From NCBI GenBank assembly GCA_964612595.1, contig CAZTFB010000003.1, positions 32,272 through 96,271 on the forward strand: a stretch of DNA of 64,000 bases, read 5' to 3'. The notes beneath the pieces are model-generated. The model saw only the letters and a list, made by a program, of their open reading frames with translations, had not been told where the DNA came from and made no database searches. The position numbers and the translations under genes were made by a program. The DNA is from an uncultured Gammaproteobacteria bacterium. GTDB taxonomy: Bacteria > Patescibacteriota > Microgenomatia > UBA1406 > HO2-37-13b. Below are positions 1 through 64,000 of the stretch, in pieces (the first letter of the stretch is position 1; every line of letters begins with the position of its first letter).

Positions 1-1023
1 TCTAGAGTGGAGTAGAGAATAGAGCTTTCTGACAATATATTCTCATATTTCCCGCATCTCATAGTATGAAATTTAATATAGAAATATACAGGGACGTATT
101 GGAGAACTATAGCAGAAACAATCCAGAACTCATTTCGCCAACATACACACAAATCGGAGAAATGCACATCTATTAAGTATAAGCTATGATTCTACACTAC
201 CCTCGTTGGACGTTTGGGTGACGTCGTAAAAGATACAATTTACGACGTCGCATAAACAACATTCCCCGCAACGATGGATATCACATAAGACACATATAGG
301 ACACTTCTCACAGAGTGATGGTAGAAAACACCTCACTAGACATAGGTGTCACCATATTTTTTGATTTTGTCATTGCAATTGCGTATTGATACGTATTAAT
401 GTTTCTATCTATTGCTACCACTCACAACCACTCTCGTGATTTGATGAACTTTCCTAATTTAGCGCATCATATCAAACTATTCGTAAATCTTTGAGCTTAA
501 TTTTAATTGACTTTAGTGTGTCTTTGTAAAAACAATTCAGTTTAGAGCCTTATATCTATCTATTCGCTCACTTTTAGCCTCACAACTATATCAAAAGCAT
601 TCAATTTTCCATTGCAATTTAGAGCGTTACAATAATCTTTTTATTAACTTTTGAGGCTATTTTCCGCTGCTAAGTAATGTATGAATTAGCAGTTATCCAC
701 ATCAGTGCCAGCCCCTTCTCGAGAGTGAGGGTGTCCGCAATGTGGTATGCAATAGCAATCTAATCTAAGCAGACTATCTATCTACGCTTAATTTTCTTAC
801 CATTTCATATTCATGAGCACACGAGCCAAAAGTACTTTCTCACGTCTCGCCTTTCATAAATTACACGTACGTGAGTTTTTAATAAATACTATAGGATATA
901 ATACTATGGGCCATTTACTATAGGATACAACATTCACGTTCGTGAAATCTGCTTCTCCCCTCTCCTCTACTGCGACCTGTCACATTATGAAGTTCTGAGC
1001 TCACAATAATAAACAATTTGATT

Positions 1024-1818
1024 CTACCAACGCGTGCCCAGCACGAAAATAATGAGTGTAAAAATAAAGACAAAAATGAACTCTCGGATACGCTCCTTAA
1101 AAAACGAACCTTGGTGGTAGACCTGGAACAAACCACACAATCCGTAATAAAGCGAGGTCAAAATGAGCGCGTAAATCGATTGGTTTATTGGCATAAATGA
1201 CAACAACATCCCTACTTCAGCAATAAGTAAAGCTATATAAACACTTTGACGAACCAAACTTCGCTTCACCCTTGAGGCGGGCTCAATACTCCATAACAAA
1301 TGTAGCGCTAAAGGTATTGTCGTCAGAAATATGAATAAAAAGTTAAAAAAGAAATACATACGTAATGAAATAATGAGGCTGTAAGTAAGAAACGTAGAAA
1401 TTGTCAGAAAGAGAAAATTAACAGAGTATGCTGCTCTAAAGAGCTGCAAGCTCTTTGATACGCCGACATTAAAAATATTCTGCGACAGCAAAACGGCGTA
1501 AATAGAAATTGTATAGAACACAATAAAGGGCAAACGGGTAAGCCATCGCTGAGGTAAGAAGAAGTAAAATAAGTAGAAAACAAGCGTAAGATATACAGGA
1601 TGCAAAAACAACATAACCCATTCGTGGTCTGAGATATCCTCAAGGACTGAAAAAAACGTACCCATATAGACAATAAGGAATAAAATCGGGACGAATATGT
1701 AAATTTCTTGAAAACTAAAGAAGGATGACACGGTAAGTGCACTTGTGAGGGAGAATGTCGTTATAATAAATCTTCTTCGCTTCCCTATTCGACCAAAAAG
1801 TTTTAGCAGTCGTTTCAT
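1024..1818 (-). CDS. polytopic integral membrane protein, unknown function
   Basis: 264-aa ORF, very hydrophobic with multiple predicted TM helices. No recognisable catalytic motif. Stop overlaps the yebC start by 4 nt. Confidence 0.5.
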   Translation of the reverse strand: MKRLLKLFGRIGKRRRFIITTFSLTSALTVSSFFSFQEIYIFVPILFLIVYMGTFFSVLEDISDHEWVMLFLHPVYLTLVFYLFYFFLPQRWLTRLPFIVFYTISIYAVLLSQNIFNVGVSKSLQLFRAAYSVNFLFLTISTFLTYSLIISLRMYFFFNFLFIFLTTIPLALHLLWSIEPASRVKRSLVRQSVYIALLIAEVGMLLSFMPINQSIYALILTSLYYGLCGLFQVYHQGSFFKERIREFIFVFIFTLIIFVLGTRW

Positions 1819-2504
1819 GCGTAGTTTGTATAGACATTCATAACATCATCCAGATCCTCAAGCTTTTCAATAAATGCTTCTATTCGCTCAATTTCTGCAT
1901 CAGTGAGCTGTATTGTTACCGACGGTCGATAAAAGACATCGATACTCCCTTTTACTTTGCCCATGAGCTCAAACGGAATATACAGAATATATGACTCTTC
2001 GTCTTCCTCCATATCAAGTGCCTGATACGCGTCATACAGCTCAAATGCCTGTTCTTCGGTTGTATTGCTCTTTTTACACTCCAGCACTCCACACTTTGTA
2101 AACTGATACGCTACAGCGTTAGGAGATGCCATTTTCCCTCCATTTTTCTCTAATGCAAGCTTCACTTCAGCATAAGTTCTATTAGGATTATCAGTCGTTG
2201 CAGCGATAAGCACTGCTACACCGTGTGGACCAAAGCCCTCGTACAGCATTTCTTTCATTTGTGACCCATCACCGCCCGCTGCTTTATCAATGGCGCGTTG
2301 GATGGTATCTTTCGGCATATTGACCGCTTTTGCTCTATCTACGGCAAGGCGAAGCTTAAAATTTTTATCAGGGTCACCTATTCCCCCTCCTTCATGAACT
2401 GCAGTGGAGATAATGCGAGACATTTTAGTGAAGACGGCACTACGCTGGGCGTCATTTACGCCTTTTTTTCGTTTTATGTTCGCCCATTTAGAGTGTCCTG
2501 ACAT
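1815..2504 (-). CDS. yebC: YebC/PmpR-family transcriptional regulator (TACO1 family)
   Basis: N-terminus MSGHSKWANIKRKK, plus the central and C-terminal blocks typical of the YebC family. About 229 aa is the typical length. Confidence 0.9.
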   Translation of the reverse strand: MSGHSKWANIKRKKGVNDAQRSAVFTKMSRIISTAVHEGGGIGDPDKNFKLRLAVDRAKAVNMPKDTIQRAIDKAAGGDGSQMKEMLYEGFGPHGVAVLIAATTDNPNRTYAEVKLALEKNGGKMASPNAVAYQFTKCGVLECKKSNTTEEQAFELYDAYQALDMEEDEESYILYIPFELMGKVKGSIDVFYRPSVTIQLTDAEIERIEAFIEKLEDLDDVMNVYTNYA

Positions 2505-2522
2505 AGAATGTAATGTTGTTTG

Positions 2523-2551
2523 TTGACAATCAATTGCGTTCTCATTATACT
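2523..2551 (+). promoter_or_regulatory. sigma70-like promoter (TTGACA-17 nt-TATACT) upstream of the TPR gene
   Basis: Consensus -35 TTGACA at 2523-2528, a 17-nt spacer, and TATACT at 2546-2551. The ATG of the TPR gene is at 2571. Confidence 0.4.
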
Positions 2552-2570
2552 ACAAAATCAGTTTGTCGCT

Positions 2571-3419
2571 ATGGAACTACAAATAGAAAACCTTCACAAA
2601 CAAGCCGTTGATGCCGCCATCACCAGTAACTGGGATAAATCAATACAGCTAAATCTAAAAATTGTTGACATGAATCCTGATTACCTAGATGCTTACCTTG
2701 GATTAGGATTTGCCTATATGCAGCGCAGTAAGTATAAAGAGGCGAAAAAATACTATCAGGAAGCTGTAAAAATTGATCCGAACAATGTAATTGCAAGAAA
2801 CAACATTGAAAAACTTAGTATTCTCTCCAAATCAGGAAAAAAGGCAACCAGTGACCTTCCTGTCGATCCAAACATTTTTATGAATCTCAGGGGCAAAACG
2901 AAAGTCGTTACACTTTTAAACGTTGGAAAACCTGATGTACTCGTTAAGCTGAGTATTGGTGAGAAAGTTGAGCTTCGCATTAAAAAGCGACGTATTGAAG
3001 TACGCAACGAACAGGATGAGTACGTCGGAGCGCTTCCCGACGATATTTCTAAGCGACTTATATTTTTTATTGAAGGAAAAAGCACTTTTAATACTTTTGT
3101 AAAATCTGCGACAAAAAATACGGTGGATGTCTTTATTCGTGAAGAAAAAAAGGGCCGAAAAGTAAAAAACTTCGTCTCATTTCCTGAAAATATTCAGGAT
3201 GATTTTAAGCTTATGTCTGGCAAGCACAGTGATGAAGATGGACATGAGTCCTCAGAAGAAGGAGACGACAGCGACATCATATCAACTGAGATTGAGCAGG
3301 ATGAAGATCGTTCAAATGAGTTTGATAGCCTCGACGAATTTGACCGTAATGAAAAAGACGAAGACACCTATTTCTCTGAAATTGAGGAGGATGACGGTGA
3401 CGATGACTTTGAAGATTGA
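2571..3419 (+). CDS. TPR-repeat protein with a strongly acidic (D/E-rich) C-terminal tail
   Basis: Tetratricopeptide-like repeats (AYLGLGFAYMQRSKYKEAKKYYQEAVKIDPNN). The last ~70 aa are poly-acidic (EEGDDSD...EEDDGDDDFED). The ATG at 2571 is preferred over the TTG at 2520 listed in the ORF track. Confidence 0.7.
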   Translation: MELQIENLHKQAVDAAITSNWDKSIQLNLKIVDMNPDYLDAYLGLGFAYMQRSKYKEAKKYYQEAVKIDPNNVIARNNIEKLSILSKSGKKATSDLPVDPNIFMNLRGKTKVVTLLNVGKPDVLVKLSIGEKVELRIKKRRIEVRNEQDEYVGALPDDISKRLIFFIEGKSTFNTFVKSATKNTVDVFIREEKKGRKVKNFVSFPENIQDDFKLMSGKHSDEDGHESSEEGDDSDIISTEIEQDEDRSNEFDSLDEFDRNEKDEDTYFSEIEEDDGDDDFED

Positions 3420-3576
3420 TCCTGGTAATGTGCAACTTTATCTTCAAAAAAGACAATACTTCCCTTGATTTTCTTTCGTTGGAATAATTTCTCAAGTTCC
3501 TCACCAAAACTCGTATCTTTCATTGAGCGCAATGCAAATAGAAACGATATGACTAAAATGACGAATGATATTGCAA

Positions 3577-4494
3577 TTATTCCCATAAGGCTTCTAAGTC
3601 TTTTCCTAAATATAGCACAACATCAACACCTTCTGTTTCACCTTGTTCAACATCACACATAAGTGCTCGTTTTAGAAATTGGACCGTGTGGGTTTTTTTT
3701 GATTCATTTGTGCGAATAAGACAACGCTTTACATCTGTTCGATCTGTAAGAGAGAAATCTGTGATGCGAATTCCTTGACCTTCAATAACTCTTGAGAGTG
3801 TCACAGCGCTCTTATACATTGAATACCTTATTTGTACCTCCATTCCCTCTTCACGAACTGATTGATGATAAAAGAATCCTTTGTATTTTTTCTGAAAACT
3901 CTTCTCAGAAAAAATGCGGGCGCCGTCATCTTCGTCTCGTCGTACGGTGCTACGCAGAACGACATAGTCCTGTTGGCGCCGCTTGCCGATAAGGTATGAG
4001 ACATACAGTTTGTCAATTATATTCATATTGGACATATACTTAGATGAAAATATTTTTCCTATCAAGTCTCTTTTTTTATATGTCGGCTCATCCGTATCTG
4101 GCTTTTCATACACATCTGGTTTTGTAGGTGAAATGAAATAGTTGATATGAGCCGAGGTCATCGATGAGAAGGTACGTTGTAAAATGGTCGGGTCCTTCTC
4201 GATTTCTACAAGCTTACCTAGAGAACCTAAAGGATACTGATTGTATCCTCCCGGTATCATAATTTTCTGTTCATGGGATAGACTAACTATGTAATTTACA
4301 TTATCCGTAAGTCCAAATGAAAGAATTGTCGCTTCCTCACCAAAGAATGCAACATTTACTCTATCATGGCGAGCAAATATTGCTGATACATATACTACGC
4401 GTACTGTCACAATGGCCAAGTAGATAAGGATTGCTGCTGTAGCGACATAGAGGAAAATATGCTGTTTCGAAGACTTTGTTTTACGCCATGCCAT
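3577..4494 (-). CDS. N-terminally membrane-anchored extracytoplasmic protein, weakly LytR-CpsA-Psr (LCP)-like
   Basis: Single N-terminal TM helix (IFLYVATAAILIYLAIVTV) followed by an about 270-aa domain. A segment (NYIVSLSHEQKIMIPGGYNQYPLGSLGKL) loosely resembles the LCP-domain core, but the catalytic Arg/Asp are not evident. Confidence 0.35.
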   Translation of the reverse strand: MAWRKTKSSKQHIFLYVATAAILIYLAIVTVRVVYVSAIFARHDRVNVAFFGEEATILSFGLTDNVNYIVSLSHEQKIMIPGGYNQYPLGSLGKLVEIEKDPTILQRTFSSMTSAHINYFISPTKPDVYEKPDTDEPTYKKRDLIGKIFSSKYMSNMNIIDKLYVSYLIGKRRQQDYVVLRSTVRRDEDDGARIFSEKSFQKKYKGFFYHQSVREEGMEVQIRYSMYKSAVTLSRVIEGQGIRITDFSLTDRTDVKRCLIRTNESKKTHTVQFLKRALMCDVEQGETEGVDVVLYLGKDLEALWE

Positions 4495-6202
4495 GTTCGA
4501 TCTTCAGGCGCTTTACTTTTCCTACAATATCTTTTTTTGGGATATTAAAACCGACAAGCACCTTTTTTACAATTGATAATGCTGCTTCAAACTCTGGCTG
4601 CACAACCACCTCAGCACCCAAATCTTTTATACGCTGACGATACTCATCAACAGCGATGCGTGACAAAATCGTAATTTTTGGATTCAAAATTTTTGCATTT
4701 AGAACGATCATTTCCTGCGAAAACTGATCAGGAACGGCAGAAACCAACATATTTGCATGCTCGGTCTCGGCGAAATCCAATATATCAATATCGCTTGGAT
4801 CTCCGTAGATAATGTTGATGCCTTTTTTCTTCTGCTCCTCAACTATACGTGAATTATAATCAATCGCAATAAAGGGCACCTGAGCGAGCGTCAGGGCACG
4901 TCCTATATAACTCCCCACTCTTCCATATCCACAGATCACCACATGATCCTTAAGCTGCAGTACATCGATATGTGCAGGCTCACTATCTATACGATGTGCA
5001 ATATAATGATCAAGCCCAGGTAAGCGAGCGCGAATGAATTTTCTAATGCGCGCATACATATAGTCCTTTCGCTCTATTAGAATTGGTGAAATGGTTATAG
5101 TGACGAGCGTTGAAGCAATAGCAAAGTAATATATATCATTGCTAATGATTCCTCCTTCATGGCCCTGTTTGAGCACCACAAATGCAAATTCTCCTATCTG
5201 CGAAAGCAGGAGCGCACCGCTAAATGCTGTCTTTGAATGGAATCTGAAGTAAGTAAAGATGGCATCAACAATAAGAAATTTAGCTATCATCGCGACCATG
5301 ACAAAGATGATTGTTCCAGGTAAATGCGCGAGCAGTTGGCCAACATCGAGCGTCGCACCCATGACGACAAAAAAGAGAATCGTAAATAGGTCGCGCATAG
5401 GTCGCATCTGAGAAAAGATTTGATAATGCTCCATAGTACCGCCAATAATGACACCAGCTGCAAACGCAGCTATTGCTGGCGAGAGGCCAAGATATGAGAA
5501 TACGAACACTGCAGATACAACTGTCAATACAGTGAGCAAATTTAATAATTCTTTTGATACTCGTGCTGTCTTGGAAAATACGAATGGGGCGAATTTTTGG
5601 CCGACAAAATACATAACAGCCAGAATAAACACCGTTTTTCCTGACGTTATCAGTATATCTATGACAATATCTAAGCCTGTAGTTGCTCTTCCTAGTGAGG
5701 AAAGAAAAATCATAAAAGGAATCACAAGGAGGTCTTGAAGAATTAATATGCCTAGCGTAAGACTACCCATGAGTGAATCTTCCTCACCTTTCTCTTGGAT
5801 AATTTTTGATACAAGCGCCGTTGAGGATAGCGAAAATGCAAAAGCAACAACAAATGCTTCGATAAGAGTAGAGCCTCGTAAAAGAATCAATGAAAAGAAT
5901 ACCATTGTGGTTAGCACCATTTGTGAAACTGAGACGGCTATAAGAAGCTTTCCAAACCTTCTCAATTTATTTATGTTTGTCTCAAGACCGATAGTGAACA
6001 GTAAAAGTATTAAGCCGGTTTGTGCAATATTTGATAGAAATTGATCCCCTGTTCCCTTAGTCAACACACCTAGTACCATGCCAGAAAAAATATAGCCCAG
6101 CATACGTGGAAGTCGTAACTTAGTCATAACCATGCCGCCAAGAAAAGGAAAGAGAATAAATAGAATTAAATTAAAAAGAAAGTCTAGAGGCAGTTCAGAC
6201 AT
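4481..6202 (-). CDS. CPA2-family K+/H+ antiporter with C-terminal RCK (TrkA-N) domain, Kef-type
   Basis: About 12 TM helices in the first ~400 aa, then a Rossmann RCK motif (VVICGYGRVGSYIGRAL...IAIDYN). Confidence 0.8.
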   Translation of the reverse strand: MSELPLDFLFNLILFILFPFLGGMVMTKLRLPRMLGYIFSGMVLGVLTKGTGDQFLSNIAQTGLILLLFTIGLETNINKLRRFGKLLIAVSVSQMVLTTMVFFSLILLRGSTLIEAFVVAFAFSLSSTALVSKIIQEKGEEDSLMGSLTLGILILQDLLVIPFMIFLSSLGRATTGLDIVIDILITSGKTVFILAVMYFVGQKFAPFVFSKTARVSKELLNLLTVLTVVSAVFVFSYLGLSPAIAAFAAGVIIGGTMEHYQIFSQMRPMRDLFTILFFVVMGATLDVGQLLAHLPGTIIFVMVAMIAKFLIVDAIFTYFRFHSKTAFSGALLLSQIGEFAFVVLKQGHEGGIISNDIYYFAIASTLVTITISPILIERKDYMYARIRKFIRARLPGLDHYIAHRIDSEPAHIDVLQLKDHVVICGYGRVGSYIGRALTLAQVPFIAIDYNSRIVEEQKKKGINIIYGDPSDIDILDFAETEHANMLVSAVPDQFSQEMIVLNAKILNPKITILSRIAVDEYRQRIKDLGAEVVVQPEFEAALSIVKKVLVGFNIPKKDIVGKVKRLKIEHGMA

Positions 6203-6216
6203 ATCTTTTCATGATA

Positions 6217-6588
6217 TCATATCTTGATCTGACGTTCGTACTCAATTGAATAGCGAGCTTCAGGAACAAGTTTGAGGCGTTCAAATGGAATGGGCTGTTT
6301 TGTTTTTTCACAAATACCGTATGTCCCCTTCTCCATTTTGGTAAGGGCCATATGTACAAGCTCCATTTTCTTTCTGAGAGAATCGATTTCTGCCGAAATG
6401 GTTTCATGACCCATTTGCTCTCGCACATCCGTATCTACCGCAGCATTATCATTTGCATGATCAGGATCATTAAACGGGTCCTGCTTTCTTAGACGTTCGA
6501 TAGTGGCCTGGAGATTGATATCTTCATTCAGAAGAGCTTGTTTCAGGTCCTCCATTTGAACTTTGCTGAGATGTGCGGCTGTCATGTT
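6217..6588 (-). CDS. DksA/TraR-family protein with a non-canonical (Cys-poor) C-terminal finger
   Basis: Coiled-coil N-terminus and a C-terminal block (GTYGICEKTKQPIPFERLKLVPEARYSIEYE) matching the DksA zinc-finger region, but with only one Cys. The start is assumed at MTAAHLS, and the ORF overlaps the 3' end of lgt. Confidence 0.45.
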   Translation of the reverse strand, partial: NMTAAHLSKVQMEDLKQALLNEDINLQATIERLRKQDPFNDPDHANDNAAVDTDVREQMGHETISAEIDSLRKKMELVHMALTKMEKGTYGICEKTKQPIPFERLKLVPEARYSIEYERQIKI

Positions 6589-7372
6589 TTTTTGTTTTGG
6601 AAAATAAATGTGTAATAACGTACAGGATATTGCTTCTATATGTAGTAAGCAAAAAGATTGTCCCAATAATTAAAAGCGTACCACCCGCGATACTATTGAA
6701 CGACAATCCGGACAAGTATAAATGATTCTGTTTTATGTTGTCAAGGATCAGTTCGACAAGTCCAAAGTATATGATAAAAAGAATAAGCGAGGTTCCCGCC
6801 TTTGCTCGATCCCTTCGAACGATAAATAAAATGCGATGCGTGACTAAGAAGCCGATCATGAAAAAAACCGCTTCGTAAAGTGCTGTGATATGGCGTAACC
6901 CACTTACCCCTACGTAGTTTACGCTGAGCAAAAACTTAGTTTGCGTACCCACATCAGTGCCACTTAAAAAACTACCCACCTTGGAAATTGCTAGTCCTAG
7001 GAATAAGGGTGAAATAATATATTCGGATAGGTCGAGAAAACTAATTTTTCGCAGTTGCGTAAAAAGGGAAAGTGTAATAAAGCCGCCAAGTAGAGCCCCA
7101 AACATAGAAATACCTGGATAACCATTTATGAGAATAAACTTTAAAATACTAAAACCAAACTTATCAAAATTAAGTAGTACGTAAATGAGACGACCTCCCA
7201 AAAACGCACCAATCATGCTCAAAAAGAGCCCATCGAATATTTCCTCCTCCTTATACGATGTAATTTTCAGGTTCTTCCACAGCAAAAATGAGCTCACAAG
7301 AAATGCGAACGTCAAAAAAACACCTAAGGTATATATTTTAATAAAACCAAAATGTAAGAGTACGGGTATCAT
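6524..7372 (-). CDS. lgt: prolipoprotein diacylglyceryl transferase
   Basis: 282-aa polytopic membrane protein with an N-terminus (MIPVLLHFGFIKIYTLGVFLTFAF) and a GGRLIYVL block characteristic of Lgt. Confidence 0.7.
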   Translation of the reverse strand: MIPVLLHFGFIKIYTLGVFLTFAFLVSSFLLWKNLKITSYKEEEIFDGLFLSMIGAFLGGRLIYVLLNFDKFGFSILKFILINGYPGISMFGALLGGFITLSLFTQLRKISFLDLSEYIISPLFLGLAISKVGSFLSGTDVGTQTKFLLSVNYVGVSGLRHITALYEAVFFMIGFLVTHRILFIVRRDRAKAGTSLILFIIYFGLVELILDNIKQNHLYLSGLSFNSIAGGTLLIIGTIFLLTTYRSNILYVITHLFSKTKKHDSRTSQQSSNGGPETSSSE

Positions 7373-7384
7373 TGTTTAGATTTG

Positions 7385-8452
7385 CTAGTAGTCTAGTCGT
7401 GATGCAACCTTGTCACCCAGCTCAATCATTATATCACTAAAATTTTTTCCTTCTAGGTGCACTGACACAAACCCTCGTTCGTCTATACACGAAAACGTGA
7501 GCTCATAAAGTCCACCACCATGTTTACCACGCACAACTAGATGCCCCCCCTTTATATTATGTGTAGTGAGTTTTTGCTCCAACATAGGGACAGATCTGAG
7601 CAATATTTTCTCCTCATCTTTGCCAAGATCCTTTGTAGAAACCTCAATGCCCCGCTGTATACTCTTTGGCACCATAAATACAAGAATGTCTTTTGTTGTC
7701 ACAATTCCAGTTGGTATTCTCTTTTGGTCAATAATGACGATGCTCCCTATCTTTTGCTCGAGAATTTGCGTTGTAACATCAGCATATGTAGCATGTGCAC
7801 TCAGCGTATGTACATGACTGCGGGCATAGTTTCGGACTGGCTTATCCAACTGGGCATCCTTATCGCCAGATCGAGATGCAGAACCATGACGCTCCTTCGG
7901 GGCAGACACTTCATCGATTACATCATACTGAGATACGATGCCATCGAGTGTTCCCTGCTTATTTACCACAACAAGCTTCGAAATCTTATGATCTTTGAAA
8001 AGGTTTAGGGCTTTGCTTAGCTTATCTTCCCCATGAATTGTTATAATTTTTTTACCACCTACTTTTTTCTGCATTTCATCGTTAAAATCGTTTGTCCTCA
8101 GCATATAGCTGAGTAATCTGCGTGCCGAAACGATACCGACAAACTCATGTTCTTCGTTTATAACGGGAAGATAATGAATTTTCGACTCAATCATAAGTCT
8201 TGCAGCCTTTGACATATCATCTTCAAGCTTAAGTTTTGGCGGATGAATTAAGCACGATTGAACCTTTGCACTACTCGGAAAGGTTTTTTTAATAACAGCG
8301 TAATAAGGATTAACCACACCTACGTACTTTTCACCATCAAATACAAACCCAGCATCGTGGGATGATTCAAGCTGAGAAAGCACTGAGGAAAGTGTGTCTT
8401 GAGGTGAGACTTTGATAACATCGGTCGTTTTTAATAAATCCTTAACTTTCAT
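7385..8452 (-). CDS. CBS-domain protein (two or more CBS pairs)
   Basis: Repeated CBS signatures (GIVTTKDIL, VGIVSARRLL, LDGIVSQYDVI). No other catalytic domain is recognised. Confidence 0.7.
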   Translation of the reverse strand: MKVKDLLKTTDVIKVSPQDTLSSVLSQLESSHDAGFVFDGEKYVGVVNPYYAVIKKTFPSSAKVQSCLIHPPKLKLEDDMSKAARLMIESKIHYLPVINEEHEFVGIVSARRLLSYMLRTNDFNDEMQKKVGGKKIITIHGEDKLSKALNLFKDHKISKLVVVNKQGTLDGIVSQYDVIDEVSAPKERHGSASRSGDKDAQLDKPVRNYARSHVHTLSAHATYADVTTQILEQKIGSIVIIDQKRIPTGIVTTKDILVFMVPKSIQRGIEVSTKDLGKDEEKILLRSVPMLEQKLTTHNIKGGHLVVRGKHGGGLYELTFSCIDERGFVSVHLEGKNFSDIMIELGDKVASRLDY

Positions 8453-8519
8453 AAAAACGTTGTAAAACTGCTAACCTGATTCTATTATACGCCATTTAGT
8501 ATAATAAGTCTCACTGATA

Positions 8520-8601
8520 GCCAGAGTGCTGGAATGGTAGACAGGTCAGTCTCAAAAACTGATGTCCTTTGGGCGTGAGGGTTCGAGTCCCTCCTCTGGT
8601 A
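8520..8601 (+). tRNA. tRNA-Leu (anticodon CAA)
   Basis: Cloverleaf folded by hand. Acceptor GCCAGAG/CTCTGGT, 3-bp D-stem, anticodon stem TCAGT/ACTGA with loop CTCAAAA (anticodon CAA). Long variable arm (class II) and T-arm GAGGG-TTCGAGT-CCCTC. Preceded by a TATAAT box at about 8498. Confidence 0.8.
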
Positions 8602-8606
8602 CACAG

Positions 8607-8616
8607 TCTTTATTTA
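8607..8616. repeat. 10-bp direct repeat TCTTTATTTA (left copy) flanking the high-GC insert downstream of tRNA-Leu
   Basis: An identical 10-mer recurs at 9200-9209. The repeats bracket a ~590-bp segment of about 57% GC. Confidence 0.4.
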
Positions 8617-8681
8617 TCCCATAGTATTGCATTTGCGCCTCAATTCTAGTATACTACTCCCCCACTGGGTAGGCACCAGAG

Positions 8682-9152
8682 GTGAACATGCAGATGATTC
8701 GTAGCGTATACGTGCTTATGATGACTGTGCTTGTTGTACTGGCTCAGATGCCAGCCACTGCACAGGAACAAGACACCGTCACGATCGAGATGCGACACGT
8801 TGCACAAGTTTTCTCGATCGATGGCTGTCTGTCGTCGGCAGGTTCGGCGACATTCATCATCTCGCCGCCGGTACAGGCTGCACTGTTGCCCACTGAAGTT
8901 GTGGCAACAACGGAAGAAGGGACCGAGCTTCGAACACGGGCTACGTGGAAGCTCGATGCCGGCGGAGATATGTTTACGTGGGAGCAGTATATCCCCGCAA
9001 GCGTGGTGGACATTAGGTTTGTCGGTGGCACTGCCGCCGTACAAGCCAGGACCACTGCGCACATGTGGAGAGGGGTGTCAGATGTGTTTCAGCGGACCGC
9101 TGAGGTTCGCTGTTTCGATTTCAACTTCATGCCGTTCCTCCTCACTAGATGA
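8682..9152 (+). CDS. small secreted hypothetical protein encoded in a high-GC insert
   Basis: RBS AGAGGTG upstream. Signal-peptide-like N-terminus (MIRSVYVLMMTVLVVLAQMPATAQE). Actinobacteria-like codon usage. Chosen over overlapping alternative-frame ORFs because it has a signal peptide and an RBS. Confidence 0.45.
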   Translation: MNMQMIRSVYVLMMTVLVVLAQMPATAQEQDTVTIEMRHVAQVFSIDGCLSSAGSATFIISPPVQAALLPTEVVATTEEGTELRTRATWKLDAGGDMFTWEQYIPASVVDIRFVGGTAAVQARTTAHMWRGVSDVFQRTAEVRCFDFNFMPFLLTR

Positions 9153-9162
9153 TCAGAGCCTC

Positions 9163-9198
9163 GGACGGGCACATCGCCTACCCCCCGTCCGAGGCCAC
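9163..9198. terminator. GC-rich hairpin between convergent genes (putative bidirectional terminator)
   Basis: CCTCGGACGGG-12 nt loop-CCCGTCCGAGG, an 11-bp stem, followed by a T-rich run. Lies between the stop of the 8682..9152 ORF and the stop of the HD gene. Confidence 0.4.
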
Positions 9199-9199
9199 C

Positions 9200-9209
9200 T
9201 CTTTATTTA
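9200..9209. repeat. 10-bp direct repeat TCTTTATTTA (right copy)
   Basis: Identical to 8607-8616. Overlaps the stop codon of the HD gene. Confidence 0.4.
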
Positions 9210-9775
9210 CTGAAGAACTTCAAAGTAGTAAATAATGTATTGATTTCATCTAGCGTTTTTTGTGCAAATTCGTTATACACGTTACTTGTAGTTATTGCCT
9301 CCGCTCTTTTCGACTCGATAAGCTTTATGTACTCTTTCAATAGAGGAACAAAAAACTTTTGATACCAATCAACTCCATTATTTCGTATAACAAAATTACT
9401 TTTGCGTACATTGTCATAAATATCTGCTAATTTCACTATCATTGTGTACTCTCCTACACTGTACATGGGTTTTACTGCTTGCTTGATTGACCTATTATCA
9501 AAACTAATAGTCATTTCTTGCACAATAGTAAGTGTTCGTGGCGAAGAAAGTTTAAGAATATCCTTTTCAGTAGCTAATGTATCTTCGAGCAAATCATGAA
9601 AAAGCCCTGCTCTCCTAATGTCTTTTACTAATGATTGTTCGACATCATGAGCTGTAAGTACCACATTAAGACAAGCCCACACACGCATTGCATGATCAAA
9701 GATAAGCGTATTTGATCCGTCTGTAAGATCTCCCAACATCTCACGAGCATATTTTATTTGTAGTTCGTCCATCAT
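9203..9775 (-). CDS. HD-domain metal-dependent phosphohydrolase
   Basis: Ordered H...HD...D motifs (DHAMRV; LFHDLLED; KLADIYDN). Start overlaps the stop of the upstream NTase gene (ATGA), implying translational coupling. Confidence 0.7.
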   Translation of the reverse strand: MMDELQIKYAREMLGDLTDGSNTLIFDHAMRVWACLNVVLTAHDVEQSLVKDIRRAGLFHDLLEDTLATEKDILKLSSPRTLTIVQEMTISFDNRSIKQAVKPMYSVGEYTMIVKLADIYDNVRKSNFVIRNNGVDWYQKFFVPLLKEYIKLIESKRAEAITTSNVYNEFAQKTLDEINTLFTTLKFFSK

Positions 9776-10545
9776 ATATCAGATACTTTTCTTGCAATCG
9801 CCTCCTCAAGCTGTTCAAGTAGTTCTGGATCATCTCCTGCAAGGATACTCATAATATCTCTTGTTCCGTTACCTAGCAAACCCATTGCTGCTAGGCGTCG
9901 AAGATCCATGTCGTCCTGCTTTGGAACAGAACCATGCTCAGCATATCCATTTCTGTTCATGGATGCTTTATAAAACATAACATATCCTGGATGAGCTACC
10001 TGAATAGGTTTTCCTCCAACTTGAATCGTTGTAGCTGCATCAAACAATTCTCTCCTATGATTGGGAAAGTCGTAATCCACTCCTCTCAATCGAGGTATTG
10101 GTGCATTAGAAGGAAATGTTGTACGCATGACGGATAAGATATCCAGCGGAAATCCGTTTTGCCCCTTCGTTTCAAGAATAGGATTACTAAAAACAAACCC
10201 ATGGTGTGTTCGTGGCTCCTCAACAAAACGAGTGTCAGTAAATTCACCAAATTCTTTGAGAGCTGCATGAATTCTCCGAAGTCGGGCATGTGCGTCAGCG
10301 ACTGAAGCGTACGTCATTACGATATCAAGATCAGTCGAAAATCTATCGTTACCAATACCTTTCGCAAGTTGGCGTAATGTAACACTTCCTCCTGAAATTA
10401 CTTGCCAATCTTGACGAGGAATGTCTGCGGCATCGAGCAGCTCACCTGCATGGTGCACACATGAGAGAAAATCTGCATGTTTAGGATACTCTAGCCTTTC
10501 AATTCGATCTATTTGTGGTGGTATTGGATCATTATTTACTAACAT
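9772..10545 (-). CDS. Pol-beta-superfamily nucleotidyltransferase, AbiEii/DUF1814 (MenT-like) toxin family
   Basis: Motif ISGGSVTLRQLAKGIGNDRFSTDLDIV matches the hG[GS]...RFSxDLD signature recalled for AbiEii-type NTases. An additional downstream acidic residue is present. Operonic with the HD gene. Confidence 0.55.
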   Translation of the reverse strand: MLVNNDPIPPQIDRIERLEYPKHADFLSCVHHAGELLDAADIPRQDWQVISGGSVTLRQLAKGIGNDRFSTDLDIVMTYASVADAHARLRRIHAALKEFGEFTDTRFVEEPRTHHGFVFSNPILETKGQNGFPLDILSVMRTTFPSNAPIPRLRGVDYDFPNHRRELFDAATTIQVGGKPIQVAHPGYVMFYKASMNRNGYAEHGSVPKQDDMDLRRLAAMGLLGNGTRDIMSILAGDDPELLEQLEEAIARKVSDI

Positions 10546-10703
10546 ATATGCCTGTTAAAATTCCGTCAGTATAGTCAAGTAAATGAACGAACGCAAGAGG
10601 ACATTATTACGTTTCTCTTGACGTCGACATCAACCATATGATACTATGGTTTTTTAGGAAAAACACGCAGTTTTTATAATTTTCGCGAGGTTTTCTCTAA
10701 AAA

Positions 10704-11645
10704 ATGACCAAAATTCGCCATTTTCTTTCGATAACCGATATCACAAAAGATGAGCTCCTTTCTATCCTCGACCTCTCCTCACAGATGAAAAAGGAAATCT
10801 ACGAAGGCAAACTTAATAACGAACTTCTCAAGAACAAAACAATGCTGATGATTTTTGAGAAACCCTCCCTGCGCACGCGCGTGTCCTTTGAAATCGGTAT
10901 GACACAGCTTGGTGGACACGCGATATACCTCGCCCCCGCAGACATTGGTATGGGCAGCCGCGAAGAACCAAAAGATGTTGCTGCTGTCGTCTCACGCATG
11001 GGCGATATCATCATGGCGCGCACCTTTAAACACAGTACCGTCGAAGAGCTCGCCGACCATTCAAAAGTTCCCGTCATTAACGCCCTCTCCGACCTTGAGC
11101 ACCCATGTCAGATTCTCGCTGATCTACTGACCATCCAAGAAACAAAAGGAAAACTCGAAGGTTTAACGGTCGTATTTCTAGGCGACGGGAATAATAATGT
11201 GACGCATACGTTGTGTCTCACCGCCGGCATGCTTGGCATGCACTTTAAGGTTGGGGCTCCAGAAGGCTACTTTATGGACAAAGACATCGTTGCCCGTGCG
11301 AAAAAATTTGCCGATGCATCTGGCGGATCAATAACCGAGTCGACGAATCCAGAAGAAATAGTAAAAGATGCCGACGTTGTCATAACCGATACCTGGGTCA
11401 GTATGGGTGACGAGGCAGAAAAAGCTGAGCGCCTTCGCATATTCCCACCATACCAAGTATCTGAGTCGATGATGAAACGTGCAAAGCCCGACGCAATATT
11501 TATGCACTGTCTTCCGGCTTATCGCGATAAAGAGGTTGCTGCAGCGGTCCTCGATGGACCACAGTCAGTCGCTTACCAAGAAGCTGAAAACCGACTTCAT
11601 GCCCAAAAGGGATTAATAGTTTGGCTTATGAACCATGAAAAATAA
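10704..11645 (+). CDS. argF: ornithine carbamoyltransferase
   Basis: Carbamoyl-phosphate site (PSLRTRVSFE), DTWVSMG and HCLPA motifs typical of OTCase. 313 aa. Confidence 0.8.
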   Translation: MTKIRHFLSITDITKDELLSILDLSSQMKKEIYEGKLNNELLKNKTMLMIFEKPSLRTRVSFEIGMTQLGGHAIYLAPADIGMGSREEPKDVAAVVSRMGDIIMARTFKHSTVEELADHSKVPVINALSDLEHPCQILADLLTIQETKGKLEGLTVVFLGDGNNNVTHTLCLTAGMLGMHFKVGAPEGYFMDKDIVARAKKFADASGGSITESTNPEEIVKDADVVITDTWVSMGDEAEKAERLRIFPPYQVSESMMKRAKPDAIFMHCLPAYRDKEVAAAVLDGPQSVAYQEAENRLHAQKGLIVWLMNHEK

Positions 11646-12588
11646 CCCATTTTCCAACAAGAGTTTTATCTCGATTGATCAGATAACCTCACCTGCCGAT
11701 ATTAACTATATTTTCGGTGTCGCAGATAAGATGAAGAAGACAATCCAATCTGGAAAAGTCTACGAGCCTCTGAAAGGAAAAACAGTTGCTGTCCTGTTTT
11801 ACCAGCCATCCACACGTACATTTACTTCATTCGTAGCCGCCGCAAAGCGCCTAGGCGCATACGTCATCGACATTAATGAAATGACGAGCTTCAGCTCGGC
11901 AGTAAAAGGAGAAAGTCTTGAGGATACTATTAAATCGATCTATCAAACCACCGGCGCCAATGCAATAGTGCTACGCCATCCAGAAAACACATCGAGCGAG
12001 ATTGCTGCTTCAGTACAAGACATTCCTGTCATCAATGGTGGTAGCGGCACTGCAGAACATCCTACACAGGCATTACTTGACCTCTATACGATTTATCAAA
12101 AATTCGGTCGTCTTGATAACCTGCACACAATGATGGTCGGCGACCTAAAATACGGGCGCACTATTAAGTCTCTCGCAAAACTGATCGCCCGCGTAAGTAA
12201 AAATTCGACCATAACCTTTGTGTCGCCAAAAGAACTCCGCGCACCAAAAGATTTCATTAAGGACCTCAAGGATAAAGTTGTAGTTTCCCAGCGCTCTAGC
12301 TTTGGTACTGAAATCGAACAGGCAGATGTCGTATATATGACGCGTGTACAAAAGGAATGGTTTGAGAAGGAAGGCAAACTAGATCAATACGAAGCCTTAA
12401 AGCTCAAGTTTATCATGAACAAGCACACCGCAGAAAAAATGAAGAAAGATGCCATTATTCTCCACCCGCTGCCGCGTGTAGGAGAAATCCTTCTCGAAGT
12501 TGATAGCGACCCTCGCGCATGGTACTTTGAACAAATGCGCTCAGGTCTTTATATTCGTATGGCACTTATTGAGTCGATCTTAGCGTAA
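11635..12588 (+). CDS. second transcarbamylase paralog, aspartate-carbamoyltransferase-like
   Basis: STRT(F) carbamoyl-phosphate motif and HPLPR motif (ATCase-like). 317 aa. Overlaps the argF stop by 11 nt. Confidence 0.65.
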   Translation: MKNNPFSNKSFISIDQITSPADINYIFGVADKMKKTIQSGKVYEPLKGKTVAVLFYQPSTRTFTSFVAAAKRLGAYVIDINEMTSFSSAVKGESLEDTIKSIYQTTGANAIVLRHPENTSSEIAASVQDIPVINGGSGTAEHPTQALLDLYTIYQKFGRLDNLHTMMVGDLKYGRTIKSLAKLIARVSKNSTITFVSPKELRAPKDFIKDLKDKVVVSQRSSFGTEIEQADVVYMTRVQKEWFEKEGKLDQYEALKLKFIMNKHTAEKMKKDAIILHPLPRVGEILLEVDSDPRAWYFEQMRSGLYIRMALIESILA

Positions 12589-13815
12589 TAATAGGTCAGG
12601 GTCATTGGGATACCTATTATTCCCAAGAAGCGCTATCGCGAGTGGTACAACAGCTCTTGGATCATCACTAGACAAGGCTTCTGCAGTACGCCTCACACTC
12701 CTTGCCAACCCAGGAGTAACGTCAACTCCAACTGGAAGATGTTTCTTAATGACGGGTACAATATCATCATATTCCAATCTATCAACTCCTGCATCTACCT
12801 CTGCAAGACCAATATCAGCATTAATCCTGTGCAACAATCCCCCTGCAGCAACAACCACATCTATACATTCATACGCAAGATGTTCTTGTATATATGCCTC
12901 AAGCCCTTCTAATGAATGAATACCGGTGTAAATTTCAAGCTCATCATCTTTTATGTCCCCCGCTGCTGCTCTTTGTCTAACAGCGTCATGAAACTCCTGA
13001 ATAGAGTTAAAGTTGAGTATTATTTGTGCTGGTTCACCTGGGGTATTACCGTTTTCAATGTGAAAAAAGCTTCTTAATTCGACCACCTCTGCCATTTCAG
13101 ATACAAGTTGGATCATACTATCTGCTGCGTCTTGTCCAGTAAGTTTTTCGAATTCACGCGATGAATCAACAATTCCCTGAAGTCCTGATTTAAGTCCTAG
13201 ATACTTTGTCACGTCGAAATGTCGGCTTTCTCCAGCATCTGTTAGATATTCCCTTTCTGTACTATAATTATTTTCATCTAAATATAACTTGGCAAACTCC
13301 CGTGCTTCTTCAGGAGTAAAGCCAGCACGAATAGCCTCCTCATACTTTGGCCTACCAACTTCTAATGCATCTTTCTCGTCATCAGTAATTGTAAATTGAT
13401 GTTTTCCCCACATGGTTCTACACTCGTCTTTGATGAGGGCAACAGTGGGTTCATGGCCTGCGGCGATAACACGCTTCATTGCTTCATGCCAAACTTCAAT
13501 ATATTTTTCGCTACGGCCTATAAGAACATCTAATGTTGCTCTTTGAGGATCAATTTTCGCACTACGACAAAATTCTCTCATTCCAAGCTCAAATCGAGCG
13601 ACGCGATTAGCATATTCTTGAGCTTCATCAGGAGCTATTGTTCCATGTACGAGTGCAGATTCGTACTTATTATTAACCTCAACGAAGTTTCCAAAAGCAG
13701 CCTCAGCAGTACGGAAATGCTCAGCAGTTGGAATGTGTGCACCATACACCGTCTCGTGCCAAGTTGGTGCTGCGCCATTTGTTCCCTGTCCTGTTACGCC
13801 TAGCTCTGCTGTCAT
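12580..13815 (-). CDS. hypothetical protein (411 aa), function unknown
   Basis: Long intact ORF convergent with and slightly overlapping the transcarbamylase pair. No motif recognised. No resemblance to arginine deiminase as far as memory allows. Confidence 0.4.
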   Translation of the reverse strand: MTAELGVTGQGTNGAAPTWHETVYGAHIPTAEHFRTAEAAFGNFVEVNNKYESALVHGTIAPDEAQEYANRVARFELGMREFCRSAKIDPQRATLDVLIGRSEKYIEVWHEAMKRVIAAGHEPTVALIKDECRTMWGKHQFTITDDEKDALEVGRPKYEEAIRAGFTPEEAREFAKLYLDENNYSTEREYLTDAGESRHFDVTKYLGLKSGLQGIVDSSREFEKLTGQDAADSMIQLVSEMAEVVELRSFFHIENGNTPGEPAQIILNFNSIQEFHDAVRQRAAAGDIKDDELEIYTGIHSLEGLEAYIQEHLAYECIDVVVAAGGLLHRINADIGLAEVDAGVDRLEYDDIVPVIKKHLPVGVDVTPGLARSVRRTAEALSSDDPRAVVPLAIALLGNNRYPNDPDLLLR

Positions 13816-14010
13816 ATACTATAAATCTATACTAGTAACAACCTCTTGTCAAGTACTATAAGATAGTACATTCCCAACCAAAAAAAGCCTTTTTTATTTT
13901 GTGCGTAACGGGAGAAAGAAACGAGAGGTTCTTGTCGAAGATTCAAGAGCACCATAGAGCATCTTACATGAAGTCGAAGTAAAATGCAATATACTGTATA
14001 ATTTCGGTAG

Positions 14011-14616
14011 ATGAAGAAACAACTTCACAAAATAATCCTCGCATCAACCTCACCTCGTCGTAAAGATCTGCTTTCTTCCATAGGGCTTACGTTTGAGGTA
14101 GTACCAAGCAATTACGAAGAAGATATGACGCTTCCCCTTCTTCCTGAGGAGCTCACTATACATCTATCCAAAGAAAAGGCGCTTGCTATCGCCGATAGAT
14201 ATCCTGATGCAGTTATTATTGGCGCCGACACGATCATTGCTTTTGACGAAAAAGTCCTCGGGAAGGCGCATACAAAAGAAGAGGTGCAGCGTATGTTGGC
14301 CCTACTTTCTGGTAAGAAACACTCGGTTGTTACTGGTTTAACCGTGATTATTCCTGCCTCTATAGCCCAAACCCAGGAACGAATTATAGAAACATATGCA
14401 AGTAAGAATCGCGTTCATTTTAAAACAATTACTCAAGATGAAATAAACTGGTACATCGCCACTGGAGAACCATTTGGAAAAGCAGGTGGCTACGCAATCC
14501 AAGGCTTCGGTGCAGTATTTGTCAATGGTATTGAAGGAAACTATAGTGGCATTGTAGGATTGCCCGTAGAGGCAGTCTATAGCATCTTAAGGTCATACGA
14601 CGTGTTTGTGTTATAA
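14011..14616 (+). CDS. maf: Maf-family nucleoside triphosphate pyrophosphatase (septum formation protein Maf)
   Basis: N-terminal ILASTSPRRKDLL, GADTII and the conserved Maf core. 201 aa. Confidence 0.85.
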   Translation: MKKQLHKIILASTSPRRKDLLSSIGLTFEVVPSNYEEDMTLPLLPEELTIHLSKEKALAIADRYPDAVIIGADTIIAFDEKVLGKAHTKEEVQRMLALLSGKKHSVVTGLTVIIPASIAQTQERIIETYASKNRVHFKTITQDEINWYIATGEPFGKAGGYAIQGFGAVFVNGIEGNYSGIVGLPVEAVYSILRSYDVFVL

Positions 14617-14634
14617 TACCAACCCAAACCTAAT

Positions 14635-15762
14635 ATGACAACACCCGGTGCTCGAGTAGAGCGAGATACACATATTAACCTCGAACCTACACTTGCCTTC
14701 AATGGCGACCCGAATCGTATCCCAGTACAGATGCCTGAGCGCATCTCGGGCTATAAGGATCTCGTTATTGAGGCACTCACACCAGAGCATGAGGCGTTTG
14801 AAGAATATGCAAAAGCATATGTTGCACACATCTTAAACAAGCAAAATATAGAAGCTGGCAACTTCGTATGGCCACCTTTTAAGCTCAGCCACTTAAAAGA
14901 CATGCCTGATGAAGCGATGTATGACGCAGAAGGAAACATGCATGAAGAGTACGTTGTTAATGTTATAAGAGACTATCTCATACCTACAATCAAAGATAAA
15001 GGCAATCATCTTTTAGTATTGCACGGCTTGATCGATGGAAAACCAGGATTTATAGGCGGTGGGCTTTCTTTTGATAGTGTTGATACTGAGGATGAGGGTT
15101 GGATAAGTAAAGGTATTATCGCTCGTAACACAAATGGCAAGGAACACCGTGGAAATGGCCTTGGTCGCATTATCCAAGAAGCACGCGTTATGCACTGGAT
15201 GCTCGAACATCCACAGTTAAACAATCTCAATACGGGGGTCAATATAAACGAAGAAGGTTGTGATCGCTTTAAGCACGTAGTGACAAGCCAGGTTTTGGGC
15301 GACATGAGCATCCTGCATAAACTTCGCACTGGTGAGACTATTAAGAGTGATGATATCCAATCGTTGTTTTCTGCAAGTATGCGACTCCGGGTAGAACAGG
15401 GATACGCAGAAAACCTTATTTTTACAGAAGAAGAATACAAAAAATTCGTAGACAAGGTCGAAAATATTATTGGACCATGGCCATTGTATGGATTTACTCC
15501 AGAATCTGTACGCAAAGGAAAAGACATAATAGCAGCAACTGCAGAGCTACTTGGCGTACCGTTAACACCAACCGAGCATACATTCCTCGGTCTTGGCGGA
15601 AGACATCTTAACGCAATAGAAAACAGCGCACGGGTAAAAGGAAAAGATGAACTTAATCATACACGACGCCTTATTATCGTAAGAGAAGATTGGGAGGCTT
15701 TGGCAAAACAACGATATCCAGATTTAGCGTCGTATCTAGATCAAGCAAAACGAGCAGCATAA
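14635..15762 (+). CDS. hypothetical cytoplasmic protein (375 aa)
   Basis: Intact ORF with typical spacing after maf. No recognised motif. Confidence 0.4.
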   Translation: MTTPGARVERDTHINLEPTLAFNGDPNRIPVQMPERISGYKDLVIEALTPEHEAFEEYAKAYVAHILNKQNIEAGNFVWPPFKLSHLKDMPDEAMYDAEGNMHEEYVVNVIRDYLIPTIKDKGNHLLVLHGLIDGKPGFIGGGLSFDSVDTEDEGWISKGIIARNTNGKEHRGNGLGRIIQEARVMHWMLEHPQLNNLNTGVNINEEGCDRFKHVVTSQVLGDMSILHKLRTGETIKSDDIQSLFSASMRLRVEQGYAENLIFTEEEYKKFVDKVENIIGPWPLYGFTPESVRKGKDIIAATAELLGVPLTPTEHTFLGLGGRHLNAIENSARVKGKDELNHTRRLIIVREDWEALAKQRYPDLASYLDQAKRAA

Positions 15763-15809
15763 AACTCATATGCACGTACGAAAATGTGCTATACTAAGCA
15801 CAAGCACCT

Positions 15810-17066
15810 ATGAAAGTAGCAAATTTCATGCGAACCTCGGTGGTTTCGGTATCTTCAGACGAACCCGTGCGAACGGTAACCCGTCTTATCTTCAACCTTG
15901 GTATAAAAAGCGTTCCCATATGTGACGATGGGAAACTAGTCGGTATCGTTACCGAAGAAGACATTCTTACAAAACTCTTCCCTTCTGTACGGGATTTTAT
16001 GGAAGATCGCGCCCATGCTGATGATTTTGAGGCTATGGAAAAAAATTTGGGCGCACTGATAAATAAACCCGTTAAAAAAATAATGACGAGCAAACCCAGG
16101 GTTGTTCATGCGGATCTCCCCATTATGCAAGCTCAATCACTCATGATTGTCGGGAAAATAAGTCATCTCCCCGTTGTTGATGATCAAAAGAAACTAGTTG
16201 GAATTATTTCACAAGGTGACATATTTAGAGCCATTGTAGGCCAAGAAATACCATATGATGACAATGAAGAATATCATGCGTGGCTCTCGCGCCATTGGGA
16301 CCTTGTCGTACCTTGGAAACAACGACTCAGTGGTGAAATTGCTGCGTTCAATAAACTATTCGAAAAGAAATATTCGTATCGCATTCTTGATATTTTCTGC
16401 GGTACCGGCGAACATGCCATCGCTCTTGCCCGTGAGGGCTACGATGTAACTGGTATGAATAAATACATTCTTATGCATAATGCTGCGACGAAAAAACACA
16501 CGCAACTTCCTGAGTACCTCCAAAGACGCATCGAATTTGTCCATGGCGACTATATTGATCTTTTGAAGGATAAAAAGGAAGACTACGACGCAGCAATATT
16601 TATGGGCAACTCTCTCGCCCATAATCCGCATGATTATAAAAAAATCATCAAAACAACAAGCCAAAGTCTCACAAAGAAAAATGCGATAATGATCTTGCAG
16701 ATTGCTAATTTCGATAAAATTCTTGAAAATGGAGGCCTCCAGGATTTCAATATGCGCCCCTCAAAACTTAACGATGACACAAAATACACCTTTATTGAGT
16801 TTTATGACAGTCCCAAAGTTACGGGAAAAAAAGATCTGCTTACGCTCAACATGGCGATATTACGCCACGTTGGTCATCGATGGACCTTCGCTGCTATGAA
16901 TAGCACCCCGATCGCCTATATATCGCCAGATATTATTACTGCAGTTCTAAAAGAGGCTGGATTTAAAAAAGTTGAATTATTCGGTAGCCGCTTTTTAGAG
17001 CCCCTCTTTGAACATAAATTCTCTGTCTCCGATCACGATTGGCTGAACGTGATCGCTTCGCGATAA
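15810..17066 (+). CDS. CBS-pair + class I SAM-dependent methyltransferase fusion protein
   Basis: N-terminal CBS pair (VGIVTEEDIL, VGIISQGDIF). C-terminal methyltransferase motif I (ILDIFCGTGEHAIALAREGYDVTGMN). Confidence 0.7.
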   Translation: MKVANFMRTSVVSVSSDEPVRTVTRLIFNLGIKSVPICDDGKLVGIVTEEDILTKLFPSVRDFMEDRAHADDFEAMEKNLGALINKPVKKIMTSKPRVVHADLPIMQAQSLMIVGKISHLPVVDDQKKLVGIISQGDIFRAIVGQEIPYDDNEEYHAWLSRHWDLVVPWKQRLSGEIAAFNKLFEKKYSYRILDIFCGTGEHAIALAREGYDVTGMNKYILMHNAATKKHTQLPEYLQRRIEFVHGDYIDLLKDKKEDYDAAIFMGNSLAHNPHDYKKIIKTTSQSLTKKNAIMILQIANFDKILENGGLQDFNMRPSKLNDDTKYTFIEFYDSPKVTGKKDLLTLNMAILRHVGHRWTFAAMNSTPIAYISPDIITAVLKEAGFKKVELFGSRFLEPLFEHKFSVSDHDWLNVIASR

Positions 17067-17150
17067 GACCGCAACCTCTCGAGGATCGCTCCTCGACTTG
17101 AAATATTCCCCTCCGTTTGATATAATGCTATAGGTTGTTTTCGACCCCCA
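17055..17150 (+). promoter_or_regulatory. repeated promoter module, copy 1 (33-bp identical box + TTGAAA-17-TATAAT + CTATAGGTTGTT)
   Basis: TTCGCGATAAGACCGCAACCTCTCGAGGATCG is identical to 17616-17648. It is followed by -35 TTGAAA, a 17-nt spacer and TATAAT. It begins inside the last codons of the CBS-MTase gene. Confidence 0.5.
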
Positions 17151-17237
17151 CTCAGCGAGATGATGAACCATAAGCTGTAGAATGAAGATTGTTACAGGAG
17201 TAGTCGGTTGTAAGACTGAGCTACCCAAATTTTTTGA

Positions 17238-17320
17238 GTGATAATTTGATTCACCCAAAGTGGATTAGATTGCCGCCCAAAACGTACTGAGCCTGGTCGG
17301 CGTAAAAAAGGGAGTTTCCA
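17238..17320 (+). ncRNA. conserved ~50-nt leader element (copy A) preceding a small ORF
   Basis: GAGTGATAATTTGATTCACCCAAAGTGGATTAGATTGCCGCCCAAAACGT is about 85% identical to 18282-18331. It contains a hairpin whose 3' arm differs between copies but stays complementary. RBS AAAAGGGAG follows. Confidence 0.35.
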
Positions 17321-17515
17321 GTGGGTTTCGCACCACCAGTTGTTTCACAAACGACCGAAGTGGAAGCCGTTGTTGAAATCACTTGCGAGTGGCGTGATGC
17401 AGGTGGAGAAGTCCATCTTACGGTCTATAATGGACCTGAAGGTGATCTCGCGGGATACCTAGAAAAGTTTGGAGAGAGTCGAAACTGGACATTAGTGTCC
17501 AAGCAACGGCGTTGA
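17321..17515 (+). CDS. small high-GC hypothetical protein (64 aa, GTG start)
   Basis: ORF immediately after the leader and RBS. GC about 58%. Terminated by a G8CC/GGC7 hairpin. Confidence 0.4.
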   Translation: MGFAPPVVSQTTEVEAVVEITCEWRDAGGEVHLTVYNGPEGDLAGYLEKFGESRNWTLVSKQRR

Positions 17516-17540
17516 TCTCTCCGGACAAACCAACTCCAAT

Positions 17541-17563
17541 GGGGGGGGCCTCCGGCCCCCCCT
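17541..17563 (+). terminator. GC-rich hairpin (GGGGGGGGCC-TCC-GGCCCCCCC)
   Basis: 9-10 bp G/C stem 26 nt after the small-ORF stop, followed by TCCATACTTTCTG. Confidence 0.35.
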
Positions 17564-17615
17564 CCATACTTTCTGTGAAATTCTCAAAAGACCATCTGTA
17601 CCCCTATCATACTCA

Positions 17616-17712
17616 TTCGCGATAAGACCGCAACCTCTCGAGGATCGTGGCAGACTTGAAAAATCATCTTCTTTTTAGTATAATACTATAGGTTGTTCTT
17701 AACACACAGCGA
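17616..17712 (+). promoter_or_regulatory. repeated promoter module, copy 2 (drives the LysM gene)
   Basis: Same 33-bp box, TTGAAA-17-TATAAT and ACTATAGGTTGTT as copy 1. ATG of the LysM gene at 17721. Confidence 0.5.
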
Positions 17713-17720
17713 GGTGAAGC

Positions 17721-18188
17721 ATGAGCGGTAAAATGAAAATCGCAACTGCTGTTGGGCTCTTCCTACTATGGGTTGGTGTGAGCAATAAGCTCCAACCAAT
17801 CAACTTTGGAGGCAGCTCGAACGAGGAGGTTGCGGTCAGCGGCTCGGTGGATACCAGCGCTTGCGCGGGGGTTCACTGGGTCAAGCCTGGCGAAACACTG
17901 AGCAACATTGCAGCGCGATACGGGCATACCGTCATCGCACTCGCACAGGCAAGCAACATCTCGAACCCGAACAAGATCAGTATCGGGGAGAAGGTCTGCC
18001 TGCCCAAGAGCCCAGCGCCAAAGGTCGCAGCCTCAAGCTGCAGCCAACAACATGTCGTCGCCGAAGGCGACACATTGGAGAAGATCGGCAGGCAGTACGG
18101 GACGACGGCTGGGGTGTTGGCGAGCAAGAATGGGCTCGCCAATCCGAATTACATCATACCCGGATGGAAGCTCTGTGTGAGCCCTTAG
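17721..18188 (+). CDS. secreted tandem-LysM peptidoglycan-binding protein
   Basis: N-terminal signal or anchor helix. Two LysM modules (HWVKPGETLSNIAARYGHTVIALAQAS...IGEKVCLP; HVVAEGDTLEKIGRQYGTTAGVLASKNGL...PGWKLCV). GC about 58%. Confidence 0.8.
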   Translation: MSGKMKIATAVGLFLLWVGVSNKLQPINFGGSSNEEVAVSGSVDTSACAGVHWVKPGETLSNIAARYGHTVIALAQASNISNPNKISIGEKVCLPKSPAPKVAASSCSQQHVVAEGDTLEKIGRQYGTTAGVLASKNGLANPNYIIPGWKLCVSP

Positions 18189-18216
18189 GGGCAAGCTCAG
18201 ACGAACAAAGACAATC

Positions 18217-18254
18217 GGTGACCTAGTCGCAACGTGCGTTGCGACTAGGTCACC
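18217..18254. repeat. perfect 38-nt palindrome (17-bp stem, 4-nt loop) after the LysM gene
   Basis: GGTGACCTAGTCGCAAC-GTGC-GTTGCGACTAGGTCACC. No downstream U-tract. Could be a terminator or a protein-binding site. Confidence 0.5.
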
Positions 18255-18281
18255 ACAGTACCTTGCAATAAAAAGGTTTGA

Positions 18282-18365
18282 GTGACAGTTTAATTCATGC
18301 AAAATATGGATTAGATTGCCGCCCAAAACGTTCACAGTCGGGGCGGTCCAGGAAAGGTATAGGAG
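18282..18365 (+). ncRNA. conserved leader element (copy B)
   Basis: GAGTGACAGTTTAATTCATGCAAAATATGGATTAGATTGCCGCCCAAAACGT, with CCGCCC/GGGCGG hairpin and RBS GGAAAGGTATAGGAG. Confidence 0.35.
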
Positions 18366-18512
18366 ATGGACATCTATTATATCGTCACGTATGTGACGAA
18401 GGATGGCGAGACCAAGACTCAGATTGTCAGCTCTGACAACCTCGAGTGGTTCAAGAGCTACGTCGCCTCACAGGGCGGCAGTGTCATTCATATTTCTTCT
18501 AAAATCTTTTAG
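18366..18512 (+). CDS. small hypothetical protein (48 aa) not in the ORF track
   Basis: ATG 7 nt after the RBS. Translation MDIYYIVTYVTKDGETKTQIVSSDNLEWFKSYVASQGGSVIHISSKIF. High GC. Confidence 0.35.
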   Translation: MDIYYIVTYVTKDGETKTQIVSSDNLEWFKSYVASQGGSVIHISSKIF

Positions 18513-18677
18513 TATACTCACCTATTTTGCCTCTGACCCCATAAAAACGGGATTTTGATTATATAGATGAAAATTTAAGAAGAAAAATGAAAATATATAC
18601 CGTACAGGTGCCAGCGGCCTAACCGCTGGCACCTGTCTCGGTACCTTCATTCGATAACACATCTCCTTTCTGGACCT

Positions 18678-19442
18678 CTAGGTCCATTTGCCGTTGCTAG
18701 CCCAGCTTGCCAGTGACTTTAACATCAGTGCATAGCCGGGACCAGCACTGATCCTCTTCTCTCTTGGCCGTTGCAAGCTTGTCGGCCACCACATTCCGCG
18801 ACGTGGTAGGAGAAGTCGTCTCTCTTTGTCTGAACCCCTCACCGTGAACTTCACCACGGTCAGATCCAGAACCATTTCCGACCAGACCACTCCCTCGAGG
18901 TCTACCTTTTCAGGCAGCTGTATGTCATCCAGCTCAATAACCCACATCTGCCCCGCCCGATCCCAGAACCATGAGGTGGAGTACACCAGACGCTTGCTGT
19001 CGGTGTGAATCTCAACTCTCAAGAACAGCAGCTCGATGAGGCTGATATGAGCTGCATGCCGAGCAGAGAGAGAGAACAAGCCCATCCAAGGCTTCGGGAG
19101 AACGATGACCGTGGGTCGAACATCCATGGCCATCTTCCCATCGCCCTCGTCACGCTCCCACAGATCTGTTCTGAACCTGAGCGGATTACCTCCCTCTTTG
19201 CGAGGAGTGGTGCGGTTCTGCTTTCTGGTCAAATGTGACCTCAGCCAGCCCGAAAGCCGGTAGATTGCCACCATAGGCCAGTCCAGCAGAGTTGTCTCAC
19301 TGGTGGGGGCGGCTTGCTGTGTGCTTGCCGCCCTCTCATCGGATGCAGGTTTTGAGCTCTGCAAGGACGCGATGAAGCTTCTCACCTGACCAGAAAGCCA
19401 GTAGACCAGCTCCATTGGGAGGTCAAGAATCTTGTCGATCAT
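18678..19442 (-). CDS. hypothetical protein (254 aa) in high-GC island, with an internal N-terminal repeat
   Basis: Two copies of a D(L/W)PMxxxYxLSGxxRS motif near the N-terminus. GC about 58%. No recognised domain. Confidence 0.45.
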   Translation of the reverse strand: MIDKILDLPMELVYWLSGQVRSFIASLQSSKPASDERAASTQQAAPTSETTLLDWPMVAIYRLSGWLRSHLTRKQNRTTPRKEGGNPLRFRTDLWERDEGDGKMAMDVRPTVIVLPKPWMGLFSLSARHAAHISLIELLFLRVEIHTDSKRLVYSTSWFWDRAGQMWVIELDDIQLPEKVDLEGVVWSEMVLDLTVVKFTVRGSDKERRLLLPRRGMWWPTSLQRPREKRISAGPGYALMLKSLASWASNGKWT

Positions 19443-19451
19443 ACTGACCTC

Positions 19452-20498
19452 CTACTGAATGTGGCTCAAGCCACGCCAGATCTGCGCCCAGCAGGTCGTT
19501 CCCTGCACGTTCATGAGCACTTCGACCCGAGGCACCTCGTTGGCCCTGTTGTTGCGGATGCTTCGCGGATCGAAGCGATGCTTAGTTCCGCTAGCAAGGA
19601 TCTTGCTCCCGTTATCCCAGACACACGGGATACCTGCAGGAGCATCGATCACAAGCCAACTCGTGAACACCGATGTTAGTGCATCAGGTCCATCGCCGGT
19701 CGAGACGACCGGCGCAGGCCCCGGCGCGGACGCCGGGGCCTGGCTCTGCTGATCAACCTGGATGAAGATGCCCTTCGGGTAGTGCCGGGGGCCAAGGTCA
19801 CCGGTTCCATCCAGTGCCTTGCCGTTCATGGCACCCAAACCCTTCACGGCAGCTTCGGTCAGGGTGATCTTGACGATGCCGTAGTCGCTGTTTTCCCTGT
19901 CATTGCAGGTCATCTGCCACTCCTGAGGGCCGAACCACGGATCATCGACCATGGCAAACGCACAGCGAACCCCGATCGGGATCTGGGCCGATGTCGCATC
20001 GCCATTCGTATGGTAGTGATTGCCTCTGAACCAATTCCCCCAGGCAACAACCGGCTTCTCGTACTCCTGATGGTACTTGATCGGCGTCGCCGTAGGGGCT
20101 GGTGTTGGCTTGATGATCTCGATGTTGGCACCGTCCTCGGTGTACGTATCGGACGCCGGCCCGCTGCTGTGAGAGTCGCCAGACGTGTCGCTTCTTTCCT
20201 GGATCTGGACCGAGTCGTTCACGGCCAAGATGTCGCCATCGAGGACGTTGTCCACTCCGTTGGAAAGAACGTCATCTACCTGAGCCCGCTCGGCTCCCTT
20301 GGCGAGGAACTTGAAGCCGAGGTCCGTCACCGGCCAGAAGCCGATGGTGATGCTGAAGAACATGATGAGCATGCCTCCGATCACCGTAAGCGCGTTCTCG
20401 ACCTTCAAGCCGTTCGTCTTGACGTCGCGGATGCCCGCGACAATCAGGAGCAGAGCGAGACCAAAGGCGATCAGTGCGTTCAGGACGCTGTTTTCCAT
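19452..20498 (-). CDS. membrane-anchored hypothetical protein (348 aa) in high-GC island
   Basis: Two N-terminal TM helices, a Ser/Thr/Pro-rich linker, and a C-terminal globular domain of unknown fold. Confidence 0.45.
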   Translation of the reverse strand: MENSVLNALIAFGLALLLIVAGIRDVKTNGLKVENALTVIGGMLIMFFSITIGFWPVTDLGFKFLAKGAERAQVDDVLSNGVDNVLDGDILAVNDSVQIQERSDTSGDSHSSGPASDTYTEDGANIEIIKPTPAPTATPIKYHQEYEKPVVAWGNWFRGNHYHTNGDATSAQIPIGVRCAFAMVDDPWFGPQEWQMTCNDRENSDYGIVKITLTEAAVKGLGAMNGKALDGTGDLGPRHYPKGIFIQVDQQSQAPASAPGPAPVVSTGDGPDALTSVFTSWLVIDAPAGIPCVWDNGSKILASGTKHRFDPRSIRNNRANEVPRVEVLMNVQGTTCWAQIWRGLSHIQ

Positions 20499-20513
20499 CT
20501 GAGTGACCTCCTG

Positions 20514-22997
20514 TCACTGTTGTGCCAGCCACCCGAGGGCGGCTAGCTGCGGATAGGTCTCCAGCATTGCCTTCCACGATTGGCAGTCGTAGCCGTTTGT
20601 GTTATTCGAAGACGTGCAGGAGTTATTTACGGGCCAGCGACGATCAAAGAACATCATCCCGACCCGATTGTTATCCGACACGCCATAGTGAGACTTAGTC
20701 TTCTGCAGACTCTCCCACTTGGCGGAAGCGCCTCCGAAGCCATCGTTGATCACAACGAATCGAAGGCCCGGGACTCCACCGAAGTCGGCATTGTTGCCTC
20801 CCATCGAATGGAACACGTCCCAGACCAACACTATACCCTCGCCCTTCAAGCCAGCCTTTTCTCGAGCTCTTGCAAACTCTTGAGCAACTTGCTTGACGTC
20901 AGCGAAAGTCAGCGCCGTGTTGTGCTCTTGGTCAACCACGATGCCATCCAATCCAAGTGGCGTTAGCTGAGTAATCCCCTTGCGAAGATCCTCGACCTTA
21001 CCACTCGTATCGAGCAGAACCATGGTGCCATTGGCATGAGCAGTTGGAATCAACTTCACGAAATGATTCATCGTGAAGCCAGAGTGTAGTACGGGTACGA
21101 CAACCGGAGTTGCCGACCTACTCGTTGCGCCTTCTACAGCGCTAGCCCAACTCCTCGCTGCCCCAACGATCTGGTCTTCGGAACAGGTATTCCCGAGCGT
21201 TCCTGGCCCACCGTTTGTACATGGCCACCCCCAGACAGGAGTGAAGAGGCCCGTTGCAGGTACCTCAAACGCGTACGACCGGCTGACACCAGTGAATTTC
21301 TCGAGAACCGAAGCGTCGAAGGTCACGTTACTGTAATTCCTCAGGAAGCGAAGAGCTCCCATTTCGTGCGTCCGGATGGACATGCCGAAGAGGAATGCCA
21401 GCATCATGATCTGGACGTAGTAAACCGCGAATTGAACCCAAAGCCCTTTCAGACTCCCATTCTCGCTCTTGATAAAGTACCGGATAATCAGCCCCATCGA
21501 ACGAAGGGGCACGATGATCACAGCACCCATCGCAAGCAAGATGGCAAGCAAAAGGAGCGTTGGACCGAGCGCTAGTGCATAGGTAAGTGACGGACCTGAC
21601 TGCATGGGATTATTGCCTTGGTAAGGCTCATCCCACGGCCAATCTTCCGTCGATCCGCGAAGGCGATATTCCATTAGCTCAGGATCGAAGTATGTATCGA
21701 CCCTTTCTTGCCTCTGGTTCGCATCGCGGATTTCAAAGTGGACATGCGACCAGCCTGTCATACCAGTCATTCCCACTCTGCCTAGCACAGTTGATTGATC
21801 CACTTCTTGACCCGTCTTTACCATGACGTATCCTTCCGGATCGCCACTGGAACCAGACGGAATCTTGAAAGATGGATCTCGCTCATCAACAAGGTGGGCA
21901 TACACAGTGGAACGGCCGTCTGGATGCTTTATCCACACCCAGCAGCCATAGTTACCGGCGTTATTACAGCCGGCGTATTCCACCTTGCCCGGGGCGGCAG
22001 CACGCACAGCAGCAAGCTGCACCGCGCTGAGATCCCACGCATTCACAGAACACCGACCGGTCTTCACCGGACCAATGATCGTGCACTGCGTGTGATCGTC
22101 TTCATCGGAGCTGATGGTATTGCTGGCAACCGGAAGGCGCCAGCCATCCTTACCCACAAGTCGTCCGTCCCTGAAACCGTCTACCAGCTCTGGTCGTTGC
22201 ACGATCAAATCGGGCTTGAACCAGTTAATGGGAAGACTGAACAGGAACTTCTGGGTTGCGAGGACAGGATGGTTGTAGACCTTCAGACGGTTCTCCACGT
22301 TGTTGTCAGAGACTAATAGCGATGTTTCGCTACACTCTGGCACATTGCATGGATCTCGTCTCCCATATTTTTCATGGGTAGCATAACCCATGTAATCTGC
22401 TCCGATCGACACAAAAGTCCAACCGGACAGATTCATGGGAGCCTTCGGATCATCCGCCTTTACAAAAACGCCTTTGTATCGTCTTGCAAAGTGAAGATGA
22501 GATCCACTAGTTCTACCGTACGCACAGTCAACACGACCGATCCGATCGCTCGCCTGCACCACTGTACCAACAGGTATGCGATCAGTATCGGACATGTGAT
22601 AGTACAGCAGCGACCACGAGTTGTTCGGGTCACCATCACCATCGAGGTCCACGATAACCTCTCCCTCTTTGGAGGTGGTAACCACTCCCGGGGCCGCGGC
22701 AAGAACCCATTCATGCGATATTTCACAGCCCCTTGAAATAGGGACTGCGAAGTCAACTGCAGCAAATTGGCCATCTTTGTAGCCAAGGTGCGGTCCTCCC
22801 GAGTAAATCCATTTCTCCTCAGAGGAGAATGGCAAAAGTAGAGGTGGTTGTTGAGGCGCACGTGCAAGATCGACCCACGTGGAATCCATATGGGTTGAGT
22901 TCTGCGCGTAAACGACATTTTGTTCTTTTGTATGTGCTGAAAGGACGAAAGCCATGATGGCCACCGTCCTCAGCATGCGAAACGCTGGGGTGGTCAT
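20514..22997 (-). CDS. multidomain cell-wall hydrolase with two M23 (LytM-type) metallopeptidase domains, mid-protein TM segments and an uncharacterised C-terminal domain
   Basis: Signal peptide. M23 signatures GRTSGSHLHFARRY and GMTGMTGWSHVHFEIRD. Hydrophobic helices around residues 470-540. 827 aa, GC about 60%. Confidence 0.7.
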   Translation of the reverse strand: MTTPAFRMLRTVAIMAFVLSAHTKEQNVVYAQNSTHMDSTWVDLARAPQQPPLLLPFSSEEKWIYSGGPHLGYKDGQFAAVDFAVPISRGCEISHEWVLAAAPGVVTTSKEGEVIVDLDGDGDPNNSWSLLYYHMSDTDRIPVGTVVQASDRIGRVDCAYGRTSGSHLHFARRYKGVFVKADDPKAPMNLSGWTFVSIGADYMGYATHEKYGRRDPCNVPECSETSLLVSDNNVENRLKVYNHPVLATQKFLFSLPINWFKPDLIVQRPELVDGFRDGRLVGKDGWRLPVASNTISSDEDDHTQCTIIGPVKTGRCSVNAWDLSAVQLAAVRAAAPGKVEYAGCNNAGNYGCWVWIKHPDGRSTVYAHLVDERDPSFKIPSGSSGDPEGYVMVKTGQEVDQSTVLGRVGMTGMTGWSHVHFEIRDANQRQERVDTYFDPELMEYRLRGSTEDWPWDEPYQGNNPMQSGPSLTYALALGPTLLLLAILLAMGAVIIVPLRSMGLIIRYFIKSENGSLKGLWVQFAVYYVQIMMLAFLFGMSIRTHEMGALRFLRNYSNVTFDASVLEKFTGVSRSYAFEVPATGLFTPVWGWPCTNGGPGTLGNTCSEDQIVGAARSWASAVEGATSRSATPVVVPVLHSGFTMNHFVKLIPTAHANGTMVLLDTSGKVEDLRKGITQLTPLGLDGIVVDQEHNTALTFADVKQVAQEFARAREKAGLKGEGIVLVWDVFHSMGGNNADFGGVPGLRFVVINDGFGGASAKWESLQKTKSHYGVSDNNRVGMMFFDRRWPVNNSCTSSNNTNGYDCQSWKAMLETYPQLAALGWLAQQ

Positions 22998-23158
22998 CGG
23001 CCTTGTCCTTTCGAAGGTACCGAGTTGTCAAAGTTCAAAACTGAGTCTTTTCAGACACAGTCCTCCCACACATTGCGGAAGGGAATATATTATACCACGA
23101 GACACAAAAAATAGACTTATAGCAATAAACTACAAGCTTTTTTAAAAAGATTTCGCAG

Positions 23159-24505
23159 CTATATTCCCCCAACGGTATCCACACTGAAGAATCTTACGCG
23201 ATCACCGCGGAAGATAAGCTCTATCTCCCCCGTTGGACCGTTGCGATGTTTTGCAATAAGAAGTTTCATCATTCGTTTTGATTGATCCATCAGTTCGTCG
23301 TTGTCCTCATCACTGTAAAGGAACATAACAATATCTGCATCCTGTTCAATCGATCCCGATTCACGTAGATCAGCAAGCTGCGGTTTTTTTTCACCACGAT
23401 GCTCAATTGCGCGCGAAAGCTGTGATAGCGCGATAACCGGAATTTTAAGTTCGCGCGCGATATTCTTTAAACTCTGAGAAATAAATGACACCTCCTGGAC
23501 CCGACTCTCAAGTCTCTTTCCCGGCGTCGCTAACTGCAAATAATCGACAATAATCATTTTAAGACCCCTTTCGATCGTCAACTTTCTCGCTTTTGTACGC
23601 ATCTCCAAAATTGAAAGGCCGGGCGTATCATCTATGAAAATTGGAGCTTCAGAAAGCTCCCCCATTGCTTGTGTTAAGCGTGTATAGTCTTCATCCGAAA
23701 GTTTCCCCGTTTTCAATTTCCACGCATCAATATCTGCCTGACCAACCAATAAGCGATCCACAAGTTCCTCCTTACTCATCTCCAGTGAAAAAAAGCCAAT
23801 AGGCATTTTTTCTCTTAATGCAATATGAAGAGCCATGTTTAAAGCAAAGGTCGTTTTTCCCACACCCGGACGCGCCGCCAGAATAATTAAGTTAGAATCC
23901 TGAAGCCCCGCAAGTTTACTATCTAAACCTGAAAATCCCGTCGGAATACCACGCATCTTACTATCTGATTTCATAAACTCCTCTAGACGCTCAAAGCTCT
24001 CCGCGAGAATATCTTTTAGCTCGACAAAGTCCCTATGCAAAAAGGCTTGGGAAAGAGCAAAGATATCTGTTTCCGCACTATTTAGAAGATCGCGCACATC
24101 TCCCGTTTCGTCGAACGATTGCTCAACAAGCTTCGACGCTACCGAAATAAGCGTACGCTTTAGATAGCAGTTTTTTACAATTTCAGCATATTGTTTTACA
24201 TATGCTGAGGTTGGCACGATATCAATAAGACCATTCAAATAATCCTTATCACCAATACGCTTCAATGTCCCTTGCTCTTTTAACTCAGCAGCAACCGTAA
24301 TAATATCGATAGGCTTATTCTTCTCAAAAAGTAGGAGAGCTGCTTCGTATATTAGTCTGTTATCGTTGTAATAGAAGTGTTGCGGTAAAAGAATCTCTGC
24401 AACTTCTGAGATTGAGCCTGCATCAATAAGAATTCCGCCGAGAACAGATTTTTCGGCGTGTAAATCATGCGGCGGAATTTTGGTCGGATTCAATTTTTGA
24501 TCCAT
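23159..24505 (-). CDS. dnaB: replicative DNA helicase DnaB
   Basis: N-terminal DnaB domain and Walker A (AARPGVGKTTFALNMALHIA). 448 aa. Confidence 0.9.
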   Translation of the reverse strand: MDQKLNPTKIPPHDLHAEKSVLGGILIDAGSISEVAEILLPQHFYYNDNRLIYEAALLLFEKNKPIDIITVAAELKEQGTLKRIGDKDYLNGLIDIVPTSAYVKQYAEIVKNCYLKRTLISVASKLVEQSFDETGDVRDLLNSAETDIFALSQAFLHRDFVELKDILAESFERLEEFMKSDSKMRGIPTGFSGLDSKLAGLQDSNLIILAARPGVGKTTFALNMALHIALREKMPIGFFSLEMSKEELVDRLLVGQADIDAWKLKTGKLSDEDYTRLTQAMGELSEAPIFIDDTPGLSILEMRTKARKLTIERGLKMIIVDYLQLATPGKRLESRVQEVSFISQSLKNIARELKIPVIALSQLSRAIEHRGEKKPQLADLRESGSIEQDADIVMFLYSDEDNDELMDQSKRMMKLLIAKHRNGPTGEIELIFRGDRVRFFSVDTVGGI

Positions 24506-24511
24506 GAAAGA

Positions 24512-25165
24512 CTATGCTTGTTGGGATAACACGATCACCTTTGTTTGTTCTTCAAAATCAGCTGGTGTTACAGTAAGCTTTTGCAGTGGCTCGTAGGTCG
24601 TGATGCCTAGTTTGCTGAGGAAATCTTCAAGTGGCGCCAGTTTTTCCATAATGTCTGAAGAGAAGGCGTCGTTTCTATAGTGCATTGGAATGACAATTGA
24701 GGGTTCTAACTTTTCGATGACCTGACGAGCTTCTTCTGCGTCGATGGTATAGAACCCACCCACAGGAATAAGAAGCACATCGACGCCATCGATCAATTCT
24801 ATAGTTTCTGCTGAAAGCGTATGACCAAGATCGCCACAATGAAGAACCGAAACATTTTCAGATTCTATTTTATACATAACGTTCCTACCTCGTTCTTCAC
24901 CCTTAGTCTTATCATGGTATGATTCAAATCCAGTAATGCGAATACCGCTTCGCTCGTATTCTCCAGGAAGATCAATGACCAGCGGGTCACCACCTACTTG
25001 CGAGTACGCATTATGATCATCATGATGATGAGAGAGCGTTACGACATCAGCATCAACTTTTGGGAACGCTTTGCCTAGCACCTTTGCATCGAAGGGGTCT
25101 AAAACGACAGATCCAGTTTTAGATTTGATTCTGAACGAAGAATGTCCGAAGTATGCAATTTCCAT
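24512..25165 (-). CDS. metallo-beta-lactamase-fold metal-dependent hydrolase (UPF0173-like)
   Basis: HxHxDH motif (LSHHHDDHNA) and downstream His/Asp ligands. 217 aa. Confidence 0.75.
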   Translation of the reverse strand: MEIAYFGHSSFRIKSKTGSVVLDPFDAKVLGKAFPKVDADVVTLSHHHDDHNAYSQVGGDPLVIDLPGEYERSGIRITGFESYHDKTKGEERGRNVMYKIESENVSVLHCGDLGHTLSAETIELIDGVDVLLIPVGGFYTIDAEEARQVIEKLEPSIVIPMHYRNDAFSSDIMEKLAPLEDFLSKLGITTYEPLQKLTVTPADFEEQTKVIVLSQQA

Positions 25166-25274
25166 AGTAGGTGTATGGTAGCAAAATACCGAGTCTATTT
25201 CAAGGACTGCTCAATACATGCTATAATGCTGGATCGTTCGACTTTGGCATTCACCCAGCAACAAAGGAGCTCGT

Positions 25275-25454
25275 ATGTCCGGCGGCAGCGTACATCACAT
25301 GAAACCGAGTTGTCAAGGAGGGACTGGTTGTCGCGGCAAAGGCACACACACATGTAAATGCGGCGACAAGGTCTGCAGGGATCACTGGGTCAAGGAGTGC
25401 GGCACGTGGATGTGCACGAGTTGTCGCACCAAAAGGCGGCGCGGCCACATGTGA
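25275..25454 (+). CDS. small Cys-rich basic peptide (59 aa, 8 Cys) in a ~250-bp high-GC insert
   Basis: TATAAT at about 25234, RBS AAAGGAG, ATG at 25275. Translation MSGGSVHHMKPSCQGGTGCRGKGTHTCKCGDKVCRDHWVKECGTWMCTSCRTKRRRGHM. Followed by a 9-bp GC hairpin at 25480-25512. Confidence 0.4.
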   Translation: MSGGSVHHMKPSCQGGTGCRGKGTHTCKCGDKVCRDHWVKECGTWMCTSCRTKRRRGHM

Positions 25455-25541
25455 CATTCCTCACTAGCTGAGTCGAATCAGCGACCCCTCGGCCTGGCGT
25501 CGGGGGGTCGCTACCTTACCTTAAAGACCCTATAGGAAGTC

Positions 25542-26585
25542 GTGTACAATACTGGCATGAAATATCCCCTACTCGTATCTAACCCAGCAAACATTTTTTA
25601 CCTTACGGGGGTGCACATTGAAGCCCGCGATGCGTGGGTTTTGCTTACTGAGAAAGAAACTCACTTCTTTACCGATGCTCGATATAGTGACGTGCTCGCA
25701 AGTATGAAAAGCCCCATCATTCCTCATGAAATTTCTGCATCTAGTCCGCTTTCAACACAGATCCAACAGCTACTCGCCGATTTGAACAAAGACTACATAT
25801 ATTTTGAAGCTGATAATCTGACCGTTTTAGAACTAGCTACGTTAAAAAAGAAAGTTCCTCTCACTTTTAAGTCGACAAACGGAATTATGACTAAACAACG
25901 AGAAGTTAAAACTCCTCAAGAAATCACAAAAATTAAAAAGGCATGCAACACAATTGACGCGTGTTTGTTTGATATAAAAAAACTTATCCGCCCGGGCTTA
26001 ACTGAATATGAGATTGCATATAAGCTTGATTCATGGCTTCGCGAAAAGGGGTATGAAAGCGCCTTCCCACCAATCATCGCCGTAAACGAACATGCAGCAA
26101 TCCCCCACTTCAATACCCAAAAGCATGGCACCAACAAAATTACTGAAAACAGCATTATTCTCATTGATGCTGGCGCGAAAGTTGATGGATATTGTTCAGA
26201 TATTTCTCGTATGTTTATTGTGGGAAAACCATCAACAACCTTTTTGAATATTTATAAGAAAATGCTTTACGTTCAGGAAAAAACTATTGCCAAATTAAGC
26301 ACAAGTAAAACATATAGTGAGGTTGATCTCTTTTGTCGCGGTGAATGTGAGAATCACAACATAGTCCCCCACCGACATGCGACAGGTCATGGAATCGGCA
26401 TAGACGTCCACGAGAAACCATACGTTAGTTTCACTTCGAAGGATGCTATAAAATCAGGTCAAGTTGTAACCATTGAGCCGGGAACCTATGTCGAAGGACA
26501 ATATGGCATTCGCATCGAAGATACTGTTTTACTAAACCCGGCTAGACTGCCAATAGTACTTACAAAATATCCAAAGGCGCTTTAG
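25542..26585 (+). CDS. pepP: Xaa-Pro aminopeptidase / M24-family metallopeptidase
   Basis: M24 pita-bread signatures (DAGAKVDGYCSDISR; HGIGIDVHEKP; TIEPG). 347 aa. Confidence 0.85.
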   Translation: MYNTGMKYPLLVSNPANIFYLTGVHIEARDAWVLLTEKETHFFTDARYSDVLASMKSPIIPHEISASSPLSTQIQQLLADLNKDYIYFEADNLTVLELATLKKKVPLTFKSTNGIMTKQREVKTPQEITKIKKACNTIDACLFDIKKLIRPGLTEYEIAYKLDSWLREKGYESAFPPIIAVNEHAAIPHFNTQKHGTNKITENSIILIDAGAKVDGYCSDISRMFIVGKPSTTFLNIYKKMLYVQEKTIAKLSTSKTYSEVDLFCRGECENHNIVPHRHATGHGIGIDVHEKPYVSFTSKDAIKSGQVVTIEPGTYVEGQYGIRIEDTVLLNPARLPIVLTKYPKAL

Positions 26586-26908
26586 TTAATAGAAATTTAA
26601 CATCCATCTATTAATATGAGTCACATGAACATCCAGGCAGTTTTAACAACAACGAGGGATTTATTTATTAACACTGCAAGTGTACAACTTGCAATACTTG
26701 TGTACGTTCCTAGAGGTCGATCTCGAGCAGACATGCTTGAAACTATAGCAAACACCATTTTTTCCATGTTGCTCTTTGCATTGTCAATTTTGATAGAATC
26801 AAACATATGACAGTAAAAGAGGCCGAGAATATTAATTTCCGAATGGCGGTTGTGTCTGGATTAATGATTATCGTATTTCTACTCTTTTGGATTGCCTTCG
26901 TGAAGTAA

Positions 26909-29713
26909 TTAGCTCGTTTCTGCGCTTTCTTCTGCAAGTTTCTTTTGAATCTCACTAATTTTTGGGTCTGACTGTGCTGGTTGCTCATCCTTGTTTATTT
27001 CCTCGTCAATCTTCAATTCTTGTTGTAGTGTTTGTTCCTTTGCTGCCTCCGCTTGTTTTGGCATATCAATATCAACAAACTCTTCTTCAGATGTAACTTT
27101 ATTGCGAATTTCTTCTTCTTTCTGTATGTCGCGCTGAACTTGCTTAGCAGCCTCGACTTTGGCTTTGAGATAGACGAGAAGCTCCTCGCCCGATAGATTG
27201 TTAATCATAAATATGGGGAGAATAAACCCTACCTCGTCAAGACCTTGCTCCTGTAGCTTAATGTCTGAAGACATAATCTTGTTCAAAAGATTGCTGATCT
27301 TTATGACATCTTGCTCAACCCATTCGCTTCGCGAGGTAATATTTTCAGTAACTGGAATTTCGCCGTTTTCATACTGCTCAATCCACATCTTTTTAACTTC
27401 CTCATAATCCTCAATCGAAACTTTCTTTGAGGTTGGAATATGCTGCTCAATATGTTTTTCAGGTGCTGTCGCAACTTCGAGTTGGGCTTTTGCAACATTC
27501 TTAACGGTATCTTGTTCGACTTTCTCTTGTTGTGCAACTTCGCTTGTTACCGATTGGTCAGTCTTGACAATCACCGCTGTTTTAGAGATGACAAGCTTCA
27601 CCTGCTCCTCTTTCAATCCGGTTGCTTCTGCTGTTTTTTTGACGAGCTCGACTGTCGGGCCGTCAATCAAGTCAGGTGTACTAATGGTTTGAAGCACCTG
27701 CTGGGTTTTTGCCGGCGTAAGGTGGGTTTCTTGAGAAATGGTCTGCACAAAGCGTTGATTTACCGCAATGTTACTGAAAATTCTGCTGACAATATCACGC
27801 GTCTTTTCTTTTGGAATACTAAATTTAATGGCGATATTTTGGATGACCGGCACCATCTTTGGCATTGACTGTAAAATACGCTGCTTTGCAGCTTGTTGTT
27901 GCGCGACCGACTTTGAGGTAACTGAGGCTAAATTCTTTGCATCTTGATCACCTTTTATCGCACGACTTTGAATTTCGTCGCGCATATTCATTAGCTTCTG
28001 GCGCTCTGTTGGGGTCTCGGCCTTGAAAGGATTCTGTATCTTGTCGAGATTTCTGCGAGCTTCCTGATTCTCTGTTTTGTTTGTTTCGAGGCGCGCAATT
28101 TCTGTTAGATTAGACGCTTTCATATTCATCGATTGGACAATTGTTTCTGTACGCGCCATACGAATATCCTGTACCGTATCAAGATTAACTCTGGCCTTAA
28201 TCTCAACATCCTTAGGCAGCTTTAGTGCTAGGCCAGCAGTACCTGTTGGTCCTGCTACCGGTCCTGGCGTTGGTCCCTGTCCGGGAGGATTGCGCAGCGT
28301 GTCATACATCGATAAAAGAATATTCTTCATCGCGTATATGCCGTCACAACAGTAATCTCTGAATATGCGAAGGAGCCACCACGGCAATATTAGCACAGTC
28401 CATAACATAATCAATGCAATGACATATTCGGCAAATGTGTCGACATAGTTTGAGGTATTCCAGATGCCTAATGTTTGTGCAGGTCCTCCATATAGAATAT
28501 TGATAGAAGTTGGGTATACGGCTTGCGACATCTGATGGGTGCGAGAAAAATCAAAGACATACGGAATATGCGAGGGAGAATTCCAAATTTTTGCAAGCGA
28601 ACCAAGAAATAAGGCAAATAGCGGACCGTAAAAAACCCACTGGAAAAATACTCCGACCCAAATCCAACCAATGTTGCGAATAAACACCCAAGGGGCAAGA
28701 ATCGCTAAAAATGGCGATACAATAAGTAAGAACCAAAGAACGATCTTGCGCAGAATCATCATAATACCCAGGAAATAGTAGGTCATATTGGTAAACTTGA
28801 CCATAAATTTTGAGGTACGAACCATCTCAAAATTTTCTGCGTTCCAGTTTGTACAACCAATAAATTGTCGATACGCCTGCTCGCTCACCTTTGTCACATC
28901 CCCCTTAGTAAAATCGACAAAGAAAATGTTGAAGAGTTCACGGACACCAAGAGTGCGAATGAAGAATTCCATAACAATATCCGAGAGTTTAATAATAAGA
29001 AGAACAATCTGTGCAGAAAAGAGTACAAAAATTATCAATACCGCAAGTCGTATAACAAGAGGAGTGACTTCTATACCTAGATTGAAGTTGTTGCGCTGAC
29101 TTATGATGATGCCTAGGCCCATGATAATGGCGATGATTAAAATAAAGAATAGTGCAACATTTTGGGATAGCTTCCATACCTCGAGAATAGTTGGATGATC
29201 ATCTATTGAAGGTCTTGTAAGAACCCACAGCAAGAATTGACGAGATCGCTCCCCACCTTTGCCTAATGCTGTTATTTCTGGGTCTTCAACCCAAAAATTT
29301 CTGTTTTTATCGGCAAGCCATTCAGAGTAACTTTTTGCACAGCTTGCTGAATATTGTTCAGATTCTTTTTTACAGCGATCTTCAAGGAGTTTTTTCTGAT
29401 CTGCCGGCAAGGCAGGATCAATAATACATGCTGCGGCAAGGTTCGGACAATACGAACCTTGCCGCGCGCTTGAGGGCTTATCTCCCTGTCCGCTCGCACA
29501 TGGTTCTGGTTCAACAAATTGAGAAGGATCTGACAATGGTGTTCCCGGCTGTGGATAGTATTGAGCAGCTACAAAAGGCGCAAAAATAGACAGAAAAACA
29601 CTTGCCATCACAGCAACAACCAATATGATACGCGCCGACTTTTTCATGAATACTTTCATCATAAAGATAAGTCCCGACCTTTTCAAGACCTGGTCTTCTT
29701 GTATAATATCCAT
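26909..29713 (-). CDS. large polytopic membrane protein with Pro-rich linker and long coiled-coil C-terminal region, possibly VirB6/TrbL-like
   Basis: Signal/anchor (MKKSARIILVVAVMASVFLSIFAPFVAA), about 7 TM helices, a PPGQGPTPGPVAGPTG linker, then an about 430-aa K/E/Q-rich tail. The true start is probably an internal Met near 29650, because the listed start abuts the divergent spoU ATG with zero spacing. Confidence 0.5.
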   Translation of the reverse strand: MDIIQEDQVLKRSGLIFMMKVFMKKSARIILVVAVMASVFLSIFAPFVAAQYYPQPGTPLSDPSQFVEPEPCASGQGDKPSSARQGSYCPNLAAACIIDPALPADQKKLLEDRCKKESEQYSASCAKSYSEWLADKNRNFWVEDPEITALGKGGERSRQFLLWVLTRPSIDDHPTILEVWKLSQNVALFFILIIAIIMGLGIIISQRNNFNLGIEVTPLVIRLAVLIIFVLFSAQIVLLIIKLSDIVMEFFIRTLGVRELFNIFFVDFTKGDVTKVSEQAYRQFIGCTNWNAENFEMVRTSKFMVKFTNMTYYFLGIMMILRKIVLWFLLIVSPFLAILAPWVFIRNIGWIWVGVFFQWVFYGPLFALFLGSLAKIWNSPSHIPYVFDFSRTHQMSQAVYPTSINILYGGPAQTLGIWNTSNYVDTFAEYVIALIMLWTVLILPWWLLRIFRDYCCDGIYAMKNILLSMYDTLRNPPGQGPTPGPVAGPTGTAGLALKLPKDVEIKARVNLDTVQDIRMARTETIVQSMNMKASNLTEIARLETNKTENQEARRNLDKIQNPFKAETPTERQKLMNMRDEIQSRAIKGDQDAKNLASVTSKSVAQQQAAKQRILQSMPKMVPVIQNIAIKFSIPKEKTRDIVSRIFSNIAVNQRFVQTISQETHLTPAKTQQVLQTISTPDLIDGPTVELVKKTAEATGLKEEQVKLVISKTAVIVKTDQSVTSEVAQQEKVEQDTVKNVAKAQLEVATAPEKHIEQHIPTSKKVSIEDYEEVKKMWIEQYENGEIPVTENITSRSEWVEQDVIKISNLLNKIMSSDIKLQEQGLDEVGFILPIFMINNLSGEELLVYLKAKVEAAKQVQRDIQKEEEIRNKVTSEEEFVDIDMPKQAEAAKEQTLQQELKIDEEINKDEQPAQSDPKISEIQKKLAEESAETS

Positions 29714-30265
29714 ATGAAAAAGCTTGATGCGAAAGCTCTTCGTGGCCTAGATGAAAACGAAGACACACCCGAAATCCAGCGCTATCCCATTTTTTTTATT
29801 CTTGACAATATTTATGACACATATAATATAGGTGGACTTTTTCGCCTCGCTGATGGTCTCGCCATCGAAAAATTATATATATGTGGCGAATCAGAAACGC
29901 CTCCAAATCACCGCATAAAAAAGGCCTCGATTGGTACCTATAAAATTGTTCCTTGGGAATATTGCAAAACATCGACCGAAGCTATAAACGCACTTCGCAA
30001 AACACATCCAGACATTCATATCGCTGCTATTGAACAAGACCCCCGCTCAGTTCCCTATCACACACGAACATATACGGCACCGTTAGCTCTTATACTGGGT
30101 AACGAAACGACAGGCGTCTCTCCTGAAGTGCTTGATCAATGTGACAGTATTCTAGAAATCCCTATGTTTGGTATTAATATTTCATTAAATGTCATCGTCT
30201 CTGCTGCAATTGTCAGTTATCATGCGTATAACCAACTTGACATTCTGTCTACACAACAAGTATAA
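29714..30265 (+). CDS. SpoU/TrmH-family RNA 2'-O-methyltransferase
   Basis: SPOUT motifs (YNIGGLFRLADG; LILGNETTGVS; EIPMFGINISLNV). ATG at 29714 chosen instead of the overlapping upstream extension. Confidence 0.8.
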   Translation: MKKLDAKALRGLDENEDTPEIQRYPIFFILDNIYDTYNIGGLFRLADGLAIEKLYICGESETPPNHRIKKASIGTYKIVPWEYCKTSTEAINALRKTHPDIHIAAIEQDPRSVPYHTRTYTAPLALILGNETTGVSPEVLDQCDSILEIPMFGINISLNVIVSAAIVSYHAYNQLDILSTQQV

Positions 30266-30272
30266 ACATATA

Positions 30273-32765
30273 ATGGATACGCTTCCCGATCGATTGCGCG
30301 CACTAACAGAAAAGAAATACTTTGCAATTCTCGCTGTTGTGTTTTTTGCGTTCATAACAGCTATAGTTTTTGCCTTTCTTGCACAACAACCAACCGTTCA
30401 GAATGTAGATCAACTTCGTACCGATATACGACAAGGTGTGTCTTCTGATACATACAGCGGCAGTGATCGAACTGGAGGTAGGAATGGAGGTTTGACCGAT
30501 ACGACTGACGAACAACCTTCGCTCATCGAGCGCGTTGTATCGAGAATTACAGGAAGAAATACACAAACTACACAACGAAACAGCCAAAACAGTCCATCGA
30601 CAACCGATCCTGCCCAAGGCGGAACTCGCCCCGGTCAAAATATCTCAAGTGGTTCTGTCATACCTCCTGAAAATCAAGAGGAAACGCGTAAAAAAATTGA
30701 TGAAGTTGTTATGCCGCTACCAAAAGTGGTGGTTAAAGATTATGTGCTTCAAACCGAACTACCAAGCCCACCGCAAACAGCTAAAATATATAAGCTAAAA
30801 ACAAGCTATACAGATGCAGACATAGAAAAAATGGCTGCTACATTCGGGATGACATCACTAAAGAGCAATGACGTTGTGATTGAAAAAAATAATAGTGGTC
30901 TTACCCAGATATTTGACTTAAAAAACAATATCTATTTAGCGATCAACAATAGAAATGGTAGAATTTTGTTCTCTGCTCAAAATGGTATTCCAGCAGTTTC
31001 CCAAGGAGATCCCAAACAGAACGCGCTCGCGCTCGCGCGCTCGCTCGGCTTTTCACAAGCTTGTCTTAAAGCCACATCATCGTATACCAAACAATCAGAA
31101 CCTCACACAATTTTCGTCGATATCCATTGTGACTGGGAATCAGCTGGAGCTCCAATTGTAAATTACTTTGGCATTTTGAACTTACCACTAAATGAAGCAT
31201 TAAAGGATGTCTCACTTGGTGAACTCCCTTTAACATCTAGTGCTAATTCCGATGGTATAAAAGACGATAATACGGGAGAATTTTCTTCCCGACCAAACGA
31301 TTTTAATACCATTACGCTTCAACAAGACACGCTGACCGGCAACATAATGGGATTCAGTTCGAATATTATGCCTGTTGCCGCTGAAATTGAAGTAAGTGCA
31401 GATAGTATAATCCCCCCTTCCGATGGTTTTGAAAAGTTAAGAAATAATGAGAAACAGTTTGCATTCGCCGGCCCCCAAGGTGCAGGTGCTACAGATCTAC
31501 GTAACGTTTACATAAACAATACTGCCCAGGCAGAAAGCGTACAGCTCACTGACTTTGTACTTGCCTATCCTGTTGTGCCAGGCATAAAGCAAGAATATAT
31601 GTGTCCAGAATGGGTAACTCGCTCACAAGGACGACTCGAGAGCGGTTATGATGGGACATTTGTTGAGTCAGCGCGAGCTATTAATGATAGTCGCTGCTCA
31701 CGTTCCGCTGTACTCGGTACGAGCATAGCGCAAGCTGTCCTTCCAAACCCTATTCCGACAGTGATTGATCCTCTGTCGAGAGGCTCAACACTTCAATATA
31801 AAAACATCATCGTTCAGGGTGATCCGGTTACAGAATCATCATGTCCACCAAAGGCCTCCTTCACAAACGCCATGCAAATTTCAGAAGGTGTGTACCTATT
31901 GTGGATTGATCGCAATGAACGTGGACCAGGTATAAAAAGGTTAGGAATTGGTGGAACAGTTAAAGGTCCCATCACCCCACGCGAATGGTGGATAGGAACA
32001 ACAAGTGAACAACAAGTTGCTGGAGTACTAGGTACTGGAGAAAAAATTTCACCTGATAAAGTATCCTCTTATATGCGTTTTAGAGCTACCAGAGGAGTTA
32101 AAAGCACTATTGGAGATAGATCCGACAACCCTATATCGTCAGTACAAGGAACAATCGTCGCATGCAAATATCTTACAACTGGCTCACCGTCACTCTATAT
32201 TTATAGTTCGACGCAAAAAAGAGTGCACATTACACTTAATCCTGTTGGAGGTATCGTTTTTTCTCAACCAGCCCTCACAACATCGAACGGATGGAGTATT
32301 ACTACCCTCTTAGATGGCACTCTCGATTTTGGCAGCAACACAACAAACAATCGCGCCTATTATGAGTATGATAAGAAAGCATTGAGTGAAGCGCTTTCAA
32401 AGTTCAAATACGTTGAAACTGGTTATGTGGTCAAAAAAGATGAACTAATAGAGCTCTTTGAGAAGCACATTGCATCTGCAATACAGCTCAACGATGCGCA
32501 AACATATGATCTCGTTGGTGAGGTTAAGCGTGAGCTAAACTTAATTACTTCTCCCTATGCAAAAGTCGTCCTTTTGCCGCAAGCAGTGCTCGACGACGTG
32601 CTTCCTGTCGACATCACACCAACTCCTCTCAGTTTTAAAAGATACTTTTTCATCATAAGTGAGGCACATGCAAAAACCACACTTCAAAATCCATCGCTAT
32701 CGCCTATCACCAAAAACGAATTCTATGCTATCGAAACCGGTACCTTCTTTCATATAACCAAGTAA
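30273..32765 (+). CDS. large N-terminally anchored extracellular protein (~830 aa), unknown function
   Basis: TM helix (KKYFAILAVVFFAFITAIVFAFLAQQ), a Ser/Thr/Gln-rich low-complexity linker, and a long beta-rich ectodomain. Confidence 0.5.
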   Translation: MDTLPDRLRALTEKKYFAILAVVFFAFITAIVFAFLAQQPTVQNVDQLRTDIRQGVSSDTYSGSDRTGGRNGGLTDTTDEQPSLIERVVSRITGRNTQTTQRNSQNSPSTTDPAQGGTRPGQNISSGSVIPPENQEETRKKIDEVVMPLPKVVVKDYVLQTELPSPPQTAKIYKLKTSYTDADIEKMAATFGMTSLKSNDVVIEKNNSGLTQIFDLKNNIYLAINNRNGRILFSAQNGIPAVSQGDPKQNALALARSLGFSQACLKATSSYTKQSEPHTIFVDIHCDWESAGAPIVNYFGILNLPLNEALKDVSLGELPLTSSANSDGIKDDNTGEFSSRPNDFNTITLQQDTLTGNIMGFSSNIMPVAAEIEVSADSIIPPSDGFEKLRNNEKQFAFAGPQGAGATDLRNVYINNTAQAESVQLTDFVLAYPVVPGIKQEYMCPEWVTRSQGRLESGYDGTFVESARAINDSRCSRSAVLGTSIAQAVLPNPIPTVIDPLSRGSTLQYKNIIVQGDPVTESSCPPKASFTNAMQISEGVYLLWIDRNERGPGIKRLGIGGTVKGPITPREWWIGTTSEQQVAGVLGTGEKISPDKVSSYMRFRATRGVKSTIGDRSDNPISSVQGTIVACKYLTTGSPSLYIYSSTQKRVHITLNPVGGIVFSQPALTTSNGWSITTLLDGTLDFGSNTTNNRAYYEYDKKALSEALSKFKYVETGYVVKKDELIELFEKHIASAIQLNDAQTYDLVGEVKRELNLITSPYAKVVLLPQAVLDDVLPVDITPTPLSFKRYFFIISEAHAKTTLQNPSLSPITKNEFYAIETGTFFHITK

Positions 32766-32808
32766 TTACTTCTTGACTTTTTTTTACACAATTATTAGTG
32801 TTAATGAT

Positions 32809-34683
32809 ATGCAGGTGTCAAAAAAAGCATTTCGTTTTTTGTTTTCTTTAAGTTTAGTTGGATTTGCTACAAGTCTTCTTTTTAGCTCATCTGCTCACGC
32901 ACAAGGAACTCGTGTTGAATCTCCTGCATGTGAAAATACAATCTGGGTTTGCCCAAGCGTTACTGATTTGGGGCCAAACAATCATGGCATACACACCTTG
33001 AAGCTCAATGCAACTGGCCTCCCCACAACTGATCCACAAAATGGTGCACCAATACAATGGTATACCGTATGTGGTTACGATGATCCGACCAGAGGACAAC
33101 TTTTTTCATCTAACGATAAAGAAACAGACCGACAGCTGTGTTTAGGCGAAGATACTCTTGACTATATGTCGCGCCCTGTTCCATTTTCAGGTGGTCAGTT
33201 AAGCAACTGGTCTATGCAAATGCTCAATGGCTCAACATCGCCAACCACCACATCAAATGGCAATCTTGAGGTGTATGTACGACCGAGATCAGTCAATGTC
33301 CAAAATCATACGTGTTTCTTTGTTGCTAAAACTACGCCATCTGTTGTTGGAAGAGATGAGACAAACGTCGCAGCAGGATCGAAAGATACAGACAGCCTAA
33401 CTTACGCTACTTTTCGTACACAAGGCGAACCTGCAGCATGTCTTTCAGTCCGCGCCGACCCCTTTGGGCGCATTTTTAATGATGCTTTAAAGCCCGTTCC
33501 TGGAGCAGTGGTTAACATTTACGACTTCAACAGCAAGGCGCTCATAAAGATGCCTGGCGTACCAAACCCGGTCGTCACACGCGAAGATGGCATGTTTAAC
33601 TTCAATATCGAGCCGGGTACAAGCTATCTCACCGCAAATCTCACCAATACAGAAGTTACAAAGGTACATCCAAACGCAGTACTTGCCTACAGCAATATAT
33701 ATAAGTATGGCGATCCAATAGTAGAAACACTCAACAATCCGGAACAGCGTGATATTCCTGTTCAAGGAGGACTTCAGCCCGTTCTTAAAGTAATGGGATT
33801 CAGCCATCTCCAACTTGGAGAACAAACACGCATCGAAGGTCGCGCCTCATGGCCTCTTACACAAGTCAATGTCATGCAAGGCACTGTTTCCATCGCACAG
33901 CAGAACGCCGATAAGTTTGGTGGCTTTAGCTTCTTTATAGACAACGGTTCTATCGACCCATCTCAACAACTTAGACTCGTACTTACCGAGGTCGACATGA
34001 CTCAAGGCACGCCAGTCATACCTACAAATCCAAGAACTATTGAGCGAATTTTTGATCCAATCGCCCGTTATCTCGAAGGATACGCCTACGATAAAGCAGG
34101 AAGACTTATGCCTTTTGCTACTGTCCGCATTGTGCTCGACAACACTGACGTCGTCTACTATGAAACAAAAGCAGACGATAAAGCTTTTTATTCTATAAGT
34201 CCAAAATTCCTCCCTATTCTTCCCTACCATCTCGAGTATAGTCCAGCAAATGTTGTACCGGAGCCAGCCAACACAATTAAAGTAACTCTGCCTGAGTTTG
34301 TAAAGAGAAACAAAGAGTATCATGATACAAACCTCATAAGTCCAATGAAAGGTACAAAAAATGGTGTCCAAGTTGATCCTGGAGCATATGTAAAGAACAA
34401 GATGCAGGCTAAAAATGGCCAGGATAACACTACGGGAAATGAGCGCATGCGAGGAGGAAATAATGACCCATACAATAAAATGGGAAATAAAGGTGGCTCA
34501 CCACTTGAAAACCTTGCGCTTGCAACAGGCCAGTCCACAACGACACTTCTTGTAGTTCTCATTGTGCTCTTTATCGCAGTCGCTGTTACCCTTGTTCTCT
34601 ATGTGCGCAATCAGCGCACTAGTCTTATGTCATCAAAAAAATCTCGTGAATACGATGACGAAGAACCCGAAGAAATGGTATAA
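32809..34683 (+). CDS. secreted protein with C-terminal TM anchor, unknown function
   Basis: Signal peptide (MQVSKKAFRFLFSLSLVGFATSLLFSSSAHAQG). C-terminal helix (TTTLLVVLIVLFIAVAVTLVLYV) plus a short acidic cytoplasmic tail. Possible CarbopepD-regulatory-like beta-sandwich segment. Confidence 0.5.
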   Translation: MQVSKKAFRFLFSLSLVGFATSLLFSSSAHAQGTRVESPACENTIWVCPSVTDLGPNNHGIHTLKLNATGLPTTDPQNGAPIQWYTVCGYDDPTRGQLFSSNDKETDRQLCLGEDTLDYMSRPVPFSGGQLSNWSMQMLNGSTSPTTTSNGNLEVYVRPRSVNVQNHTCFFVAKTTPSVVGRDETNVAAGSKDTDSLTYATFRTQGEPAACLSVRADPFGRIFNDALKPVPGAVVNIYDFNSKALIKMPGVPNPVVTREDGMFNFNIEPGTSYLTANLTNTEVTKVHPNAVLAYSNIYKYGDPIVETLNNPEQRDIPVQGGLQPVLKVMGFSHLQLGEQTRIEGRASWPLTQVNVMQGTVSIAQQNADKFGGFSFFIDNGSIDPSQQLRLVLTEVDMTQGTPVIPTNPRTIERIFDPIARYLEGYAYDKAGRLMPFATVRIVLDNTDVVYYETKADDKAFYSISPKFLPILPYHLEYSPANVVPEPANTIKVTLPEFVKRNKEYHDTNLISPMKGTKNGVQVDPGAYVKNKMQAKNGQDNTTGNERMRGGNNDPYNKMGNKGGSPLENLALATGQSTTTLLVVLIVLFIAVAVTLVLYVRNQRTSLMSSKKSREYDDEEPEEMV

Positions 34684-34690
34684 CATTTCT

Positions 34691-35425
34691 ATGCGCATCA
34701 ATATACGTACTCTACTGCTACCTTTAATCTTCTCTGCGCTCATATTATGTGCGACTTCCAATACTTATGCACAAGAGAAAACATACGACCTAAACAAAGT
34801 ACGTATGAAAATCTTTCATCTTTTGAACTTTTCACCTGCCGATAACACATTAGTTCCGCATCCTGGTTCAGGCACAAAAACAACCCCTACCCCTACACCG
34901 ACCTCTCCAGGTGGAGGTGGCTCGGCAAGCTATACACGTATATATATTGCCGAGCCGAGCGGAGATAATGTGGTAGGTGGTGGCAGTTTTAACCCAAGTA
35001 CGAACATATATCGTCTCGTAATAAACAAAACTGTACCTTTAAAGTCTAAGACTGCCACGAACAAATATGTGTTATGGCTTACTAAAACCACCGTCACCCC
35101 TCAGCTTAATGAATTCGTAGCTTCCTTTGAGGCAAGTTCATTGCCGTCAATCGATAAGCCATATACAAAAAATCTCTCAGATTACAATGAGCTGATAGTA
35201 ACCGAAGAAAGCTCAGCCTCTCCTGTAACACCAAATCTTGGCGCCATAATTATTAGAGGCATTCTCCAAGCTCCCGCAGCTGCAACACCAACACCTCCAC
35301 CACCCACTCCTACGGCCATTGTGCCTGCGACGCCAACACCTTCTGGTAGCGGGCAAAGTGGTGAAGATGTGGGTGGACTCTTCGGGAGTATAGAAAATAT
35401 CTTTCGCGGATTATTCGGGTTATAA
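34691..35425 (+). CDS. secreted Thr/Pro-rich protein
   Basis: Signal peptide (MRINIRTLLLPLIFSALILCATSNTYAQE). TPTPTPT and PTPPPPTPT linkers. Stop is 12 nt before tRNA-Thr. Confidence 0.45.
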   Translation: MRINIRTLLLPLIFSALILCATSNTYAQEKTYDLNKVRMKIFHLLNFSPADNTLVPHPGSGTKTTPTPTPTSPGGGGSASYTRIYIAEPSGDNVVGGGSFNPSTNIYRLVINKTVPLKSKTATNKYVLWLTKTTVTPQLNEFVASFEASSLPSIDKPYTKNLSDYNELIVTEESSASPVTPNLGAIIIRGILQAPAAATPTPPPPTPTAIVPATPTPSGSGQSGEDVGGLFGSIENIFRGLFGL

Positions 35426-35437
35426 ACAGATAGTGTG

Positions 35438-35509
35438 AGCCGATGATGGGAATCGAACCCATGACCCCCTTCTTACCAAGAAGATGCTCTACCACTGAGC
35501 CACATCGGC
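35438..35509 (-). tRNA. tRNA-Thr (anticodon GGU)
   Basis: Reverse complement folds as GCCGATG acceptor, D-arm GCTCAGTGGTAGAGC, anticodon stem TCTTC/GAAGG with loop TTGGTAA, and T-arm GGGTTCGATTCCC. Confidence 0.8.
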
Positions 35510-35570
35510 ATGTTAGCTACATCTGCAATTATACACAACCCAGTTCACATTAGGGGTATAATTACAACAT

Positions 35571-36023
35571 ATGGTGTTAAAGCGCATCTTCCCTACCAAA
35601 GACAAAGAAGAAGAACGTCATAAGCAGGCAGTAGCTAAAATGATCTTTCTTACCATCGTTGGTCTGAGCATTTTGGCGGCATACATTCTTGTCGATACTA
35701 ATAAAAATACCCCAGAAGCCCAACCGCCTAAGACACTTGGCGAAGAAACTGTTGCCCGTGCAGAAGAGCAAGACAAAGCCCTTGCAAAGAACATATCCGA
35801 AGGCGTCGATACAGTAAAAGATACTGCAGAATTTCTTCAATTGGAAATAGAATCAACAACTCAAAATGCCGTTCAGGAGGGAAAAAAGCAAGTAGAAAAC
35901 GCTGCTAATGAGCTGCTCTACAGCAAAGCGTTAAAACCAATCGTAGACAAAATCGAAGACCTCCCACCCGCCCAACAGGAACAACTTCGTAGACAGATAT
36001 GTCCTATAGTTGACACCGAGTGA
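35571..36023 (+). CDS. small membrane-anchored protein (150 aa)
   Basis: One TM helix (MIFLTIVGLSILAAYILV), then a charged coiled-coil-like region. Confidence 0.4.
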   Translation: MVLKRIFPTKDKEEERHKQAVAKMIFLTIVGLSILAAYILVDTNKNTPEAQPPKTLGEETVARAEEQDKALAKNISEGVDTVKDTAEFLQLEIESTTQNAVQEGKKQVENAANELLYSKALKPIVDKIEDLPPAQQEQLRRQICPIVDTE

Positions 36024-36038
36024 AACTTATAGTATAAT
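36010..36038 (+). promoter_or_regulatory. consensus sigma70-like promoter TTGACA-17-TATAAT
   Basis: TTGACA at 36010-36015, a 17-nt spacer, and TATAAT at 36033-36038. Lies 11 nt upstream of the ATG at 36049. Confidence 0.4.
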
Positions 36039-36048
36039 ACCCCTTCAT

Positions 36049-36702
36049 ATGAAAAACCTTGGTATTCTTGGACTAACAGTAATGATATTTCTTATCGCCG
36101 CAGGTCAGGCCCATGCTGGTCAATATGGCCCATACGATGGTAAGAAACCCTCACTTGCAATTACTGTAGATAAAAAAGTCGGTCTTCCTCAAAACACTAC
36201 TAAAGGTGGGCAAACTGAATATGCCTACGTAGACAATCTCACAAGTGCAGATCGTCGCTTTGTGCCCCAGGAACATGTATTTTTTCAGATCAAAGTAAAA
36301 AATACCTCAAAAGTTCACTTAGATAATGTCGTGCTTCGTGATTATGCTCCCGCTTATGTTGAGTTGTTTGAAAATCCTGGAAGTTTCGACGGAAAAGACA
36401 CGGTCTTACACGTTGGCACACTCCAACCAGGTGAAGAAAAAGAATATATATTTAAGGGTCGTATTGTTGCCTACAATCAGCTTCCTGCTGACAAAGGTGT
36501 CGTATGTACAACTAACAAAGTTCGCGCATCAAATGATAAAGTTGCTGATGAAGATACGGCTCAGTTTTGTATTGAAAAAACCGTTACTAGCGTAAATCCA
36601 CCTACAGATATTCCAAAAACTGGTCCAGAACATGGTATTCTCATCATGGTTTCTGCACTTGGTTCAGCCATCACAGGCCTAAAGCTTCGTCGATCTCGCT
36701 AA
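36049..36702 (+). CDS. cell-surface protein with DUF11-like repeat domain and sortase-type C-terminal sorting signal (IPKTG)
   Basis: Signal peptide. IPKTG followed by a hydrophobic helix and a KLRRSR tail, the LPXTG-class architecture. Confidence 0.55.
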   Translation: MKNLGILGLTVMIFLIAAGQAHAGQYGPYDGKKPSLAITVDKKVGLPQNTTKGGQTEYAYVDNLTSADRRFVPQEHVFFQIKVKNTSKVHLDNVVLRDYAPAYVELFENPGSFDGKDTVLHVGTLQPGEEKEYIFKGRIVAYNQLPADKGVVCTTNKVRASNDKVADEDTAQFCIEKTVTSVNPPTDIPKTGPEHGILIMVSALGSAITGLKLRRSR

Positions 36703-36726
36703 AGAAAAACTGTATACTAAGTTCAT

Positions 36727-39153
36727 ATGACCGCGCTTTCGTATTTGCAAATTCGTACGCCTAAAGAGGATGAGACGCCTATTGAGGCGACAACTCAGAT
36801 TTTTTCCTCACTCCTACCCTCTTCCACAAAGTGGTGGAAAGTTATTTTTAAGAAACAGGTTGGCTATAGCTTCGAAATATATCTTTTGGGTCAACGCATT
36901 TATTTTTATCTCACCACACCTACATCGAAAGAAACATTCGTAAAAAGCTTGATTGCTTCTTCATTTCCTTCTTCAGCAGTGGTAAAAACAAAAGATCCGC
37001 TCGATTTTGTCCTTTCATCGCCGTATATAGCTACTGGCGAGGCTGTTTTAACAAACGACTTCTATTTGCCCATTAAATCCTATACTGAATTTAAGGGGGT
37101 CGACTCCCTTGCTTCGCTAGTTGGATTTCTTGCTAAAGGATCAACACAACAAAAAGCCGTCATGCAGGTTCTAATTACACCCGCAACGTTCCCATGGCAA
37201 AAAATGGCTAATAAACTCGCGAACCCTGCCCCATCAGCAGATGGCGAAAAAGCCGCTCCAGTCTCGGGAAGAGCGCTTATAGGCCAAAAAACAGCCTATC
37301 TGGGCGGTAAAGCACTAATAAGGATTCTTGTGGGGTCTGGTGGCCCTGAGGCAGGTACGTTTATGGATCATCTCATCGGAACCTTTGGCGCCTTCGCCAT
37401 GGGCGAAGGCAATCAATTTAAGCTCAAAAAGCCACGTGATAAAAAAGCATTTGTTTTGAGCGTAAAAGAGCGTGCAACACATTTTTTTGAGCATCGAGGT
37501 CAGATTTTGAACTCAGCTGAGCTCACCACATTATGGCATCCACCAGGCCTTATGCTCGCAGGAGTAAAAAATATAGCTTGGGGAAAGACACTTGCTGGTG
37601 AGCCTCCAGAAAATATTCCGATCCCTGAAGGCATGAGTGATGAAGAGAAAAAAGATGTTAACTTCTTCGCTCGAACTGAATATAAAAATAAAGAACAGAT
37701 TTTTGGTATTAAAACATATGACCGACGAAAACACGTCTATATTATTGGTAAAACAGGCGCAGGTAAATCGACGCTTATTGCTAATATGGCAATCGACGAT
37801 ATTCGCCGTGATCGAGGTGTTGGTATTATTGACCCCCACGGCGACCTCACCGAAGCTGTGCTTGATTATGTGCCTAAGCGACGTATAAACGATATTGTGT
37901 ACTTAGAACCGTTTGATCTTGAGCGTCCGTTCCATTTGAATATTCTCCAGGTTCCAAATCCTGAGCAAAAACACTTAGTAGCCTCAGGTATTGTATCGAT
38001 TTTCTATAAATTATATGGAGATGTAAGCTGGGGACCTCGTTTAGAGTATATTTTGCGTAATCTTGTGCTTACTTTGCTCGACATTCCTAATGCAACGCTC
38101 CCCGATGCGCTGCGCATCTTAGCTGATGATAAATATCGCGCGCGCGCGCTTGAAGATGTGCGCGATCCGGTCGTAATGGCTTTCTGGAAGAAGGAATTCG
38201 ATAAAATGCCGGATCGTATGAAAGCTGAGGCCGTCTCACCTCTTCAGAATAAGATTGGCCAGTTTGTGACGGCGCCTATGATTCGTAACATTATCGGAAG
38301 CCCCAAATCGACCATTGACCTCGCTGAAATTATGGATGAGCGTAAAATTCTCCTTTTGAACCTATCTCAGGGAAAACTTGGAGAAGATAATGCAGCACTT
38401 CTTGGTGCTATGTTTATTACGCAACTTCAGCTCGCCGCTATGAACCGCGCGTTCAAAAAAGAAGAAGAGCGTCAAGATTTCTTCCTGTATGTCGATGAGT
38501 TCCAAAACTTTGCCACAAGCTCATTTATTAAAATACTCTCTGAGGCAAGAAAATATCGCCTTGCACTCACGTTAGCAAATCAATATATCGATCAGCTCGA
38601 CGAAGATGTCAGTCGCGCTATATTCGGTAACGCGGGCACACTCGTTTCCTTCCTCGTCGGCGCCCGCGATGCAGACCCACTTTCCAAAGAATTTGGAGGC
38701 ATCTACTCAGACAAAGATCTCGTATCGCTTGGAAAATTTGAAATTGTGCTTAAACTCTCTGTTGATGGTCAAACATCTATGCCGTTCCCCGCGCGTACGC
38801 TCCCGCCGCCTAGCCTCAAAAATGACAACCGAGAAAAAATTATCCGCCTTTCTAAAGAGAAATATGGACGCCCTGCTCCAAGCACAGATACAATCAGCAC
38901 GCGCTCATACCCAATTTCAGAACCAAGCACAAGTAAAGTTGAAAAGCCAGTTGTAGAACCACAAGAAGTACCAAGCAAACCACAAAATAGCACAAGTATT
39001 GCCCATATTGTCCGCTCGCACGAAGAAAAGTCGTCTCAACCTCATCGACAGCCACATCAGGGTAGTTCAAGTCAAGGCAGTGGTCAAAATAGGTCCAGAA
39101 ACAACCGTTCACGTCCAAGACATTCTCAGAGACCTTCCGAGCGTAGATCTTAA
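36727..39153 (+). CDS. FtsK/HerA/VirB4-superfamily P-loop ATPase (probable type IV secretion / conjugation ATPase)
   Basis: Walker A (YIIGKTGAGKST) followed by IDPHGD, and Walker B (FFLYVDEFQNF). No TM helices. The about 110-aa C-terminal tail is S/Q/R-rich low complexity. Confidence 0.55.
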   Translation: MTALSYLQIRTPKEDETPIEATTQIFSSLLPSSTKWWKVIFKKQVGYSFEIYLLGQRIYFYLTTPTSKETFVKSLIASSFPSSAVVKTKDPLDFVLSSPYIATGEAVLTNDFYLPIKSYTEFKGVDSLASLVGFLAKGSTQQKAVMQVLITPATFPWQKMANKLANPAPSADGEKAAPVSGRALIGQKTAYLGGKALIRILVGSGGPEAGTFMDHLIGTFGAFAMGEGNQFKLKKPRDKKAFVLSVKERATHFFEHRGQILNSAELTTLWHPPGLMLAGVKNIAWGKTLAGEPPENIPIPEGMSDEEKKDVNFFARTEYKNKEQIFGIKTYDRRKHVYIIGKTGAGKSTLIANMAIDDIRRDRGVGIIDPHGDLTEAVLDYVPKRRINDIVYLEPFDLERPFHLNILQVPNPEQKHLVASGIVSIFYKLYGDVSWGPRLEYILRNLVLTLLDIPNATLPDALRILADDKYRARALEDVRDPVVMAFWKKEFDKMPDRMKAEAVSPLQNKIGQFVTAPMIRNIIGSPKSTIDLAEIMDERKILLLNLSQGKLGEDNAALLGAMFITQLQLAAMNRAFKKEEERQDFFLYVDEFQNFATSSFIKILSEARKYRLALTLANQYIDQLDEDVSRAIFGNAGTLVSFLVGARDADPLSKEFGGIYSDKDLVSLGKFEIVLKLSVDGQTSMPFPARTLPPPSLKNDNREKIIRLSKEKYGRPAPSTDTISTRSYPISEPSTSKVEKPVVEPQEVPSKPQNSTSIAHIVRSHEEKSSQPHRQPHQGSSSQGSGQNRSRNNRSRPRHSQRPSERRS

Positions 39154-39181
39154 TACTTTTTTAATAATTCTGCTGTAGAAT

Positions 39182-39472
39182 GTGTCGTATATGCTCAACG
39201 AGAGTGATTTGGGGAAAATAGGAAATGTACTCGAAATGAAGCTTCATAATGCGCTTGAGCCCATTCATGAACGCCTTGATCGCATTGAGAAACGTATTGA
39301 GGCATTAGAAATGCGCGTATCGTTACTTGAAAAACGCATGGACAAACTAGAAAAGGAAGTGCGTGAGTTTAGATTCGAATTCAATGCTATTGTTTACCAA
39401 AACAACGAAAGATTTGGAGATCATGAAGATCGTATAGTTGAACTCGAGGAGAAGTCTAAAACCGTAAATTAG
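39182..39472 (+). CDS. small coiled-coil protein (96 aa)
   Basis: Heptad-like repeats (RLDRIEKRIEALEMRVSLLEKRMDKLEKEV). Confidence 0.4.
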   Translation: MSYMLNESDLGKIGNVLEMKLHNALEPIHERLDRIEKRIEALEMRVSLLEKRMDKLEKEVREFRFEFNAIVYQNNERFGDHEDRIVELEEKSKTVN

Positions 39473-40668
39473 ACCACAAATTGACCCTTGCGATAAATCA
39501 CTTTTTTACTCCCATCACGCATTATAGCCTCAACCTGCCTATCTCCCGTTGCAATAATGTCGGTGTGTTCCGGCGAATCATTAAACCCGAGATCACGCCA
39601 CCCTTTTTCTGTCACCCGCCTCACATTTCCGGTATACGCCTCATGATAGCTTGATCCAAGGGCAAGATGGGTATTCCCCCACTTTCCACCGAAATTTTCG
39701 TCATAGAGCGTGTTTGCCATAAATGCATCGATGTGTGAGAAACGCGTGTCTGTAAGCGAATATTCGCCGACTTTATCAGCATTTTTCTGCTTTACGAGCT
39801 CTTTGATGAGATTGTCGTTCTTTTGTGCCTGTGCGCTGATGACACGACCATTTTTGAACTCAAGTCGTACATCCTTGATTAGATTGCCGTAACGATATAA
39901 AGGATGGTCAAAGAATACATAGCCATTCGTACCTCTCCAATCAGGTGAAGTAAACATCTCAAAACTTGGGATATTTCTACCTGAGCCTGCAAGCCATTGT
40001 CTCTTTTCACCTAGTTTTATGGTTAAGTCGGTATCTTTTGCTGTTAAGTGAAGGCTTTCTATAGGGAGCGCACTCAATTTAGTACGTAATTGTTCTAATT
40101 TTTTGAACGTGGAACGCCACACTGCTATAGGATTCTTCTCAGTTAAAAAACACGCCTTTTCTATCTGCTCCCAAAACTTATCGAGGCTCAATCCAGCCTC
40201 AGCGGCCATACCTTCTGTACCATACAATGCAAGCGTCCACGTCAACTTTCCTTTGTCTTCTTTATCGAATAACCATTTTTTCATAATCTGGGTATTCTTA
40301 TTCCCTAACATGATTTTCTTTGGATCAACGCCTTTTAGTAAAAACGGATCTGCAGTACCAATAAGATACATTCTGTGGTCAATAGTGTCGACGAGACTCT
40401 TCATGTAGTTTTTTGGGAAGAACTGTAGTTGTTCATCTGAGGCTGATTCGTATAATAGTCGTGAAAAATCCTCTTCATGCATCCGTACTATTGGGTGCCC
40501 CCCTTTTTCAAGAATACGAGTATAAACTGCTTTCGCTAGTGGAAGCGCTGGAAGATCAAACTGAAGCAAAACCACATCATTTTTTTTAATCCCTTTCTCG
40601 TTTCCCAACGCGAAATCAACGAGTACCTTAGCGTAATTGGTTAAGATGAGGTCAGATGGCACATACAT
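39469..40668 (-). CDS. M29-family (AmpS/PepS-like) aminopeptidase
   Basis: 399 aa. Segments resemble the M29 core (SFEMFTSP, GEYSLTDTRF, HLALGSSY). Assignment is from memory. Confidence 0.55.
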   Translation of the reverse strand: MYVPSDLILTNYAKVLVDFALGNEKGIKKNDVVLLQFDLPALPLAKAVYTRILEKGGHPIVRMHEEDFSRLLYESASDEQLQFFPKNYMKSLVDTIDHRMYLIGTADPFLLKGVDPKKIMLGNKNTQIMKKWLFDKEDKGKLTWTLALYGTEGMAAEAGLSLDKFWEQIEKACFLTEKNPIAVWRSTFKKLEQLRTKLSALPIESLHLTAKDTDLTIKLGEKRQWLAGSGRNIPSFEMFTSPDWRGTNGYVFFDHPLYRYGNLIKDVRLEFKNGRVISAQAQKNDNLIKELVKQKNADKVGEYSLTDTRFSHIDAFMANTLYDENFGGKWGNTHLALGSSYHEAYTGNVRRVTEKGWRDLGFNDSPEHTDIIATGDRQVEAIMRDGSKKVIYRKGQFVV

Positions 40669-40801
40669 AAGCTCACATTATATCTGTCACACATTAAAAT
40701 GACAAGGACATCAATAGTGTATAGCTTATAGAGTTTGGCAGGAGCACTTTGTGTATGGAATGTGGATAAGGTTTGGAATGCCTTTCTATAGATCACTATA
40801 C

Positions 40802-40830
40802 TTGACAAATGGTCTGCGATATACTATACT
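40802..40830 (+). promoter_or_regulatory. consensus promoter TTGACA-17-TATACT followed by ACTATAGG, heading a ~430-nt ORF-free region
   Basis: -35 at 40802-40807 and -10 at 40825-40830. No ORF until 41263. Confidence 0.4.
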
Positions 40831-40993
40831 ATAGGTCACTAAGTTTTAGTCTTCGGACTTTTACTTGGTATAATAAGATAACCATTTATATCTGCCCAGT
40901 GTTTTGCTGAAGCAGAGATAAAAGGTGCACCTTTACAACTAGGGTTCAGGAAATTTAATTAACTACTCGATTTATGGGATAGCAGCTTTACTG

Positions 40994-41002
40994 CTAGGTT
41001 CC
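40994..41002. repeat. 9-bp direct repeat CTAGGTTCC (left copy) at the left edge of the high-GC island
   Basis: Recurs at 43305-43313, and partially at 43260 and 43290. GC jumps from about 35% to over 60% some 40 bp to the right. Confidence 0.4.
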
Positions 41003-41262
41003 CTATCGTGGATTGGAGCACCATTATCTATTTACATAATGTTCCAATCTACAATGGGGGGCCTAGGAGCTAGAGGCTGCGGGCAGGCAGCTTTGGCTGT
41101 TAGGCCTCCCATTGAATCGATAACTCAGGCCGCGGGCGCGAACGCCCGCTGCGGACAGCAATGTTCCGCTGCGGTGCATACCGCGTCTGAGGCCATTCAA
41201 CCATCCACACACATCTCGTTTTAGCTCGAAAGAGCAGTCCGCTTAAGGAGGCGGAGAAAGTC

Positions 41263-41481
41263 ATGGACAGTGTTTTCGGTCGGTTCCTGCTCAAGCAGGC
41301 GGCGGCGGCGGTGCTCGGTTTCATCAGCACCATCGTCGTACTCGGTGTGATCCTCTTCATCCAGAACAACTACATGGGCGGCGTCTTGAACGCCGGTGTG
41401 TTCTTGTTCATCGGATGGGGGGTCAGCTGGAACTGGTGGTTCTCCACCATCTGCTTCTTCATGGACCACAGCGACAGCTAA
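41263..41481 (+). CDS. small two-TM membrane protein (72 aa), high GC
   Basis: RBS AAGGAGG upstream. Two hydrophobic helices. Confidence 0.4.
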   Translation: MDSVFGRFLLKQAAAAVLGFISTIVVLGVILFIQNNYMGGVLNAGVFLFIGWGVSWNWWFSTICFFMDHSDS

Positions 41482-41512
41482 CCTACGCAAACGAACTAAG
41501 GAGAAACAGCAC

Positions 41513-43150
41513 ATGAACGCGAAGCTCATCAAGTTCTTGCTCATCGCCGTCCTGGCGGTGAGCACCATGGTCCTCACGGGTTGCACCGCTTTCGGCGGAC
41601 CGAATTCCGGGAAGCCGGCTTCGGAGATGACCGTCAGCGAGGCGCTCGGGCTCGGCAACGCCCAGGCCTCCGAGGCCGTGACCGGAACGCAGCAAGTGGC
41701 AGTCGTCGGCGAGACGATCGACGCGGCGCAGTACGCCGCGGACGTCCAGCGCACCATCGATGAGGTGGCGGGGCTCGAGGCGGCGATCCGCAACGAGGGC
41801 TATACGTGGGCTGACGACGTGAAGACCTGCAGTGGCAACACGCAGGAGAAGCACGTCTGCGCCAACACGGCCCTTGCGAAGATCAAGAAGGCCTTCCCCG
41901 ACCTGGTCGTCGGCAGCGGTGGCAATACCGCGGTCGCGAACCAGGCGCAGGTCGCAATCGGTGCGTTGAGCCAGGCGAATAGATGGGCAACGTCCGTTTG
42001 GATCTGTCTGAAGCCCGGTGAGACATTGACCGGCCCCTCCCTCAGCGGCAAGACGATCACCGTAGGCTACCCCAAGGGCGCGAAGCTCATCAAGGTAGCC
42101 ACCGGCGAGATCGTGAACCTCGAGGAATGTGGGTCGGTCTGTCACCCGAACGAGGACGCCAACGGCAAGCCGACGTCCAACGCCGAGTGCCACATCTACA
42201 ACGTCGTTGTTCCCCCGCCTGGCGGTGGTGGCAGCGGTGGAAGTGGCGGTGCAGGCGGACAAGGCGGAGCCGGAGGCGCAGGTGGTGCTGGCGGAGCCGG
42301 AGGCGCAGGTGGTGCTGGCGGAGCCGGAGGCGCAGGTGGTCGGGGTGGCGAAGTTCCCCCGCCGTTCTGGTGCTTCTGGTGCCCGCCGCCGTGCACGACG
42401 TGTCCGACGCCGGTGCCGCCGACGAACACGCCGATCGTCATCAACGACGGCTGCGTCGTCGGTTGCGGCCTGCACTGGAACTCCCCTCAGGAGGCCAGGG
42501 CTTACGGCTGCAACGGGCCGTTCGTGATCGGCAGCTGCCCCACGGCGACGCCGACGTTGGTTCCGACATGCGTCCCCGGATGCGTGGTCACGGTCGAGCC
42601 GACGGCGACGAACACGCCGAGGGGGCCGGTCGATACGGCGACCCCGCCGCCGACGTTCATTCCGCCGACGGCGACGCCAACGGCTACGGCGACGGTGGCG
42701 GCGTGTACCTTCGAGTGGTACGCGGTCTGCGCGAACAGCGCGGTCTGCCCGAGGGGGAACGTTATCCCCAAGGGCGAGGCCGTGCTCATCCAGGTGATCA
42801 ACCGTGACGACACGGCGAAGGTCACCCGGGTTTGGCTCCGGGTTCAGCAGGTCAACCCTGACAAGGTGGACACGCAGGACCTGGTAACGCCTGGGGGGTA
42901 CCAACAGACCGACGGTTGGATCTTCAAGTGCCCGCAAGGCGCGCTCGATGCGGTGACCCCCGACATTCCGTCGTTCCTCGCAGCTCAGCTGCGGAGTCAG
43001 TGGAACGTCATCACCTCCGGGCGGGCCGGGTACGATAAGGTCGTACCGACCGGTTCCGGATGGACCGTGCGCGTCTGCCACGCGTACGAAGACGGCCGAG
43101 GATGGCAGCCGGTTCCCGGCTTCAATCCGGCCGTAGGCTGCGGCGAGTAA
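41513..43150 (+). CDS. lipoprotein with Gly/Ala tandem repeats and a Pro/Thr/Cys-rich region (545 aa), high GC
   Basis: RBS AAGGAGA. Lipobox LTGC after the signal helix. (GAGGAGGAG)n tract, then PPPFWCFWCPPPCTTCPTPVPPT and further C-rich modules. GC about 65%. Confidence 0.6.
   Translation: MNAKLIKFLLIAVLAVSTMVLTGCTAFGGPNSGKPASEMTVSEALGLGNAQASEAVTGTQQVAVVGETIDAAQYAADVQRTIDEVAGLEAAIRNEGYTWADDVKTCSGNTQEKHVCANTALAKIKKAFPDLVVGSGGNTAVANQAQVAIGALSQANRWATSVWICLKPGETLTGPSLSGKTITVGYPKGAKLIKVATGEIVNLEECGSVCHPNEDANGKPTSNAECHIYNVVVPPPGGGGSGGSGGAGGQGGAGGAGGAGGAGGAGGAGGAGGAGGRGGEVPPPFWCFWCPPPCTTCPTPVPPTNTPIVINDGCVVGCGLHWNSPQEARAYGCNGPFVIGSCPTATPTLVPTCVPGCVVTVEPTATNTPRGPVDTATPPPTFIPPTATPTATATVAACTFEWYAVCANSAVCPRGNVIPKGEAVLIQVINRDDTAKVTRVWLRVQQVNPDKVDTQDLVTPGGYQQTDGWIFKCPQGALDAVTPDIPSFLAAQLRSQWNVITSGRAGYDKVVPTGSGWTVRVCHAYEDGRGWQPVPGFNPAVGCGE
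42266..42340 (+). repeat. 27-bp tandem repeat (about 2.8 copies) encoding the Gly-Ala tract
   Basis: GGAGCCGGAGGCGCAGGTGGTGCTGGC repeated head-to-tail inside the lipoprotein gene. Confidence 0.7.
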
Positions 43151-43168
43151 CCGCAGCCGAACGAGTTT

Positions 43169-43216
43169 GGGCAGGGCGCGGCCTTCGGGAAGCGCCCTGC
43201 CCGGCTCGGGCTTTTT
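43169..43216 (+). terminator. intrinsic terminator after the lipoprotein gene
   Basis: GGGCAGGGCGC-(12-nt loop)-GCGCCCTGCCC, an 11-bp stem, then GGCTCGGGCTTTTT. Confidence 0.65.
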
Positions 43217-43304
43217 ACAGAACAAGCTCAAGGAATTACGTAGCCAATTGCTGGTTACCGTAGGTTCTTGCTGACTTAACTGTATAAGCATAGGTTCCTG
43301 AACC

Positions 43305-43313
43305 CTAGGTTCC
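43305..43313. repeat. 9-bp direct repeat CTAGGTTCC (right copy) at the right edge of the high-GC island
   Basis: Matches 40994-41002. GC drops back below 40% here. Confidence 0.4.
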
Positions 43314-43359
43314 TTTTTTAAGTTAAGCAGAGCTCTCTGCTTGAAGTAAGAAATGAACT

Positions 43360-44646
43360 ATGAAAAACACCATCGCTATAATCACTAGCTTCCCTGAAAA
43401 GAGGAAGCGCATGCATTCAAACAATAACTTTAATGCTATTGGTTGGCATGCAGAAAAGATAATCTCTCGCCTATCACGGGGCAATCGTCTTGTGGTCCTC
43501 GCTGAAAAAACATCATCAAAAGCTTCGATGTCAAAATTTAACAAAAATACTACCATTCTGAGGACATGGAAAAAGGGCAATCCCCTATCTATACTTATGC
43601 TCTCCAGACACCTTTTGAGTCTTCAAAAAGTCAAACGTATCTATGTGCCTTTCGAATTCAATATATTCGGTGGAACTTTACCAAACATTGCTTTAGTAGG
43701 ACTTCTCATTATTCTCAGAGTGATGGGTAAACAAATTACGTTTGAATTCCATCAGGTAATTTTTGATATCGGTGACCTTAAGAAGCATATTTTCATTAGA
43801 AATGCTTTCCAGAAATATTTTTACAATTTCGGTCTCAAAGTCTTTTATACGCTCATTGGTATTCTTTCAGAATCCGTGATTGTGTTTGAATTAGAACTTA
43901 AAGAACGACTTTCAAAATTCGTTAATAGAAACAAAATATCTGTGCTAAGTCTTTCAACATCAGTATCATCTTCGCTTTCAAAAAAAGCTGCTCGTGAGAA
44001 ACTGAAGATTTCTCATAATGACTTCATTGTGTTAGTTTTTGGCTATATTAATGGCTACAAAGGTATTCCATGGATAATGGAGAAACTCAGCTCGCCAGTG
44101 AAGCTCATTATTGCTGGAGGTAAAAATCCATATCTTAAACACCTTCAACATTACAAAAACTTTTACGCTTCAATCGTCAATGCAGCTCGCAAGTTACCTC
44201 ATGTAACACATACTGGTTTTATTCCTGATACAAAAGTAGAAACATACTATAAAGCAGCAGATCTTGTTGTTATCCCATATGAAGTATTCATGTCGGCATC
44301 TGGACCTTTTTCTCTTGCACTGAGTTATAAAAAACCAGTGCTCTTGGCAGATACGCTCATTGATTACAGTAAATCTAAGGATTTTGCATGTGCTATGACT
44401 AGAGCCGGGATTAAAAGTAAAGACCTATTTTTTTCACATCAAAACAATGAACTACCACAACTTATTAGGAAATATCGCACAAACAAACTCTATCGTGTCA
44501 AACTTCATACTTTTGTTGAACTACTCTCGAATGAACGATCTGAGGAGAAAGTTGTTGAAAAATTGAACTCTCTCCTTGCTTTTACACCAGCATCGAAAAG
44601 GGCTACAATCAATATACTGCCACGATTTCTTTTATTGAGATCGTGA
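43360..44646 (+). CDS. glycosyltransferase, GT-B fold (GT4-like)
   Basis: Rossmann-like N-terminus (IAIITSFPEK). The C-terminal block (YEVFMSASGPFSLALSYKKPVLLAD) resembles the GT4 donor-binding region, although the canonical EX7E is degenerate. Confidence 0.45.
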   Translation: MKNTIAIITSFPEKRKRMHSNNNFNAIGWHAEKIISRLSRGNRLVVLAEKTSSKASMSKFNKNTTILRTWKKGNPLSILMLSRHLLSLQKVKRIYVPFEFNIFGGTLPNIALVGLLIILRVMGKQITFEFHQVIFDIGDLKKHIFIRNAFQKYFYNFGLKVFYTLIGILSESVIVFELELKERLSKFVNRNKISVLSLSTSVSSSLSKKAAREKLKISHNDFIVLVFGYINGYKGIPWIMEKLSSPVKLIIAGGKNPYLKHLQHYKNFYASIVNAARKLPHVTHTGFIPDTKVETYYKAADLVVIPYEVFMSASGPFSLALSYKKPVLLADTLIDYSKSKDFACAMTRAGIKSKDLFFSHQNNELPQLIRKYRTNKLYRVKLHTFVELLSNERSEEKVVEKLNSLLAFTPASKRATINILPRFLLLRS

Positions 44647-47585
44647 AAGAGTATATGAAATTCACCAAAACAACCACCTTCCATCTTTTTGCTATTCTCT
44701 GTGTTGTTGTTATGCTTGGCATACTTAACTACACACCGGGCACAATACTCTCAGGGTGGGATAATCTTCAGACTGAACTCAATCCAATTCTTGGAATAAA
44801 AAGAGCATTTTTTTCAGTTTGGCAGGAATATCAAAGTCTTGGACTTATAGCGGGTATGGCACATGCTGCTGATCTACCACGCGCAATCCTCGTATGGTTT
44901 CTGTCAACGATACTCCCTACAAACGTCGTTCGATATGTACTGCATTTTTTACTCATTCTCGTAGGTGCCTTTGGTAGCTATTGGCTATTACGAGCATCAG
45001 AACTGAAGGATTCATCATCACACTTTGCCTTCGCAGGAAGCATTGCTTACATTTTTAGTTTTGCATCATTACAACTGCTTGCGCTCCCATTCGAAGCATT
45101 TGTTTTCTTTTTCGCTTTTTTACCTTGGGAGATTGGATTATTCCTGAAACTATTAGAAGCAAAAAACCTCAATAAACTATACTTGATTGTTTTTCTCATT
45201 TTAAATATCATCGCTAGTCCTCAGTGGGTTGCCCAACAACTCTTTGTTGTGTACGCCATTTGTCTTTTTATACTCGGTGCATACTATGGCGTTAAATATA
45301 AAACTCTTTGGAGAGCAACTTCTCTCTATTTCTTAGTTCTATGTGTAAATACCTATTGGATATTGCCTCAGATATATTTTTTAGTGTCTAATGGTTCAGT
45401 CGTGTGGACAAACAAAATTAATCAGCTTTCAACAGGTGATGTTTTATATAGCAATCTTGCTCGTGGCACACTTCAAAGTTATATTCGACAAGAAGGTTTT
45501 TTTTATGACCGGCTTAGTATTAATCATAGTTATCTATTTGAAGCATGGAAAACTTTCAGAAACCTGCCTGCGGTTAGCATGGGTATTTATCTTAGTTTTA
45601 TATGTGCATTGCTTGGCATATTTAATAAGTCAAAATTTCGTATGGGACTTGTTCTTCTTTGGCTGTTTGCCAGTATTGCATTGTTAGCCAATACATTTCC
45701 AATAAACTACCTCAATGTCATCTTTAGATCCAATGACTTTTTAAACCAAATATTTAGATCTCCCTTTACAAAGTTTGCGATTCCCTATGCGTTAGTGTTC
45801 AGTTACTTTTTTGCACACGGACTTGCACTGTGCTCGAAAATAGTCAAACGGTGGGTAAATTCAAAAACTATTGTCGCACTATTGGGGGTTATTATTGTAT
45901 TAGGAACATCTATACCAGCTTTCACCGGACACTATCTCATTAAAGATATGCGGGTAACATACCCTGAGGATTACACAATGGTGATGGATTACTTTCGTCA
46001 ACAAGACCCAAACCAGCGAATCGCCCTCATGCCTGACTATACGTTTTGGGGATGGTTCTTTCATACGTGGGGCTACAACGGTTCTGGATTTCTCTGGTAC
46101 GGGGTTGAGCAACCTATCATATCGAGGACGTTTGATGTGTGGAGCAAAGAAAGTGAAGACTATTTTTGGCAAATCAAGTCGGCACTTGAAGCAGAAGACA
46201 TCGATCGCGTTGTCTCAACACTTCAAAAATATTCGGTTCAGTATATCGTTTTCGATACTTCATTAGAAGCCGTTTCATCTAATATTAAGGCACTTCAGTT
46301 TGATCGCATTCATGATTTACTCAAGAATAGCAACAAGTTCCAACACGAGTTAAGCGGTGAATTTATTCATATTTACAAGCTTTCATCCAGCGTGCCACAA
46401 AAAAGCTTTGTGAGCACCGCACCTACTCTTCCTCGCGTTAAACTCGGTAATGGCATGACCGTACGAGATATGGGATACGAGTCATATGGGACATATCGCT
46501 CTGCATTACAACCAGATGTTATATATCCATTTAACGGATTATTCTCACAAACACGTCAACTCGGTCAGAATTGGGATGTACGGATAGAAGACGATGCAAT
46601 CATGTTCACCACACCACTACCAAACAATGTTCAAAACTACGATGTAATTATCCCGAAACTAGAGTTTGATGAGTCTACCATATTTAATGGTTTGCAACAA
46701 TCTTTCCGGGGTAAAGTTGAAATTAGCACTGATCTAAAAACCATGTTTGTTAAGATACCACTATTAGCCGTACCGATCCCTAGTATCCACGCTGCAACAA
46801 CATATCCATGCGGTACTGTAAATGATGCAAACCTCTCGTTTCATACTGACAACGAAAAGATAGTCACTAGTGCCACTCAAGGAGCTGTGGGTTGTATATC
46901 TCTCCCGATTCCAGCGATAGATCAACGATTTGGTTATTTGTTTCGTATTAAAAACCGTATTACTACTGGTCGCACACTCTTCTTTGCTTTGACTGATCAG
47001 ACAAAAAGTCAGTCAATTATTGAAGAGCGACTATTGCGCAATGATGAATTGTTTGTCGTACCTCCACATTACACATATGGACTTGGATACAATATTCATC
47101 TTCAAACTGATTCATACCCTAATATACCTGCCGAAAATACTGTATATCAGCCTGAGGCATACTTTATTCCTTACAGCATCTTATCAAGCTTAAGATTTGA
47201 AAGAAAAAATTACATCCAACCCACACCATCAATCAATGCGCTTGATAGTTTTCAAGTAAATAAAAAATCACCATATAGATATGAGGTGTCTCTCAACACC
47301 TACAAAGCTGGTGATAATCTTATCCTATGGCAGTCATATGCTACAGGCTGGGTAGCATTTATTCAGGAAGACAATAGGCCATTTATTTTGGGTAAGAGAC
47401 TTCCCAATCACCACACAATCAACAATTGGGCAAATGGGTGGACTATTGTGCCGGAAGATCGTCCTTCCAACGAACCCTTACATATCATTATCTTTTTTTG
47501 GCCGCAACTACTGCAATATGCAGGTTATGCACTTCTCATCATTGCCCTCCTTGGCGTAGGTGTTTTTGTAAAAAAAAGACATTAA
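44643..47585 (+). CDS. large polytopic membrane protein with extracytoplasmic C-terminal domain, GT-C-like (putative membrane glycosyltransferase)
   Basis: At least 12 TM helices in the first ~450 aa, an about 480-aa soluble domain, and a terminal TM helix. Overlaps the stop of the upstream GT gene, so the two are probably co-operonic. Confidence 0.4.
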   Translation: MKEYMKFTKTTTFHLFAILCVVVMLGILNYTPGTILSGWDNLQTELNPILGIKRAFFSVWQEYQSLGLIAGMAHAADLPRAILVWFLSTILPTNVVRYVLHFLLILVGAFGSYWLLRASELKDSSSHFAFAGSIAYIFSFASLQLLALPFEAFVFFFAFLPWEIGLFLKLLEAKNLNKLYLIVFLILNIIASPQWVAQQLFVVYAICLFILGAYYGVKYKTLWRATSLYFLVLCVNTYWILPQIYFLVSNGSVVWTNKINQLSTGDVLYSNLARGTLQSYIRQEGFFYDRLSINHSYLFEAWKTFRNLPAVSMGIYLSFICALLGIFNKSKFRMGLVLLWLFASIALLANTFPINYLNVIFRSNDFLNQIFRSPFTKFAIPYALVFSYFFAHGLALCSKIVKRWVNSKTIVALLGVIIVLGTSIPAFTGHYLIKDMRVTYPEDYTMVMDYFRQQDPNQRIALMPDYTFWGWFFHTWGYNGSGFLWYGVEQPIISRTFDVWSKESEDYFWQIKSALEAEDIDRVVSTLQKYSVQYIVFDTSLEAVSSNIKALQFDRIHDLLKNSNKFQHELSGEFIHIYKLSSSVPQKSFVSTAPTLPRVKLGNGMTVRDMGYESYGTYRSALQPDVIYPFNGLFSQTRQLGQNWDVRIEDDAIMFTTPLPNNVQNYDVIIPKLEFDESTIFNGLQQSFRGKVEISTDLKTMFVKIPLLAVPIPSIHAATTYPCGTVNDANLSFHTDNEKIVTSATQGAVGCISLPIPAIDQRFGYLFRIKNRITTGRTLFFALTDQTKSQSIIEERLLRNDELFVVPPHYTYGLGYNIHLQTDSYPNIPAENTVYQPEAYFIPYSILSSLRFERKNYIQPTPSINALDSFQVNKKSPYRYEVSLNTYKAGDNLILWQSYATGWVAFIQEDNRPFILGKRLPNHHTINNWANGWTIVPEDRPSNEPLHIIIFFWPQLLQYAGYALLIIALLGVGVFVKKRH

Positions 47586-47634
47586 GGCCTCACGACGTGA
47601 CAAATGACCTTCAGTATGATATACTATAGACCTT

Positions 47635-47895
47635 ATGATGGATCGACAACCCATATCAAATATAGTTTCACTAGCAGTCGGCGGTATTATTACGCTTATT
47701 GTCCTCTTGGGCGTCTACAAACTAGCAGATTCATATATTGAAAAAAGTATTGGTTTTAACTACCAGCACACTCGAAATGAAGCTGTTGATCAGTGTATGA
47801 AAGAAGCTCGCTCACTCGTCGCAAATGTATTTAACGAATCCCTCTACCGCGTTTGTCTTCAAGACAAAGGCTTCTCGACAAGCTTTCCAAAATAA
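47635..47895 (+). CDS. small membrane-anchored protein (86 aa)
   Basis: Single TM helix (IVSLAVGGIITLIVLLGVYKL). Confidence 0.35.
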   Translation: MMDRQPISNIVSLAVGGIITLIVLLGVYKLADSYIEKSIGFNYQHTRNEAVDQCMKEARSLVANVFNESLYRVCLQDKGFSTSFPK

Positions 47896-47919
47896 GGTGT
47901 ATAGGTTACAATACTTCCT

Positions 47920-48465
47920 ATGAAGATTGTCCAAGTACCCCATCCAATTTTATCTCAGAAAGTAAAACCGATTTTAAAGATAGATCGCAAACTTACTACC
48001 ATTATTCAGAAAATGATAACAACCCTTGAGACTGAAAAAGATCCTGAAGGCGTCGGTCTTGCTGCAAACCAGGTGGGGCTTGGTATAAGCCTTTTCATCA
48101 TGAAATCATCAAAGAAAGCCCCTTTATACGTTTGCATCAATCCTGAGATTGTTTCTATCGAAAAAACATCTTCTTCAGAAAAGAGTAAAAGGGGAGAGAA
48201 AAAATCAGGCTCACGTGCACGTCTCGAAGGTTGCCTTTCAATCCCCCGCCTTTGGGGCTATATAGAGCGAAGTTCAAAAGTGCATCTGAAGTACACGGAT
48301 ATTGATGGTAAACAACATGAAAGGGCTTTTACTGGTTTTGAGGCAGTTATCGTACAACATGAAATGGATCATCTTCATGGCATTGTGTTTACACAACGCG
48401 TGCTTGAACAGAAGAGAAAATTGTATCAGGAAATTGATGGTGAGTTAGAACCTCTTAAGATTTAG
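47920..48465 (+). CDS. def: peptide deformylase
   Basis: Motifs GVGLAANQVG, EGCLSIP and HEMDHLHG. Contains an inserted Ser/Lys-rich loop. Confidence 0.85.
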   Translation: MKIVQVPHPILSQKVKPILKIDRKLTTIIQKMITTLETEKDPEGVGLAANQVGLGISLFIMKSSKKAPLYVCINPEIVSIEKTSSSEKSKRGEKKSGSRARLEGCLSIPRLWGYIERSSKVHLKYTDIDGKQHERAFTGFEAVIVQHEMDHLHGIVFTQRVLEQKRKLYQEIDGELEPLKI

Positions 48466-48769
48466 CAGTAGTTTTCGCAGCTTTTCTGTCTTCAAGAACC
48501 TTTTTAAGATCAGCTGGGAGATATGCAAGTTTGACTACAGGAGATTTACCTTCGAGAATATCCTTTCGCACTCTCTTAATTACTTTTGTTGCTAAAACTA
48601 CTCTCTTTGTCACACCATCTTCGAGAATAGCGACCATTTGAAGATTTGGCTTGAAGATTCGATTCATTTTCTGAGCACGCTTTTTCCAACGACCACCCGC
48701 CACACCACGATGGTGCGTATGAGTTCGTCCGTGCATTGATGTTTTACCTGATACGTAGCAGTGAGCCAT
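48455..48769 (-). CDS. rpmB: 50S ribosomal protein L28 with C-terminal extension
   Basis: MAHCYVSGKTSMHGRTHTHHRG...FKPNLQMVAIL matches the L28 N-terminus and the PNLQ motif. Start taken at MAHCY, not at the upstream in-frame Mets. Confidence 0.65.
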   Translation of the reverse strand: MAHCYVSGKTSMHGRTHTHHRGVAGGRWKKRAQKMNRIFKPNLQMVAILEDGVTKRVVLATKVIKRVRKDILEGKSPVVKLAYLPADLKKVLEDRKAAKTTAKS

Positions 48770-48813
48770 GGGTAGTATCATACCAAATATATGATGCAAA
48801 ATCAATGTTATAA

Positions 48814-49455
48814 TTGCCGTATATGATACTTTCCGAACTTTTCACAAACCCTATCGGTGTGATTTTTTTTCTTGTTTCAATTGTCATTGCAGTGACAGTT
48901 CATGAGTTTTCCCATGCAAAAACAGCTGATAATCTTGGTGATCCAACGCCCGAAATGCAAGGTCGCGTAACACTCGATCCCCGCTCCCATCTTGATCCAC
49001 TTGGCTCGATTCTCTTTCTTATTTTTGGATTTGGCTGGGGAAAGCCCGTTCCCTATGATCCATATAACTTAAAAAATCCGCGAAAGGACGCAGCAATGAT
49101 CGCTCTTGCAGGCCCTATGTCTAACTTCGGCATGGCGCTCGTTTCAGGAGTGATTTTACAGGTTCTAGGGCCACAATTCGCAACAGAGAACCTCATTGGC
49201 GCCTTCCTCTCAATCTTCGTATCTACAAATCTAATATTGGGCGTCTTTAACTTTATTCCTGTTGCACCGCTTGATGGGTTTAGAATTGTTGGAGGGCTTG
49301 TTCCCGAAGACCAGGCAGATGAGTGGTATAGTTTAGAGCGCTATGGATTTATATTGCTGCTCTTCATTATTTTGCCTTTTGCAGGAGGTAGATCGATTCT
49401 ACAGACGTTTATTAGCCCTGTCATAAGCCTGCTCACCGGCATTCTGATTCCTTAA
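48814..49455 (+). CDS. M50-family (site-2 protease-like) membrane zinc metalloprotease
   Basis: HEFSHA (HExxH) within a TM helix and the downstream PVAPLDGFRIV (LDG) motif. Confidence 0.7.
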   Translation: MPYMILSELFTNPIGVIFFLVSIVIAVTVHEFSHAKTADNLGDPTPEMQGRVTLDPRSHLDPLGSILFLIFGFGWGKPVPYDPYNLKNPRKDAAMIALAGPMSNFGMALVSGVILQVLGPQFATENLIGAFLSIFVSTNLILGVFNFIPVAPLDGFRIVGGLVPEDQADEWYSLERYGFILLLFIILPFAGGRSILQTFISPVISLLTGILIP

Positions 49456-50138
49456 GGAGTTGGGGTTGCGTTATGACGATAGTAGCCTCGGATACATGCA
49501 TTACTGCTTACCTGTTGGCCTTTATTATCGAAGTACGTAAGACAGTCTCCCCAATCATCTCCTGTATTACTGCCGTCGTAGTAGGCATCGATCTCATCAT
49601 CGGTCGTTAGGCTTTGTGGTGGTTGAGAAGTTGGTGCGGATGTTGGCAACAATGTCTCAGGTGTTGTTGGCTGTGGATCAACAACATCAGGAGTCGATGG
49701 ACTTGGTGTTGCCTCAAGCAATACAGACCCTGCGTCACCTGCGGATGCCTTAGGCACCTCAACGATCCTGTCTTCATCTCCACCTGGTGCTGAACAGTAG
49801 CTTTGGTTCGCAACAAGAGGTTGTAACGTAACCTTATGCTCAAAATTGCCATCACCTATCGCTACAGGATCAGTAAGTTCTTCAGCAATAAACACCAAAT
49901 TACATTTCTGTATCCCTTCTGGAGGCATACTTGCATATAAGACCGTTCCTCTTGACTGGTCATTGCTGTTCCACGTACATTCTGCATCAACAGCGCTTTT
50001 CCTTACACAGGTGTAATTTTCAGCAACTCCCGCTTGTGAACCACGTTTCTGAACAATACGAAAGCCAATATATATTAAGAGAACTGATAAGACAAATCCT
50101 ATAGCTATTGCAGCGAATTTTTGTGATTTTTTGTTCAT
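49452..50138 (-). CDS. N-terminally anchored secreted protein, Pro/Thr-rich C-terminus
   Basis: TM helix (FAAIAIGFVLSVLLIYIGFRIV). Four Cys in the ectodomain. PTTPETLLPTSAPTSQPP tail. Confidence 0.4.
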   Translation of the reverse strand: MNKKSQKFAAIAIGFVLSVLLIYIGFRIVQKRGSQAGVAENYTCVRKSAVDAECTWNSNDQSRGTVLYASMPPEGIQKCNLVFIAEELTDPVAIGDGNFEHKVTLQPLVANQSYCSAPGGDEDRIVEVPKASAGDAGSVLLEATPSPSTPDVVDPQPTTPETLLPTSAPTSQPPQSLTTDDEIDAYYDGSNTGDDWGDCLTYFDNKGQQVSSNACIRGYYRHNATPTP

Positions 50139-50806
50139 ATTCGTAATAGTGCCTTAGCACCAAGTCCAACTATCATAAAGCCAAATCCGATCATACCATA
50201 AACTATAAAATCTTCAACAATACCAGTTCTGGGAAGCTCACTCGGCGTTTTTGCACTACCCGAGGAGGTCTTTGGTTTTGGATTTGTTGCACTACTTCCA
50301 CCAACCGTCACAACAGCCTCTCCATTTAGGGAGCATTGGATAAGATCTGGTGCATCGGTTGATTTTTCGGAAATGTTTGATTCATTCGTCTCGCCAGTTT
50401 CACATGTGTACGTAAAGGTTGTTTTCCCACCAGCAAGCGCTTTACATTGGAGTGTGGCGAGGACACCCTCCCCTGTTATTGATTCTCCAGGATTTGAAAC
50501 CACCCCAGCGATATAAATCTTTCCAGGTTGCGAGAACTCCTTAATACCTATTTCAAGAAAATCACCATCAGTTATACTTTCGATTTCGCAAATCGCAGGA
50601 TCATACTCAATAAGCGCATCAACACCAAGTATCTCTTTTTCCTCAGCGTCAACGACCACATCAAGCTTAAATGTTTCGCCGACATTTGTGCTAACCGTAC
50701 TAGGATCGAACTTTAGTGTTGCGGCAGATACAACACTAACAATGGGCGCGACTATGAGAAATGCGCCAAGTATAAATATGGTGCTTATGATGCGATTCTG
50801 TATCAT
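50135..50806 (-). CDS. cohesin-like domain surface protein with LPXTG-type sorting signal (LPRTG)
   Basis: Signal peptide. Cohesin-like beta-sandwich pattern (LKFDPSTVSTNVGETFKLDVVV...IEYDPAICEIESI...GEGVLATLQCKALAGGKTTFTY). C-terminal LPRTG plus a hydrophobic helix and KALLRI. Confidence 0.55.
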   Translation of the reverse strand: MIQNRIISTIFILGAFLIVAPIVSVVSAATLKFDPSTVSTNVGETFKLDVVVDAEEKEILGVDALIEYDPAICEIESITDGDFLEIGIKEFSQPGKIYIAGVVSNPGESITGEGVLATLQCKALAGGKTTFTYTCETGETNESNISEKSTDAPDLIQCSLNGEAVVTVGGSSATNPKPKTSSGSAKTPSELPRTGIVEDFIVYGMIGFGFMIVGLGAKALLRI

Positions 50807-51439
50807 TTAATTTATTTGCAATGACATTCCTTGCACATTGCTTAATATATCCTGTGTTTGTGTATTCATGAGATTAGAATCGGTAGTATGATTTGGCGAA
50901 AATACCATGTCAATAGAAGCGGTTCCTGATTTTAAGAGACTAAAGGTTACTTCTGCTATAGGTGTCTGTGCAAAAAGGTATGGCTCTTCCTGACTAATGC
51001 TTTGAATGCCTGTCACCACAAGATCCTGTAAGCCAGCAATCTCTGATGGCGTGCTTGTTTGATACAAATCCATTCCTTCCGCAAGTGACGTTACTTTATC
51101 TAGTTTGAGTAGTGTCGGATCATAGCGCAAAACAGCATCATATCCCGTTATTCGATCGCCTTTTGAATCGGCAGTGATCGTAATCGTTACAAGATCACCT
51201 TTGCGATACGACGGCTTCGCTGTTTTATCAGTCATACTCAAAACACCCGTCAAGGGTGCCAATGTGGGCTCAACTGGCTCAACAAACCGGTTTATCAAGT
51301 TTTTTTCTTTAACGATATACTTCTCGGGCAATTTTCGCTGTGCAACATACATAATTCCCCCTATCACCAATACAATGCCAACAACTGAAAATATTCCTGT
51401 TAAGAGCATCTTGTTTTTTATTTCTCTGTCATCTTCCAT
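50807..51439 (-). CDS. membrane-anchored cohesin-like domain protein
   Basis: N-terminal TM helix. Domain (VTITITADSKGDRITGYDAVLRYDPTLLKLDKVTS...AEVTFSLLKSGTASIDM) is paralogous to 50135..50806. Confidence 0.5.
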   Translation of the reverse strand: MEDDREIKNKMLLTGIFSVVGIVLVIGGIMYVAQRKLPEKYIVKEKNLINRFVEPVEPTLAPLTGVLSMTDKTAKPSYRKGDLVTITITADSKGDRITGYDAVLRYDPTLLKLDKVTSLAEGMDLYQTSTPSEIAGLQDLVVTGIQSISQEEPYLFAQTPIAEVTFSLLKSGTASIDMVFSPNHTTDSNLMNTQTQDILSNVQGMSLQIN

Positions 51440-51443
51440 AATA

Positions 51444-52295
51444 TTAGTTTAATGATTTTCCGGCAGCATAATAAACGGTTACACTGTCGCCTGTACCCTT
51501 TTCAACTTGAAACACATAGCTTGAAGAATCTTCAATATTCTTTGAGACTAGTCCGGTTCCCCATGTAAATTTCTTTGGTTCAACCCTACCTGCGACAGAT
51601 ATATCAAGATTTGCAGACTCAACTGTCACATCTTTCAACGTAAATTTAATATTTGTGTTTGGTACAGCTACTGCTTCCCTCGTCGTCACTACCACTTTCT
51701 TTCCTACGTATATGTCCACACCTTTTACATCGCCAAGACCGTCTTTTGAGGTGGTAAGCACTATGTTAGATTCTGTTGTATCGCCAGGTTTAAAAATGAA
51801 GTCCACATTTGAATGGCCTTCTGCTTGAGCAGAAAATGTAAGCTCCGCTAGTTCAGCATTATCAAATATGCTTGCGTTTTTACTATCCAGTCTTCGAATG
51901 CCGCCAATATATACACGTTCAGCATTCACATTATCGAATGTTTCAAATGAAGGAAGCTTTGAGATGGATTGGCTAAATCCAAGCACATTTTGATTTATTT
52001 TGAGCGCCGCATCAAACCCAACAGCATCTTTACCATCTGAATTCCCAATCAAGAGCAAGACAACAGATTCGCCTTTCTCATAAATGTATCGTTCAGATGC
52101 CGGGGCAATACTAAGTGTTCCTCTTACAACATCATTACCTTCAACGCTATCATCACTCTTATCGTTAACAGTATTTTTTGCTCCAGTTGTGCCCGACTTG
52201 TTCCCCTGTATAAAGTGAATGCCACCTGCAGCAAGTAGCAATACCACAACAAGTGCAATAACTAATGATTTGTGTTCTTTTAGTTCTTCTATCAT
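51444..52295 (-). CDS. membrane-anchored cohesin-like domain protein
   Basis: N-terminal TM helix. Cohesin-like module (GFDAALKINQNVLGFSQS...AELTFSAQAEGHSNVDFIF). Confidence 0.5.
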   Translation of the reverse strand: MIEELKEHKSLVIALVVVLLLAAGGIHFIQGNKSGTTGAKNTVNDKSDDSVEGNDVVRGTLSIAPASERYIYEKGESVVLLLIGNSDGKDAVGFDAALKINQNVLGFSQSISKLPSFETFDNVNAERVYIGGIRRLDSKNASIFDNAELAELTFSAQAEGHSNVDFIFKPGDTTESNIVLTTSKDGLGDVKGVDIYVGKKVVVTTREAVAVPNTNIKFTLKDVTVESANLDISVAGRVEPKKFTWGTGLVSKNIEDSSSYVFQVEKGTGDSVTVYYAAGKSLN

Positions 52296-54088
52296 TTTAT
52301 ATCTGCGACATTTATTCTCGATGCTGTCATTATCGAGAAGTCGAGTGCATTAACTATGCCGTCAAAATTAAGATCAGCCTTGCGAATAGCATCTTCGTCT
52401 GATTTACCTAGTAGATTGCGAACAAGAGCAAAATCAGCAGAGTTACAAACGCCGTCCTGTTTTCCTGCTGGGATATCACATGCAAGCTGAACTATACCTG
52501 AAAGGTCGAAAGTATTTGTACCACCTTTAAGCTCTATCTTTCCTTTGTCACATACATATGTACCAGCCTCGGTTTCTTTTGCATCTTTATCACAAACTTT
52601 TCTTTGCAGACAATGCTCACATTTCACTAAAAGCTTGTAGTCTTTTCTTGCTGGCACATTAAAGTTGGCTGTTCCATTAAAGTGGCCATTTCCATCAGAT
52701 TTAAATTCAACTGTCTTATATACTGGCTCTGTAAGGCCACCATCGCCAACGCCCACTCGTACTTGCATAGAGTCACGTTTGCTTGGTTTCTTTGTAATGC
52801 CTTGTAGGCGGAGCTTGAGCTTTACATCGACACTTCCTCCTCCACCCTGACCGATTACATAGCTCGCTGTGCCTTTATTGACGCTATACAGTCCCGCGAC
52901 TGCTTGAGGGCCTGCAACTTGAACATCAGAAATTGTCAGCGTCCCTTCACCTTCTCCTATGGCATCAAACGTTAAGGTATTTGTAAGGCTTGTTTTCAAA
53001 TCAGTACTTGCATGATCACACACATAGAGCAAGGTCATTACACCCTTTTCATTATCGACGTCTGCGGTAATCATGCTGCATGACCCCTCTCTTGGAGGTA
53101 CAACAATTGGGTTTCCGCCTACCGGAGGAGGTGTAAGTGTCGTTGTAATAGTACCTGTAGGTGCAACGCTGTCAGTCGGAGTAATGCCACCTGTAGGCGC
53201 ATTCGCTCCTGTCGGCGAGTTTGTTGGTGCACCCGTAAGCGAATTTGTCGGAACTGCTGTTGGCGGAATTACTGGAGGAACGCCTGGTGCTACGGGAGGC
53301 ACAATAGAGTGGCCAGGAGTAGCTACAGGTGCTTGAGCTAACAGCCCCTTTACTGATGCTGGTCCCGCTGCTGTTTTTCCTTTCAAAATACTTTTGTCGA
53401 AGTTTACCTTGACGTAATAGCCAGAAATCTTTTTCGCATTATCGTTCGATTTTATGGTGAGTGCGTAGGAGCATGCACTCCCCTTATCACCACGACAGGT
53501 TGTTGGTTCAAATTCAGCGCTTACATCGGATGGAATTGGTGTTGGTGTCGTTCCTGAAGCACTACAGTTATATGTCACCGTTTGGGATGGATTAAAAGCA
53601 TACAACGTGCCCTCTACAGGACCACTCACCTGAGATTTCTGGGTATCAAGTGTAATAATGACCGGCCCCGTTCCTGAGCATTGCACGGCACCAGAAAGAA
53701 CAAGTCCGCTGACGAGGTTTTCATCTTTATCGAGCACCACACAACCATATCGTGGTGTCGCTCCGACTGTCTCGATGAGTGGTTTTATTTGCGGATTGGC
53801 GCCACCTTCAAGCGAGGTACAAGGTAACCATGAACTGATTGTACCGTTTTGGACTGTCAAAGTTACATCAGCACCTGATATTTTCTCAGTTGGTTTTTCT
53901 GGTTTAAGAACTATGCGAAATGGCGACTCGCCTAAAGTGCCGGTTTGTGGCGAAAATTCAACGACGACTTTGCTTTGGGCTGCGCTCGTGCGTAAAACAT
54001 AACGATTGACAAACGTCCCAAAAAGAGTCATCGCAACAAGTCCAACAACAATAAAAAATGGTAGTCGTGCTGATATATGCTTAGTCAT
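52292..54088 (-). CDS. large secreted protein with several cohesin-like/Ig-like modules, Pro/Thr linker and C-terminal dockerin-like domain
   Basis: N-terminal anchor or signal. Repeated beta-sandwich modules. The C-terminus carries two Ca-binding dockerin-type segments (DIPAGKQDGVCNSADFALVRNLLG; DLNFDGIVNALDFSIM). Confidence 0.55.
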   Translation of the reverse strand: MTKHISARLPFFIVVGLVAMTLFGTFVNRYVLRTSAAQSKVVVEFSPQTGTLGESPFRIVLKPEKPTEKISGADVTLTVQNGTISSWLPCTSLEGGANPQIKPLIETVGATPRYGCVVLDKDENLVSGLVLSGAVQCSGTGPVIITLDTQKSQVSGPVEGTLYAFNPSQTVTYNCSASGTTPTPIPSDVSAEFEPTTCRGDKGSACSYALTIKSNDNAKKISGYYVKVNFDKSILKGKTAAGPASVKGLLAQAPVATPGHSIVPPVAPGVPPVIPPTAVPTNSLTGAPTNSPTGANAPTGGITPTDSVAPTGTITTTLTPPPVGGNPIVVPPREGSCSMITADVDNEKGVMTLLYVCDHASTDLKTSLTNTLTFDAIGEGEGTLTISDVQVAGPQAVAGLYSVNKGTASYVIGQGGGGSVDVKLKLRLQGITKKPSKRDSMQVRVGVGDGGLTEPVYKTVEFKSDGNGHFNGTANFNVPARKDYKLLVKCEHCLQRKVCDKDAKETEAGTYVCDKGKIELKGGTNTFDLSGIVQLACDIPAGKQDGVCNSADFALVRNLLGKSDEDAIRKADLNFDGIVNALDFSIMTASRINVADIK

Positions 54089-54899
54089 GATTGGTCTTCC
54101 AGATTGTTAAATCGACACTATTTATTGTGCCATCGCCATTCACATCACAGGCTTGTCCCTCACTTCTTATTGAGCTTCGCAATATTTCCCAGTCAATAAC
54201 ATCAATCTTTCCATCACAGTTACAGTCGCCTTTTATCTTCGATGAACAGTTTCCTCCAACTGGAGGTGTTACAGGGAGATTTGGTCCGCTCCCTACAGGT
54301 GGTGTTATGGTTATAGATGGTATGGGGGCGTTTGGCGAGAATGTAATTGCAACAGGCGTTGTATCAACGTCGGGAACGAGTGTTTTTGAACCTACTGCCT
54401 GCCACTGCGCATTCTCTGCCAAGGCTACCTTTGCATCGCTGACAATAGTTCCATTTGAGTTTGTTACACGTTTAAATCCCACTGTCGTAATACACTTCGT
54501 ACCATCGGCGAGTAGATTGTCACCTTTTATAGTAACCAGTGAAAATTTGAGCCCACCGGTGCCAGCCGTATATTTAAGTACGGAGTCAAGTCCAAAAGCT
54601 GCCTGTCCACAAAACCCTTCTTGCGTAATTCCTTGGAGGGTAAGGTTTTCTGAGAAACTAATCGCGCCAGTAACTCCAGCCACACCTGCTGCTGGCTCGG
54701 TAGAGCCGAAAATATGGACCAAACAGAGCGAATCGGGCTTGTCATTACACTGTATTGCTTTCTCTGAAATAAAGATCTTCATGTTTGGGGCAAGCTGTGC
54801 TTTAGAAGGGATTAGGTATGTGTTAATGGCCTGCCAAAAAAATAGCGTTGATACGACAAATACTAACCCAAGTACGATAAGCCTGGTTGTCTTATTCAT
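54081..54899 (-). CDS. secreted cohesin-like module + C-terminal dockerin-like domain protein
   Basis: Signal/anchor. C-terminal duplicated segments (CDGKIDVIDWEILRSSI and DVNGDGTINSVDLTIW). Confidence 0.55.
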   Translation of the reverse strand: MNKTTRLIVLGLVFVVSTLFFWQAINTYLIPSKAQLAPNMKIFISEKAIQCNDKPDSLCLVHIFGSTEPAAGVAGVTGAISFSENLTLQGITQEGFCGQAAFGLDSVLKYTAGTGGLKFSLVTIKGDNLLADGTKCITTVGFKRVTNSNGTIVSDAKVALAENAQWQAVGSKTLVPDVDTTPVAITFSPNAPIPSITITPPVGSGPNLPVTPPVGGNCSSKIKGDCNCDGKIDVIDWEILRSSIRSEGQACDVNGDGTINSVDLTIWKTNHD

Positions 54900-54906
54900 T
54901 AATATG

Positions 54907-55485
54907 TTACTTTTGAGCGATAAACGCTATTCTAAATATATTAAAGTCTAACAAATCCACAACACCATTTGTGTCGTTATCGCAAAACAATGTTGTGGCA
55001 CTTCCGCTAAATTCTTTTCGAAGCAAATTAAAGTCTGCAAGGTCAACTTTTCCGTCTTTTGTACCCTCAACAGGCCCCGAACAATCGCCTGCTGAACCAC
55101 CCCTAGGGGCACCAGTGACGGCTGGTGTCAAAATACCAGCACCAGGTGTGATGTTTGTACCGGGATCTGTTGAGCCTGGTGTTGTGGCGGTTGTAGGTAC
55201 GACGGGGTTTCCTGGTTTTGTGACCCCCGTTGGAACTGTTGTTGGGGCAGGTCGCGCTGGTTTGTTTGAACGGCAACATGCAGGACGACCAAGATTAGGA
55301 TCACATCCATTCTCATAACACACTTTTAATGTCGGGTGACAATATGAATTTGTTATACATGTAGGACGTGCAGGGTCACAAATTTGACCGCATCTTAATC
55401 CTCTCTGTGCAAAGGCATCGTGTGGAGAAAAGAAGATTAATAAAAGCAACGAGCTTGCCAAGAATTTTATCGTGTTTAGATACAT
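54907..55485 (-). CDS. secreted Cys-rich module + Pro/Thr linker + C-terminal dockerin-like domain protein
   Basis: Signal peptide from MYLNTIKFLASSLLLLIFF. Eight Cys in the first ~60 mature residues. Dockerin-like segments (DGKVDLADFNLL; DNDTNGVVDLLDFNIF). Confidence 0.5.
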   Translation of the reverse strand: MYLNTIKFLASSLLLLIFFSPHDAFAQRGLRCGQICDPARPTCITNSYCHPTLKVCYENGCDPNLGRPACCRSNKPARPAPTTVPTGVTKPGNPVVPTTATTPGSTDPGTNITPGAGILTPAVTGAPRGGSAGDCSGPVEGTKDGKVDLADFNLLRKEFSGSATTLFCDNDTNGVVDLLDFNIFRIAFIAQK

Positions 55486-55566
55486 AGTGATAATCCAGAA
55501 TATCACAATATTTGTACGAAAGTCAAATAAAAATTGCAGGTTACTAATGCTCAATGAATCAAAGAT

Positions 55567-56835
55567 TTATCGGCCAAAAAATTGCATTATTCCTTTGAGT
55601 AATGAAGGATCACTTTCAACCTCACGTCGCATATTATCATCACCAGGTTTCCCTAATAAATATGGGTCTGTTGGTCGTGGTGTTGGTAATGGACAATACG
55701 GGTTACTACATTGCCCTATAGTTTTGCCATCCGTTGAGCAAGTAAAATGCGGAGGGCACCCCCCGTAGTCTTCAGTACACACCTCTCCAATACCTGGAAG
55801 TGTGAAACATTGCTTTCCACATAAGAGATCTTTAGGGTCTGTTGGCCTACAATGTGCCTTATTCAAACATATGCATGCTTTACTTCCATCTGTACAGTCA
55901 GTGTTGACCATACATTTACACTCAGATGTTCTGCAATCTGGGTTAGGGTCAGATGGATTTGCTACGTTTCGACAGCTTCCTTCAGCACATTGGCCTGGCA
56001 AACATCGATCACCACAAACGCCACTCATTGGAGTAGGTGTGAGCGTAAGTGTTGGTGTTGCGGCATTACAAGTTATGTCATAAACGGTCTTCTTTTTTCC
56101 TGGGTTCTCGGGATCATCAATTTCTCTAGTCGCTCTGACTGAGCACGAATTTGGCGCACAACATGGATTACCTCCTGGAAAGGCTGGATTACTGCACCCA
56201 AAGCTTGTTCCATTGCGATCACCTGTGGGAAGACATCGAGGTGGTCCTCCAGGGGTCGGGGTGATTTCAGATAAAGGTATACACCTCTTGGTACCTTGAC
56301 CTAAATCCTGACAGAAATGACCATCAGCACAGCATTGTTCTATACCGACACAACTCTGACCACCAACAGGTCTACGTGGACAGCCAGCACCCGCCTCAGG
56401 AGTTGGTTGTTGTGTGGGCAGTGGCGTACTAGTAAGAGCCCCGGGGGGGCTATTGGTTGGAGTGAGTGTTGAGCTCACCCCACAACACCATGCTTGGGCA
56501 ATCTGAGCCCATCTCTCCGCAGAAAAACATGTTCCACCATAATTGCTTTGTACCCAACGTATTATATCTCTGCTCGCACTTGGTTGAAATCTTCGACCAT
56601 CAGAACATGTCGCATTAATACCGGGCGATCCATTAGATCCATAATATCGGTAGCAGTTTCCTCTTGGGTTCCAACTCGCACCCCCCAGATCGAAGGTGCC
56701 CTCTGAAACCCCACAAGTCTGTGCATTACCAAATCTACTTGTTGAGTTTTGCAATCCTTCTGTAACGAGTGATGTGACGAAGAGTGAAAGACCAACGAGA
56801 AGCGTACCAGCAATAGCAGCGAACCTTGTATTCAT
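55567..56835 (-). CDS. secreted Cys-rich protein (422 aa, over 40 Cys) with Pro/Thr linkers
   Basis: Signal peptide. Dense, regularly spaced Cys (CxxGxC, CC pairs) suggest multiple disulfide-knotted modules. Unknown function. Confidence 0.5.
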   Translation of the reverse strand: MNTRFAAIAGTLLVGLSLFVTSLVTEGLQNSTSRFGNAQTCGVSEGTFDLGGASWNPRGNCYRYYGSNGSPGINATCSDGRRFQPSASRDIIRWVQSNYGGTCFSAERWAQIAQAWCCGVSSTLTPTNSPPGALTSTPLPTQQPTPEAGAGCPRRPVGGQSCVGIEQCCADGHFCQDLGQGTKRCIPLSEITPTPGGPPRCLPTGDRNGTSFGCSNPAFPGGNPCCAPNSCSVRATREIDDPENPGKKKTVYDITCNAATPTLTLTPTPMSGVCGDRCLPGQCAEGSCRNVANPSDPNPDCRTSECKCMVNTDCTDGSKACICLNKAHCRPTDPKDLLCGKQCFTLPGIGEVCTEDYGGCPPHFTCSTDGKTIGQCSNPYCPLPTPRPTDPYLLGKPGDDNMRREVESDPSLLKGIMQFFGR

Positions 56836-56890
56836 GATTTAAGTAAAACATAGCGTGAAATCACTGTCAAGGGGAATATATTGTAGGCAA

Positions 56891-56923
56891 CAAAAAAGGC
56901 CCCGAAATCGGGGCCTTTTTTTA
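56891..56923. terminator. strong bidirectional intrinsic terminator downstream of rplL
   Basis: A6-GGCCCCG-AAAT-CGGGGCC-T7. Perfect 7-bp GC stem flanked by A- and T-runs. Confidence 0.8.
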
Positions 56924-56956
56924 TAAGACACGACCTTTTCAAGCCGCGGGCTTGTT

Positions 56957-57382
56957 TTATTTCAGCTCTGCTTTACCGCCTGCTTCTGTGATTTTTGCCA
57001 CAGCTGCATCGGCGTCTTCTTTCTTAGCGTTCGCAAGAATCTCTTTTGGAGCTTCTTCGACGAGTTTCTTAGCATCCATAAGACCAAGTTCTGGCTTGAC
57101 CTCACGAACTGCTTTAATAACTGCGAGTTTATTAGCACCTGCGTCGGTGAGCATTACGCTGAAGGATGTTTTCTCCTCAGCCGCTTCACCAGCTGCTGGA
57201 GCACCAGCCATTGGCATAGCAGCCATCGCTGGCATCGCGGATACGCCGAACACCTCTTCGAGGTGCTTTGCCAGTTCTGAAAGCTCCAATGCAGTAAGAC
57301 CTTCAATTTCTTTAGCGATCTTTTCTACTTTTGCTGAGAGTTTCGTTGTTGTTTTTGTTTCTTCTACTTGTTCATCTGCCAT
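56957..57382 (-). CDS. rplL: 50S ribosomal protein L7/L12
   Basis: Ala-rich hinge and the conserved C-terminal domain (KLAVIKAVREV...GLMDAKKLVEEAPKEI...AGGKAELK). Confidence 0.9.
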   Translation of the reverse strand: MADEQVEETKTTTKLSAKVEKIAKEIEGLTALELSELAKHLEEVFGVSAMPAMAAMPMAGAPAAGEAAEEKTSFSVMLTDAGANKLAVIKAVREVKPELGLMDAKKLVEEAPKEILANAKKEDADAAVAKITEAGGKAELK

Positions 57383-57409
57383 ACCTTTTTCACCTCCTTT
57401 AAATAAATA

Positions 57410-57973
57410 TCAGTTAGCTTTTTCAGCTGCATTTTTAAGTACCGTTACCAACTGTGTTGCATTGAACTTTAAGCCATACACCAACTTCGAAGACGGAGCG
57501 CGCAGTGACCAGATTATCTTTGTGATGAGCTCTTCTTTGCTTGGAAGATCTGCGAGTTGTGAGAGTCCTGCTTGAACGTACACAACGCCGTCGATGAGCC
57601 CAGCTTTAAACTGCATCCCCTCTTCTTCCTTGCCGAATGTTTTGAGTGTTTTTAATCCAGTAATCCAATCTTCAGAAAGGAAAAGCACGGCTGACTGTCC
57701 AGAAGTATTTTCGACGAGTGTTGCAACCTCTTCGGCGGTCATTGCCTTTGCATTTTTATTAAACTTTTCGAGTGCGACTTTAAAAAGGGAGTTTTTTAGA
57801 ATCATGAGGCCAGATTTTGCTGTTTTATCTGGGGCAAGCTCGCGAAGTTTCGCACGAAATTCCTCAAGTTTTTTATGTTTTGTTGCGCCAAATCCAATAA
57901 CAATGAACTGAGGATTTTCCTCAAGTAAGGTAACAAAATTTTCTACGTATGCACGTTTCTGTGTGTTTGGCAT
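57410..57973 (-). CDS. rplJ: 50S ribosomal protein L10
   Basis: Immediately upstream of rplL, 187 aa, L10-like composition and order. About 210 nt of ORF-free leader upstream is consistent with the autoregulatory L10 leader. Confidence 0.8.
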   Translation of the reverse strand: MPNTQKRAYVENFVTLLEENPQFIVIGFGATKHKKLEEFRAKLRELAPDKTAKSGLMILKNSLFKVALEKFNKNAKAMTAEEVATLVENTSGQSAVLFLSEDWITGLKTLKTFGKEEEGMQFKAGLIDGVVYVQAGLSQLADLPSKEELITKIIWSLRAPSSKLVYGLKFNATQLVTVLKNAAEKAN

Positions 57974-58185
57974 GTAAGCGTTCTACCGCTGGAACTATTT
58001 TAGTAATTTATGTCTTGCGACGACCCGCGGTCTCTGAACAGAAGTTATTGTATAACATATGTGTGCGAATTTCAAGATCTATAAATTTAAATGCAGTATC
58101 GCTCATCCTGAAGAAGACCCGCTGCTCGACCTCATTACTACTTGCAATTAACCAAAATTTCATATAACGTGTATATATTATATAT

Positions 58186-58692
58186 ATGCAGCCACAGATA
58201 CAAAAATTTGCCTTACTCACATGTTCTTTTATGTTTTTGTTGTCTCTCCTCCTTACAGCCTTCACTCCAGTTAGCGCCGCCGTGCCAAAAACCGACACCA
58301 CAGAAAATTTCGCCACCCAGCCAACCCCAAACCAAGTCATCGTTAAATATAAGAAAGACCTCTCCCCACAAGCCTTACAACTAAAAGTCGATGAACGCAA
58401 GATACAAAGATCTGGCACGTTCGGCTCAATCCGCCTATTTTTCGATAACTTAAAATACAAACTAAATAAGCAAGCTCTCCCAGAAGACCAACTTCTTCGC
58501 ATCCAGCAGGCCGACGAGAAAGCTGGAGCAAAAAACAAGTCGCGCATATTCGAAGGTAATGATGAAAATCAACGTAACCTTTTTGTTGTTGAAATCGAGC
58601 CATCAAAAACAATCGAAGATGCAATCCGAATTTACGAAGCACTACCAGAAGTTGAATACGCTGAACCCAATTATACATTTTTCGCATTTTGA
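58186..58692 (+). CDS. stand-alone subtilisin-propeptide (inhibitor I9)-like secreted protein
   Basis: Signal peptide. VIVKYKKDLSPQAL...VEYAEPNYTFFAF parallels the pro-domain of the downstream S8 protease (EFIIKFKDGHSPAQL...VEYIEPNYIY). No catalytic domain. Confidence 0.55.
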   Translation: MQPQIQKFALLTCSFMFLLSLLLTAFTPVSAAVPKTDTTENFATQPTPNQVIVKYKKDLSPQALQLKVDERKIQRSGTFGSIRLFFDNLKYKLNKQALPEDQLLRIQQADEKAGAKNKSRIFEGNDENQRNLFVVEIEPSKTIEDAIRIYEALPEVEYAEPNYTFFAF

Positions 58693-60377
58693 CAGATATG
58701 AAACACATCAAACTTACACTTGGTCTCACCGTTCTCACGCTATTTCTTTCTGTCATCATGTTCTCTTTAAGGAACGCAGAACCGATCAAAGCACAAGAAC
58801 GACCAACCACTTATCTACTTGAAGAAGGTCAATATGTACCCGGCGAGTTTATCATTAAATTTAAAGATGGCCATTCCCCTGCACAACTCGAGCAAGCAGT
58901 TGTGACTGATTCTGAAAAACCAACGTTTCTCCGACGCGTACGATCAATTTTCGGCATGCAATCAGGTTTGCAAAGCGAGCTTAATAGTCTCAAAGCACTC
59001 GAAGATAAATATCAACTCCAATCAGCAAATGCAATTGAAACGTTTGGAAACGCAGGTGCAGAGGTGCTTTTTAACGAAACATACGTCTATTCCTATAGTT
59101 CAAGTGTGAACCCCGCTGATGTACTTCGCGACTATAACAATATGGAAAATGTAGAGTATATTGAGCCAAACTATATATATAGAACATCAAAAGCTCCTAA
59201 CGATCCAAATTATGGAAATTTGTGGGGTATGAAAACGATTAAGGCCGAAGAAGCTTGGGAAGAGTCAACCGGCTTAAGTAGCGTAAAGGTTGCGGTTGTT
59301 GATACAGGTGTACAAGTGAGCCATCCAGATTTACAAGCAAATGTACTTAAAAGTGAGGGCACTGGCCCAGGATGTCAAGATAACATAGACACAGGCAGTC
59401 ATGGCTCACATGTCGCAGGAACAATCGGCGCGGTTGGCAATAACGGCACGGGTGTTGCGGGCGTCAATTGGAATGTGAGCATTAATGGATATGCTGTGCT
59501 ATGTTCGGGAGGTTCCGGGTCACTTGCAACAATAGCTGCTGGTGTAAATAAAGCAGTCGCAGATGGCAATAAAGTAATTAATATGAGTCTTGGAGGGAAT
59601 AGCGATTCAACAACATTTCACAACGCCATAATCAATGCAAAAAATTCGGGTGTTACGGTTGTCGTCGCCGCAGGAAACTGTTGGAATCAGCCACAATCTC
59701 AAAAATGTCCGCTCCCCAACCAAGCACAGAGAGGAAGTTCTGACTTTACCTACCCTGCCGCATATCCAGAAGTGATTACCGTAGCTGCAACCACATCGAG
59801 TGATCAATCTGCATCTTTTTCTAACCGAGGAAGAGCAAACGATATCGCTGCACCAGGTGTCCAAATCGAATCAACATGGCCACCAAGCGGCTACAATTCT
59901 ATTTCTGGCACAAGTATGGCTTCGCCACATGTCGCGGGTGCAGCTGCTTTCCTATTATCAGTCAATCCAAACCTCACACCTGATCAAATTCAGAATGCGC
60001 TCCAATGCACAGGTGATGATCTTGGGGCTGCTGGATGGGACGAAATATTTGGTCATGGTCGACTTAACTTGAAAGCTGCAGTTGCTGCAGTTAAAAGTGG
60101 CAATATTCCCACATGTTCTGTACCAGGTCAACCAACAAGCGTGCCACAACCGACAAGTTCTGGCGGAACACCAAACCCAACAAGTGGTATAGGTACACCG
60201 GTTCCTACAGGAGGACAACGAGCACATCCATGTCCAGAAGAGGCAGCTAAAGGCAACTACAACTGTACAACGCCGACCGATGATACTGATTACAAAGCGT
60301 GGGAGGCAGAGTTTAAACAAGGCTTTGCATCACTTAGTCCGTGGTTTGAGTATATTCGCAAGGCAATATATAACTAA
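58689..60377 (+). CDS. subtilisin-like serine protease (peptidase S8) with N-terminal anchor and I9 propeptide
   Basis: Catalytic triad blocks VAVVDTGV (Asp), HGSHVAGTIGA (His) and GTSMASPHVAGAAAFL (Ser). Pro/Thr-rich C-terminal extension. Confidence 0.85.
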   Translation: MTDMKHIKLTLGLTVLTLFLSVIMFSLRNAEPIKAQERPTTYLLEEGQYVPGEFIIKFKDGHSPAQLEQAVVTDSEKPTFLRRVRSIFGMQSGLQSELNSLKALEDKYQLQSANAIETFGNAGAEVLFNETYVYSYSSSVNPADVLRDYNNMENVEYIEPNYIYRTSKAPNDPNYGNLWGMKTIKAEEAWEESTGLSSVKVAVVDTGVQVSHPDLQANVLKSEGTGPGCQDNIDTGSHGSHVAGTIGAVGNNGTGVAGVNWNVSINGYAVLCSGGSGSLATIAAGVNKAVADGNKVINMSLGGNSDSTTFHNAIINAKNSGVTVVVAAGNCWNQPQSQKCPLPNQAQRGSSDFTYPAAYPEVITVAATTSSDQSASFSNRGRANDIAAPGVQIESTWPPSGYNSISGTSMASPHVAGAAAFLLSVNPNLTPDQIQNALQCTGDDLGAAGWDEIFGHGRLNLKAAVAAVKSGNIPTCSVPGQPTSVPQPTSSGGTPNPTSGIGTPVPTGGQRAHPCPEEAAKGNYNCTTPTDDTDYKAWEAEFKQGFASLSPWFEYIRKAIYN

Positions 60378-60379
60378 TT

Positions 60380-60676
60380 ATGAGAATCGGGCCATTCTAC
60401 TTTGATACAAAGGAGATGTTTTTGATAATTGCTGTGCTTCTTTTGTCTGCGGCTCTCTACTTCAATATACAACTTATGTTTTTCGAGCCGCGATCACTAC
60501 TAACCCTTGCCGTTATCTTTCTCATACTAAAAGGCTTGCTTCCATCTATTCATAACGAGGCATTTTTCCTTCATGCTATTGTGACAATCCTTTTAACGAT
60601 GTTTCTCCCTTTGTTTCAGGTCATTCTATTTTACGCTGTCACATTCGTCTTCTTTAAAGTACTACGTGTAATTTAA
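60380..60676 (+). CDS. small three-TM membrane protein (98 aa)
   Basis: Hydrophobic throughout. Starts 3 nt after the S8 stop. Confidence 0.4.
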   Translation: MRIGPFYFDTKEMFLIIAVLLLSAALYFNIQLMFFEPRSLLTLAVIFLILKGLLPSIHNEAFFLHAIVTILLTMFLPLFQVILFYAVTFVFFKVLRVI

Positions 60677-60733
60677 GCGGTATAACAACCCAGACTATTG
60701 ACAGGATATAACACCTGCTTTATAATACCGTCT

Positions 60734-60958
60734 ATGTCAATCGAAGGCACAAGCAATAAAAAGCTATCACTCGAAGACTTACCAGATCTTCTTACCATTC
60801 GTGAAGTCGCAGATATTCTCCGTGTATCCCCTCTTACGATTAAAAGATGGGGTAAAAGAGGAAAGCTACCAGCAATTCGCATAAATTCTCGTGGTGACCG
60901 ACGCTATAGAAAAGAAGTCGTACTCAGAATGCTCGGTGTTGATGTTGAAGTAGCTTGA
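60734..60958 (+). CDS. excisionase/MerR-superfamily helix-turn-helix DNA-binding protein
   Basis: LLTIREVADILRVSPLTIKRWGKRGKLPAIRI matches the HTH_17/Xis-type motif. Start taken at MSIEGTS. Confidence 0.55.
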   Translation: MSIEGTSNKKLSLEDLPDLLTIREVADILRVSPLTIKRWGKRGKLPAIRINSRGDRRYRKEVVLRMLGVDVEVA

Positions 60959-60972
60959 GTATTCTAGGTTTT

Positions 60973-63036
60973 TTAGGAAATTCGCGATCTTCCTGCTCTT
61001 GCTGCTCCAGCAGCTGCACCACCAGCCAACGCAGCACCACCTACAGTAGGTCCAACTGCTTTAGCACCTGTAGCAATTGAGGCAAGACTAGCTGCCCCAA
61101 TTGCAGATCCAGTTGCTGTTAGTCCTGCCCATGCTACGGGCCCAAGCAATGCGCCTCCCGTTGTTAGAGCTAGTATCAAAAGTGCTATCTGCTTATTACT
61201 CAGTCGTCCGATTTTTTCTTTCCATGATCCTGGGCCCTGAAGCACATCACTCTTCATCAATGCATCCATATCTTTTACATGATCTGCATTATCTTGCAAA
61301 GCTTTTTCAAGAAGACCACTTCCCCATGTACTGTTTTTAATCTTAGCAATTTCAGAAGAATTGAGCCTCTTCACTCCTGTCGCCCTTCTCTGAAAAAATC
61401 CCCGGCTTGCATACATCTTCTCGCGTAGGACCTGCGTCGCGAAATCTTGTGATTCTGCCTTCATCCACTCAGCATCCTTCAACTTCCCAAGTATAAATTT
61501 TCCACCAAACTCCTTTGTCTTATTCATCATTTGTATGATGGCAAATTCCGGACCAGTAAGGTAATAAACCTCATTTCCAGGTGGAGGTGTTGTTCCCCAT
61601 CCAGATGGCGGCATTTCGGTAATGACAACCTCGTTCGGATTTGTTGGATGCTGCTCAATACGATACTCAGTACTATCTTTTTTCATGGCAACGAAGTCCT
61701 CGTTAATTGCTTTTCCATCAATCTTACCATCTTTGGTTTTATGTCTTTTTGCACGCAACTCCAGATACTGCTTCTCATCAACGTCCTTTGCTCTCTCTGC
61801 AGACTCTTCCATAGCCTTATCTGCAGCTGCTTTTGCTCTATCAAGACGCTCCATAAGCTCTTGTTCAATACCCTTCTTAAAAACGTTTTCGAGCTCTGAT
61901 ACAGCAAGCTCCTCAGTGCGAGCTTTTCCAGCTTCCAAGCGGGTTTTTTTTATTGTAATCTCAGCCAATTCATCATCTGTCGCTTTTTTATCGTCCTTTA
62001 ATTTTTGTAGTTCCTCTAACTTTATACGTAATTTATCATCTAAATCTTCTCTTTCACCCCTCCCTGCATCTACTTTCATCTGTTCAGCAGCTTTTTTCCT
62101 CTCTTCATCAGCAATTTTTTCCATGAATTCTTTTATCTTGTCATTCTTATCATCTATCTCACCAGCTACACGAGTACGATCAGGATCACCCTTTAGATTA
62201 GTCCACTGTCTTTCTGATTTTTGAACTTCAGAAGTAAGTGTTGCGATACTTGCTCTATGACCTGCAATAACGGCTTCATGGGCAGCGATTTTCGTCCTAG
62301 CAGCTTCTATGTCTTTATATTCTGTACCCAGCGTTTTTGGTTTAGTGAGATCAGGGTTTTTATCAAATTCTGCTCGTCGTTTTTTAATAACCACTATCTC
62401 GGCTTCAATTGCCGAAATATCGCTAGTAAGTTTTGTTGATTTATCCTTAAGCGATGTTGCCTTGACCTGAATTTCTGAAAATTCGTCTGCTACTTCACCC
62501 CTATTGATTGCAGACTCAAGCAGTGCTTGACGAACCTTTTCTCTTGCATATGGGTCCTGTAGATACTTCTCGGCAAGTGCTTTTGCTGCTGTAACACGAT
62601 CACCCGTTGGAACTAGTGCAAAATATTCTGTTAAAGCAGGATGGGTCATTAAAAATTTACCTGTTGATGTCACTACATTTTGACCTTCAGTTGTAGCTAA
62701 GAAGTCTGCAAAATCAAGTTGATCACTAAAGTAAGTTTCCACCCTTTTTATTGCGTCAACCGCGCGGTCATATCGACCCTGATACCCCACACCGGTATGA
62801 TCAATACTTCCATCTTTTTGTAAAATGCCTATAGAAACATCGAGATTAGCACGTAGGATTGCTGGACTTACCTGTTCACCAGCGGCGATTTGTAGCGTCG
62901 TAAAAACGTCTTTATCAGCTTCTGCTTTCAGCACGCCCGCTACCTGTGCACCATGATCAGTAATTTTATTTGGTGGTGGTGCCCCCTCTACTTTAGCTAC
63001 CGCCTCTTGTGCTACTTCGCGTAATGTGTCAGCCAT
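60973..63036 (-). CDS. large coiled-coil protein with C-terminal Gly/Ala-rich TM hairpin (687 aa)
   Basis: Extended K/E-rich heptad regions. C-terminus (LLILALTTGGALLGPVAWAGLTATGSAIGAASLASIATGA) is predicted to be membrane-embedded. Confidence 0.45.
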   Translation of the reverse strand: MADTLREVAQEAVAKVEGAPPPNKITDHGAQVAGVLKAEADKDVFTTLQIAAGEQVSPAILRANLDVSIGILQKDGSIDHTGVGYQGRYDRAVDAIKRVETYFSDQLDFADFLATTEGQNVVTSTGKFLMTHPALTEYFALVPTGDRVTAAKALAEKYLQDPYAREKVRQALLESAINRGEVADEFSEIQVKATSLKDKSTKLTSDISAIEAEIVVIKKRRAEFDKNPDLTKPKTLGTEYKDIEAARTKIAAHEAVIAGHRASIATLTSEVQKSERQWTNLKGDPDRTRVAGEIDDKNDKIKEFMEKIADEERKKAAEQMKVDAGRGEREDLDDKLRIKLEELQKLKDDKKATDDELAEITIKKTRLEAGKARTEELAVSELENVFKKGIEQELMERLDRAKAAADKAMEESAERAKDVDEKQYLELRAKRHKTKDGKIDGKAINEDFVAMKKDSTEYRIEQHPTNPNEVVITEMPPSGWGTTPPPGNEVYYLTGPEFAIIQMMNKTKEFGGKFILGKLKDAEWMKAESQDFATQVLREKMYASRGFFQRRATGVKRLNSSEIAKIKNSTWGSGLLEKALQDNADHVKDMDALMKSDVLQGPGSWKEKIGRLSNKQIALLILALTTGGALLGPVAWAGLTATGSAIGAASLASIATGAKAVGPTVGGAALAGGAAAGAARAGRSRIS

Positions 63037-63038
63037 AG

Positions 63039-63356
63039 TTAATTAACTGTATCGTCGTCCATTGTTTTAATATATGCGGACAATTTATCAATAACCTCTT
63101 TTTCTTTATCCTCAACCGCTTTGCCACCCGCAACCACCTGGGTATTTTTGAAAGCCGGCCATTTTTCGCTTAGCTCACTAAGGAATCCGTCAACTTCTTC
63201 TTCTTTTATTACTTGCGTTTTATCGAGAATAAACTTTGCAGCCTCACGCATTTCAGCCATATTCATCTCGCCAGACTCAACAGCCGCAATCAAATCATTA
63301 AGCAGTTTTTTTTGTAGTTCGTGAACAAAACCACCTTGTGCATTTTCGTCGTGCAT
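63039..63356 (-). CDS. small acidic protein (105 aa)
   Basis: Intact ORF 2 nt downstream of the coiled-coil gene, probably co-transcribed. Confidence 0.35.
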   Translation of the reverse strand: MHDENAQGGFVHELQKKLLNDLIAAVESGEMNMAEMREAAKFILDKTQVIKEEEVDGFLSELSEKWPAFKNTQVVAGGKAVEDKEKEVIDKLSAYIKTMDDDTVN

Positions 63357-63430
63357 ACATTGAATATATCATGATTAAAAATGTAGTGTCAAGGGCTTTA
63401 AGGTTAAAATTTTGTACGACCGTATTATTG

Positions 63431-63970
63431 TTACTGTGTTGAAGTGTCTGAGGATGCTGGTGATGCTGGAGCCTTGAAATCTGGTAGGTCTGGTTGTGAC
63501 TTTGACTGCAAATCCGCAAGTAGCCCGTCGAGTTGGTTTTGTGGATTTGCAGGAGCTACTTCTGTTGGTGCTGTAGGTTCCGCTGCAGCTGGCTCGCTTG
63601 GTACTGAAGGAACAACTGGCATTGATGGCGCTGTTTGTGGAGCTGCTGGATTTGCAGCTGGAGCCTCATCGATTCCAGGCATAGACGGCATATTTGGCGT
63701 TGCATCAGGCAAAGAAGATGTCGTTGACCCTGGAATAGTACCTGACATATCGGCTACTGGAGCGGCAGTTGTTGCCATAGGATCGGAAGGAGTAGCCATT
63801 GAGTCTACTGCAATTTGAGCTGGATCTGCCGCAACTGGTGTTGGCGCCACCTCTTCAGGTGCAGGTGCCATTACCGGCGCTCCCCCAGCTGTTAAACCGA
63901 GTGCTGTTTCAAACTCACTCTGTGTAAATCCTTTTAGTCCAATCTTTTCACCTGTATCCTTTTCTATCAT
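63431..63970 (-). CDS. Ala/Pro-rich low-complexity protein, N-terminus at 63970
   Basis: Listed start MIEKDTGEKIGLKGFTQSEFE, then A/P/T-rich repeats. Confidence 0.3.
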   Translation of the reverse strand: MIEKDTGEKIGLKGFTQSEFETALGLTAGGAPVMAPAPEEVAPTPVAADPAQIAVDSMATPSDPMATTAAPVADMSGTIPGSTTSSLPDATPNMPSMPGIDEAPAANPAAPQTAPSMPVVPSVPSEPAAAEPTAPTEVAPANPQNQLDGLLADLQSKSQPDLPDFKAPASPASSDTSTQ

Positions 63971-64000
63971 CGTAAAAGGAACACCAGCAAACTTGTCTGA

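Follow-up and report, generated by a model that had tools for sequence, protein, structure and literature searches.

A GC-rich cell-envelope locus beside dnaB in a small, CPR-like genome is probably a long-resident locus and not a recent island

Introduction

Between a CBS-methyltransferase gene and dnaB, the window (the whole stretch of 64,000 nucleotides that was analysed) carries a region of about 6 kb whose composition is foreign to the rest of the genome, in both GC content and third-position GC (GC3). A preliminary description of this DNA read the region as horizontally acquired, possibly from a high-GC, actinobacterial host. Is the contrast a leftover of transfer, or is it a property that the locus maintains? 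The evidence favors the latter: the region is probably a long-resident envelope locus of a small, CPR-like genome. The force that keeps its genes GC-rich is the main point of interest. Related MAGs carry the label Gammaproteobacteria; the CPR-like reading of the genome comes from the similarity of DnaB and from gene content.

Assembly and Composition

The sharp GC steps, and the breaks of short-read contigs at 17086/17618, would fit two organisms' DNA having been joined by chimeric assembly or by binning contamination. Over both 5810-17086 and 17618-32955, however, contigs from five independent read sets agree with the window at 100% identity; they break only at a 32-nt repeat, present in two exact copies where chance predicts none and probably longer than the assembler's likely k-mer. 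Contigs L001, L003, and L004 run from dnaB into the hydrolase gene unbroken. The order of CBS-methyltransferase, island, and dnaB recurs in three other MAGs (L005, L008, and L060) and in a 938-kb record titled chromosome (L007), and the spacers inside the region are host-like in composition and promoters. Chimeric assembly, a possibility that the preliminary description had raised against itself, is thus very unlikely, and a join of two organisms' DNA deserves next to no weight.

Outside two GC-rich regions, the background is 0.420 GC (200-nt windows: mean 0.420, sd 0.049), so the roughly 38% first given was slightly low; the jump itself is confirmed, with 0.535 GC over 17067-23050 and local peaks of 0.62-0.65. 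The enrichment belongs only to four coding sequences (tandem-LysM, 254-aa, 348-aa, and 827-aa double-M23), which have 0.53-0.60 GC and the GC3 values of Table 1; in 45 other ORFs, GC3 is 0.27-0.49. The region's spacers, at 0.39-0.48 GC, resemble background intergenic DNA at 0.42. With third-position A/C/G/T of 0.14/0.32/0.32/0.22, codon usage is moderately GC-rich; “Actinobacteria-like”, as it had been called, overstates this. Typical actinobacterial GC3 lies above the island's 0.57-0.76.

Table 1. Features of the GC-rich region (positions in the window)
Feature	Positions	Strand	Remarks
32-nt exact direct repeat, copy 1	17057..17088	+	overlaps CBS-methyltransferase stop codon; short-read contigs end here
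Promoter-like TTGAAA-17-TATAAT, copy 1	17098..17126	+	11/12 matches; within 56-nt repeat D1
Shared leader, copy 1	17261..17311	+	upstream of small ORF 1; repeat D2
Small ORF 1, 64 aa, GTG start	17321..17515	+	GC3 0.37
32-nt exact direct repeat, copy 2	17616..17647	+	short-read contigs start at 17618
Promoter-like TTGAAA-17-TATAAT, copy 2	17656..17684	+	upstream of LysM gene
Tandem-LysM secreted protein, 155 aa	17721..18188	+	GC 0.568, GC3 0.69
Shared leader, copy 2	18307..18357	+	CCGCCC...GGGCGG hairpin, kept in L006, L008
Small ORF 2, 48 aa, conserved small protein	18366..18512	+	gene call in independent assemblies too
Perfect 14-bp inverted repeat (I3)	18604..18636	.	between convergent small ORF 2 and 254-aa gene
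254-aa clade-restricted protein	18678..19442	-	GC3 0.65
348-aa clade-restricted membrane protein (p348)	19452..20498	-	GC3 0.76
827-aa multi-domain protein	20514..22997	-	predicted membrane-tethered peptidoglycan hydrolase; GC3 0.57
C-terminal TIM-barrel domain	20517..21275	-	residues 575-827
Transmembrane hairpin	21375..21584	-	about residues 472-541; hydropathy scan
M23 domain 2	21636..22163	-	residues 279-454; structure matches DipM, TagE
M23 domain 1, LasA/pseudoalterin-like	22278..22853	-	residues 49-240
AT-rich spacer, GC 0.39	22998..23158	-	between dnaB and hydrolase gene

Genes of the Locus

The cargo is, as first described, a set of peptidoglycan-binding and -hydrolysing genes (Pfam LysM and Peptidase_M23) in which all large ORFs are intact. 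On the plus strand, the proposed tandem-LysM protein matches PF01476 with 94.9 bits in two stretches, corresponding to two peptidoglycan-binding repeats; a hairpin (18217-18254) lies 3' of its gene. Segments 17057-17150 and 17616-17708, overlooked earlier, each combine the 32-nt repeat with a copy of a duplicated promoter. The leader said to be shared by two small ORFs is present, its copies 78% alike over 51 nt with the first 25 nt identical; the hairpin stem of the second copy is invariant, so covariation evidence is absent. By tblastn, small ORF 2 is matched in L006 (64% over 28 aa) and in L008 (49% over 37 aa). Small ORF 1, with a hairpin at 17541-17564 on its 3' side, is doubtful as a real gene: no homologue was found in the relatives, nor any similarity to small ORF 2. 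The inverted repeat at the convergent gene ends is probably a bidirectional terminator.

The 827-aa protein has the two M23 domains attributed to it (PF01551, 93.9 bits in three stretches). Domain 1 is 45-52% identical to P0012-P0033, finds the elastinolytic metalloprotease 6ik4 as its structure match, and has H70, D82, H134, H167, and H169 as candidate zinc-binding/catalytic residues. The candidates in domain 2 (H302, D322, H368, H418, and H420) occupy invariant alignment columns, and conservation of His/Asp residues extends to both domains. The transmembrane hairpin and C-terminal TIM barrel went unnoticed in the preliminary description. The hairpin would place all three catalytic domains outside the membrane. 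The barrel (model pLDDT 85) carries, where strand 4 ends, an invariant LDGxxxDxE motif (D684, D689, E691). Sequence comparison with known families (GH18-type, Cwp19-type) found no membership; the domain probably cleaves glycan and belongs to an unclassified family. In the sister proteins P0008/P0009, which are M23-M23-SLT, an SLT domain takes its place. Hairpin, barrel, and SLT swap together make it probable that the protein is a peptidoglycan hydrolase tethered to the membrane and equipped with three catalytic domains.

Its two neighbors are restricted to the clade, with no outside relatives of either in sets of 5.8 billion and 1.84 billion proteins. The 254-aa protein, described before as a repeat protein, does have two N-terminal amphipathic copies of a ~25-aa motif; its C-terminal half is conserved from M104, no transmembrane segment was found in it, and it forms seven clusters among the 5.8 billion proteins. 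The 348-aa protein is membrane-anchored, as stated, by two N-terminal transmembrane helices, followed by a long linker of acidic/Pro-Thr character and an outer domain rich in Cys/Trp; its AF2 model is poor, and it has four representatives among the 1.84 billion proteins. The ratio dN/dS is below 1 for all island genes (0.09-0.21 for the 254-aa gene, 0.25-0.48 for the 348-aa gene). Upstream of the hydrolase gene, the AT-rich spacer contains an extended -10 element, TGgTATAAT, with the -10 read at 23089-23094.

Persistence and Origin of the GC Contrast

Every relative examined has the locus, which brings the carrier contigs to at least nine (L005-L008, L060, L083, L052, L053, and the window itself). 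At least five related lineages are syntenic and equally GC-rich, and two distant ones, with flank proteins 37-76% identical (37-65% for L052), have the same contrast. Across L005-L008, L060, L052, and L053, flanks have 0.38-0.45 GC and the island 0.51-0.63; in every lineage GC3 is 0.52-0.65 for the M23 gene and 0.72-0.78 for p348, versus 0.27-0.48 for flank genes. For the closer relatives, dS of the flanks runs from 1.15 to >3, and comparison of the window with L052/L053 leaves 29-33% identity at four-fold sites, a level of saturation. With synonymous sites largely or fully saturated between lineages, the composition is maintained and is not a transfer leftover. The ratio of GC-to-AT singletons in the island, 2.0 at GC3 0.61, mirrors that of the flanks, 0.38 at GC3 0.38, which argues for no extra decay, within a polarisation that is parsimony-biased and of low power.

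A recent acquisition from an actinobacterial host is highly improbable on these data. The atypical composition and GC-rich codons would fit it, as would some Actinomycetota M23 domains, but the best of these are 33-37% identical over ~100 aa of one domain, and Chloroflexota match better in every part of the 827-aa protein (a 50% match along 159 aa and, across 550 aa, a common M23-TM-TIM architecture). The orphans are clade-restricted, and the tetranucleotide signature is closest to orthologous islands (r 0.72-0.84), lower with the island's own flanks (0.50-0.58), and furthest from Actinomycetota loci (0.40-0.42). The best homologues do occur in low-GC relatives, which the preliminary description had counted against itself, but the genes are GC-rich there too. 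An actinobacterial affinity of the island proteins was rejected; none has it. About 14 Caldilineales (Chloroflexota) MAGs share residues 278-827 at 30-36% identity in their native composition, and the M23 orthologues form one clan separate from them. The M23-TM-TIM core shares ancestry with this Caldilineales family, through either ancient transfer or common descent.

The alleles themselves point to recombination. Flank phylogeny groups the window with L006 and L005 with L008; the M23 gene, unlike the flanks, groups the window with L007. The hypervariable 348-aa protein falls into two deep classes, {window, L005, L007, L060} and {L006, L008}, with 35% identity between the sisters L005 and L008 and 43% between the window and L006; the 254-aa protein is only 42% identical between L005 and L008. 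The deep allele classes of both proteins contradict the flank phylogeny. Island dS (0.75-1.46) is below flank dS for the same genome pairs. The island's position also differs in the distant lineages: in L052 it lies elsewhere, adjoining tRNA-Leu, and in L053 it is in opposite orientation, adjoining duplicated CBS-methyltransferase genes, with different GC-rich orphans beside the M23 gene. Other small GC-rich islets vary among relatives; that at 25201-25600 is in L006/L008 and absent from L005/L007.

Such incongruence, the differing positions, the low island dS, and the patchy islets are what one would expect of a landing pad re-supplied with cassettes from an unsampled GC-rich pool (a plasmid, a phage, or a host organism, possibly Chloroflexota-like), in which cassettes are replaced before they ameliorate and the commonest-replaced genes stay GC-richest. 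This account would cover the genome's other GC-rich islets as well as the locus; GC3 does climb with variability (0.57 for M23, 0.65 for the 254-aa gene, and 0.76 for p348), and the hydrolase's nearest outside relatives are in GC-richer Chloroflexota. It is nevertheless rather unlikely. The reservoir is not seen: every carrier with flanking DNA has low-GC flanks, p348 is confined to this clade, and the M23 orthologues stand apart from Caldilineales as one clan. Between the GC-rich genes, spacers and promoters resemble native DNA, searches of viral contigs gave no relatives, and no integrase, transposase, or border repeat was found at the locus.

In the favored account of a long-resident locus, the GC-rich coding composition would be an equilibrium under an ongoing force and not an un-ameliorated remnant. 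The most likely force may be GC-biased fixation tied to frequent allele exchange among relatives, or selection on synonymous sites. Against the former, biased gene conversion over whole tracts predicts GC-rich spacers, and the spacers are not GC-rich. Island dS below that of the flanks speaks for maintenance but fits equally well with more recent shared ancestry via inter-lineage transfer. As to the latter, selection for translational accuracy is disfavored by equally high GC3 at conserved residues (0.563) and variable ones (0.575; p = 0.43).

Proposed Function

The hydrolase, 348-aa, and 254-aa genes would form one minus-strand operon with its own AT-rich promoter beside dnaB. The hydrolase is predicted to comprise a signal sequence, two M23 zinc endopeptidase domains with intact catalytic residues, the hairpin, and an outward TIM barrel whose most likely activity is cleavage of the glycan strand. 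The 348-aa protein would contribute a membrane anchor, a wall-spanning linker, and a hypervariable outer domain, with the 254-aa protein as a putative partner. On the plus strand, separate promoters may drive the secreted LysM wall-binder and the 48-aa protein. Because the hydrolase appears tethered to the producer's own membrane, it would act on the producer itself, making local openings in its sacculus for growth and separation or for the insertion of surface structures, such as secretion machinery and the co-encoded surface protein, and would not diffuse off to lyse a host.

Tethering is what this self-directed role stands on; a role in host contact would likewise fit the additional LasA-like domain, the rapid evolution, and the split into allele classes. 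Known members of the LasA/pseudoalterin family (MEROPS M23A) lyse other bacteria. The hydrolase and its partners could thus act as a weapon on a host's wall at epibiont contact, to attach, feed, or lyse, with the hypervariable partners tracking host or defense diversity. Three predicted lytic activities in a single protein, the small CPR-like genome, and nearby T4SS-type and cohesin/dockerin genes are consistent with this, and Saccharibacteria cannot grow as epibionts without envelope machinery (PMC10633639). The central hairpin, however, ties the enzyme to its producer, M23-TM-TIM proteins also occur in free-living filamentous Caldilineales, and conservation in every relative resembles that of a core function. 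A host-directed weapon is therefore a tentative possibility, less probable than a self-directed role.

Comparison with Known Systems

One close parallel is the VirB1 class of monoderm T4SS (PrgK of pCF10, TraG of pIP501, CwlT of ICEBs1), multi-domain peptidoglycan hydrolases anchored in the membrane, in which an endopeptidase and a glycan-cleaving domain together make a local opening in the producer's own wall. Hydrolases of VirB1 type that carry M23/LysM domains in addition have been described from Patescibacteria (PMC12102498), and the sisters P0008/P0009 have exactly the M23-M23-SLT arrangement. A T4SS coupling-protein-like gene lies 14 kb from the island. Here, by contrast, SLT is replaced by the unclassified barrel, there are two M23 domains, the anchor is central and not N-terminal, and the gene lies outside any recognisable T4SS cluster.

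Both M23 domains resemble M23A (LasA/pseudoalterin) and M23B (LytM/lysostaphin/DipM) peptidases in scoring above the PF01551 threshold and in their H...D, H, and HxH residues. Solved structures match them with low identity (E 6.5e-6 to 4.5e-3), the His-to-Asp spacing is long in both, and they are fused in tandem with a membrane hairpin and barrel. The barrel shares with GH18-type (chitinase, EndoS, hevamine) and Cwp19-type enzymes an eight-stranded alpha/beta fold, an extracytoplasmic location (predicted here), and a D-x-E pair of acidic residues at the end of strand 4. The full DxxDxDxE motif is absent, DGIVVDQE standing here, and aldolase-type barrels score equally well. The Caldilineales proteins (e.g., L009-L023) share the architecture of residues 278-827 and the invariant barrel residues; they differ in being without the LasA-like first M23 domain, in forming a separate clan in the tree, and in a composition that matches their genomes.

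The O-antigen and capsule loci of enterobacteria and streptococci are hypervariable surface loci of persistently atypical GC between conserved flanks. The present locus is similar in its fixed chromosomal site, conserved flanks, long-lasting atypical composition, and deep allele classes common across species boundaries. The enterobacterial and streptococcal loci, however, are richer in AT than the genome around them and specify sugar pathways; the locus described here is GC-rich, codes for a wall hydrolase and for orphan envelope proteins, and is atypical only in its coding sequences.

A conserved GC-rich locus

Between the genes for a CBS-methyltransferase and DnaB, the window carries a cell-wall hydrolase locus that is conserved, undergoes recombination, and has a new domain architecture. 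The locus, at 17067-23050, has a GC content of 0.535 with peaks of 0.62-0.65, compared with 0.420 for the window outside its two GC-rich regions (mean 0.420, sd 0.049 in 200-nt windows). The enrichment is limited to four coding sequences. These encode a 155-aa LysM protein on the plus strand (17721-18188; GC3 0.69) and, on the minus strand, a 254-aa protein (p254; GC3 0.65), a 348-aa protein (p348; GC3 0.76), and an 827-aa protein with two M23 domains, termed the hydrolase (GC3 0.57). The 45 other ORFs of the window have GC3 values of 0.27-0.49, the spacers within the locus a GC content of 0.39-0.48, and background intergenic DNA 0.42. Codon choice is shifted throughout the island genes, as seen for AAG (0.79 versus 0.32), ATC (0.74 versus 0.23), and TTC (0.76 versus 0.31). 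The composition is unlike that of the host genome by GC, GC3, codon usage, and tetranucleotides, as in a genomic island.

A preliminary description had reported a high-GC stretch of about 6 kb with intact large ORFs, a cargo of LysM and M23 proteins, a CBS-methyltransferase to the left, and DnaB to the right. These features are confirmed: the GC contrast is evident, the listed ORFs are all present, and Pfam identifies both the cargo and the flanks. The three minus-strand genes are separated by gaps of only 15 and 9 nt and therefore probably form an operon. The hydrolase gene is preceded, in the AT-rich spacer adjoining dnaB, by an extended -10 promoter of its own. In the gene tables of several contigs (L003, L004, and L005), an antisense ORF (19782-20546, plus strand) is listed instead of the p348 gene. 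It is the p348 frame that is conserved: it encodes transmembrane helices, shows dN/dS below 1, and has homologues in six lineages. Public gene calls at the locus are thus partly wrong.

Features of the GC-rich regions and of the hydrolase (nucleotide positions in the window, or residues of the protein)
Feature	Position	Remarks
Hydrolase N-terminus		Signal-like
M23 domain 1 of hydrolase	residues 49-240	LasA/pseudoalterin-like; H70, D82, H134, H167, H169
M23 domain 2 of hydrolase	residues 279-454	H302, D322, H368, H418, H420
Two hydrophobic helices of hydrolase	about residues 472-541	
C-terminal domain of hydrolase	residues 575-827	
32-nt exact repeat followed by duplicated TTGAAA-17-TATAAT promoter (sigma-70-type)	17057-17150 and 17616-17708	
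Shared leader, 51-nt repeat	17261-17311 and 18307-18357	Upstream of small ORFs 1 and 2
Small ORF 2	18366-18512	Conserved in two relatives
ORF in tRNA-Leu islet	8682-9152	Signal-like N-terminus
Cys-rich 59-aa ORF	25275-25454	GC3 0.67
69-aa two-helix membrane ORF	41272-41482	GC3 0.88
545-aa lipoprotein-like secreted protein	41513-43150	GC 0.67, GC3 0.82; Gly/Ala repeat, Pro/Thr-rich stretches

Integrity of the assembly

Unsupported junctions, pointing to a chimeric assembly, had been named as a possible source of the contrast. Contigs from five independent sequencing runs match the window at 100% identity across 5810-17086 and 17618-32955, and three of them run from dnaB into the hydrolase gene. 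The 32-nt repeat, in one copy or the other, is the only place where these contigs end. Short k-mer assemblers break at repeats. The related contigs L005 (a 50.9-kb NCBI contig), L008, and L060 (a JGI contig), as well as L007, a 938,475-bp record titled chromosome, have the same gene order, with the island between CBS-methyltransferase and dnaB. A chimera is rejected because the independent contigs are identical, the breaks occur only at the repeat, and the order recurs in other assemblies.

Age of the locus and maintenance of its composition

The locus lies at the same site in six related contigs (L005, L006, L007, L008, L060, and L083), and no empty site is seen. In the first five, the hydrolase is 72-81% and DnaB 84-98% identical to that of the window, with flanks of 0.38-0.45 GC and an island of 0.51-0.61 GC. 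Two distant lineages also carry the gene. In L052 the hydrolase is 44% and the flank proteins are 37-65% identical to those of the window; L053 has a version with the order M23-M23-SLT, and its ornithine carbamoyltransferase is 70-76% identical. Both have flank GC3 values of 0.29-0.39 and island ORFs of 0.49-0.89.

The compositional step persists over a divergence that has erased synonymous identity. At four-fold degenerate sites, the window shares 29-33% identity with L052 or L053, which amounts to saturation; in flank genes of the closer relatives, such sites are 30-57% identical, and flank dS (NG86) ranges from 1.15 to above 3. GC3 is nevertheless 0.52-0.65 for M23 and 0.72-0.78 for p348 in every lineage. 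Amelioration is the standard expectation for transferred genes (Lawrence and Ochman 1997, cited in PMC12455944). A transferred gene drifting toward the genomic GC3 of about 0.37 would not hold its GC3; recent acquisition is not supported.

Polarized singletons give a ratio of GC-to-AT over AT-to-GC changes of 2.0 in the island (GC3 0.61) and 0.38 in the flanks (GC3 0.38), a weak test in that the flanks themselves deviate from 1 through parsimony bias. The island mirrors the flanks in this ratio, which, allowing for that bias, fits stationarity in both. Island dS is 0.75-1.46, below flank dS for the same genome pairs, and fits either synonymous constraint or more recent sharing of alleles. Selection for translational accuracy is not indicated, as conserved and variable residues of the hydrolase have similar GC3 values (0.563 versus 0.575, p = 0.43).

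The favored explanation is that the GC-rich composition is kept by an ongoing force, either biased fixation tied to allele exchange or synonymous selection. Replenishment of the locus from an unseen GC-rich pool would account for the correlation of variability with GC3, for the different genomic position of the L052 locus, which adjoins a tRNA-Leu, and for small GC-rich islets that vary among relatives. This source is unlikely given that all observed carriers have flanks of low GC and spacers resembling native DNA, and for the same reason the ongoing force is preferred.

Origin and relatives

The preliminary description proposed horizontal acquisition, possibly from a high-GC (actinobacterial) host. 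A recent origin of this kind is at odds with a syntenic locus that has the same GC contrast across saturated lineages, and neither similarity nor composition points to Actinomycetota. Matches of the hydrolase to this phylum reach at most 33-37% over about 100 aa, and those to Chloroflexota are better. Tetranucleotide correlations of the island are 0.72-0.84 with orthologous islands and 0.50-0.58 with its own flanks, versus 0.37-0.55 with Caldilineales loci and only 0.40-0.42 with Actinomycetota loci.

Over residues 278-827 (M23 domain 2, membrane hairpin, and C-terminal domain), the hydrolase is 30-36% identical to proteins from about 14 Caldilineales/Caldilineaceae and other Chloroflexota MAGs. 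M23 domain 2 alone reaches 50% over 159 aa in a Chloroflexota MAG; M23 domain 1 is 45-52% identical to metagenomic proteins, the only two named ones being from Anaerolineae and Ardenticatenaceae. The best matches outside the clade are thus 30-52% identical and belong to Chloroflexota or unnamed metagenomic proteins, and the orphan proteins have none. Among 5.8 billion proteins, p348 forms 5 clusters and p254 7 clusters, and a p348 family profile finds 4 representatives in 1.84 billion proteins, all of them from this clade. No close homologue was found in a donor lineage of matching composition. The outside relatives of the hydrolase point to Chloroflexota. In Caldilineales, gene GC equals genome GC, and a distance tree places the proteins of that order and those of the small-genome clade in two clans of their own, which gives neither a direction nor an age for any transfer.

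A phage or mobile-element origin is rejected: neither the hydrolase family nor p348 has viral relatives in 2.9 million viral contigs, PHROGs yields generic M23/LysM domain matches only, and the locus has no integrase, transposase, or flanking direct repeats, its sole long repeat being the internal promoter duplication. A tRNA-Leu stands next to the locus in the distant L052 only.

Allele classes and exchange

The flank genes (DnaB, MBL-fold protein, 934-aa protein, and CBS-methyltransferase) group the window with L006 and L005 with L008. The island genes contradict this phylogeny. The hydrolase of the window is nearest to that of L007, and p348 falls into two deep classes, one comprising the window, L005, L007, and L060, and the other L006 and L008. 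The sisters L005 and L008 are 97% identical in the 934-aa protein and 95% in the CBS-methyltransferase, yet only 35% in p348 and 42% in p254; p348 is 43% identical between the window and L006. Identity matrices thus show conserved flanks around allele classes that conflict with the flank phylogeny, as is typical of hypervariable envelope loci with alleles that move among related lineages. Values of dN/dS are 0.12-0.15 for the hydrolase, 0.25-0.48 for p348, 0.09-0.21 for p254, and 0.01-0.12 for the flanks, which indicates that the three are genuine genes and less constrained than the flanks. The two orphan partners, whose allele classes are trans-specific, are candidate surface determinants of host or phage interaction.

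Small ORFs, leader, and repeats

Two small ORFs with a common leader had been described. The leader is real, as a 51-nt repeat, while small ORF 1 (17321-17515) is not conserved in relatives, has native GC3, and is not homologous to small ORF 2 (48 aa). The 559-bp unit between the repeat copies contains small ORF 1 and a terminator, and it seems to be a lineage-specific duplication put together from the LysM promoter and the leader of small ORF 2. Short-read contigs of the same strain all end or start exactly at the repeats at 17057-17150 and 17616-17708.

The leader 5' of the 48-aa ORF contains an invariant CCGCCC...GGGCGG hairpin (window 18307-18357; L006 14754-14793; L008 about 12221-12235). 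This hairpin matches no Rfam family and has neither covariation nor statistical support on folding. Rfam at gathering score identifies tRNAs only, and E-value searches for Rfam-type RNAs over 8.5-9.3 kb, 25.1-25.7 kb, and 17.0-18.7 kb gave nothing meaningful. A structured RNA is therefore rejected as the cause of the GC-rich spacers and leader.

A possible GC-rich coding compartment

Other parts of the window share the elevated GC content. A second, stronger region at 41000-43350 reaches 0.74 GC with AT-rich spacers on both sides, and its 69-aa and 545-aa ORFs have no Pfam, NCBIfam, or PHROGs match. A GC-rich islet (up to 0.59) lies within 8603-10638, especially 8651-9200, directly after tRNA-Leu(CAA) at 8520-8602. 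L007 lacks this 2-kb stretch and has the tRNA directly beside the carbamoyltransferase gene; in L052, the hydrolase island begins right after the same tRNA-Leu. Another islet at 25201-25600, between the MBL-fold and M24 peptidase genes, occurs in L006 and L008 but not in L005 or L007, and is weakly matched in the GC-rich region of L053. In L053, at least five further GC-rich ORFs (12437-16627; GC3 0.49-0.69) lie beside the M23-M23-SLT gene. None has a Pfam match or is related to p348 or p254, so the content of the GC-rich neighborhood is lineage-specific. The inverse arrangement occurs in contig L076 (JGI Ga0116151_10002834), where a low-GC segment of 0.37-0.43 at 4650-8058 adjoins GC-rich DNA of 0.53-0.60 and encodes integrase-like, LysM, and M23 proteins, the last with a domain-2-like part, a membrane segment, and a C-terminal domain.

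It is a tentative reading, somewhat short of an even chance, that a reduced AT-rich genome stably holds a GC-rich coding compartment of exported, fast-evolving envelope genes, kept by a gene-specific force over family-level divergence. The compartment would comprise the hydrolase locus, the lipoprotein pair at 41.3-43.2 kb, and the islets at 8.7-9.2 and 25.2-25.6 kb, whose genes are separated by native AT-rich promoters and spacers. The force may be GC-biased gene conversion through frequent exchange of alleles between lineages, or selection at synonymous sites.

Atypical GC is routinely taken as a sign of recent horizontal transfer. That reading is called into question here because the same contrast persists across lineages with saturated synonymous sites: a GC step of 0.1-0.2, confined to coding DNA, has outlasted complete synonymous-site turnover in at least seven lineages. 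If the compartment is real, the equation of atypical GC with recent transfer fails in this lineage, and the locus is a natural experiment in which the contributions of biased conversion, selection, and transfer to bacterial GC heterogeneity could be told apart. Composition-based island callers would mislabel a core envelope locus. The locus makes the upkeep of GC heterogeneity in a small genome a testable question, with cassette turnover, selection on synonymous sites, and biased gene conversion as the candidate causes.

The host genome

About half of the ORFs in the window have no Pfam match. The window also encodes cohesin and dockerin proteins, a subtilase, a T4SS-type ATPase, LGT, and two carbamoyltransferases. 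Three related MAGs (L007, L008, and L034) are titled "uncultured Gammaproteobacteria bacterium". DnaB of Geobacillus and Thermus scores above the Escherichia coli or Vibrio proteins, and this similarity together with the gene content suggests that the label is wrong. A CPR-like lineage is plausible, and the term epibiont is an assumption. Two cohesin-domain and two dockerin-domain proteins cluster at 50135-54899, and a separate run at 26909-39153 comprises very large proteins with no Pfam match (934, 858, and 636 aa) and, at its end, a DUF11 protein and an 808-aa T4SS coupling-protein/HerA-like ATPase. The run may represent a secretion or surface-apparatus region.

Domain architecture and proposed action of the hydrolase

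The hydrolase scores 93.9 bits against Peptidase_M23 (PF01551; cut-off 28.7) in three stretches, and BLAST and alignment delimit two M23 domains. Both contain the zinc-ligand and catalytic pattern H...D, H, HxH, invariant or nearly so in 11 homologues, with residue roles assigned by motif rather than by structure. The protein is a predicted peptidoglycan endopeptidase of family M23, and two membrane passes would turn all three of its domains outward, tethered to the producer. Of the partners, the LysM protein (PF01476, 94.9 bits versus 20.9, two stretches) has a hydrophobic N-terminus that is signal-like by sequence. The membrane anchoring described for p348 is borne out by two N-terminal helices, which precede a long acidic Pro/Thr-rich linker and a Cys/Trp-rich outer domain; its AlphaFold2 model (pLDDT 50) is unusable. 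p254 has no membrane segment.

The C-terminal domain of the hydrolase is modeled by AlphaFold2 as an eight-stranded alpha/beta barrel (pLDDT 85, pTM 0.87), that is, with a (beta/alpha)8 fold, as in GH18-like and Cwp19-like TIM-barrel wall glycosidases. By sequence, the domain falls in no glycoside hydrolase family: it has no Pfam match at E <= 0.1, and Foldseek against the PDB retrieves generic barrels only. A 10-member profile finds nothing significant among PDB sequences and Pfam, the best hint being the EndoS TIM barrel (E 0.2, 2 members). The end of strand 4 (model strand E111-115) carries an invariant LDGxxxDxE motif (D684, D689, E691). The catalytic DxxDxDxE (D-x-E) of GH18 occupies the same position, but the hydrolase barrel has Val for the middle Asp of that motif. 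In two sister proteins (P0008 and P0009), an SLT lytic transglycosylase domain stands in place of the barrel; by analogy, this replacement supports a glycan-cleaving role, which has close to an even chance of being correct. Two M23 domains with a novel TIM barrel, interchangeable with SLT, constitute a previously unclassified architecture, one shared with Caldilineales that bears on the opening of peptidoglycan by ultra-small bacteria.

The hydrolase would most likely open the wall of its own producer locally, perhaps for growth and separation or for the insertion of surface machinery. Action on a host at an epibiont contact site would fit the LasA-type domain and the hypervariable partners, but it is somewhat unlikely, as the tethering, the retention of the locus in every relative, and a matching architecture in free-living Caldilineales favor action on the producer itself. 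The nearest T4SS-type gene, coupling-protein-like, lies 14 kb away at 36727-39153, with dnaB and housekeeping genes between. Patescibacterial VirB1 homologues can bear added M23 and LysM domains and are often encoded away from virB4 (PMC12102498). Hydrolases of the VirB1/PrgK type open the wall of the cell that produces them at local sites, and a like role is proposed for the hydrolase of this locus.

What the first reader, a model, noticed from the sequence alone, without database searches (positions are those of the whole stretch)
17055..17722. Duplicated about 95-bp promoter module (33-bp identical box + TTGAAA-17-TATAAT + CTATAGGTTGTT) bracketing an inserted small-gene cassette
The 33-mer TTCGCGATAAGACCGCAACCTCTCGAGGATCG occurs at 17055 and again at 17616. 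At 17055 it overlaps the stop codon of the CBS-MTase gene. Each copy is followed by a near-consensus promoter and the same CTATAGGTTGTT start region. The 527 bp between the copies contains the high-GC 64-aa ORF and its terminator. This looks like an att-type duplication produced by insertion of a promoter-carrying cassette, or a portable promoter being copied. The 33-bp box, a partial palindrome GCGAT...ATCGC, may be an operator.
Basis: seen in the sequence. Interest (0 to 1): 0.6.

Follow-up and report, generated by a model that had tools for sequence, protein, structure and literature searches.

The report
Tandem duplicate of a promoter unit
In a small CPR (Microgenomates) bacterial genome, the strong promoter at the start of a variable LysM cell-wall gene cluster has been duplicated head to tail with its leader, leaving a partly decayed extra copy; this is ordinary segmental duplication, not a mobile promoter, attachment site or conserved operator.

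Summary
An exact 32-mer lies at 17057-17088 and 17616-17647, not at 17055, and it is 32 nt, not 33. Each copy is followed by TTGAAA-17-TATAAT and CTATAGGTTGTT.

The repeat is larger than reported. Homology runs about 133 nt, into the first codons of the LysM gene. A second repeated module, an 89-nt leader before a small ORF, and a shared unit end (..ATACTCA) show two head-to-tail copies of one transcription unit.
- Unit B (17616-18520) is intact: promoter, lysM, hairpin, leader, orfB.
- Unit A (17057-17615) keeps the promoter and leader but has lost the lysM start codon and about 490 nt of lysM.

Eight relatives (71-95% CBS-methyltransferase identity) each carry one promoter of this type directly after that gene, and none carries the box. 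The box is copied native sequence: the last 10 nt of the methyltransferase gene plus a fast-evolving spacer.

The box is 32/32 identical, but the DNA next to it is only about 68% identical. The joint is therefore younger than the divergence of the two units. That points to unequal recombination between diverged versions of the locus, or to a later short conversion patch.

I found no recombinase, no further copies and no dyad symmetry. Interest is low.

The parts
15810..17066 (+). CBS-domain / SAM-methyltransferase gene (418 aa). Its last 10 nt, including the stop codon, form the start of box copy 1.
   Evidence: ORF list. Pfam CBS 3.9e-28 and Methyltransf_25 5.8e-10. Orthologues at 71-95% aa identity in eight relatives.
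17057..17088 (+). Box copy 1: the exact 32-mer, made of 10 nt of CDS end plus 22 nt of intergenic spacer. It is the head of unit A.
   Evidence: It aligns at 54-55% with the CDS end plus spacer of L012/L013.
17079..17096 (+). 7-bp-stem hairpin TCGAGGA-tcgc-TCCTCGA just after the methyltransferase stop. The left arm lies in the box and the right arm outside it. It is present only at copy 1.
   Evidence: RNA fold of 17040-17110. Copy 2 (17600-17670) has no such hairpin; its z-score is +0.9.
17098..17139 (+). Promoter P1: TTGAAA (17098-17103), 17-nt spacer, TATAAT (17121-17126), then CTATAGGTTGTT (17128-17139).
   Evidence: 35/44 identical to the P2 core, with differences concentrated in the spacer.
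17140..17232 (+). Decayed copy of the P2 5'UTR and the first codons of lysM (ATG to ATA, with an in-frame TAG). A 43-nt stretch (17190-17232) then stands in place of 536 nt of unit B.
   Evidence: Local alignment of A against B scores 34, z = 8.9, with 0 of 300 shuffles as good. Alignments. blastn limits 17057-17189 versus 17616-17740.
17233..17320 (+). Leader L1: a conserved 5' leader module with two predicted hairpins and the ribosome-binding site GGGAG.
   Evidence: 73% identical to L2, with an identical core GGATTAGATTGCCGCCCAAAACG. The core is also present in L011, L013 and L021. Folds.
17321..17515 (+). orfA, 64 aa with a GTG start. It is a singleton and is not demonstrably related to orfB.
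   Evidence: No Pfam hit. On record only from one 149,340-nt NCBI contig. BLASTP against the L011 small ORF gives nothing. hhalign against the orfB family gives E = 0.11.
17541..17564 (+). GC-rich hairpin (terminator-like, weak T tract) ending unit A's transcript.
17565..17615 (+). Spacer at the end of unit A (CATACTTTCT ... CATACTCA). It is homologous to the spacer after orfB and after the L011 small ORF. The novel junction ...ACTCA|TTCGCG lies at 17615/17616.
   Evidence: Alignments. Left of 17616 there is no similarity to the methyltransferase CDS.
17616..17647 (+). Box copy 2, the head of unit B. It contains a non-coding copy of the last 10 nt of the methyltransferase CDS.
   Evidence: Box 2 plus linker plus P2 is colinear with stop, spacer and promoter in L012/L013.
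17656..17697 (+). Promoter P2: TTGAAA (17656-17661), 17-nt spacer, TATAAT (17679-17684), then CTATAGGTTGTT (17686-17697). This is the orthologue-like copy.
   Evidence: The core is 41/43 identical to OLB23 and 36/44 to L012.
17721..18188 (+). lysM gene (155 aa, two LysM domains, N-terminal hydrophobic segment).
   Evidence: Pfam LysM 2.7e-27, two stretches. By my inspection of the translations it is the orthologue of the two-LysM genes of L012 and L013.
18217..18254 (.). Perfect 18-bp-stem hairpin between lysM and L2. It is absent from unit A.
   Evidence: (I3). Conserved in L012 and L013.
18277..18365 (+). Leader L2, the paralogue of L1.
18366..18520 (+). orfB (18366-18512, 48 aa; 63 aa in a 99.7%-identical strain) and the end of unit B (...TATACTCA at 18520).
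   Evidence: The family has only 4 members in the 5.8-billion-protein search, plus one more read by eye in L020.

Best explanation
The two 32-mers are the heads of two head-to-tail copies of one transcription unit. The unit sits at the left edge of a GC-rich, fast-evolving LysM/M23 cell-wall island in a Microgenomates (CPR) genome.

Unit B (17616-18520) is the intact, orthologue-like copy: box, sigma-70-type promoter P2, lysM, hairpin, leader L2, orfB. Unit A (17057-17615) is a diverged and internally deleted copy. It keeps a consensus promoter (P1), the leader (L1), a small ORF and a hairpin terminator. It has lost the lysM start codon and about 490 nt of lysM plus the hairpin.

Inferred origin: unequal or illegitimate recombination between two copies of the locus, either sister chromosomes or two strains. 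It joined the unit end (...CATACTCA) to a point 10 nt inside the 3' end of the CBS-methyltransferase gene. Box copy 2 therefore carries a useless copy of that gene's last three codons and stop.

The box is 32/32 identical while the adjoining DNA is about 68% identical, and the box is not conserved between species. The joint must therefore be much younger than the A/B divergence. Either the recombining partners were already diverged alleles that shared the core flank up to 17088 (homology-facilitated illegitimate recombination), or a later short gene-conversion patch homogenised the first 32 nt. These two variants are not resolved.

Inferred function, not shown: P1 transcribes L1-orfA and P2 transcribes lysM-L2-orfB. 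The box itself has no demonstrated role. It completes the methyltransferase CDS, forms half of a post-stop hairpin at copy 1, and makes unit A deletable by homologous recombination.
For: Shown:
- Exact 32-mer present twice only.
- Homology extends to 17189/17740. It includes the 5'UTR and first lysM codons, with z = 8.9 and 0 of 300 shuffles as good. This match is better than either copy's match to any relative.
- A second shared module, L1/L2, is 73% identical.
- Both units end in ..ATACTCA; B and L011 then continue CCTATTT, whereas A continues with the box.
- There is no similarity left of 17616 to the CDS left of 17057, so the boundary is sharp.
- All eight relatives (L019 95%, L011/L015 89%, L016 87%, L012 86%, L013 85%, L020 80%, L021 71% aa identity of the methyltransferase) have one promoter of this type 10-57 nt after the stop codon. 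The box was not found (up to 8 mismatches) in L011-L014 and is not seen after the stop codon in the other four.
- Box 2 + linker + P2 is colinear with stop + spacer + promoter of L012/L013. Identity is 56-58% over box plus linker and 82-95% over the promoter core. CDS end, box and P2 were therefore contiguous ancestrally.
- P(32/32) is 4e-6 to 8e-4 at 68-80% identity.
- No recombinase domain in the island or flanking ORFs tested. No copies in JGI metagenome contigs or IMG/VR, and no match in the phage or plasmid collections.
- The structure is supported by k=31 contig breaks at 17086 and 17618 in five runs and in a 99.7%-identical strain.
Against: - Simple duplication followed by divergence cannot explain 100% identity in the box beside about 68% next to it. 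A second event or pre-diverged partners must be assumed, and neither was observed.
- orfA shows no significant similarity to orfB (hhalign E = 0.11). The ORF part of unit A may have a different origin.
- No genome of the same species lacking unit A was found, so the timing and polarity of the event are inferred only from more distant relatives.
- The middle Logan contig (about 590 nt) could not be retrieved.
- There are no transcript data for either promoter.
Confidence: 0.6

Rival explanations
1. The box is a lineage-specific cis-regulatory site, for example a class-I activator or repressor site at about -45 to -76. Selection keeps it identical upstream of both promoters so that the two units are co-regulated.
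For: The box lies at the same distance from both -35 hexamers, 9 and 8 nt. It is 32/32 identical where neighbouring sequence is 68%. If about two thirds of its positions were constrained, the remaining positions staying identical by chance is not extreme (my estimate is about 0.02).
Against: The box is not conserved at the orthologous position in any of the eight relatives. It aligns at 54-58% in L012/L013 and is unalignable in L019, L011, L015, L016, L020 and L021. In the same comparisons the promoter core is 82-95% conserved. No dyad or direct-repeat symmetry is shared by both copies, and copy 2 folds no better than shuffles. Ten of its 32 nt are simply the end of a coding sequence. Constraint on all 32 positions is unusual for a protein-binding site.
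Confidence: 0.12
2. Site-specific (att-type) insertion of a 527-bp promoter-carrying cassette. The box is the att core duplicated at both ends, as in islands that integrate into the 3' end of a gene and restore it.
For: Exact direct repeats bracket the extra segment. The repeat includes the 3' end of the target gene, so the gene stays intact. Relatives have only one promoter at this place.
Against: No integrase or recombinase domain was found in the ORFs tested around it. The box has no other copy in the window. It was not found in JGI metagenome contigs or IMG/VR, and the segment has no match in the phage or plasmid collections. The 'cassette' is homologous along most of its length to the resident downstream unit (promoter, 5'UTR, lysM start, leader, spacer), so it is a copy of the locus and not foreign cargo. 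It has no terminal inverted repeats.
Confidence: 0.07
3. Old in-situ tandem duplication in which the whole unit simply diverged and the box stayed identical by chance.
For: The head-to-tail architecture is the same as in the main explanation.
Against: P(32/32) is 4e-6 to 8e-4 at the identity observed in the adjoining aligned DNA. The box is the least conserved part between species.
Confidence: 0.03
4. Assembly artefact: two strain variants of the same locus were stitched in tandem through a shared 32-nt k-mer overlap.
For: The window appears to come from a metagenome-assembled contig; orfA is recorded only from one 149-kb NCBI contig. A repeat of 32 nt equals k-1 for k = 33. The middle piece was not recovered from Logan.
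Against: In five Logan runs the methyltransferase contig stops at 17086. This means the first 31-mer of the box has a second, different predecessor. The structure in the window predicts exactly that, and a mix of two strains sharing the same gene end does not. The lysM contig starts at 17618 in all runs. A strain 99.7% identical shows the same breaks. The junction ...CATACTCA|TTCGCG is not an allele of anything upstream.
Confidence: 0.05

Closest known systems
Tandem segmental duplication by unequal or illegitimate recombination, followed by decay of one copy (general bacterial genome evolution; from my own knowledge)
   Same: Head-to-tail homologous units, a novel end|start junction, a single copy in all outgroups, and pseudogenisation with internal deletion of one copy.
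   Different: The first 32 nt of the units are identical while the rest is about 68% identical. One simple duplication is therefore not enough; a later conversion or recombination between pre-diverged alleles is required.
Homology-facilitated illegitimate recombination during natural transformation (described in Acinetobacter and Streptococcus pneumoniae; from my own knowledge)
   Same: One homologous anchor in conserved flanking DNA plus one illegitimate joint adds DNA next to the resident allele. This would explain a sharp switch from 100% to about 68% identity at the core/island boundary.
   Different: Not demonstrated here. The donor allele, the competence of this organism and the second crossover are all inferred.
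Genomic islands and prophages integrated into the 3' end of a gene, with attL/attR direct repeats
   Same: Exact direct repeats bracket an extra segment, and the repeat contains the 3' end of the target gene, so the gene is kept intact.
   Different: There is no integrase, the segment is only 527 bp, its content is homologous to the neighbouring resident unit, and the repeat was not found anywhere else.
Sigma-70-type promoters (TTGACA-17-TATAAT)
   Same: Both copies match 11/12 consensus positions with a 17-nt spacer. The window holds ten such near-consensus sites against about 2 in shuffles.
   Different: These promoters carry an extra conserved CTATAGGTT element 1-3 nt after the -10, or overlapping a TATACT -10 in L020 and L021. 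The spacer is also conserved between species. Neither feature is part of the generic consensus. No start site has been mapped.

Membership tests
Tandem segmental duplication | Two adjacent head-to-tail units homologous along their length | tested here: met
   Box 32/32. Promoter, 5'UTR and lysM start at about 68% (z = 8.9). Leader at 73%. Shared unit end ..ATACTCA. The ORF part (orfA against orfB) is not demonstrably homologous.
Tandem segmental duplication | Novel junction joining the unit end to the unit start, with no homology beyond it | tested here: met
   The junction is at 17615|17616. Sequence left of 17616 is unrelated to the CDS left of 17057.
Tandem segmental duplication | Single copy at the orthologous site in outgroups | tested here: met
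   Eight relatives each have one promoter of this type after the methyltransferase gene.
Integrase-mediated att insertion (genomic island or cassette) | A site-specific recombinase gene in or next to the element | tested here: not met
   Pfam scan of the flanking ORFs (12580-17066) and the large ORFs of the island (17321-22997) found CBS, methyltransferase, Maf, LysM and Peptidase_M23 only. Three larger ORFs (254, 348 and 375 aa) and the two small ORFs have no hit at all, and the 411-aa ORF only a sub-threshold Skp1 match.
Integrase-mediated att insertion (genomic island or cassette) | The same core repeat recurs at other insertion sites or in other genomes or elements | tested here: not met
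   Two copies in the window. 0 in JGI metagenome contigs and 0 in IMG/VR for the 22-nt core. Absent from L011-L014 with up to 8 mismatches. The rest of the source genome could not be searched.
Integrase-mediated att insertion (genomic island or cassette) | An exact empty site in a close relative | tested here: inconclusive
   Relatives have a single promoter, but the spacer after the stop codon is unalignable even at 95% protein identity. No genome of the same species without unit A was found.
Transcription-factor operator or activator site | Internal dyad or direct-repeat symmetry present in every copy | tested here: not met
   The GCGAT..ATCGC palindrome is present only in copy 1. Copy 2 folds no better than shuffles, z = +0.9.
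Transcription-factor operator or activator site | Conservation at orthologous promoters | tested here: not met
   Box plus linker is 54-58% identical in L012/L013 and absent or unalignable in six others. The promoter core is 82-95% identical.
Transcription-factor operator or activator site | Binding by a regulator and an effect on transcription | not testable with these tools
   Needs EMSA or reporter assays.
Sigma-70-type promoter | -35 and -10 hexamers close to consensus with 16-18 nt spacing | tested here: met
   TTGAAA-17-TATAAT, 11/12, at both copies.
Sigma-70-type promoter | Transcription initiates about 7 nt downstream of the -10 | not testable with these tools
   No transcript data. 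The predicted starts are near 17132-17134 and 17690-17692.
Transposable element or MITE carrying an outward promoter | Terminal inverted repeats, a short target duplication and many copies | tested here: not met
   No inverted repeats bound 17089-17615. Only two copies in 64 kb. No transposase.

The most novel reading that the evidence does not exclude
The island downstream of the CBS-methyltransferase gene may be built from a small set of conserved regulatory modules placed in front of interchangeable small secreted or cell-wall genes. The modules are the 43-nt promoter core with its CTATAGGTT start element and the L leader with its invariant GGATTAGATTGCCGCCCAAAAC core. They would serve both as a common regulatory handle (one regulator or RNA-binding factor for the whole island) and as homology patches for recombinase-independent shuffling, gain and loss of units. 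On this reading the exact 32-nt box pair is the freshest such joint and allows reversible pop-out of unit A.
Probability: 0.1. Interest if true: 0.5.

Novelty: new member of a known kind. Interest (0 to 1): 0.22.

Why it matters
The practical value is mainly negative. This repeat should not be annotated as an att site, a mobile promoter or an operator.

It does mark the exact left boundary of a fast-evolving, GC-rich LysM/M23 peptidase island in an ultra-small CPR genome. Such islands probably encode surface or host-interaction functions. The locus shows that the island changes by recombination at its regulatory modules.

The comparison also gives a well-defined CPR promoter whose spacer and start region are far better conserved than the neighbouring coding gene (95% against 75%). 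That makes it a concrete candidate for studying transcription control in an uncultivated lineage.

Tried and rejected
- Rfam, at gathering thresholds over the whole window and at permissive E-values over 16900-18800: only two tRNAs elsewhere and chance-level miRNA/snoRNA hits. No known RNA family covers the box, promoter or leader.
- The 22-nt box core was searched in JGI metagenome contigs and IMG/VR: no hit. blastn of 17040-17722 against the phage and plasmid collections: no hit.
- I tried to recover the middle (about 590-nt) Logan contig through orfA, a shorter orfA start and an antisense ORF. None is on record. Short contigs were probably not gene-called; this is my inference.
- I tested whether P1 came from a different lineage. 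P1 resembles the C-rich spacers of L011/L015 by eye, but the identity matrix puts P1 closest to P2 (68%) and OLB23 (67%), not to L011/L015 (57-61%). Rejected.
- I tested whether the remnant after P1 is an orthologue of the first LysM gene of relatives rather than a copy of unit B. The A-to-B match (z = 8.9) is much stronger than A to OLB23 (z = 3.1). Rejected.
- I tested whether CTATAGG after the -10 is a general promoter feature of this genome. Other near-consensus promoters lack it, except the one at 40802. It is not general.
- orfA/orfB homology: BLASTP finds nothing, tblastn E = 5.8, hhalign E = 0.11. Unproven.
- Literature search for Patescibacteria promoter or start-site work found nothing relevant.
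Full report
OBSERVATION. The string TTCGCGATAAGACCGCAACCTCTCGAGGATCG is 32 nt long. It occurs exactly twice in the window, at 17057-17088 and 17616-17647. No further copy exists at up to 3 mismatches, and none is expected by chance. Copy 1 covers the last 10 nt of the CBS-domain/SAM-methyltransferase CDS (15810-17066), including the stop codon at 17064-17066. Each copy is followed, 9 or 8 nt later, by TTGAAA-17-TATAAT. These are the two best sigma-70-like sites in 13.5-24 kb, each matching 11/12 positions. Each is then followed by CTATAGGTTGTT. The 527 bp between the copies holds a 64-aa ORF (17321-17515) and a GC-rich hairpin (17541-17564).

THE REPEAT IS LARGER THAN REPORTED.
- blastn of the region against itself extends the homology to 17057-17189 versus 17616-17740, 76% over 133 nt. 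That stretch runs through the 5'UTR and the first codons of the LysM gene.
- In the upstream copy the start codon is ATA, and an in-frame TAG follows.
- This stretch is a significant match (local score 34, z = 8.9, 0 of 300 shuffles as good). It is better than the match of either copy to any relative.
- A second repeat family, 17233-17320 versus 18277-18365, is 73% identical and has a 25-nt identical core. It precedes two small ORFs, orfA (64 aa) and orfB (48 aa).
- Both units end in ...ATACTCA. After that, the downstream copy and relative L011 continue CCTATTT, whereas the upstream copy continues with the box.

The locus is therefore two head-to-tail units:
- Unit A, 17057-17615: box, P1, decayed lysM start, L1, orfA, terminator, spacer.
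- Unit B, 17616-18520: box, P2, lysM, 18-bp-stem hairpin, L2, orfB, spacer.

In unit A, 43 nt (17190-17232) stand where unit B has 536 nt (17741-18276). Nearly all of lysM and the hairpin have been deleted from A.

ORGANISM AND RELATIVES. The methyltransferase gene and its neighbours (Maf, two OTCase-like genes, Lgt) recur in Microgenomates/CPR assemblies:
- L013, Microgenomates bacterium OLB23: 85% aa identity.
- L012, a 938-kb chromosome: 86%.
- L011 and L015: 89%.
- L016: 87%.
- L019: 95%.
- L020: 80%.
- L021: 71%.

In every one of these eight, the stop codon is followed within 10-57 nt by a single promoter of the same type: TTGAnn-17-TATAAT, 1-3 nt, then CTATAGGTT. In L020 and L021 the form is TATACT-ATAGG. 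That promoter drives a small LysM, small-ORF or secreted-protein gene. None of them carries the box; one search allowed up to 8 mismatches in L011-L014.

The spacer between the stop codon and the -35 is hypervariable. It cannot be aligned even at 95% protein identity. In L012 and L013 it aligns with box plus linker at only 54-58%. By contrast, the 43-nt core of P2 is 41/43 identical to OLB23 and 36/44 to L012, although the adjacent gene is only 75-78% identical at the nucleotide level. The box is therefore not a conserved element. It is this lineage's version of 'CDS end plus spacer'. Box 2 plus P2 is colinear with the ancestral contiguous arrangement of CDS end, spacer and promoter.

WHAT HAPPENED. 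The architecture is that of a tandem duplication. Its left end lies 10 nt inside the methyltransferase CDS and its right end lies after ...ATACTCA. The sharp loss of similarity left of 17616 is the novel end|start junction.

A single duplication followed by divergence does not fit the numbers, however. The box is 32/32 identical, while the adjoining aligned DNA is about 68% identical and the leader 73%. At 68-80% identity, P(32/32) is 4e-6 to 8e-4. The box is also the least constrained part between species. The box pair must therefore be much younger than the A/B divergence. I see two ways to get this:
(a) Unequal or illegitimate recombination between two already diverged versions of the locus that share the conserved flank up to 17088. 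These could be two strains, in the manner of homology-facilitated illegitimate recombination.
(b) An old tandem duplication followed by a short conversion patch starting at the homology boundary.

I cannot separate these two. P1 is closest to P2 (68%) and OLB23 (67%), not to the L011/L015 type (57-61%). Unit A therefore comes from the same lineage as unit B and not from a distant donor.

IS IT REAL? Logan contigs (k = 31) that carry exactly this methyltransferase stop at 17086 in all five runs shown. Contigs carrying exactly this LysM protein start at 17618 in all five runs shown. This is what a repeat of at least 32 nt with two upstream and two downstream contexts produces. A mixture of two strains sharing the gene end would let the first contig run on to 17088. 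The SRR152378xx contigs are 100% identical to the window over up to 10.6 kb. The SRR29243453 strain is 99.7% identical and shows the same breaks. The roughly 590-nt middle contig could not be retrieved, and orfA is on record only from one 149-kb NCBI contig. Misassembly is therefore unlikely but not formally excluded.

RIVALS.
- att-type insertion. The repeats do restore the 3' end of the target gene, as integrating islands do. But no recombinase domain was found in the ORFs tested. The box occurs nowhere else that could be searched, and the segment has no phage or plasmid match. The 'cargo' is a decayed copy of the neighbouring unit.
- Operator. There is no shared symmetry and no conservation in orthologous promoters, and one third of the box is coding sequence. 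A lineage-specific site cannot be excluded without experiments.
- Portable promoter. The promoter is native and positionally conserved in all relatives. It does recur two or three times within the island of some relatives (L011, L015, L016, L021), in front of different genes. Promoter-led units in this island have therefore multiplied more than once.

HOW IT PROBABLY WORKS (inferred, not shown). P1 and P2 are both intact near-consensus promoters. P1 would give a transcript with a leader of about 190 nt, made of the decayed lysM start and L1. That transcript ends at the 17541-17564 hairpin, whose T tract is weak, so some read-through into P2 is possible. P2 would give lysM-L2-orfB. At copy 1 the box also supplies the left arm of a 7-bp hairpin right after the methyltransferase stop (17079-17096). 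Two 32-nt direct repeats make unit A deletable by homologous recombination.

COMPARISON AND VERDICT. This is a lineage-specific tandem duplicate of a promoter-led unit, with decay of one copy, at the edge of a variable island. It is a new instance of a well-known kind of event. The features that go beyond the ordinary are side observations:
- The very high conservation of the P2 core, including its spacer and the CTATAGGTT start element.
- The conserved L leader.
- The persistently GC-rich island (50-60% against about 41%) in an ultra-small genome.

Interest in the finding as stated is low.

Noticed in passing
window 17233-17320 and 18277-18365; L011 3248-3353 and 2575-2660; L013 12476-12530; L021 about 5880-5960: A conserved 5' leader module (core TTGAGTGACA..TTCAT..ATGGATTAGATTGCCGCCCAAAAC) sits in front of different small genes in this Microgenomates clade. 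Two hairpins are predicted, with a few compensatory changes. In L021 the second stem is built differently, so the conservation may be of sequence rather than structure. It has no Rfam match.
   Followed up: partly
window 17655-17697; L013 11286-11328; L012 11286-11328: The 43-nt promoter core, including its 17-nt spacer and CTATAGGTTGT, is 95% identical to OLB23, while the adjacent gene is 75% identical at the nucleotide level. This suggests a regulator site within the promoter itself.
   Followed up: partly
window 40802-40836 and 41000-43200: A second GC-rich island (60-68% GC) encodes a 584-aa Gly/Pro/Cys/Thr-rich ORF (41396-43150). About 600 nt upstream of it lies TTGACA-17-TATACT-ATAGGTCAC, the same TATACT-ATAGG form as the island promoter of relatives L020 and L021. 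The two GC-rich islands may share regulation or origin.
   Followed up: partly
window 17100-23000: A GC-rich (50-60%) island in a roughly 41% GC genome encodes LysM, two ORFs without Pfam hits (254 and 348 aa) and an 827-aa M23 peptidase. Its gene content differs among all relatives, while the flanking genes are syntenic.
   Followed up: partly
window 880-930: An intergenic cluster of ACTATAGGATA (twice) and TATAATACTATGGG. ACTATAGG occurs 7 times in the window against 1.3 expected.
   Followed up: no
L020 4955-5270: In an 80% relative, the promoter after the methyltransferase gene directly drives a 56-aa member of the orfB family (MFDVYYYTVTWVDKEG...), with no LysM gene and no L leader. The word-based protein search missed this member.
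   Followed up: partly
window 18366-18512; L009 751-942: orfB is 48 aa in the window but 63 aa in a 99.7%-identical strain (SRR29243453), because of a one-base difference in a T run near its 3' end. Its last codons run into sequence that is post-terminator spacer in relatives.
   Followed up: partly
window, whole: There are ten near-consensus (at least 11/12) sigma-70-type promoter matches in 64 kb against about 2 in shuffles. This CPR organism evidently uses canonical -35/-10 promoters.
   Followed up: no
cluster of orfB (P0090/P0091): A 385-aa ENA protein (P0091) is filed in the same 90% cluster as the 48-aa orfB. The sequences look unrelated, so this is probably a clustering artefact.
   Followed up: no

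Follow-up and report, generated by a model that had tools for sequence, protein, structure and literature searches.

A G.U-rich stem-loop conserved in five copies at a LysM-gene locus of three related Microgenomates genomes

Several described classes of hairpin bear comparison with the element reported here. RNase III needs double-stranded RNA of roughly two helical turns, and its stem-loop substrates, among them R1.1 of the phage T7 early region and the rnc and pnp leaders of E. coli, are single long imperfect stems of about two turns with small mismatches, which lie between cistrons or in 5' leaders away from the ribosome-binding site (RBS) and keep their structure more than their sequence. 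Stabilisers of the 5'-UTR, such as the ompA 5' stem-loop, are cis-acting leader stems at the very 5' end. The Correia elements of Neisseria (NEMIS), which are RNase III targets, and the REP/BIME elements are short, co-transcribed, hairpin-forming intergenic inverted repeats, found in tens to hundreds of copies and in both orientations as DNA palindromes or terminal inverted repeats. Integron attC sites are imperfect, strand-specific hairpins with a conserved base, fixed mismatches and a variable top, near small promoterless genes that have no homologues; their boxes R'' (RYYYAAC) and R' (GTTRRRY) meet at the stem base with AAC/GTT innermost. Riboswitches and attenuators, as collected in Rfam, occupy 5' leaders and combine a multi-helix aptamer with a terminator U-tract or a helix that sequesters the RBS.

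Here we describe a conserved stem-loop of about 50 nt, rich in G.U pairs, that occurs twice (copies c1 and c2, Table 1) in a 64-kb stretch of uncultured bacterial DNA, called the window below. Three further copies, c3 to c5, lie at syntenic sites in two relatives, Microgenomates OLB23 (which has c3) and L009 (which has c5). Every copy has 20–22 pairs, corresponding to 23–25 stacked positions per arm, and the lower stem carries two 1x1 mismatches. The stem-loop structure is well supported. The element was found only in one gene neighbourhood of a small Microgenomates clade (candidate phyla radiation), in three related uncultured genomes.

Table 1 Features of the window around the two stem-loop copies, and a possible distant copy
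Feature	Position	Strand	Description
Possible distant sixth copy, c6	212..257	+	GUUUG-G-GUGACGUCGUAAA ... UUUACGACGUCGC-A-UAAAC
Repeat A, copy 1	17057..17150	+	32-nt exact repeat including the last 10 nt of the CBS-methyltransferase gene, then P_A1, CTATAGGTTGTT
Predicted promoter P_A1	17098-17126	+	TTGAAA, 17 nt, TATAAT
Hairpin copy c1	17232..17282	+	5 pairs, A.C mismatch, 3 pairs, A.C mismatch, 13 pairs, loop CCAAA
ORF64 leader, hairpin to start codon	17283..17320	+	3' arm of the first-pass hairpin, GGTCGGC, 17295-17301; RBS GGGAG, 17310-17314, 6 nt before GTG
ORF64	17321..17515	+	GTG start, 64 aa, no homologues
Terminator-like GC-rich hairpin after ORF64	17541..17564	+	GGGGGGGGCC UCCG GCCCCCCC; from the terminator scan
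Repeat A, copy 2	17616..17708	+	same 32-nt repeat, and predicted promoter P_A2 (17656-17684)
LysM155	17721..18188	+	two LysM domains, N-terminal hydrophobic segment; Pfam LysM E = 2.7e-27
GC-rich hairpin after LysM155	18217..18254	+	perfect 18 pairs, 100% complementary, no U-tract on the + strand
Hairpin copy c2	18277..18327	+	architecture as c1, upper stem 14 pairs, loop CAAAA
ORF48 leader	18328..18365	+	3' arm of the first-pass hairpin, GGGCGGT, 18341-18347; RBS AGGAAAGG, 18350-18357, and AGGAG, 18361-18365
ORF48	18366..18512	+	ATG start, 48 aa, no homologues

The locus had been singled out by a first-pass annotation as a pair of segments about 85% identical, each preceding an RBS and a small ORF, and both statements hold, the RBSs being rich in purines. 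An exact 25-mer, TGGATTAGATTGCCGCCCAAAACGT, occurs at 17261-17285 and 18307-18331, with no third occurrence in the 64 kb and none in 100 shuffles. If a 2-nt indel is allowed, the repeated segments span 17233 to about 17311 and 18277 to about 18357 (27 nt at 81% and 51 nt at 78%), with 83–85% identity between the copies in the hairpin portion. The similarity reaches 3' through the leader up to the RBS and has no 5' extension.

The hairpin proposed in that annotation, in which GCCGCCC pairs with GGTCGGC or GGGCGGT in a covariation-like manner, is a different matter. Its 5' arm is the same in both copies, and there is thus no covariation; of the two differing positions in the 3' arm, one turns a G-C pair into G.U, and at the second, copy 1 has a C.U mismatch. 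Neither of the windows containing it folds more stably than shuffled sequence (-9.1 kcal/mol, z +0.34; -14.4 kcal/mol, z -1.0), and the hairpin is absent at the hairpin copies of the related genomes (c3, c4 and c5). We have therefore discarded it as a functional unit, given these energies, the lack of two-sided changes and its absence from the relatives. The annotation's broader suggestion, a cis-regulatory RNA common to the two small ORFs, stands insofar as a structured RNA is supported, with another structure than the one described. The conserved stem-loop lies just upstream and is much stronger; it had been passed over, even though most of its 5' arm, loop and 3' arm fall inside the segment then under view.

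As RNA, c1 folds at -18.1 kcal/mol (z -5.68) and c2 at -18.5 kcal/mol (z -4.89), each unmatched in 200 shuffles, against -9.5 kcal/mol (z -1.26) and -10.4 kcal/mol (z -1.65) for the opposite strands. Across all five copies the sense-strand values are -18.1, -18.5, -20.1, -23.0 and -20.6 kcal/mol (z -3.2 to -5.7), equalled by 0–1 of 200 shuffles. For four of the five copies, folding the opposite strand costs 8–11 kcal/mol and yields no more than -9.5 to -10.4 kcal/mol, with z between -1.7 and +1.1. The pairing rests on G.U pairs that are present on the sense strand alone. Copy c4, which folds almost equally on both strands, is the sole symmetric copy. Since a scan of the whole window for strand-asymmetric folding flagged 144 regions, asymmetry by itself is not distinctive, and the comparison relies on shuffles and covariation instead. 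Folded as single-stranded DNA, the element is indistinguishable from shuffles (c1 -3.0 kcal/mol, z -0.46; c2 -3.7, z -0.11; a third value is -7.7; z range -0.1 to -0.9). On the grounds of this DNA folding and the strand asymmetry, we rejected a DNA operator, a cruciform or a single-stranded DNA site.

The consensus structure is one unbranched helix of 22–25 pairs, closed by a loop that varies in length (3–8 nt) and sequence. The stem is AU- and G.U-rich (GC 37–44%), with AAAAC next to it, and its base reads 5'-TTTGAGTG...CGCCCAAA-3', with TTTG/CAAA outermost. A promoter reading of these sequences, with TTGAGT as -35 and the loop or TAGATT as -10, was rejected: the spacings are 15, 17 and 15 nt, the hexamers are poor and are not listed by the promoter scan, and the reading also fails on the compensatory changes.

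The comparison of five copies from three related genomes (the source genome, OLB23 and L009) provides the covariation. The paired fraction of the alignment cells is 91.8%; shuffles give 82.8 +/- 2.1, and none of 500 reaches the observed value, although the kinship of the sequences inflates such statistics. Two-sided changes affect 7 of 22 pairs, against 2.9 +/- 1.2 in shuffles (0 of 500), with the same inflation by kinship in a set of five sequences from three related genomes. When the partner was slid by 1–3 columns as a control, pairing dropped to 31–44% with 0–2 two-sided pairs. RNAalifold found the same helix independently, with nine compensated pairs. The compensatory changes in the seven pairs fall between the c1–c3, c4 and c5 lineages.

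The lower stem (YUUG-R-GUG-A-C with G-Y-CGY-N-YAAR) holds most of the conserved sequence, and covariation is free in the upper stem. The mismatches stand at fixed places, and both become ordinary pairs in c5. Among c1–c3 the 23-nt 3' arm plus tail is 100% identical and all changes lie in the 5' arm, which points to sequence-specific recognition rather than recognition of generic double-stranded RNA. Between c2 and its OLB23 orthologue c3, the element is 85–87% identical; for comparison, identity is about 60% in the neighbouring LysM genes, 45–66% in the flanking spacers and 74% in a conserved housekeeping-type gene.

The copies also share a setting. LysM155 sits between c1 and c2, and its orthologues in OLB23 and L009 are flanked by other hairpin copies. 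P_A1 is about 100 nt upstream of c1, and the ORF64 GTG comes 38 nt after this copy; c2 is separated by 22 nt from the preceding GC-rich hairpin of LysM155 and by 38 nt from the following ORF48 ATG. In the relatives the stem-loop is intercistronic: it follows the GC-rich hairpin of one LysM gene, and the next start codon comes 40–50 nt later. Overall, four of the five copies have a start codon 38–50 nt downstream. The exception, c3, has no ORF behind it, yet is well conserved; the element thus cannot act solely on a downstream gene. All copies are oriented as the flanking genes, and none covers an RBS. In L009 the upstream GC-rich hairpin and c5 are 15 nt apart, so the transcript carrying c5 must start further upstream, which implies an intercistronic position. 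The GC-rich hairpin after LysM155 is itself kept in all three genomes with compensatory changes (GGTGACC/GGTCACC vs GGTGGCC/GGCCACC).

A second repeat, which the first-pass annotation had also missed, is repeat A, whose two copies align over 32 nt at 100% and then over 56 nt at 73%. P_A1 scores 11/12 in the promoter scan, and its region is homologous to the single promoter at the same place in OLB23 and L009; copy 2 is nearer to the OLB23 promoter than copy 1. P_A2 is the predicted promoter that drives LysM155. Among the nine Logan contigs fetched for the locus, eight end or start at repeat A copy 2.

Searches for further members gave little beyond these genomes. With Rfam, cmscan of the whole window at gathering thresholds returned two tRNAs only, and a permissive scan of 16950-18700 returned sub-threshold microRNA/snoRNA noise, none of it on the hairpin. 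A covariance model, which scored c1 at 80.7 and 72.3 bits, was run over the 64 kb with filters off and recovered c1, c2 and one doubtful match. Whether c6 belongs to the family is uncertain: it scores 20.7 bits with covariance model R2 (E about 0.01 for the whole window) and folds as RNA at -23.3 kcal/mol (z -4.1), with the other strand nearly equal at -21.2 kcal/mol. It sits at the beginning of the window, in about 1 kb free of long ORFs. An exact 20-mer had a single match in 185,579 representative genomes and none in viral contigs. A degenerate 23-mer matched one unrelated metagenomic tandem-repeat contig that lacks the 5' arm, which we took as chance. The hairpin was not found at the loci of the more distant LysM homologues P0006 and P0007; the 385-aa P0013, listed in the cluster, is unrelated and was set aside as a clustering artefact. 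In the literature on OLB23 and on noncoding RNA in candidate phyla radiation bacteria, nothing relevant was found.

The two small ORFs were called high-GC in the first-pass annotation, which overstates it (50% and 46%, against 42–43% in neighbouring genes), and unrelated, which is right for their sequences: BLASTP of ORF48 against ORF64 gave no similarity. Their predicted topology is nevertheless the same. The AlphaFold2 model of ORF64 (pLDDT 79) has strands at 17-26 and 31-39, a helix at 40-51, a strand at 56-63 and a disordered N-terminus; the single-sequence model of ORF48 (pLDDT 94.4) has strands at 3-10 and 16-22, a helix at 23-35 and a strand at 39-47. The two proteins probably share a beta-beta-alpha-beta fold, which in the models weakly resembles the phage inhibitors p56 and Dmd. 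A search of 5.8 billion clusters with ORF64 returned itself only, exhaustive phmmer added nothing but repeat units of giant proteins, and no Pfam or PHROG match was obtained. Matches to ORF48 came solely from its own species, also in Logan contigs, and a 63-aa "variant" proved to differ by just 1 nt in a run of T close to the stop codon. Codon positions 1/2/3 of ORF64 have GC contents of 0.66/0.46/0.37; the third-position value of ORF48, 0.67, is as in LysM155. In the three-genome alignment the last eight codons of ORF48 align to plain intergenic DNA of a related genome.

Together, these observations lead us to favour, tentatively, an mRNA hairpin restricted to this lineage, in an intercistronic or 5'-UTR position, that would influence processing or stability. 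The stem-loop would be carried on the transcripts of the LysM-gene island that follows the CBS-methyltransferase gene, a placement suggested by the positions of predicted promoters and terminators; in the source genome, the hairpin and about 30 nt of leader have been duplicated and now precede ORF64 and ORF48. The stem is long enough for a double-strand-specific RNase and covers no RBS, from which we infer an action on the transcript itself. An RNase III-type stem has about 20 or more coaxial pairs within a transcript; the element has this length, and its place within a transcript is a prediction from the sequence, as are co-transcription and cleavage. The stem may accordingly be read as a candidate substrate, for example an RNase III-type processing site, or else as a protective stem that would set the half-life of the adjacent cistron, possibly recognised through the conserved lower stem and the invariant 3' arm. 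No RNase III gene was found within the 64-kb window. The element resembles the known RNase III stem-loops in its single long imperfect stem with small mismatches, in its position off the RBS and in keeping structure more than sequence. It differs in having no sequence relation to them, in its unusually invariant 3' arm and in its candidate phyla radiation host. Like the ompA stem-loop it would act on half-life, not on ribosome binding; unlike it, c1 lies about 100 nt past the predicted transcript start, and the remaining copies are internal in any unprocessed transcript.

Alternatively, the hairpin could serve a dedicated RNA-binding protein as its operator, or a trans-acting small RNA could pair with the invariant 3' arm; in either case translation or transcription elongation of the adjacent genes would be regulated. 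The conserved lower stem with its fixed mismatches below a freely covarying upper stem, and the identity of the 3' arm in c1–c3, are what such recognition would leave behind. However, both mismatches are ordinary pairs in c5, the RBS is never sequestered, no U-tract terminator follows the hairpin, and the 3' arm finds no complementary partner elsewhere in the 64-kb window. A variant of this idea is a switch in which GCCGCCC has two possible partners, the 5' arm of the stem-loop and the downstream GGGCGG. In c2 the resulting two-hairpin fold (the upper stem plus CCGCCC/GGGCGG) is favoured, at -23 to -24.3 against -18 kcal/mol, but the alternative helix is disfavoured in c1 (-14.9 vs -17.3 kcal/mol) and absent in c3, c4 and c5. 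We regard regulation of this kind, the switch included, as unlikely. It is also unlikely that the hairpin belongs to the LysM transcripts upstream, as their 3' end or within their 3'-UTR (a second terminator or a stabiliser), or is a stand-alone small RNA, with the small ORFs incidental. Such a role would suit the four of five copies that have the GC-rich hairpin of a LysM gene 15–85 nt upstream, and the conservation of c3 where no ORF follows. Against it, c1 follows a promoter and a 6-codon remnant rather than a LysM gene, the similarity of c1 and c2 runs 3' into the leader rather than 5', no copy has a U-tract after it and the terminator scan does not list the stem; the promoter scan detected no promoter of the hairpin's own.

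The variable surroundings of the hairpin raise the question of mobility, and the first-pass annotation had offered the end of a small mobile cassette as one explanation. On this reading the hairpin, leader and small ORF would form mobile or duplicating cassettes bounded by the hairpin, a recombination or insertion site like an integron attC or an IS200/IS605-type end. The genomes do carry different genes directly 3' of the hairpin: behind LysM155/150, ORF48 is present in the window, no ORF is present in OLB23, with homology ending exactly after CAAAAC, and L009 has neither hairpin nor ORF. The ORF64 module moreover lies between perfect 32-nt direct repeats, and neither small ORF has homologues. 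Support for a mobile unit is nonetheless wanting, and we consider it improbable. Integrase, transposase, relaxase and reverse transcriptase are all absent from the 64 kb (no integrase was seen among the 50 window ORFs scanned against Pfam), phage and plasmid searches gave no match, no further hairpin copy follows ORF48, the single-stranded DNA structure is no better than shuffles and the pairing depends on sense-strand G.U pairs. The single exact 20-mer match indicates that the element is not spreading. It shares with attC the traits listed at the outset, and each stem end matches 6 of 7 box positions, but the stem ends TTTG...CAAA have the opposite polarity to RYYYAAC...GTTRRRY, so that the resemblance was rejected; nor is the element stable as single-stranded DNA or present after every cassette. 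It is similarly improbable that the hairpin is functionless, a decaying palindrome copied with local duplications. The family is tiny and bound to one locus, and the differences between the arms of c1–c3 are transitions only, a pattern that decay of a perfect palindrome could produce. Such decay fits poorly with a hairpin more conserved than the neighbouring genes, with compensatory changes in seven pairs across the three lineages, and with pairing kept on one strand alone in four of five copies.

The remaining classes also differ from the mRNA hairpin that we favour. Correia, REP and BIME elements have many dispersed copies in both orientations, and no such set appeared in the 64-kb scan, the 185,579 genomes or the viral and metagenome contigs. 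The present element has two to three copies per locus in one orientation with RNA-specific pairing, and only c4 approaches a DNA inverted repeat equal on both strands. The riboswitch or attenuator once proposed here has a 5'-leader site and one possible alternative helix in one copy in its favour, but we found no Rfam match at gathering or permissive thresholds and a single plain helix with a variable loop in place of a multi-helix core with conserved unpaired nucleotides. Nor is there an expression platform, as the RBSs lie outside all helices, no U-tract follows and the alternative helix is not conserved. An intrinsic (Rho-independent) terminator would show a GC-rich stem and a U-run, and the element has neither.

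It is tempting to speculate further that the hairpin, the leader of about 35 nt and a tiny beta-beta-alpha-beta gene form a self-contained module, duplicated and exchanged by candidate phyla radiation bacteria at junctions that the hairpin defines. In that case some undescribed system, based on RNA-guided or hairpin-directed recombination or on a dedicated regulator, would recognise the hairpin and control fast-evolving small effector or inhibitor proteins beside secreted cell-wall-binding proteins. We consider this very improbable.

The general importance of the finding is modest, since this is a simple hairpin at one locus in three related genomes with a proposed function, unless a regulon or mobility emerges. 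Its interest lies in the organisms. Candidate phyla radiation bacteria cannot grow alone, and to our knowledge almost nothing is known about their post-transcriptional control. The stem-loop adjoins genes for secreted LysM proteins and for two tiny proteins without homologues, and as a covariation-supported RNA element without an Rfam match it may offer a handle on such control, both as a covariance model and as a target for mapping.

Folding the full repeat reveals a stem-loop, present in the window as copies c1 and c2. Its 5' arm reads UUUGAGUGAYARUUURAUUCA and its 3' arm GGAUUAGAUUGCCGCCCAAA. From the base upward, the stem consists of 4-5 pairs, an A.C mismatch, 3 pairs, a second A.C mismatch and 13-14 pairs below a 5-nt loop, with G.U making up about a quarter of the pairs. 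As RNA on the + strand, c1 and c2 fold at -18.1 and -18.5 kcal/mol (z -5.7 and -4.9; 0 of 200 shuffles), compared with -9.5 and -10.4 kcal/mol on the opposite strand (z -1.3 and -1.7) and -3.0 and -3.7 kcal/mol as single-stranded DNA (z -0.5 and -0.1). Thus, it is specifically the sense-strand RNA that forms this structure.

The first-pass annotation had proposed a structured leader of about 50 nt before two small high-GC ORFs. The repeat itself is genuine: both segments contain the exact 25-mer TGGATTAGATTGCCGCCCAAAACGT, which has no third site in the 64 kb and is contained in none of 100 shuffles. Similarity allowing a 2-nt indel runs from 17233 to ~17311 against 18277 to ~18357, with 83-85% identity in the hairpin part. 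Behind each copy lie a purine-rich ribosome-binding site and then a small ORF, as described, although "high-GC" overstates 50% and 46% GC against 42-43% in neighbouring genes. The covariation read into a shorter hairpin downstream of the stem-loop (GCCGCCC with GGTCGGC or GGGCGGT) does not hold, the 5' arm being unchanged between copies, with no compensation; of the two differing 3'-arm positions, one turns G-C into G.U and the other is a C.U mismatch in copy 1. The 51-nt windows with this hairpin fold no better than shuffles (-9.1 kcal/mol, z +0.34; -14.4 kcal/mol, z -1.0), and it is absent from the related-genome copies. What survives of the proposal is a structured cis-RNA, without the hairpin as drawn and without a riboswitch or attenuator.

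Coordinates of the features discussed
Feature	Sequence	Position	Second position	Detail
Stem-loop copies c1, c2	window	17232-17282	18277-18327	
Exact 25-mer	window	17261-17285	18307-18331	
ORF64	window	17321-17515		GTG start, 64 aa
ORF48	window	18366-18512		ATG start, 48 aa
Perfect 32-mer	window	17057-17088	17616-17647	
Second repeat, full extent	window	17057-17150	17616-17708	
18-pair hairpin	window	18217-18254		
18-pair hairpin	L001	~1060-1100		- strand
18-pair hairpin	L009	2506-2543		
T-run before ORF48 stop	window	18504-18508		
First higher-GC island	window	~17100-23000		49-58% GC
Doubtful sixth match	window	210-261		possible hairpin 212-257
Region without long ORF	window	1-1020		~1 kb
Third promoter-like motif	window	897-910		
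LysM102/c5/LysM157 block	L010	1970-2500		
CBS-methyltransferase gene	L001	2254-3511		ORFs of 200 and 242 aa
TraG/TrwB-like coupling ATPase	window	36727-39153		
Second island	window	41000-43300		60-68% GC
Border hairpin	window	41053-41112		-44.7 kcal/mol
Border hairpin and T-run	window	43157-43216		
Cohesin- and dockerin-domain genes	window	50135-54899		side by side

An exact scan of 185,579 representative genomes with a 20-mer of the 3' arm gave one match, in Microgenomates bacterium OLB23 (LMZU01000024.1; locus L001), and none in viral contigs; metagenome contigs scanned with a degenerate 23-mer yielded a single, unrelated chance match. The OLB23 locus is syntenic, in the order CBS-methyltransferase gene, promoter, LysM104, GC hairpin, LysM150, GC hairpin, c3 and a convergent gene. 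With a covariance model made from c1-c3, we detected a diverged copy, c4, between LysM104 and LysM150 (28.4 bits, E ~1e-6). A homologue (65% identity) of LysM155, the LysM gene between c1 and c2, led to a further syntenic locus, in the third genome (L009, a contig from a JGI metagenome). The copy there, c5, sits at the position of c4 and folds at -20.6 kcal/mol versus -9.5 kcal/mol on the opposite strand; no copy of the stem-loop lies behind the second LysM gene of L009. On JGI contig L010, the LysM102/c5/LysM157 block has a truncated first LysM gene and is flanked on the left by a different neighbourhood, a prepilin peptidase operon, through rearrangement or chimeric assembly. A five-copy model yields a doubtful sixth match (20.7 bits, E ~0.01) in the window's first kilobase. 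The promoter-like motif TATAATRCTATRGG also has its third occurrence near that end (3 matches versus 0.09 expected), the other two being the promoters of the locus's second repeat (repeat A; see below).

In the five-copy alignment, 91.8% of the cells of the 22-pair helix are paired versus 82.8 +/- 2.1 in shuffles, and 7 pairs show two-sided changes versus 2.9 +/- 1.2 (0 of 500 for both), a significance that the shuffle statistic overstates because the five sequences are related. Sliding the partner by 1-3 columns as a control leaves 31-44% pairing and 0-2 two-sided pairs, and RNAalifold arrives independently at this helix, counting 9 compensated pairs. Among c1-c3 alone, 4 one-sided and 1 two-sided changes all keep pairing; in c4, the opposite strand folds nearly as well. 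The three genomes are about equidistant (CBS-methyltransferase gene, 74-76% nucleotide and 82-84% amino-acid identity). The orthologues c2 and c3 share 85-87% identity, compared with ~60% for the adjacent LysM genes and 45-66% for spacers, and the orthologues c4 and c5 share 68%. In c1-c3 the 3' arm with its tail, 23 nt together, is invariant and every substitution falls in the 5' arm, which hints at sequence-specific recognition in addition to pairing. When all copies are compared, sequence is best kept in the lower stem (YUUG-R-GUG-A-C with G-Y-CGY-N-YAAR), and the upper stem covaries.

The locus holds a second repeat, unseen in the first pass, whose perfect 32-mer takes in the final 10 nt of the CBS-methyltransferase ORF and precedes a canonical promoter (TTGAAA, 17 nt, TATAAT) in two diverged, 73% identical copies; in OLB23 and L009 this promoter is single and drives the first LysM gene. 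The window order is promoter copy 1, a 6-codon LysM-start remnant, c1, ORF64, a GC-rich terminator-like hairpin, promoter copy 2 and LysM155, followed by a GC hairpin, c2 and ORF48. The 559-bp ORF64 module, flanked by the 32-nt direct repeats, resembles the product of a duplication or a single-crossover insertion; 8 of 9 Logan contigs fetched for this species' locus break at the 32-mer. Homology between the window and OLB23 ends exactly behind the hairpin (CAAAAC), and in L009 the homologous counterpart of the final 8 ORF48 codons is simply intergenic DNA. Thus, what lies directly 3' of the hairpin varies by genome: ORF64, ORF48, LysM150/157 or nothing.

All three genomes retain a perfect 18-pair GC-rich hairpin behind the second LysM gene, and its changes between them are compensatory (GGTGACC/GGTCACC versus GGTGGCC/GGCCACC); no U-tract follows on the sense strand, and this hairpin may serve as a U-tract-less terminator or as a 3' stabiliser. 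The surrounding higher-GC island (third codon positions 0.57-0.76; genome 41-43%) lies between the CBS-methyltransferase gene and dnaB, is common to OLB23 and L009, and contains fast-evolving genes (LysM genes, ~60% nucleotide identity): LysM155, unknown-function proteins of 254 and 348 aa and an 827-aa M23 peptidase. The OLB23 CBS-methyltransferase gene is split into two ORFs by a frameshift or draft assembly error. Elsewhere, the window holds a TraG/TrwB-like ATPase, cohesin and dockerin genes, and a second island whose GC is far higher. In this island, long ORFs on opposite strands overlap (584 aa, +; 602 aa, -) and have no Pfam match; its borders are a very strong hairpin and a hairpin with a T-run.

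Among 5.8 billion protein clusters, no homologue of either small ORF turned up; neither has a significant Pfam or PHROG match, and BLASTP finds no similarity between them. Exhaustive phmmer with ORF64 added only repeat units of giant proteins: residues 12-48 are similar to the repeat unit of metagenome proteins of 1,395-6,085 aa (P0008 to P0011), which contain it 6-19 times, and P0012 (375 aa) has six matches to residues 31-62. Single-sequence AlphaFold2 models share a strand-strand-helix-strand order (pLDDT 94.4 for ORF48 and 79.1 for ORF64, whose N-terminal 16 residues are disordered). Foldseek finds no significant PDB match for either; at E > 0.05, both models retrieve one set of small folds, phage p56, Dmd and YkzG. 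ORF64 and ORF48 may be diverged paralogues, duplicated along with hairpin and leader. In two assemblies (DRR774217 and SRR29243453; loci L007 and L008) the T-run before the ORF48 stop is 1 nt shorter, a frameshift that extends the ORF to 63 aa.

How might the element act? The start codon lies 38-50 nt downstream in four of five copies; no copy covers the ribosome-binding site, and no U-tract comes after any of them. The distance in L009 between c5 and the GC hairpin upstream of it is just 15 nt, so a c5-containing transcript must start upstream and the hairpin is intercistronic. Since c3 is conserved without any ORF behind it, the action cannot be limited to a downstream gene. Double-strand-specific RNase (RNase III) can use a stem of this length, and with 23-25 stacked positions being long enough, we favour a role in mRNA processing or stability, which the stem-loop would serve with its conserved lower stem as a possible recognition feature; the window itself contains no RNase III gene. 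A fold using the first-pass helix is preferred in c2 (-23 to -24.3 versus -18 kcal/mol), disfavoured in c1 (-14.9 versus -17.3 kcal/mol) and absent in the other copies; a conserved switch is unlikely because c2 alone favours it.

The most serious rival is an operator bound by protein or RNA, with which the invariant 3' arm agrees. A 3'-UTR element belonging to the LysM genes upstream would account for four copies, c1 being the exception. Variable downstream gene content would suit a recombination site or cassette boundary, yet this is contradicted by the DNA folding, by pairing on the sense strand only, and by the lack of a recombinase anywhere in the 64 kb, of a hairpin copy behind ORF48 and of any phage or plasmid match; compared with attC, moreover, the stem ends run with the wrong polarity. 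Conservation and covariation likewise contradict neutral decay. Together, our results indicate that the repeat is a structured cis-RNA, a finding of modest interest: the element is new and lineage-restricted, and belongs to a familiar kind, the mRNA stem-loops of leaders or intercistronic regions.
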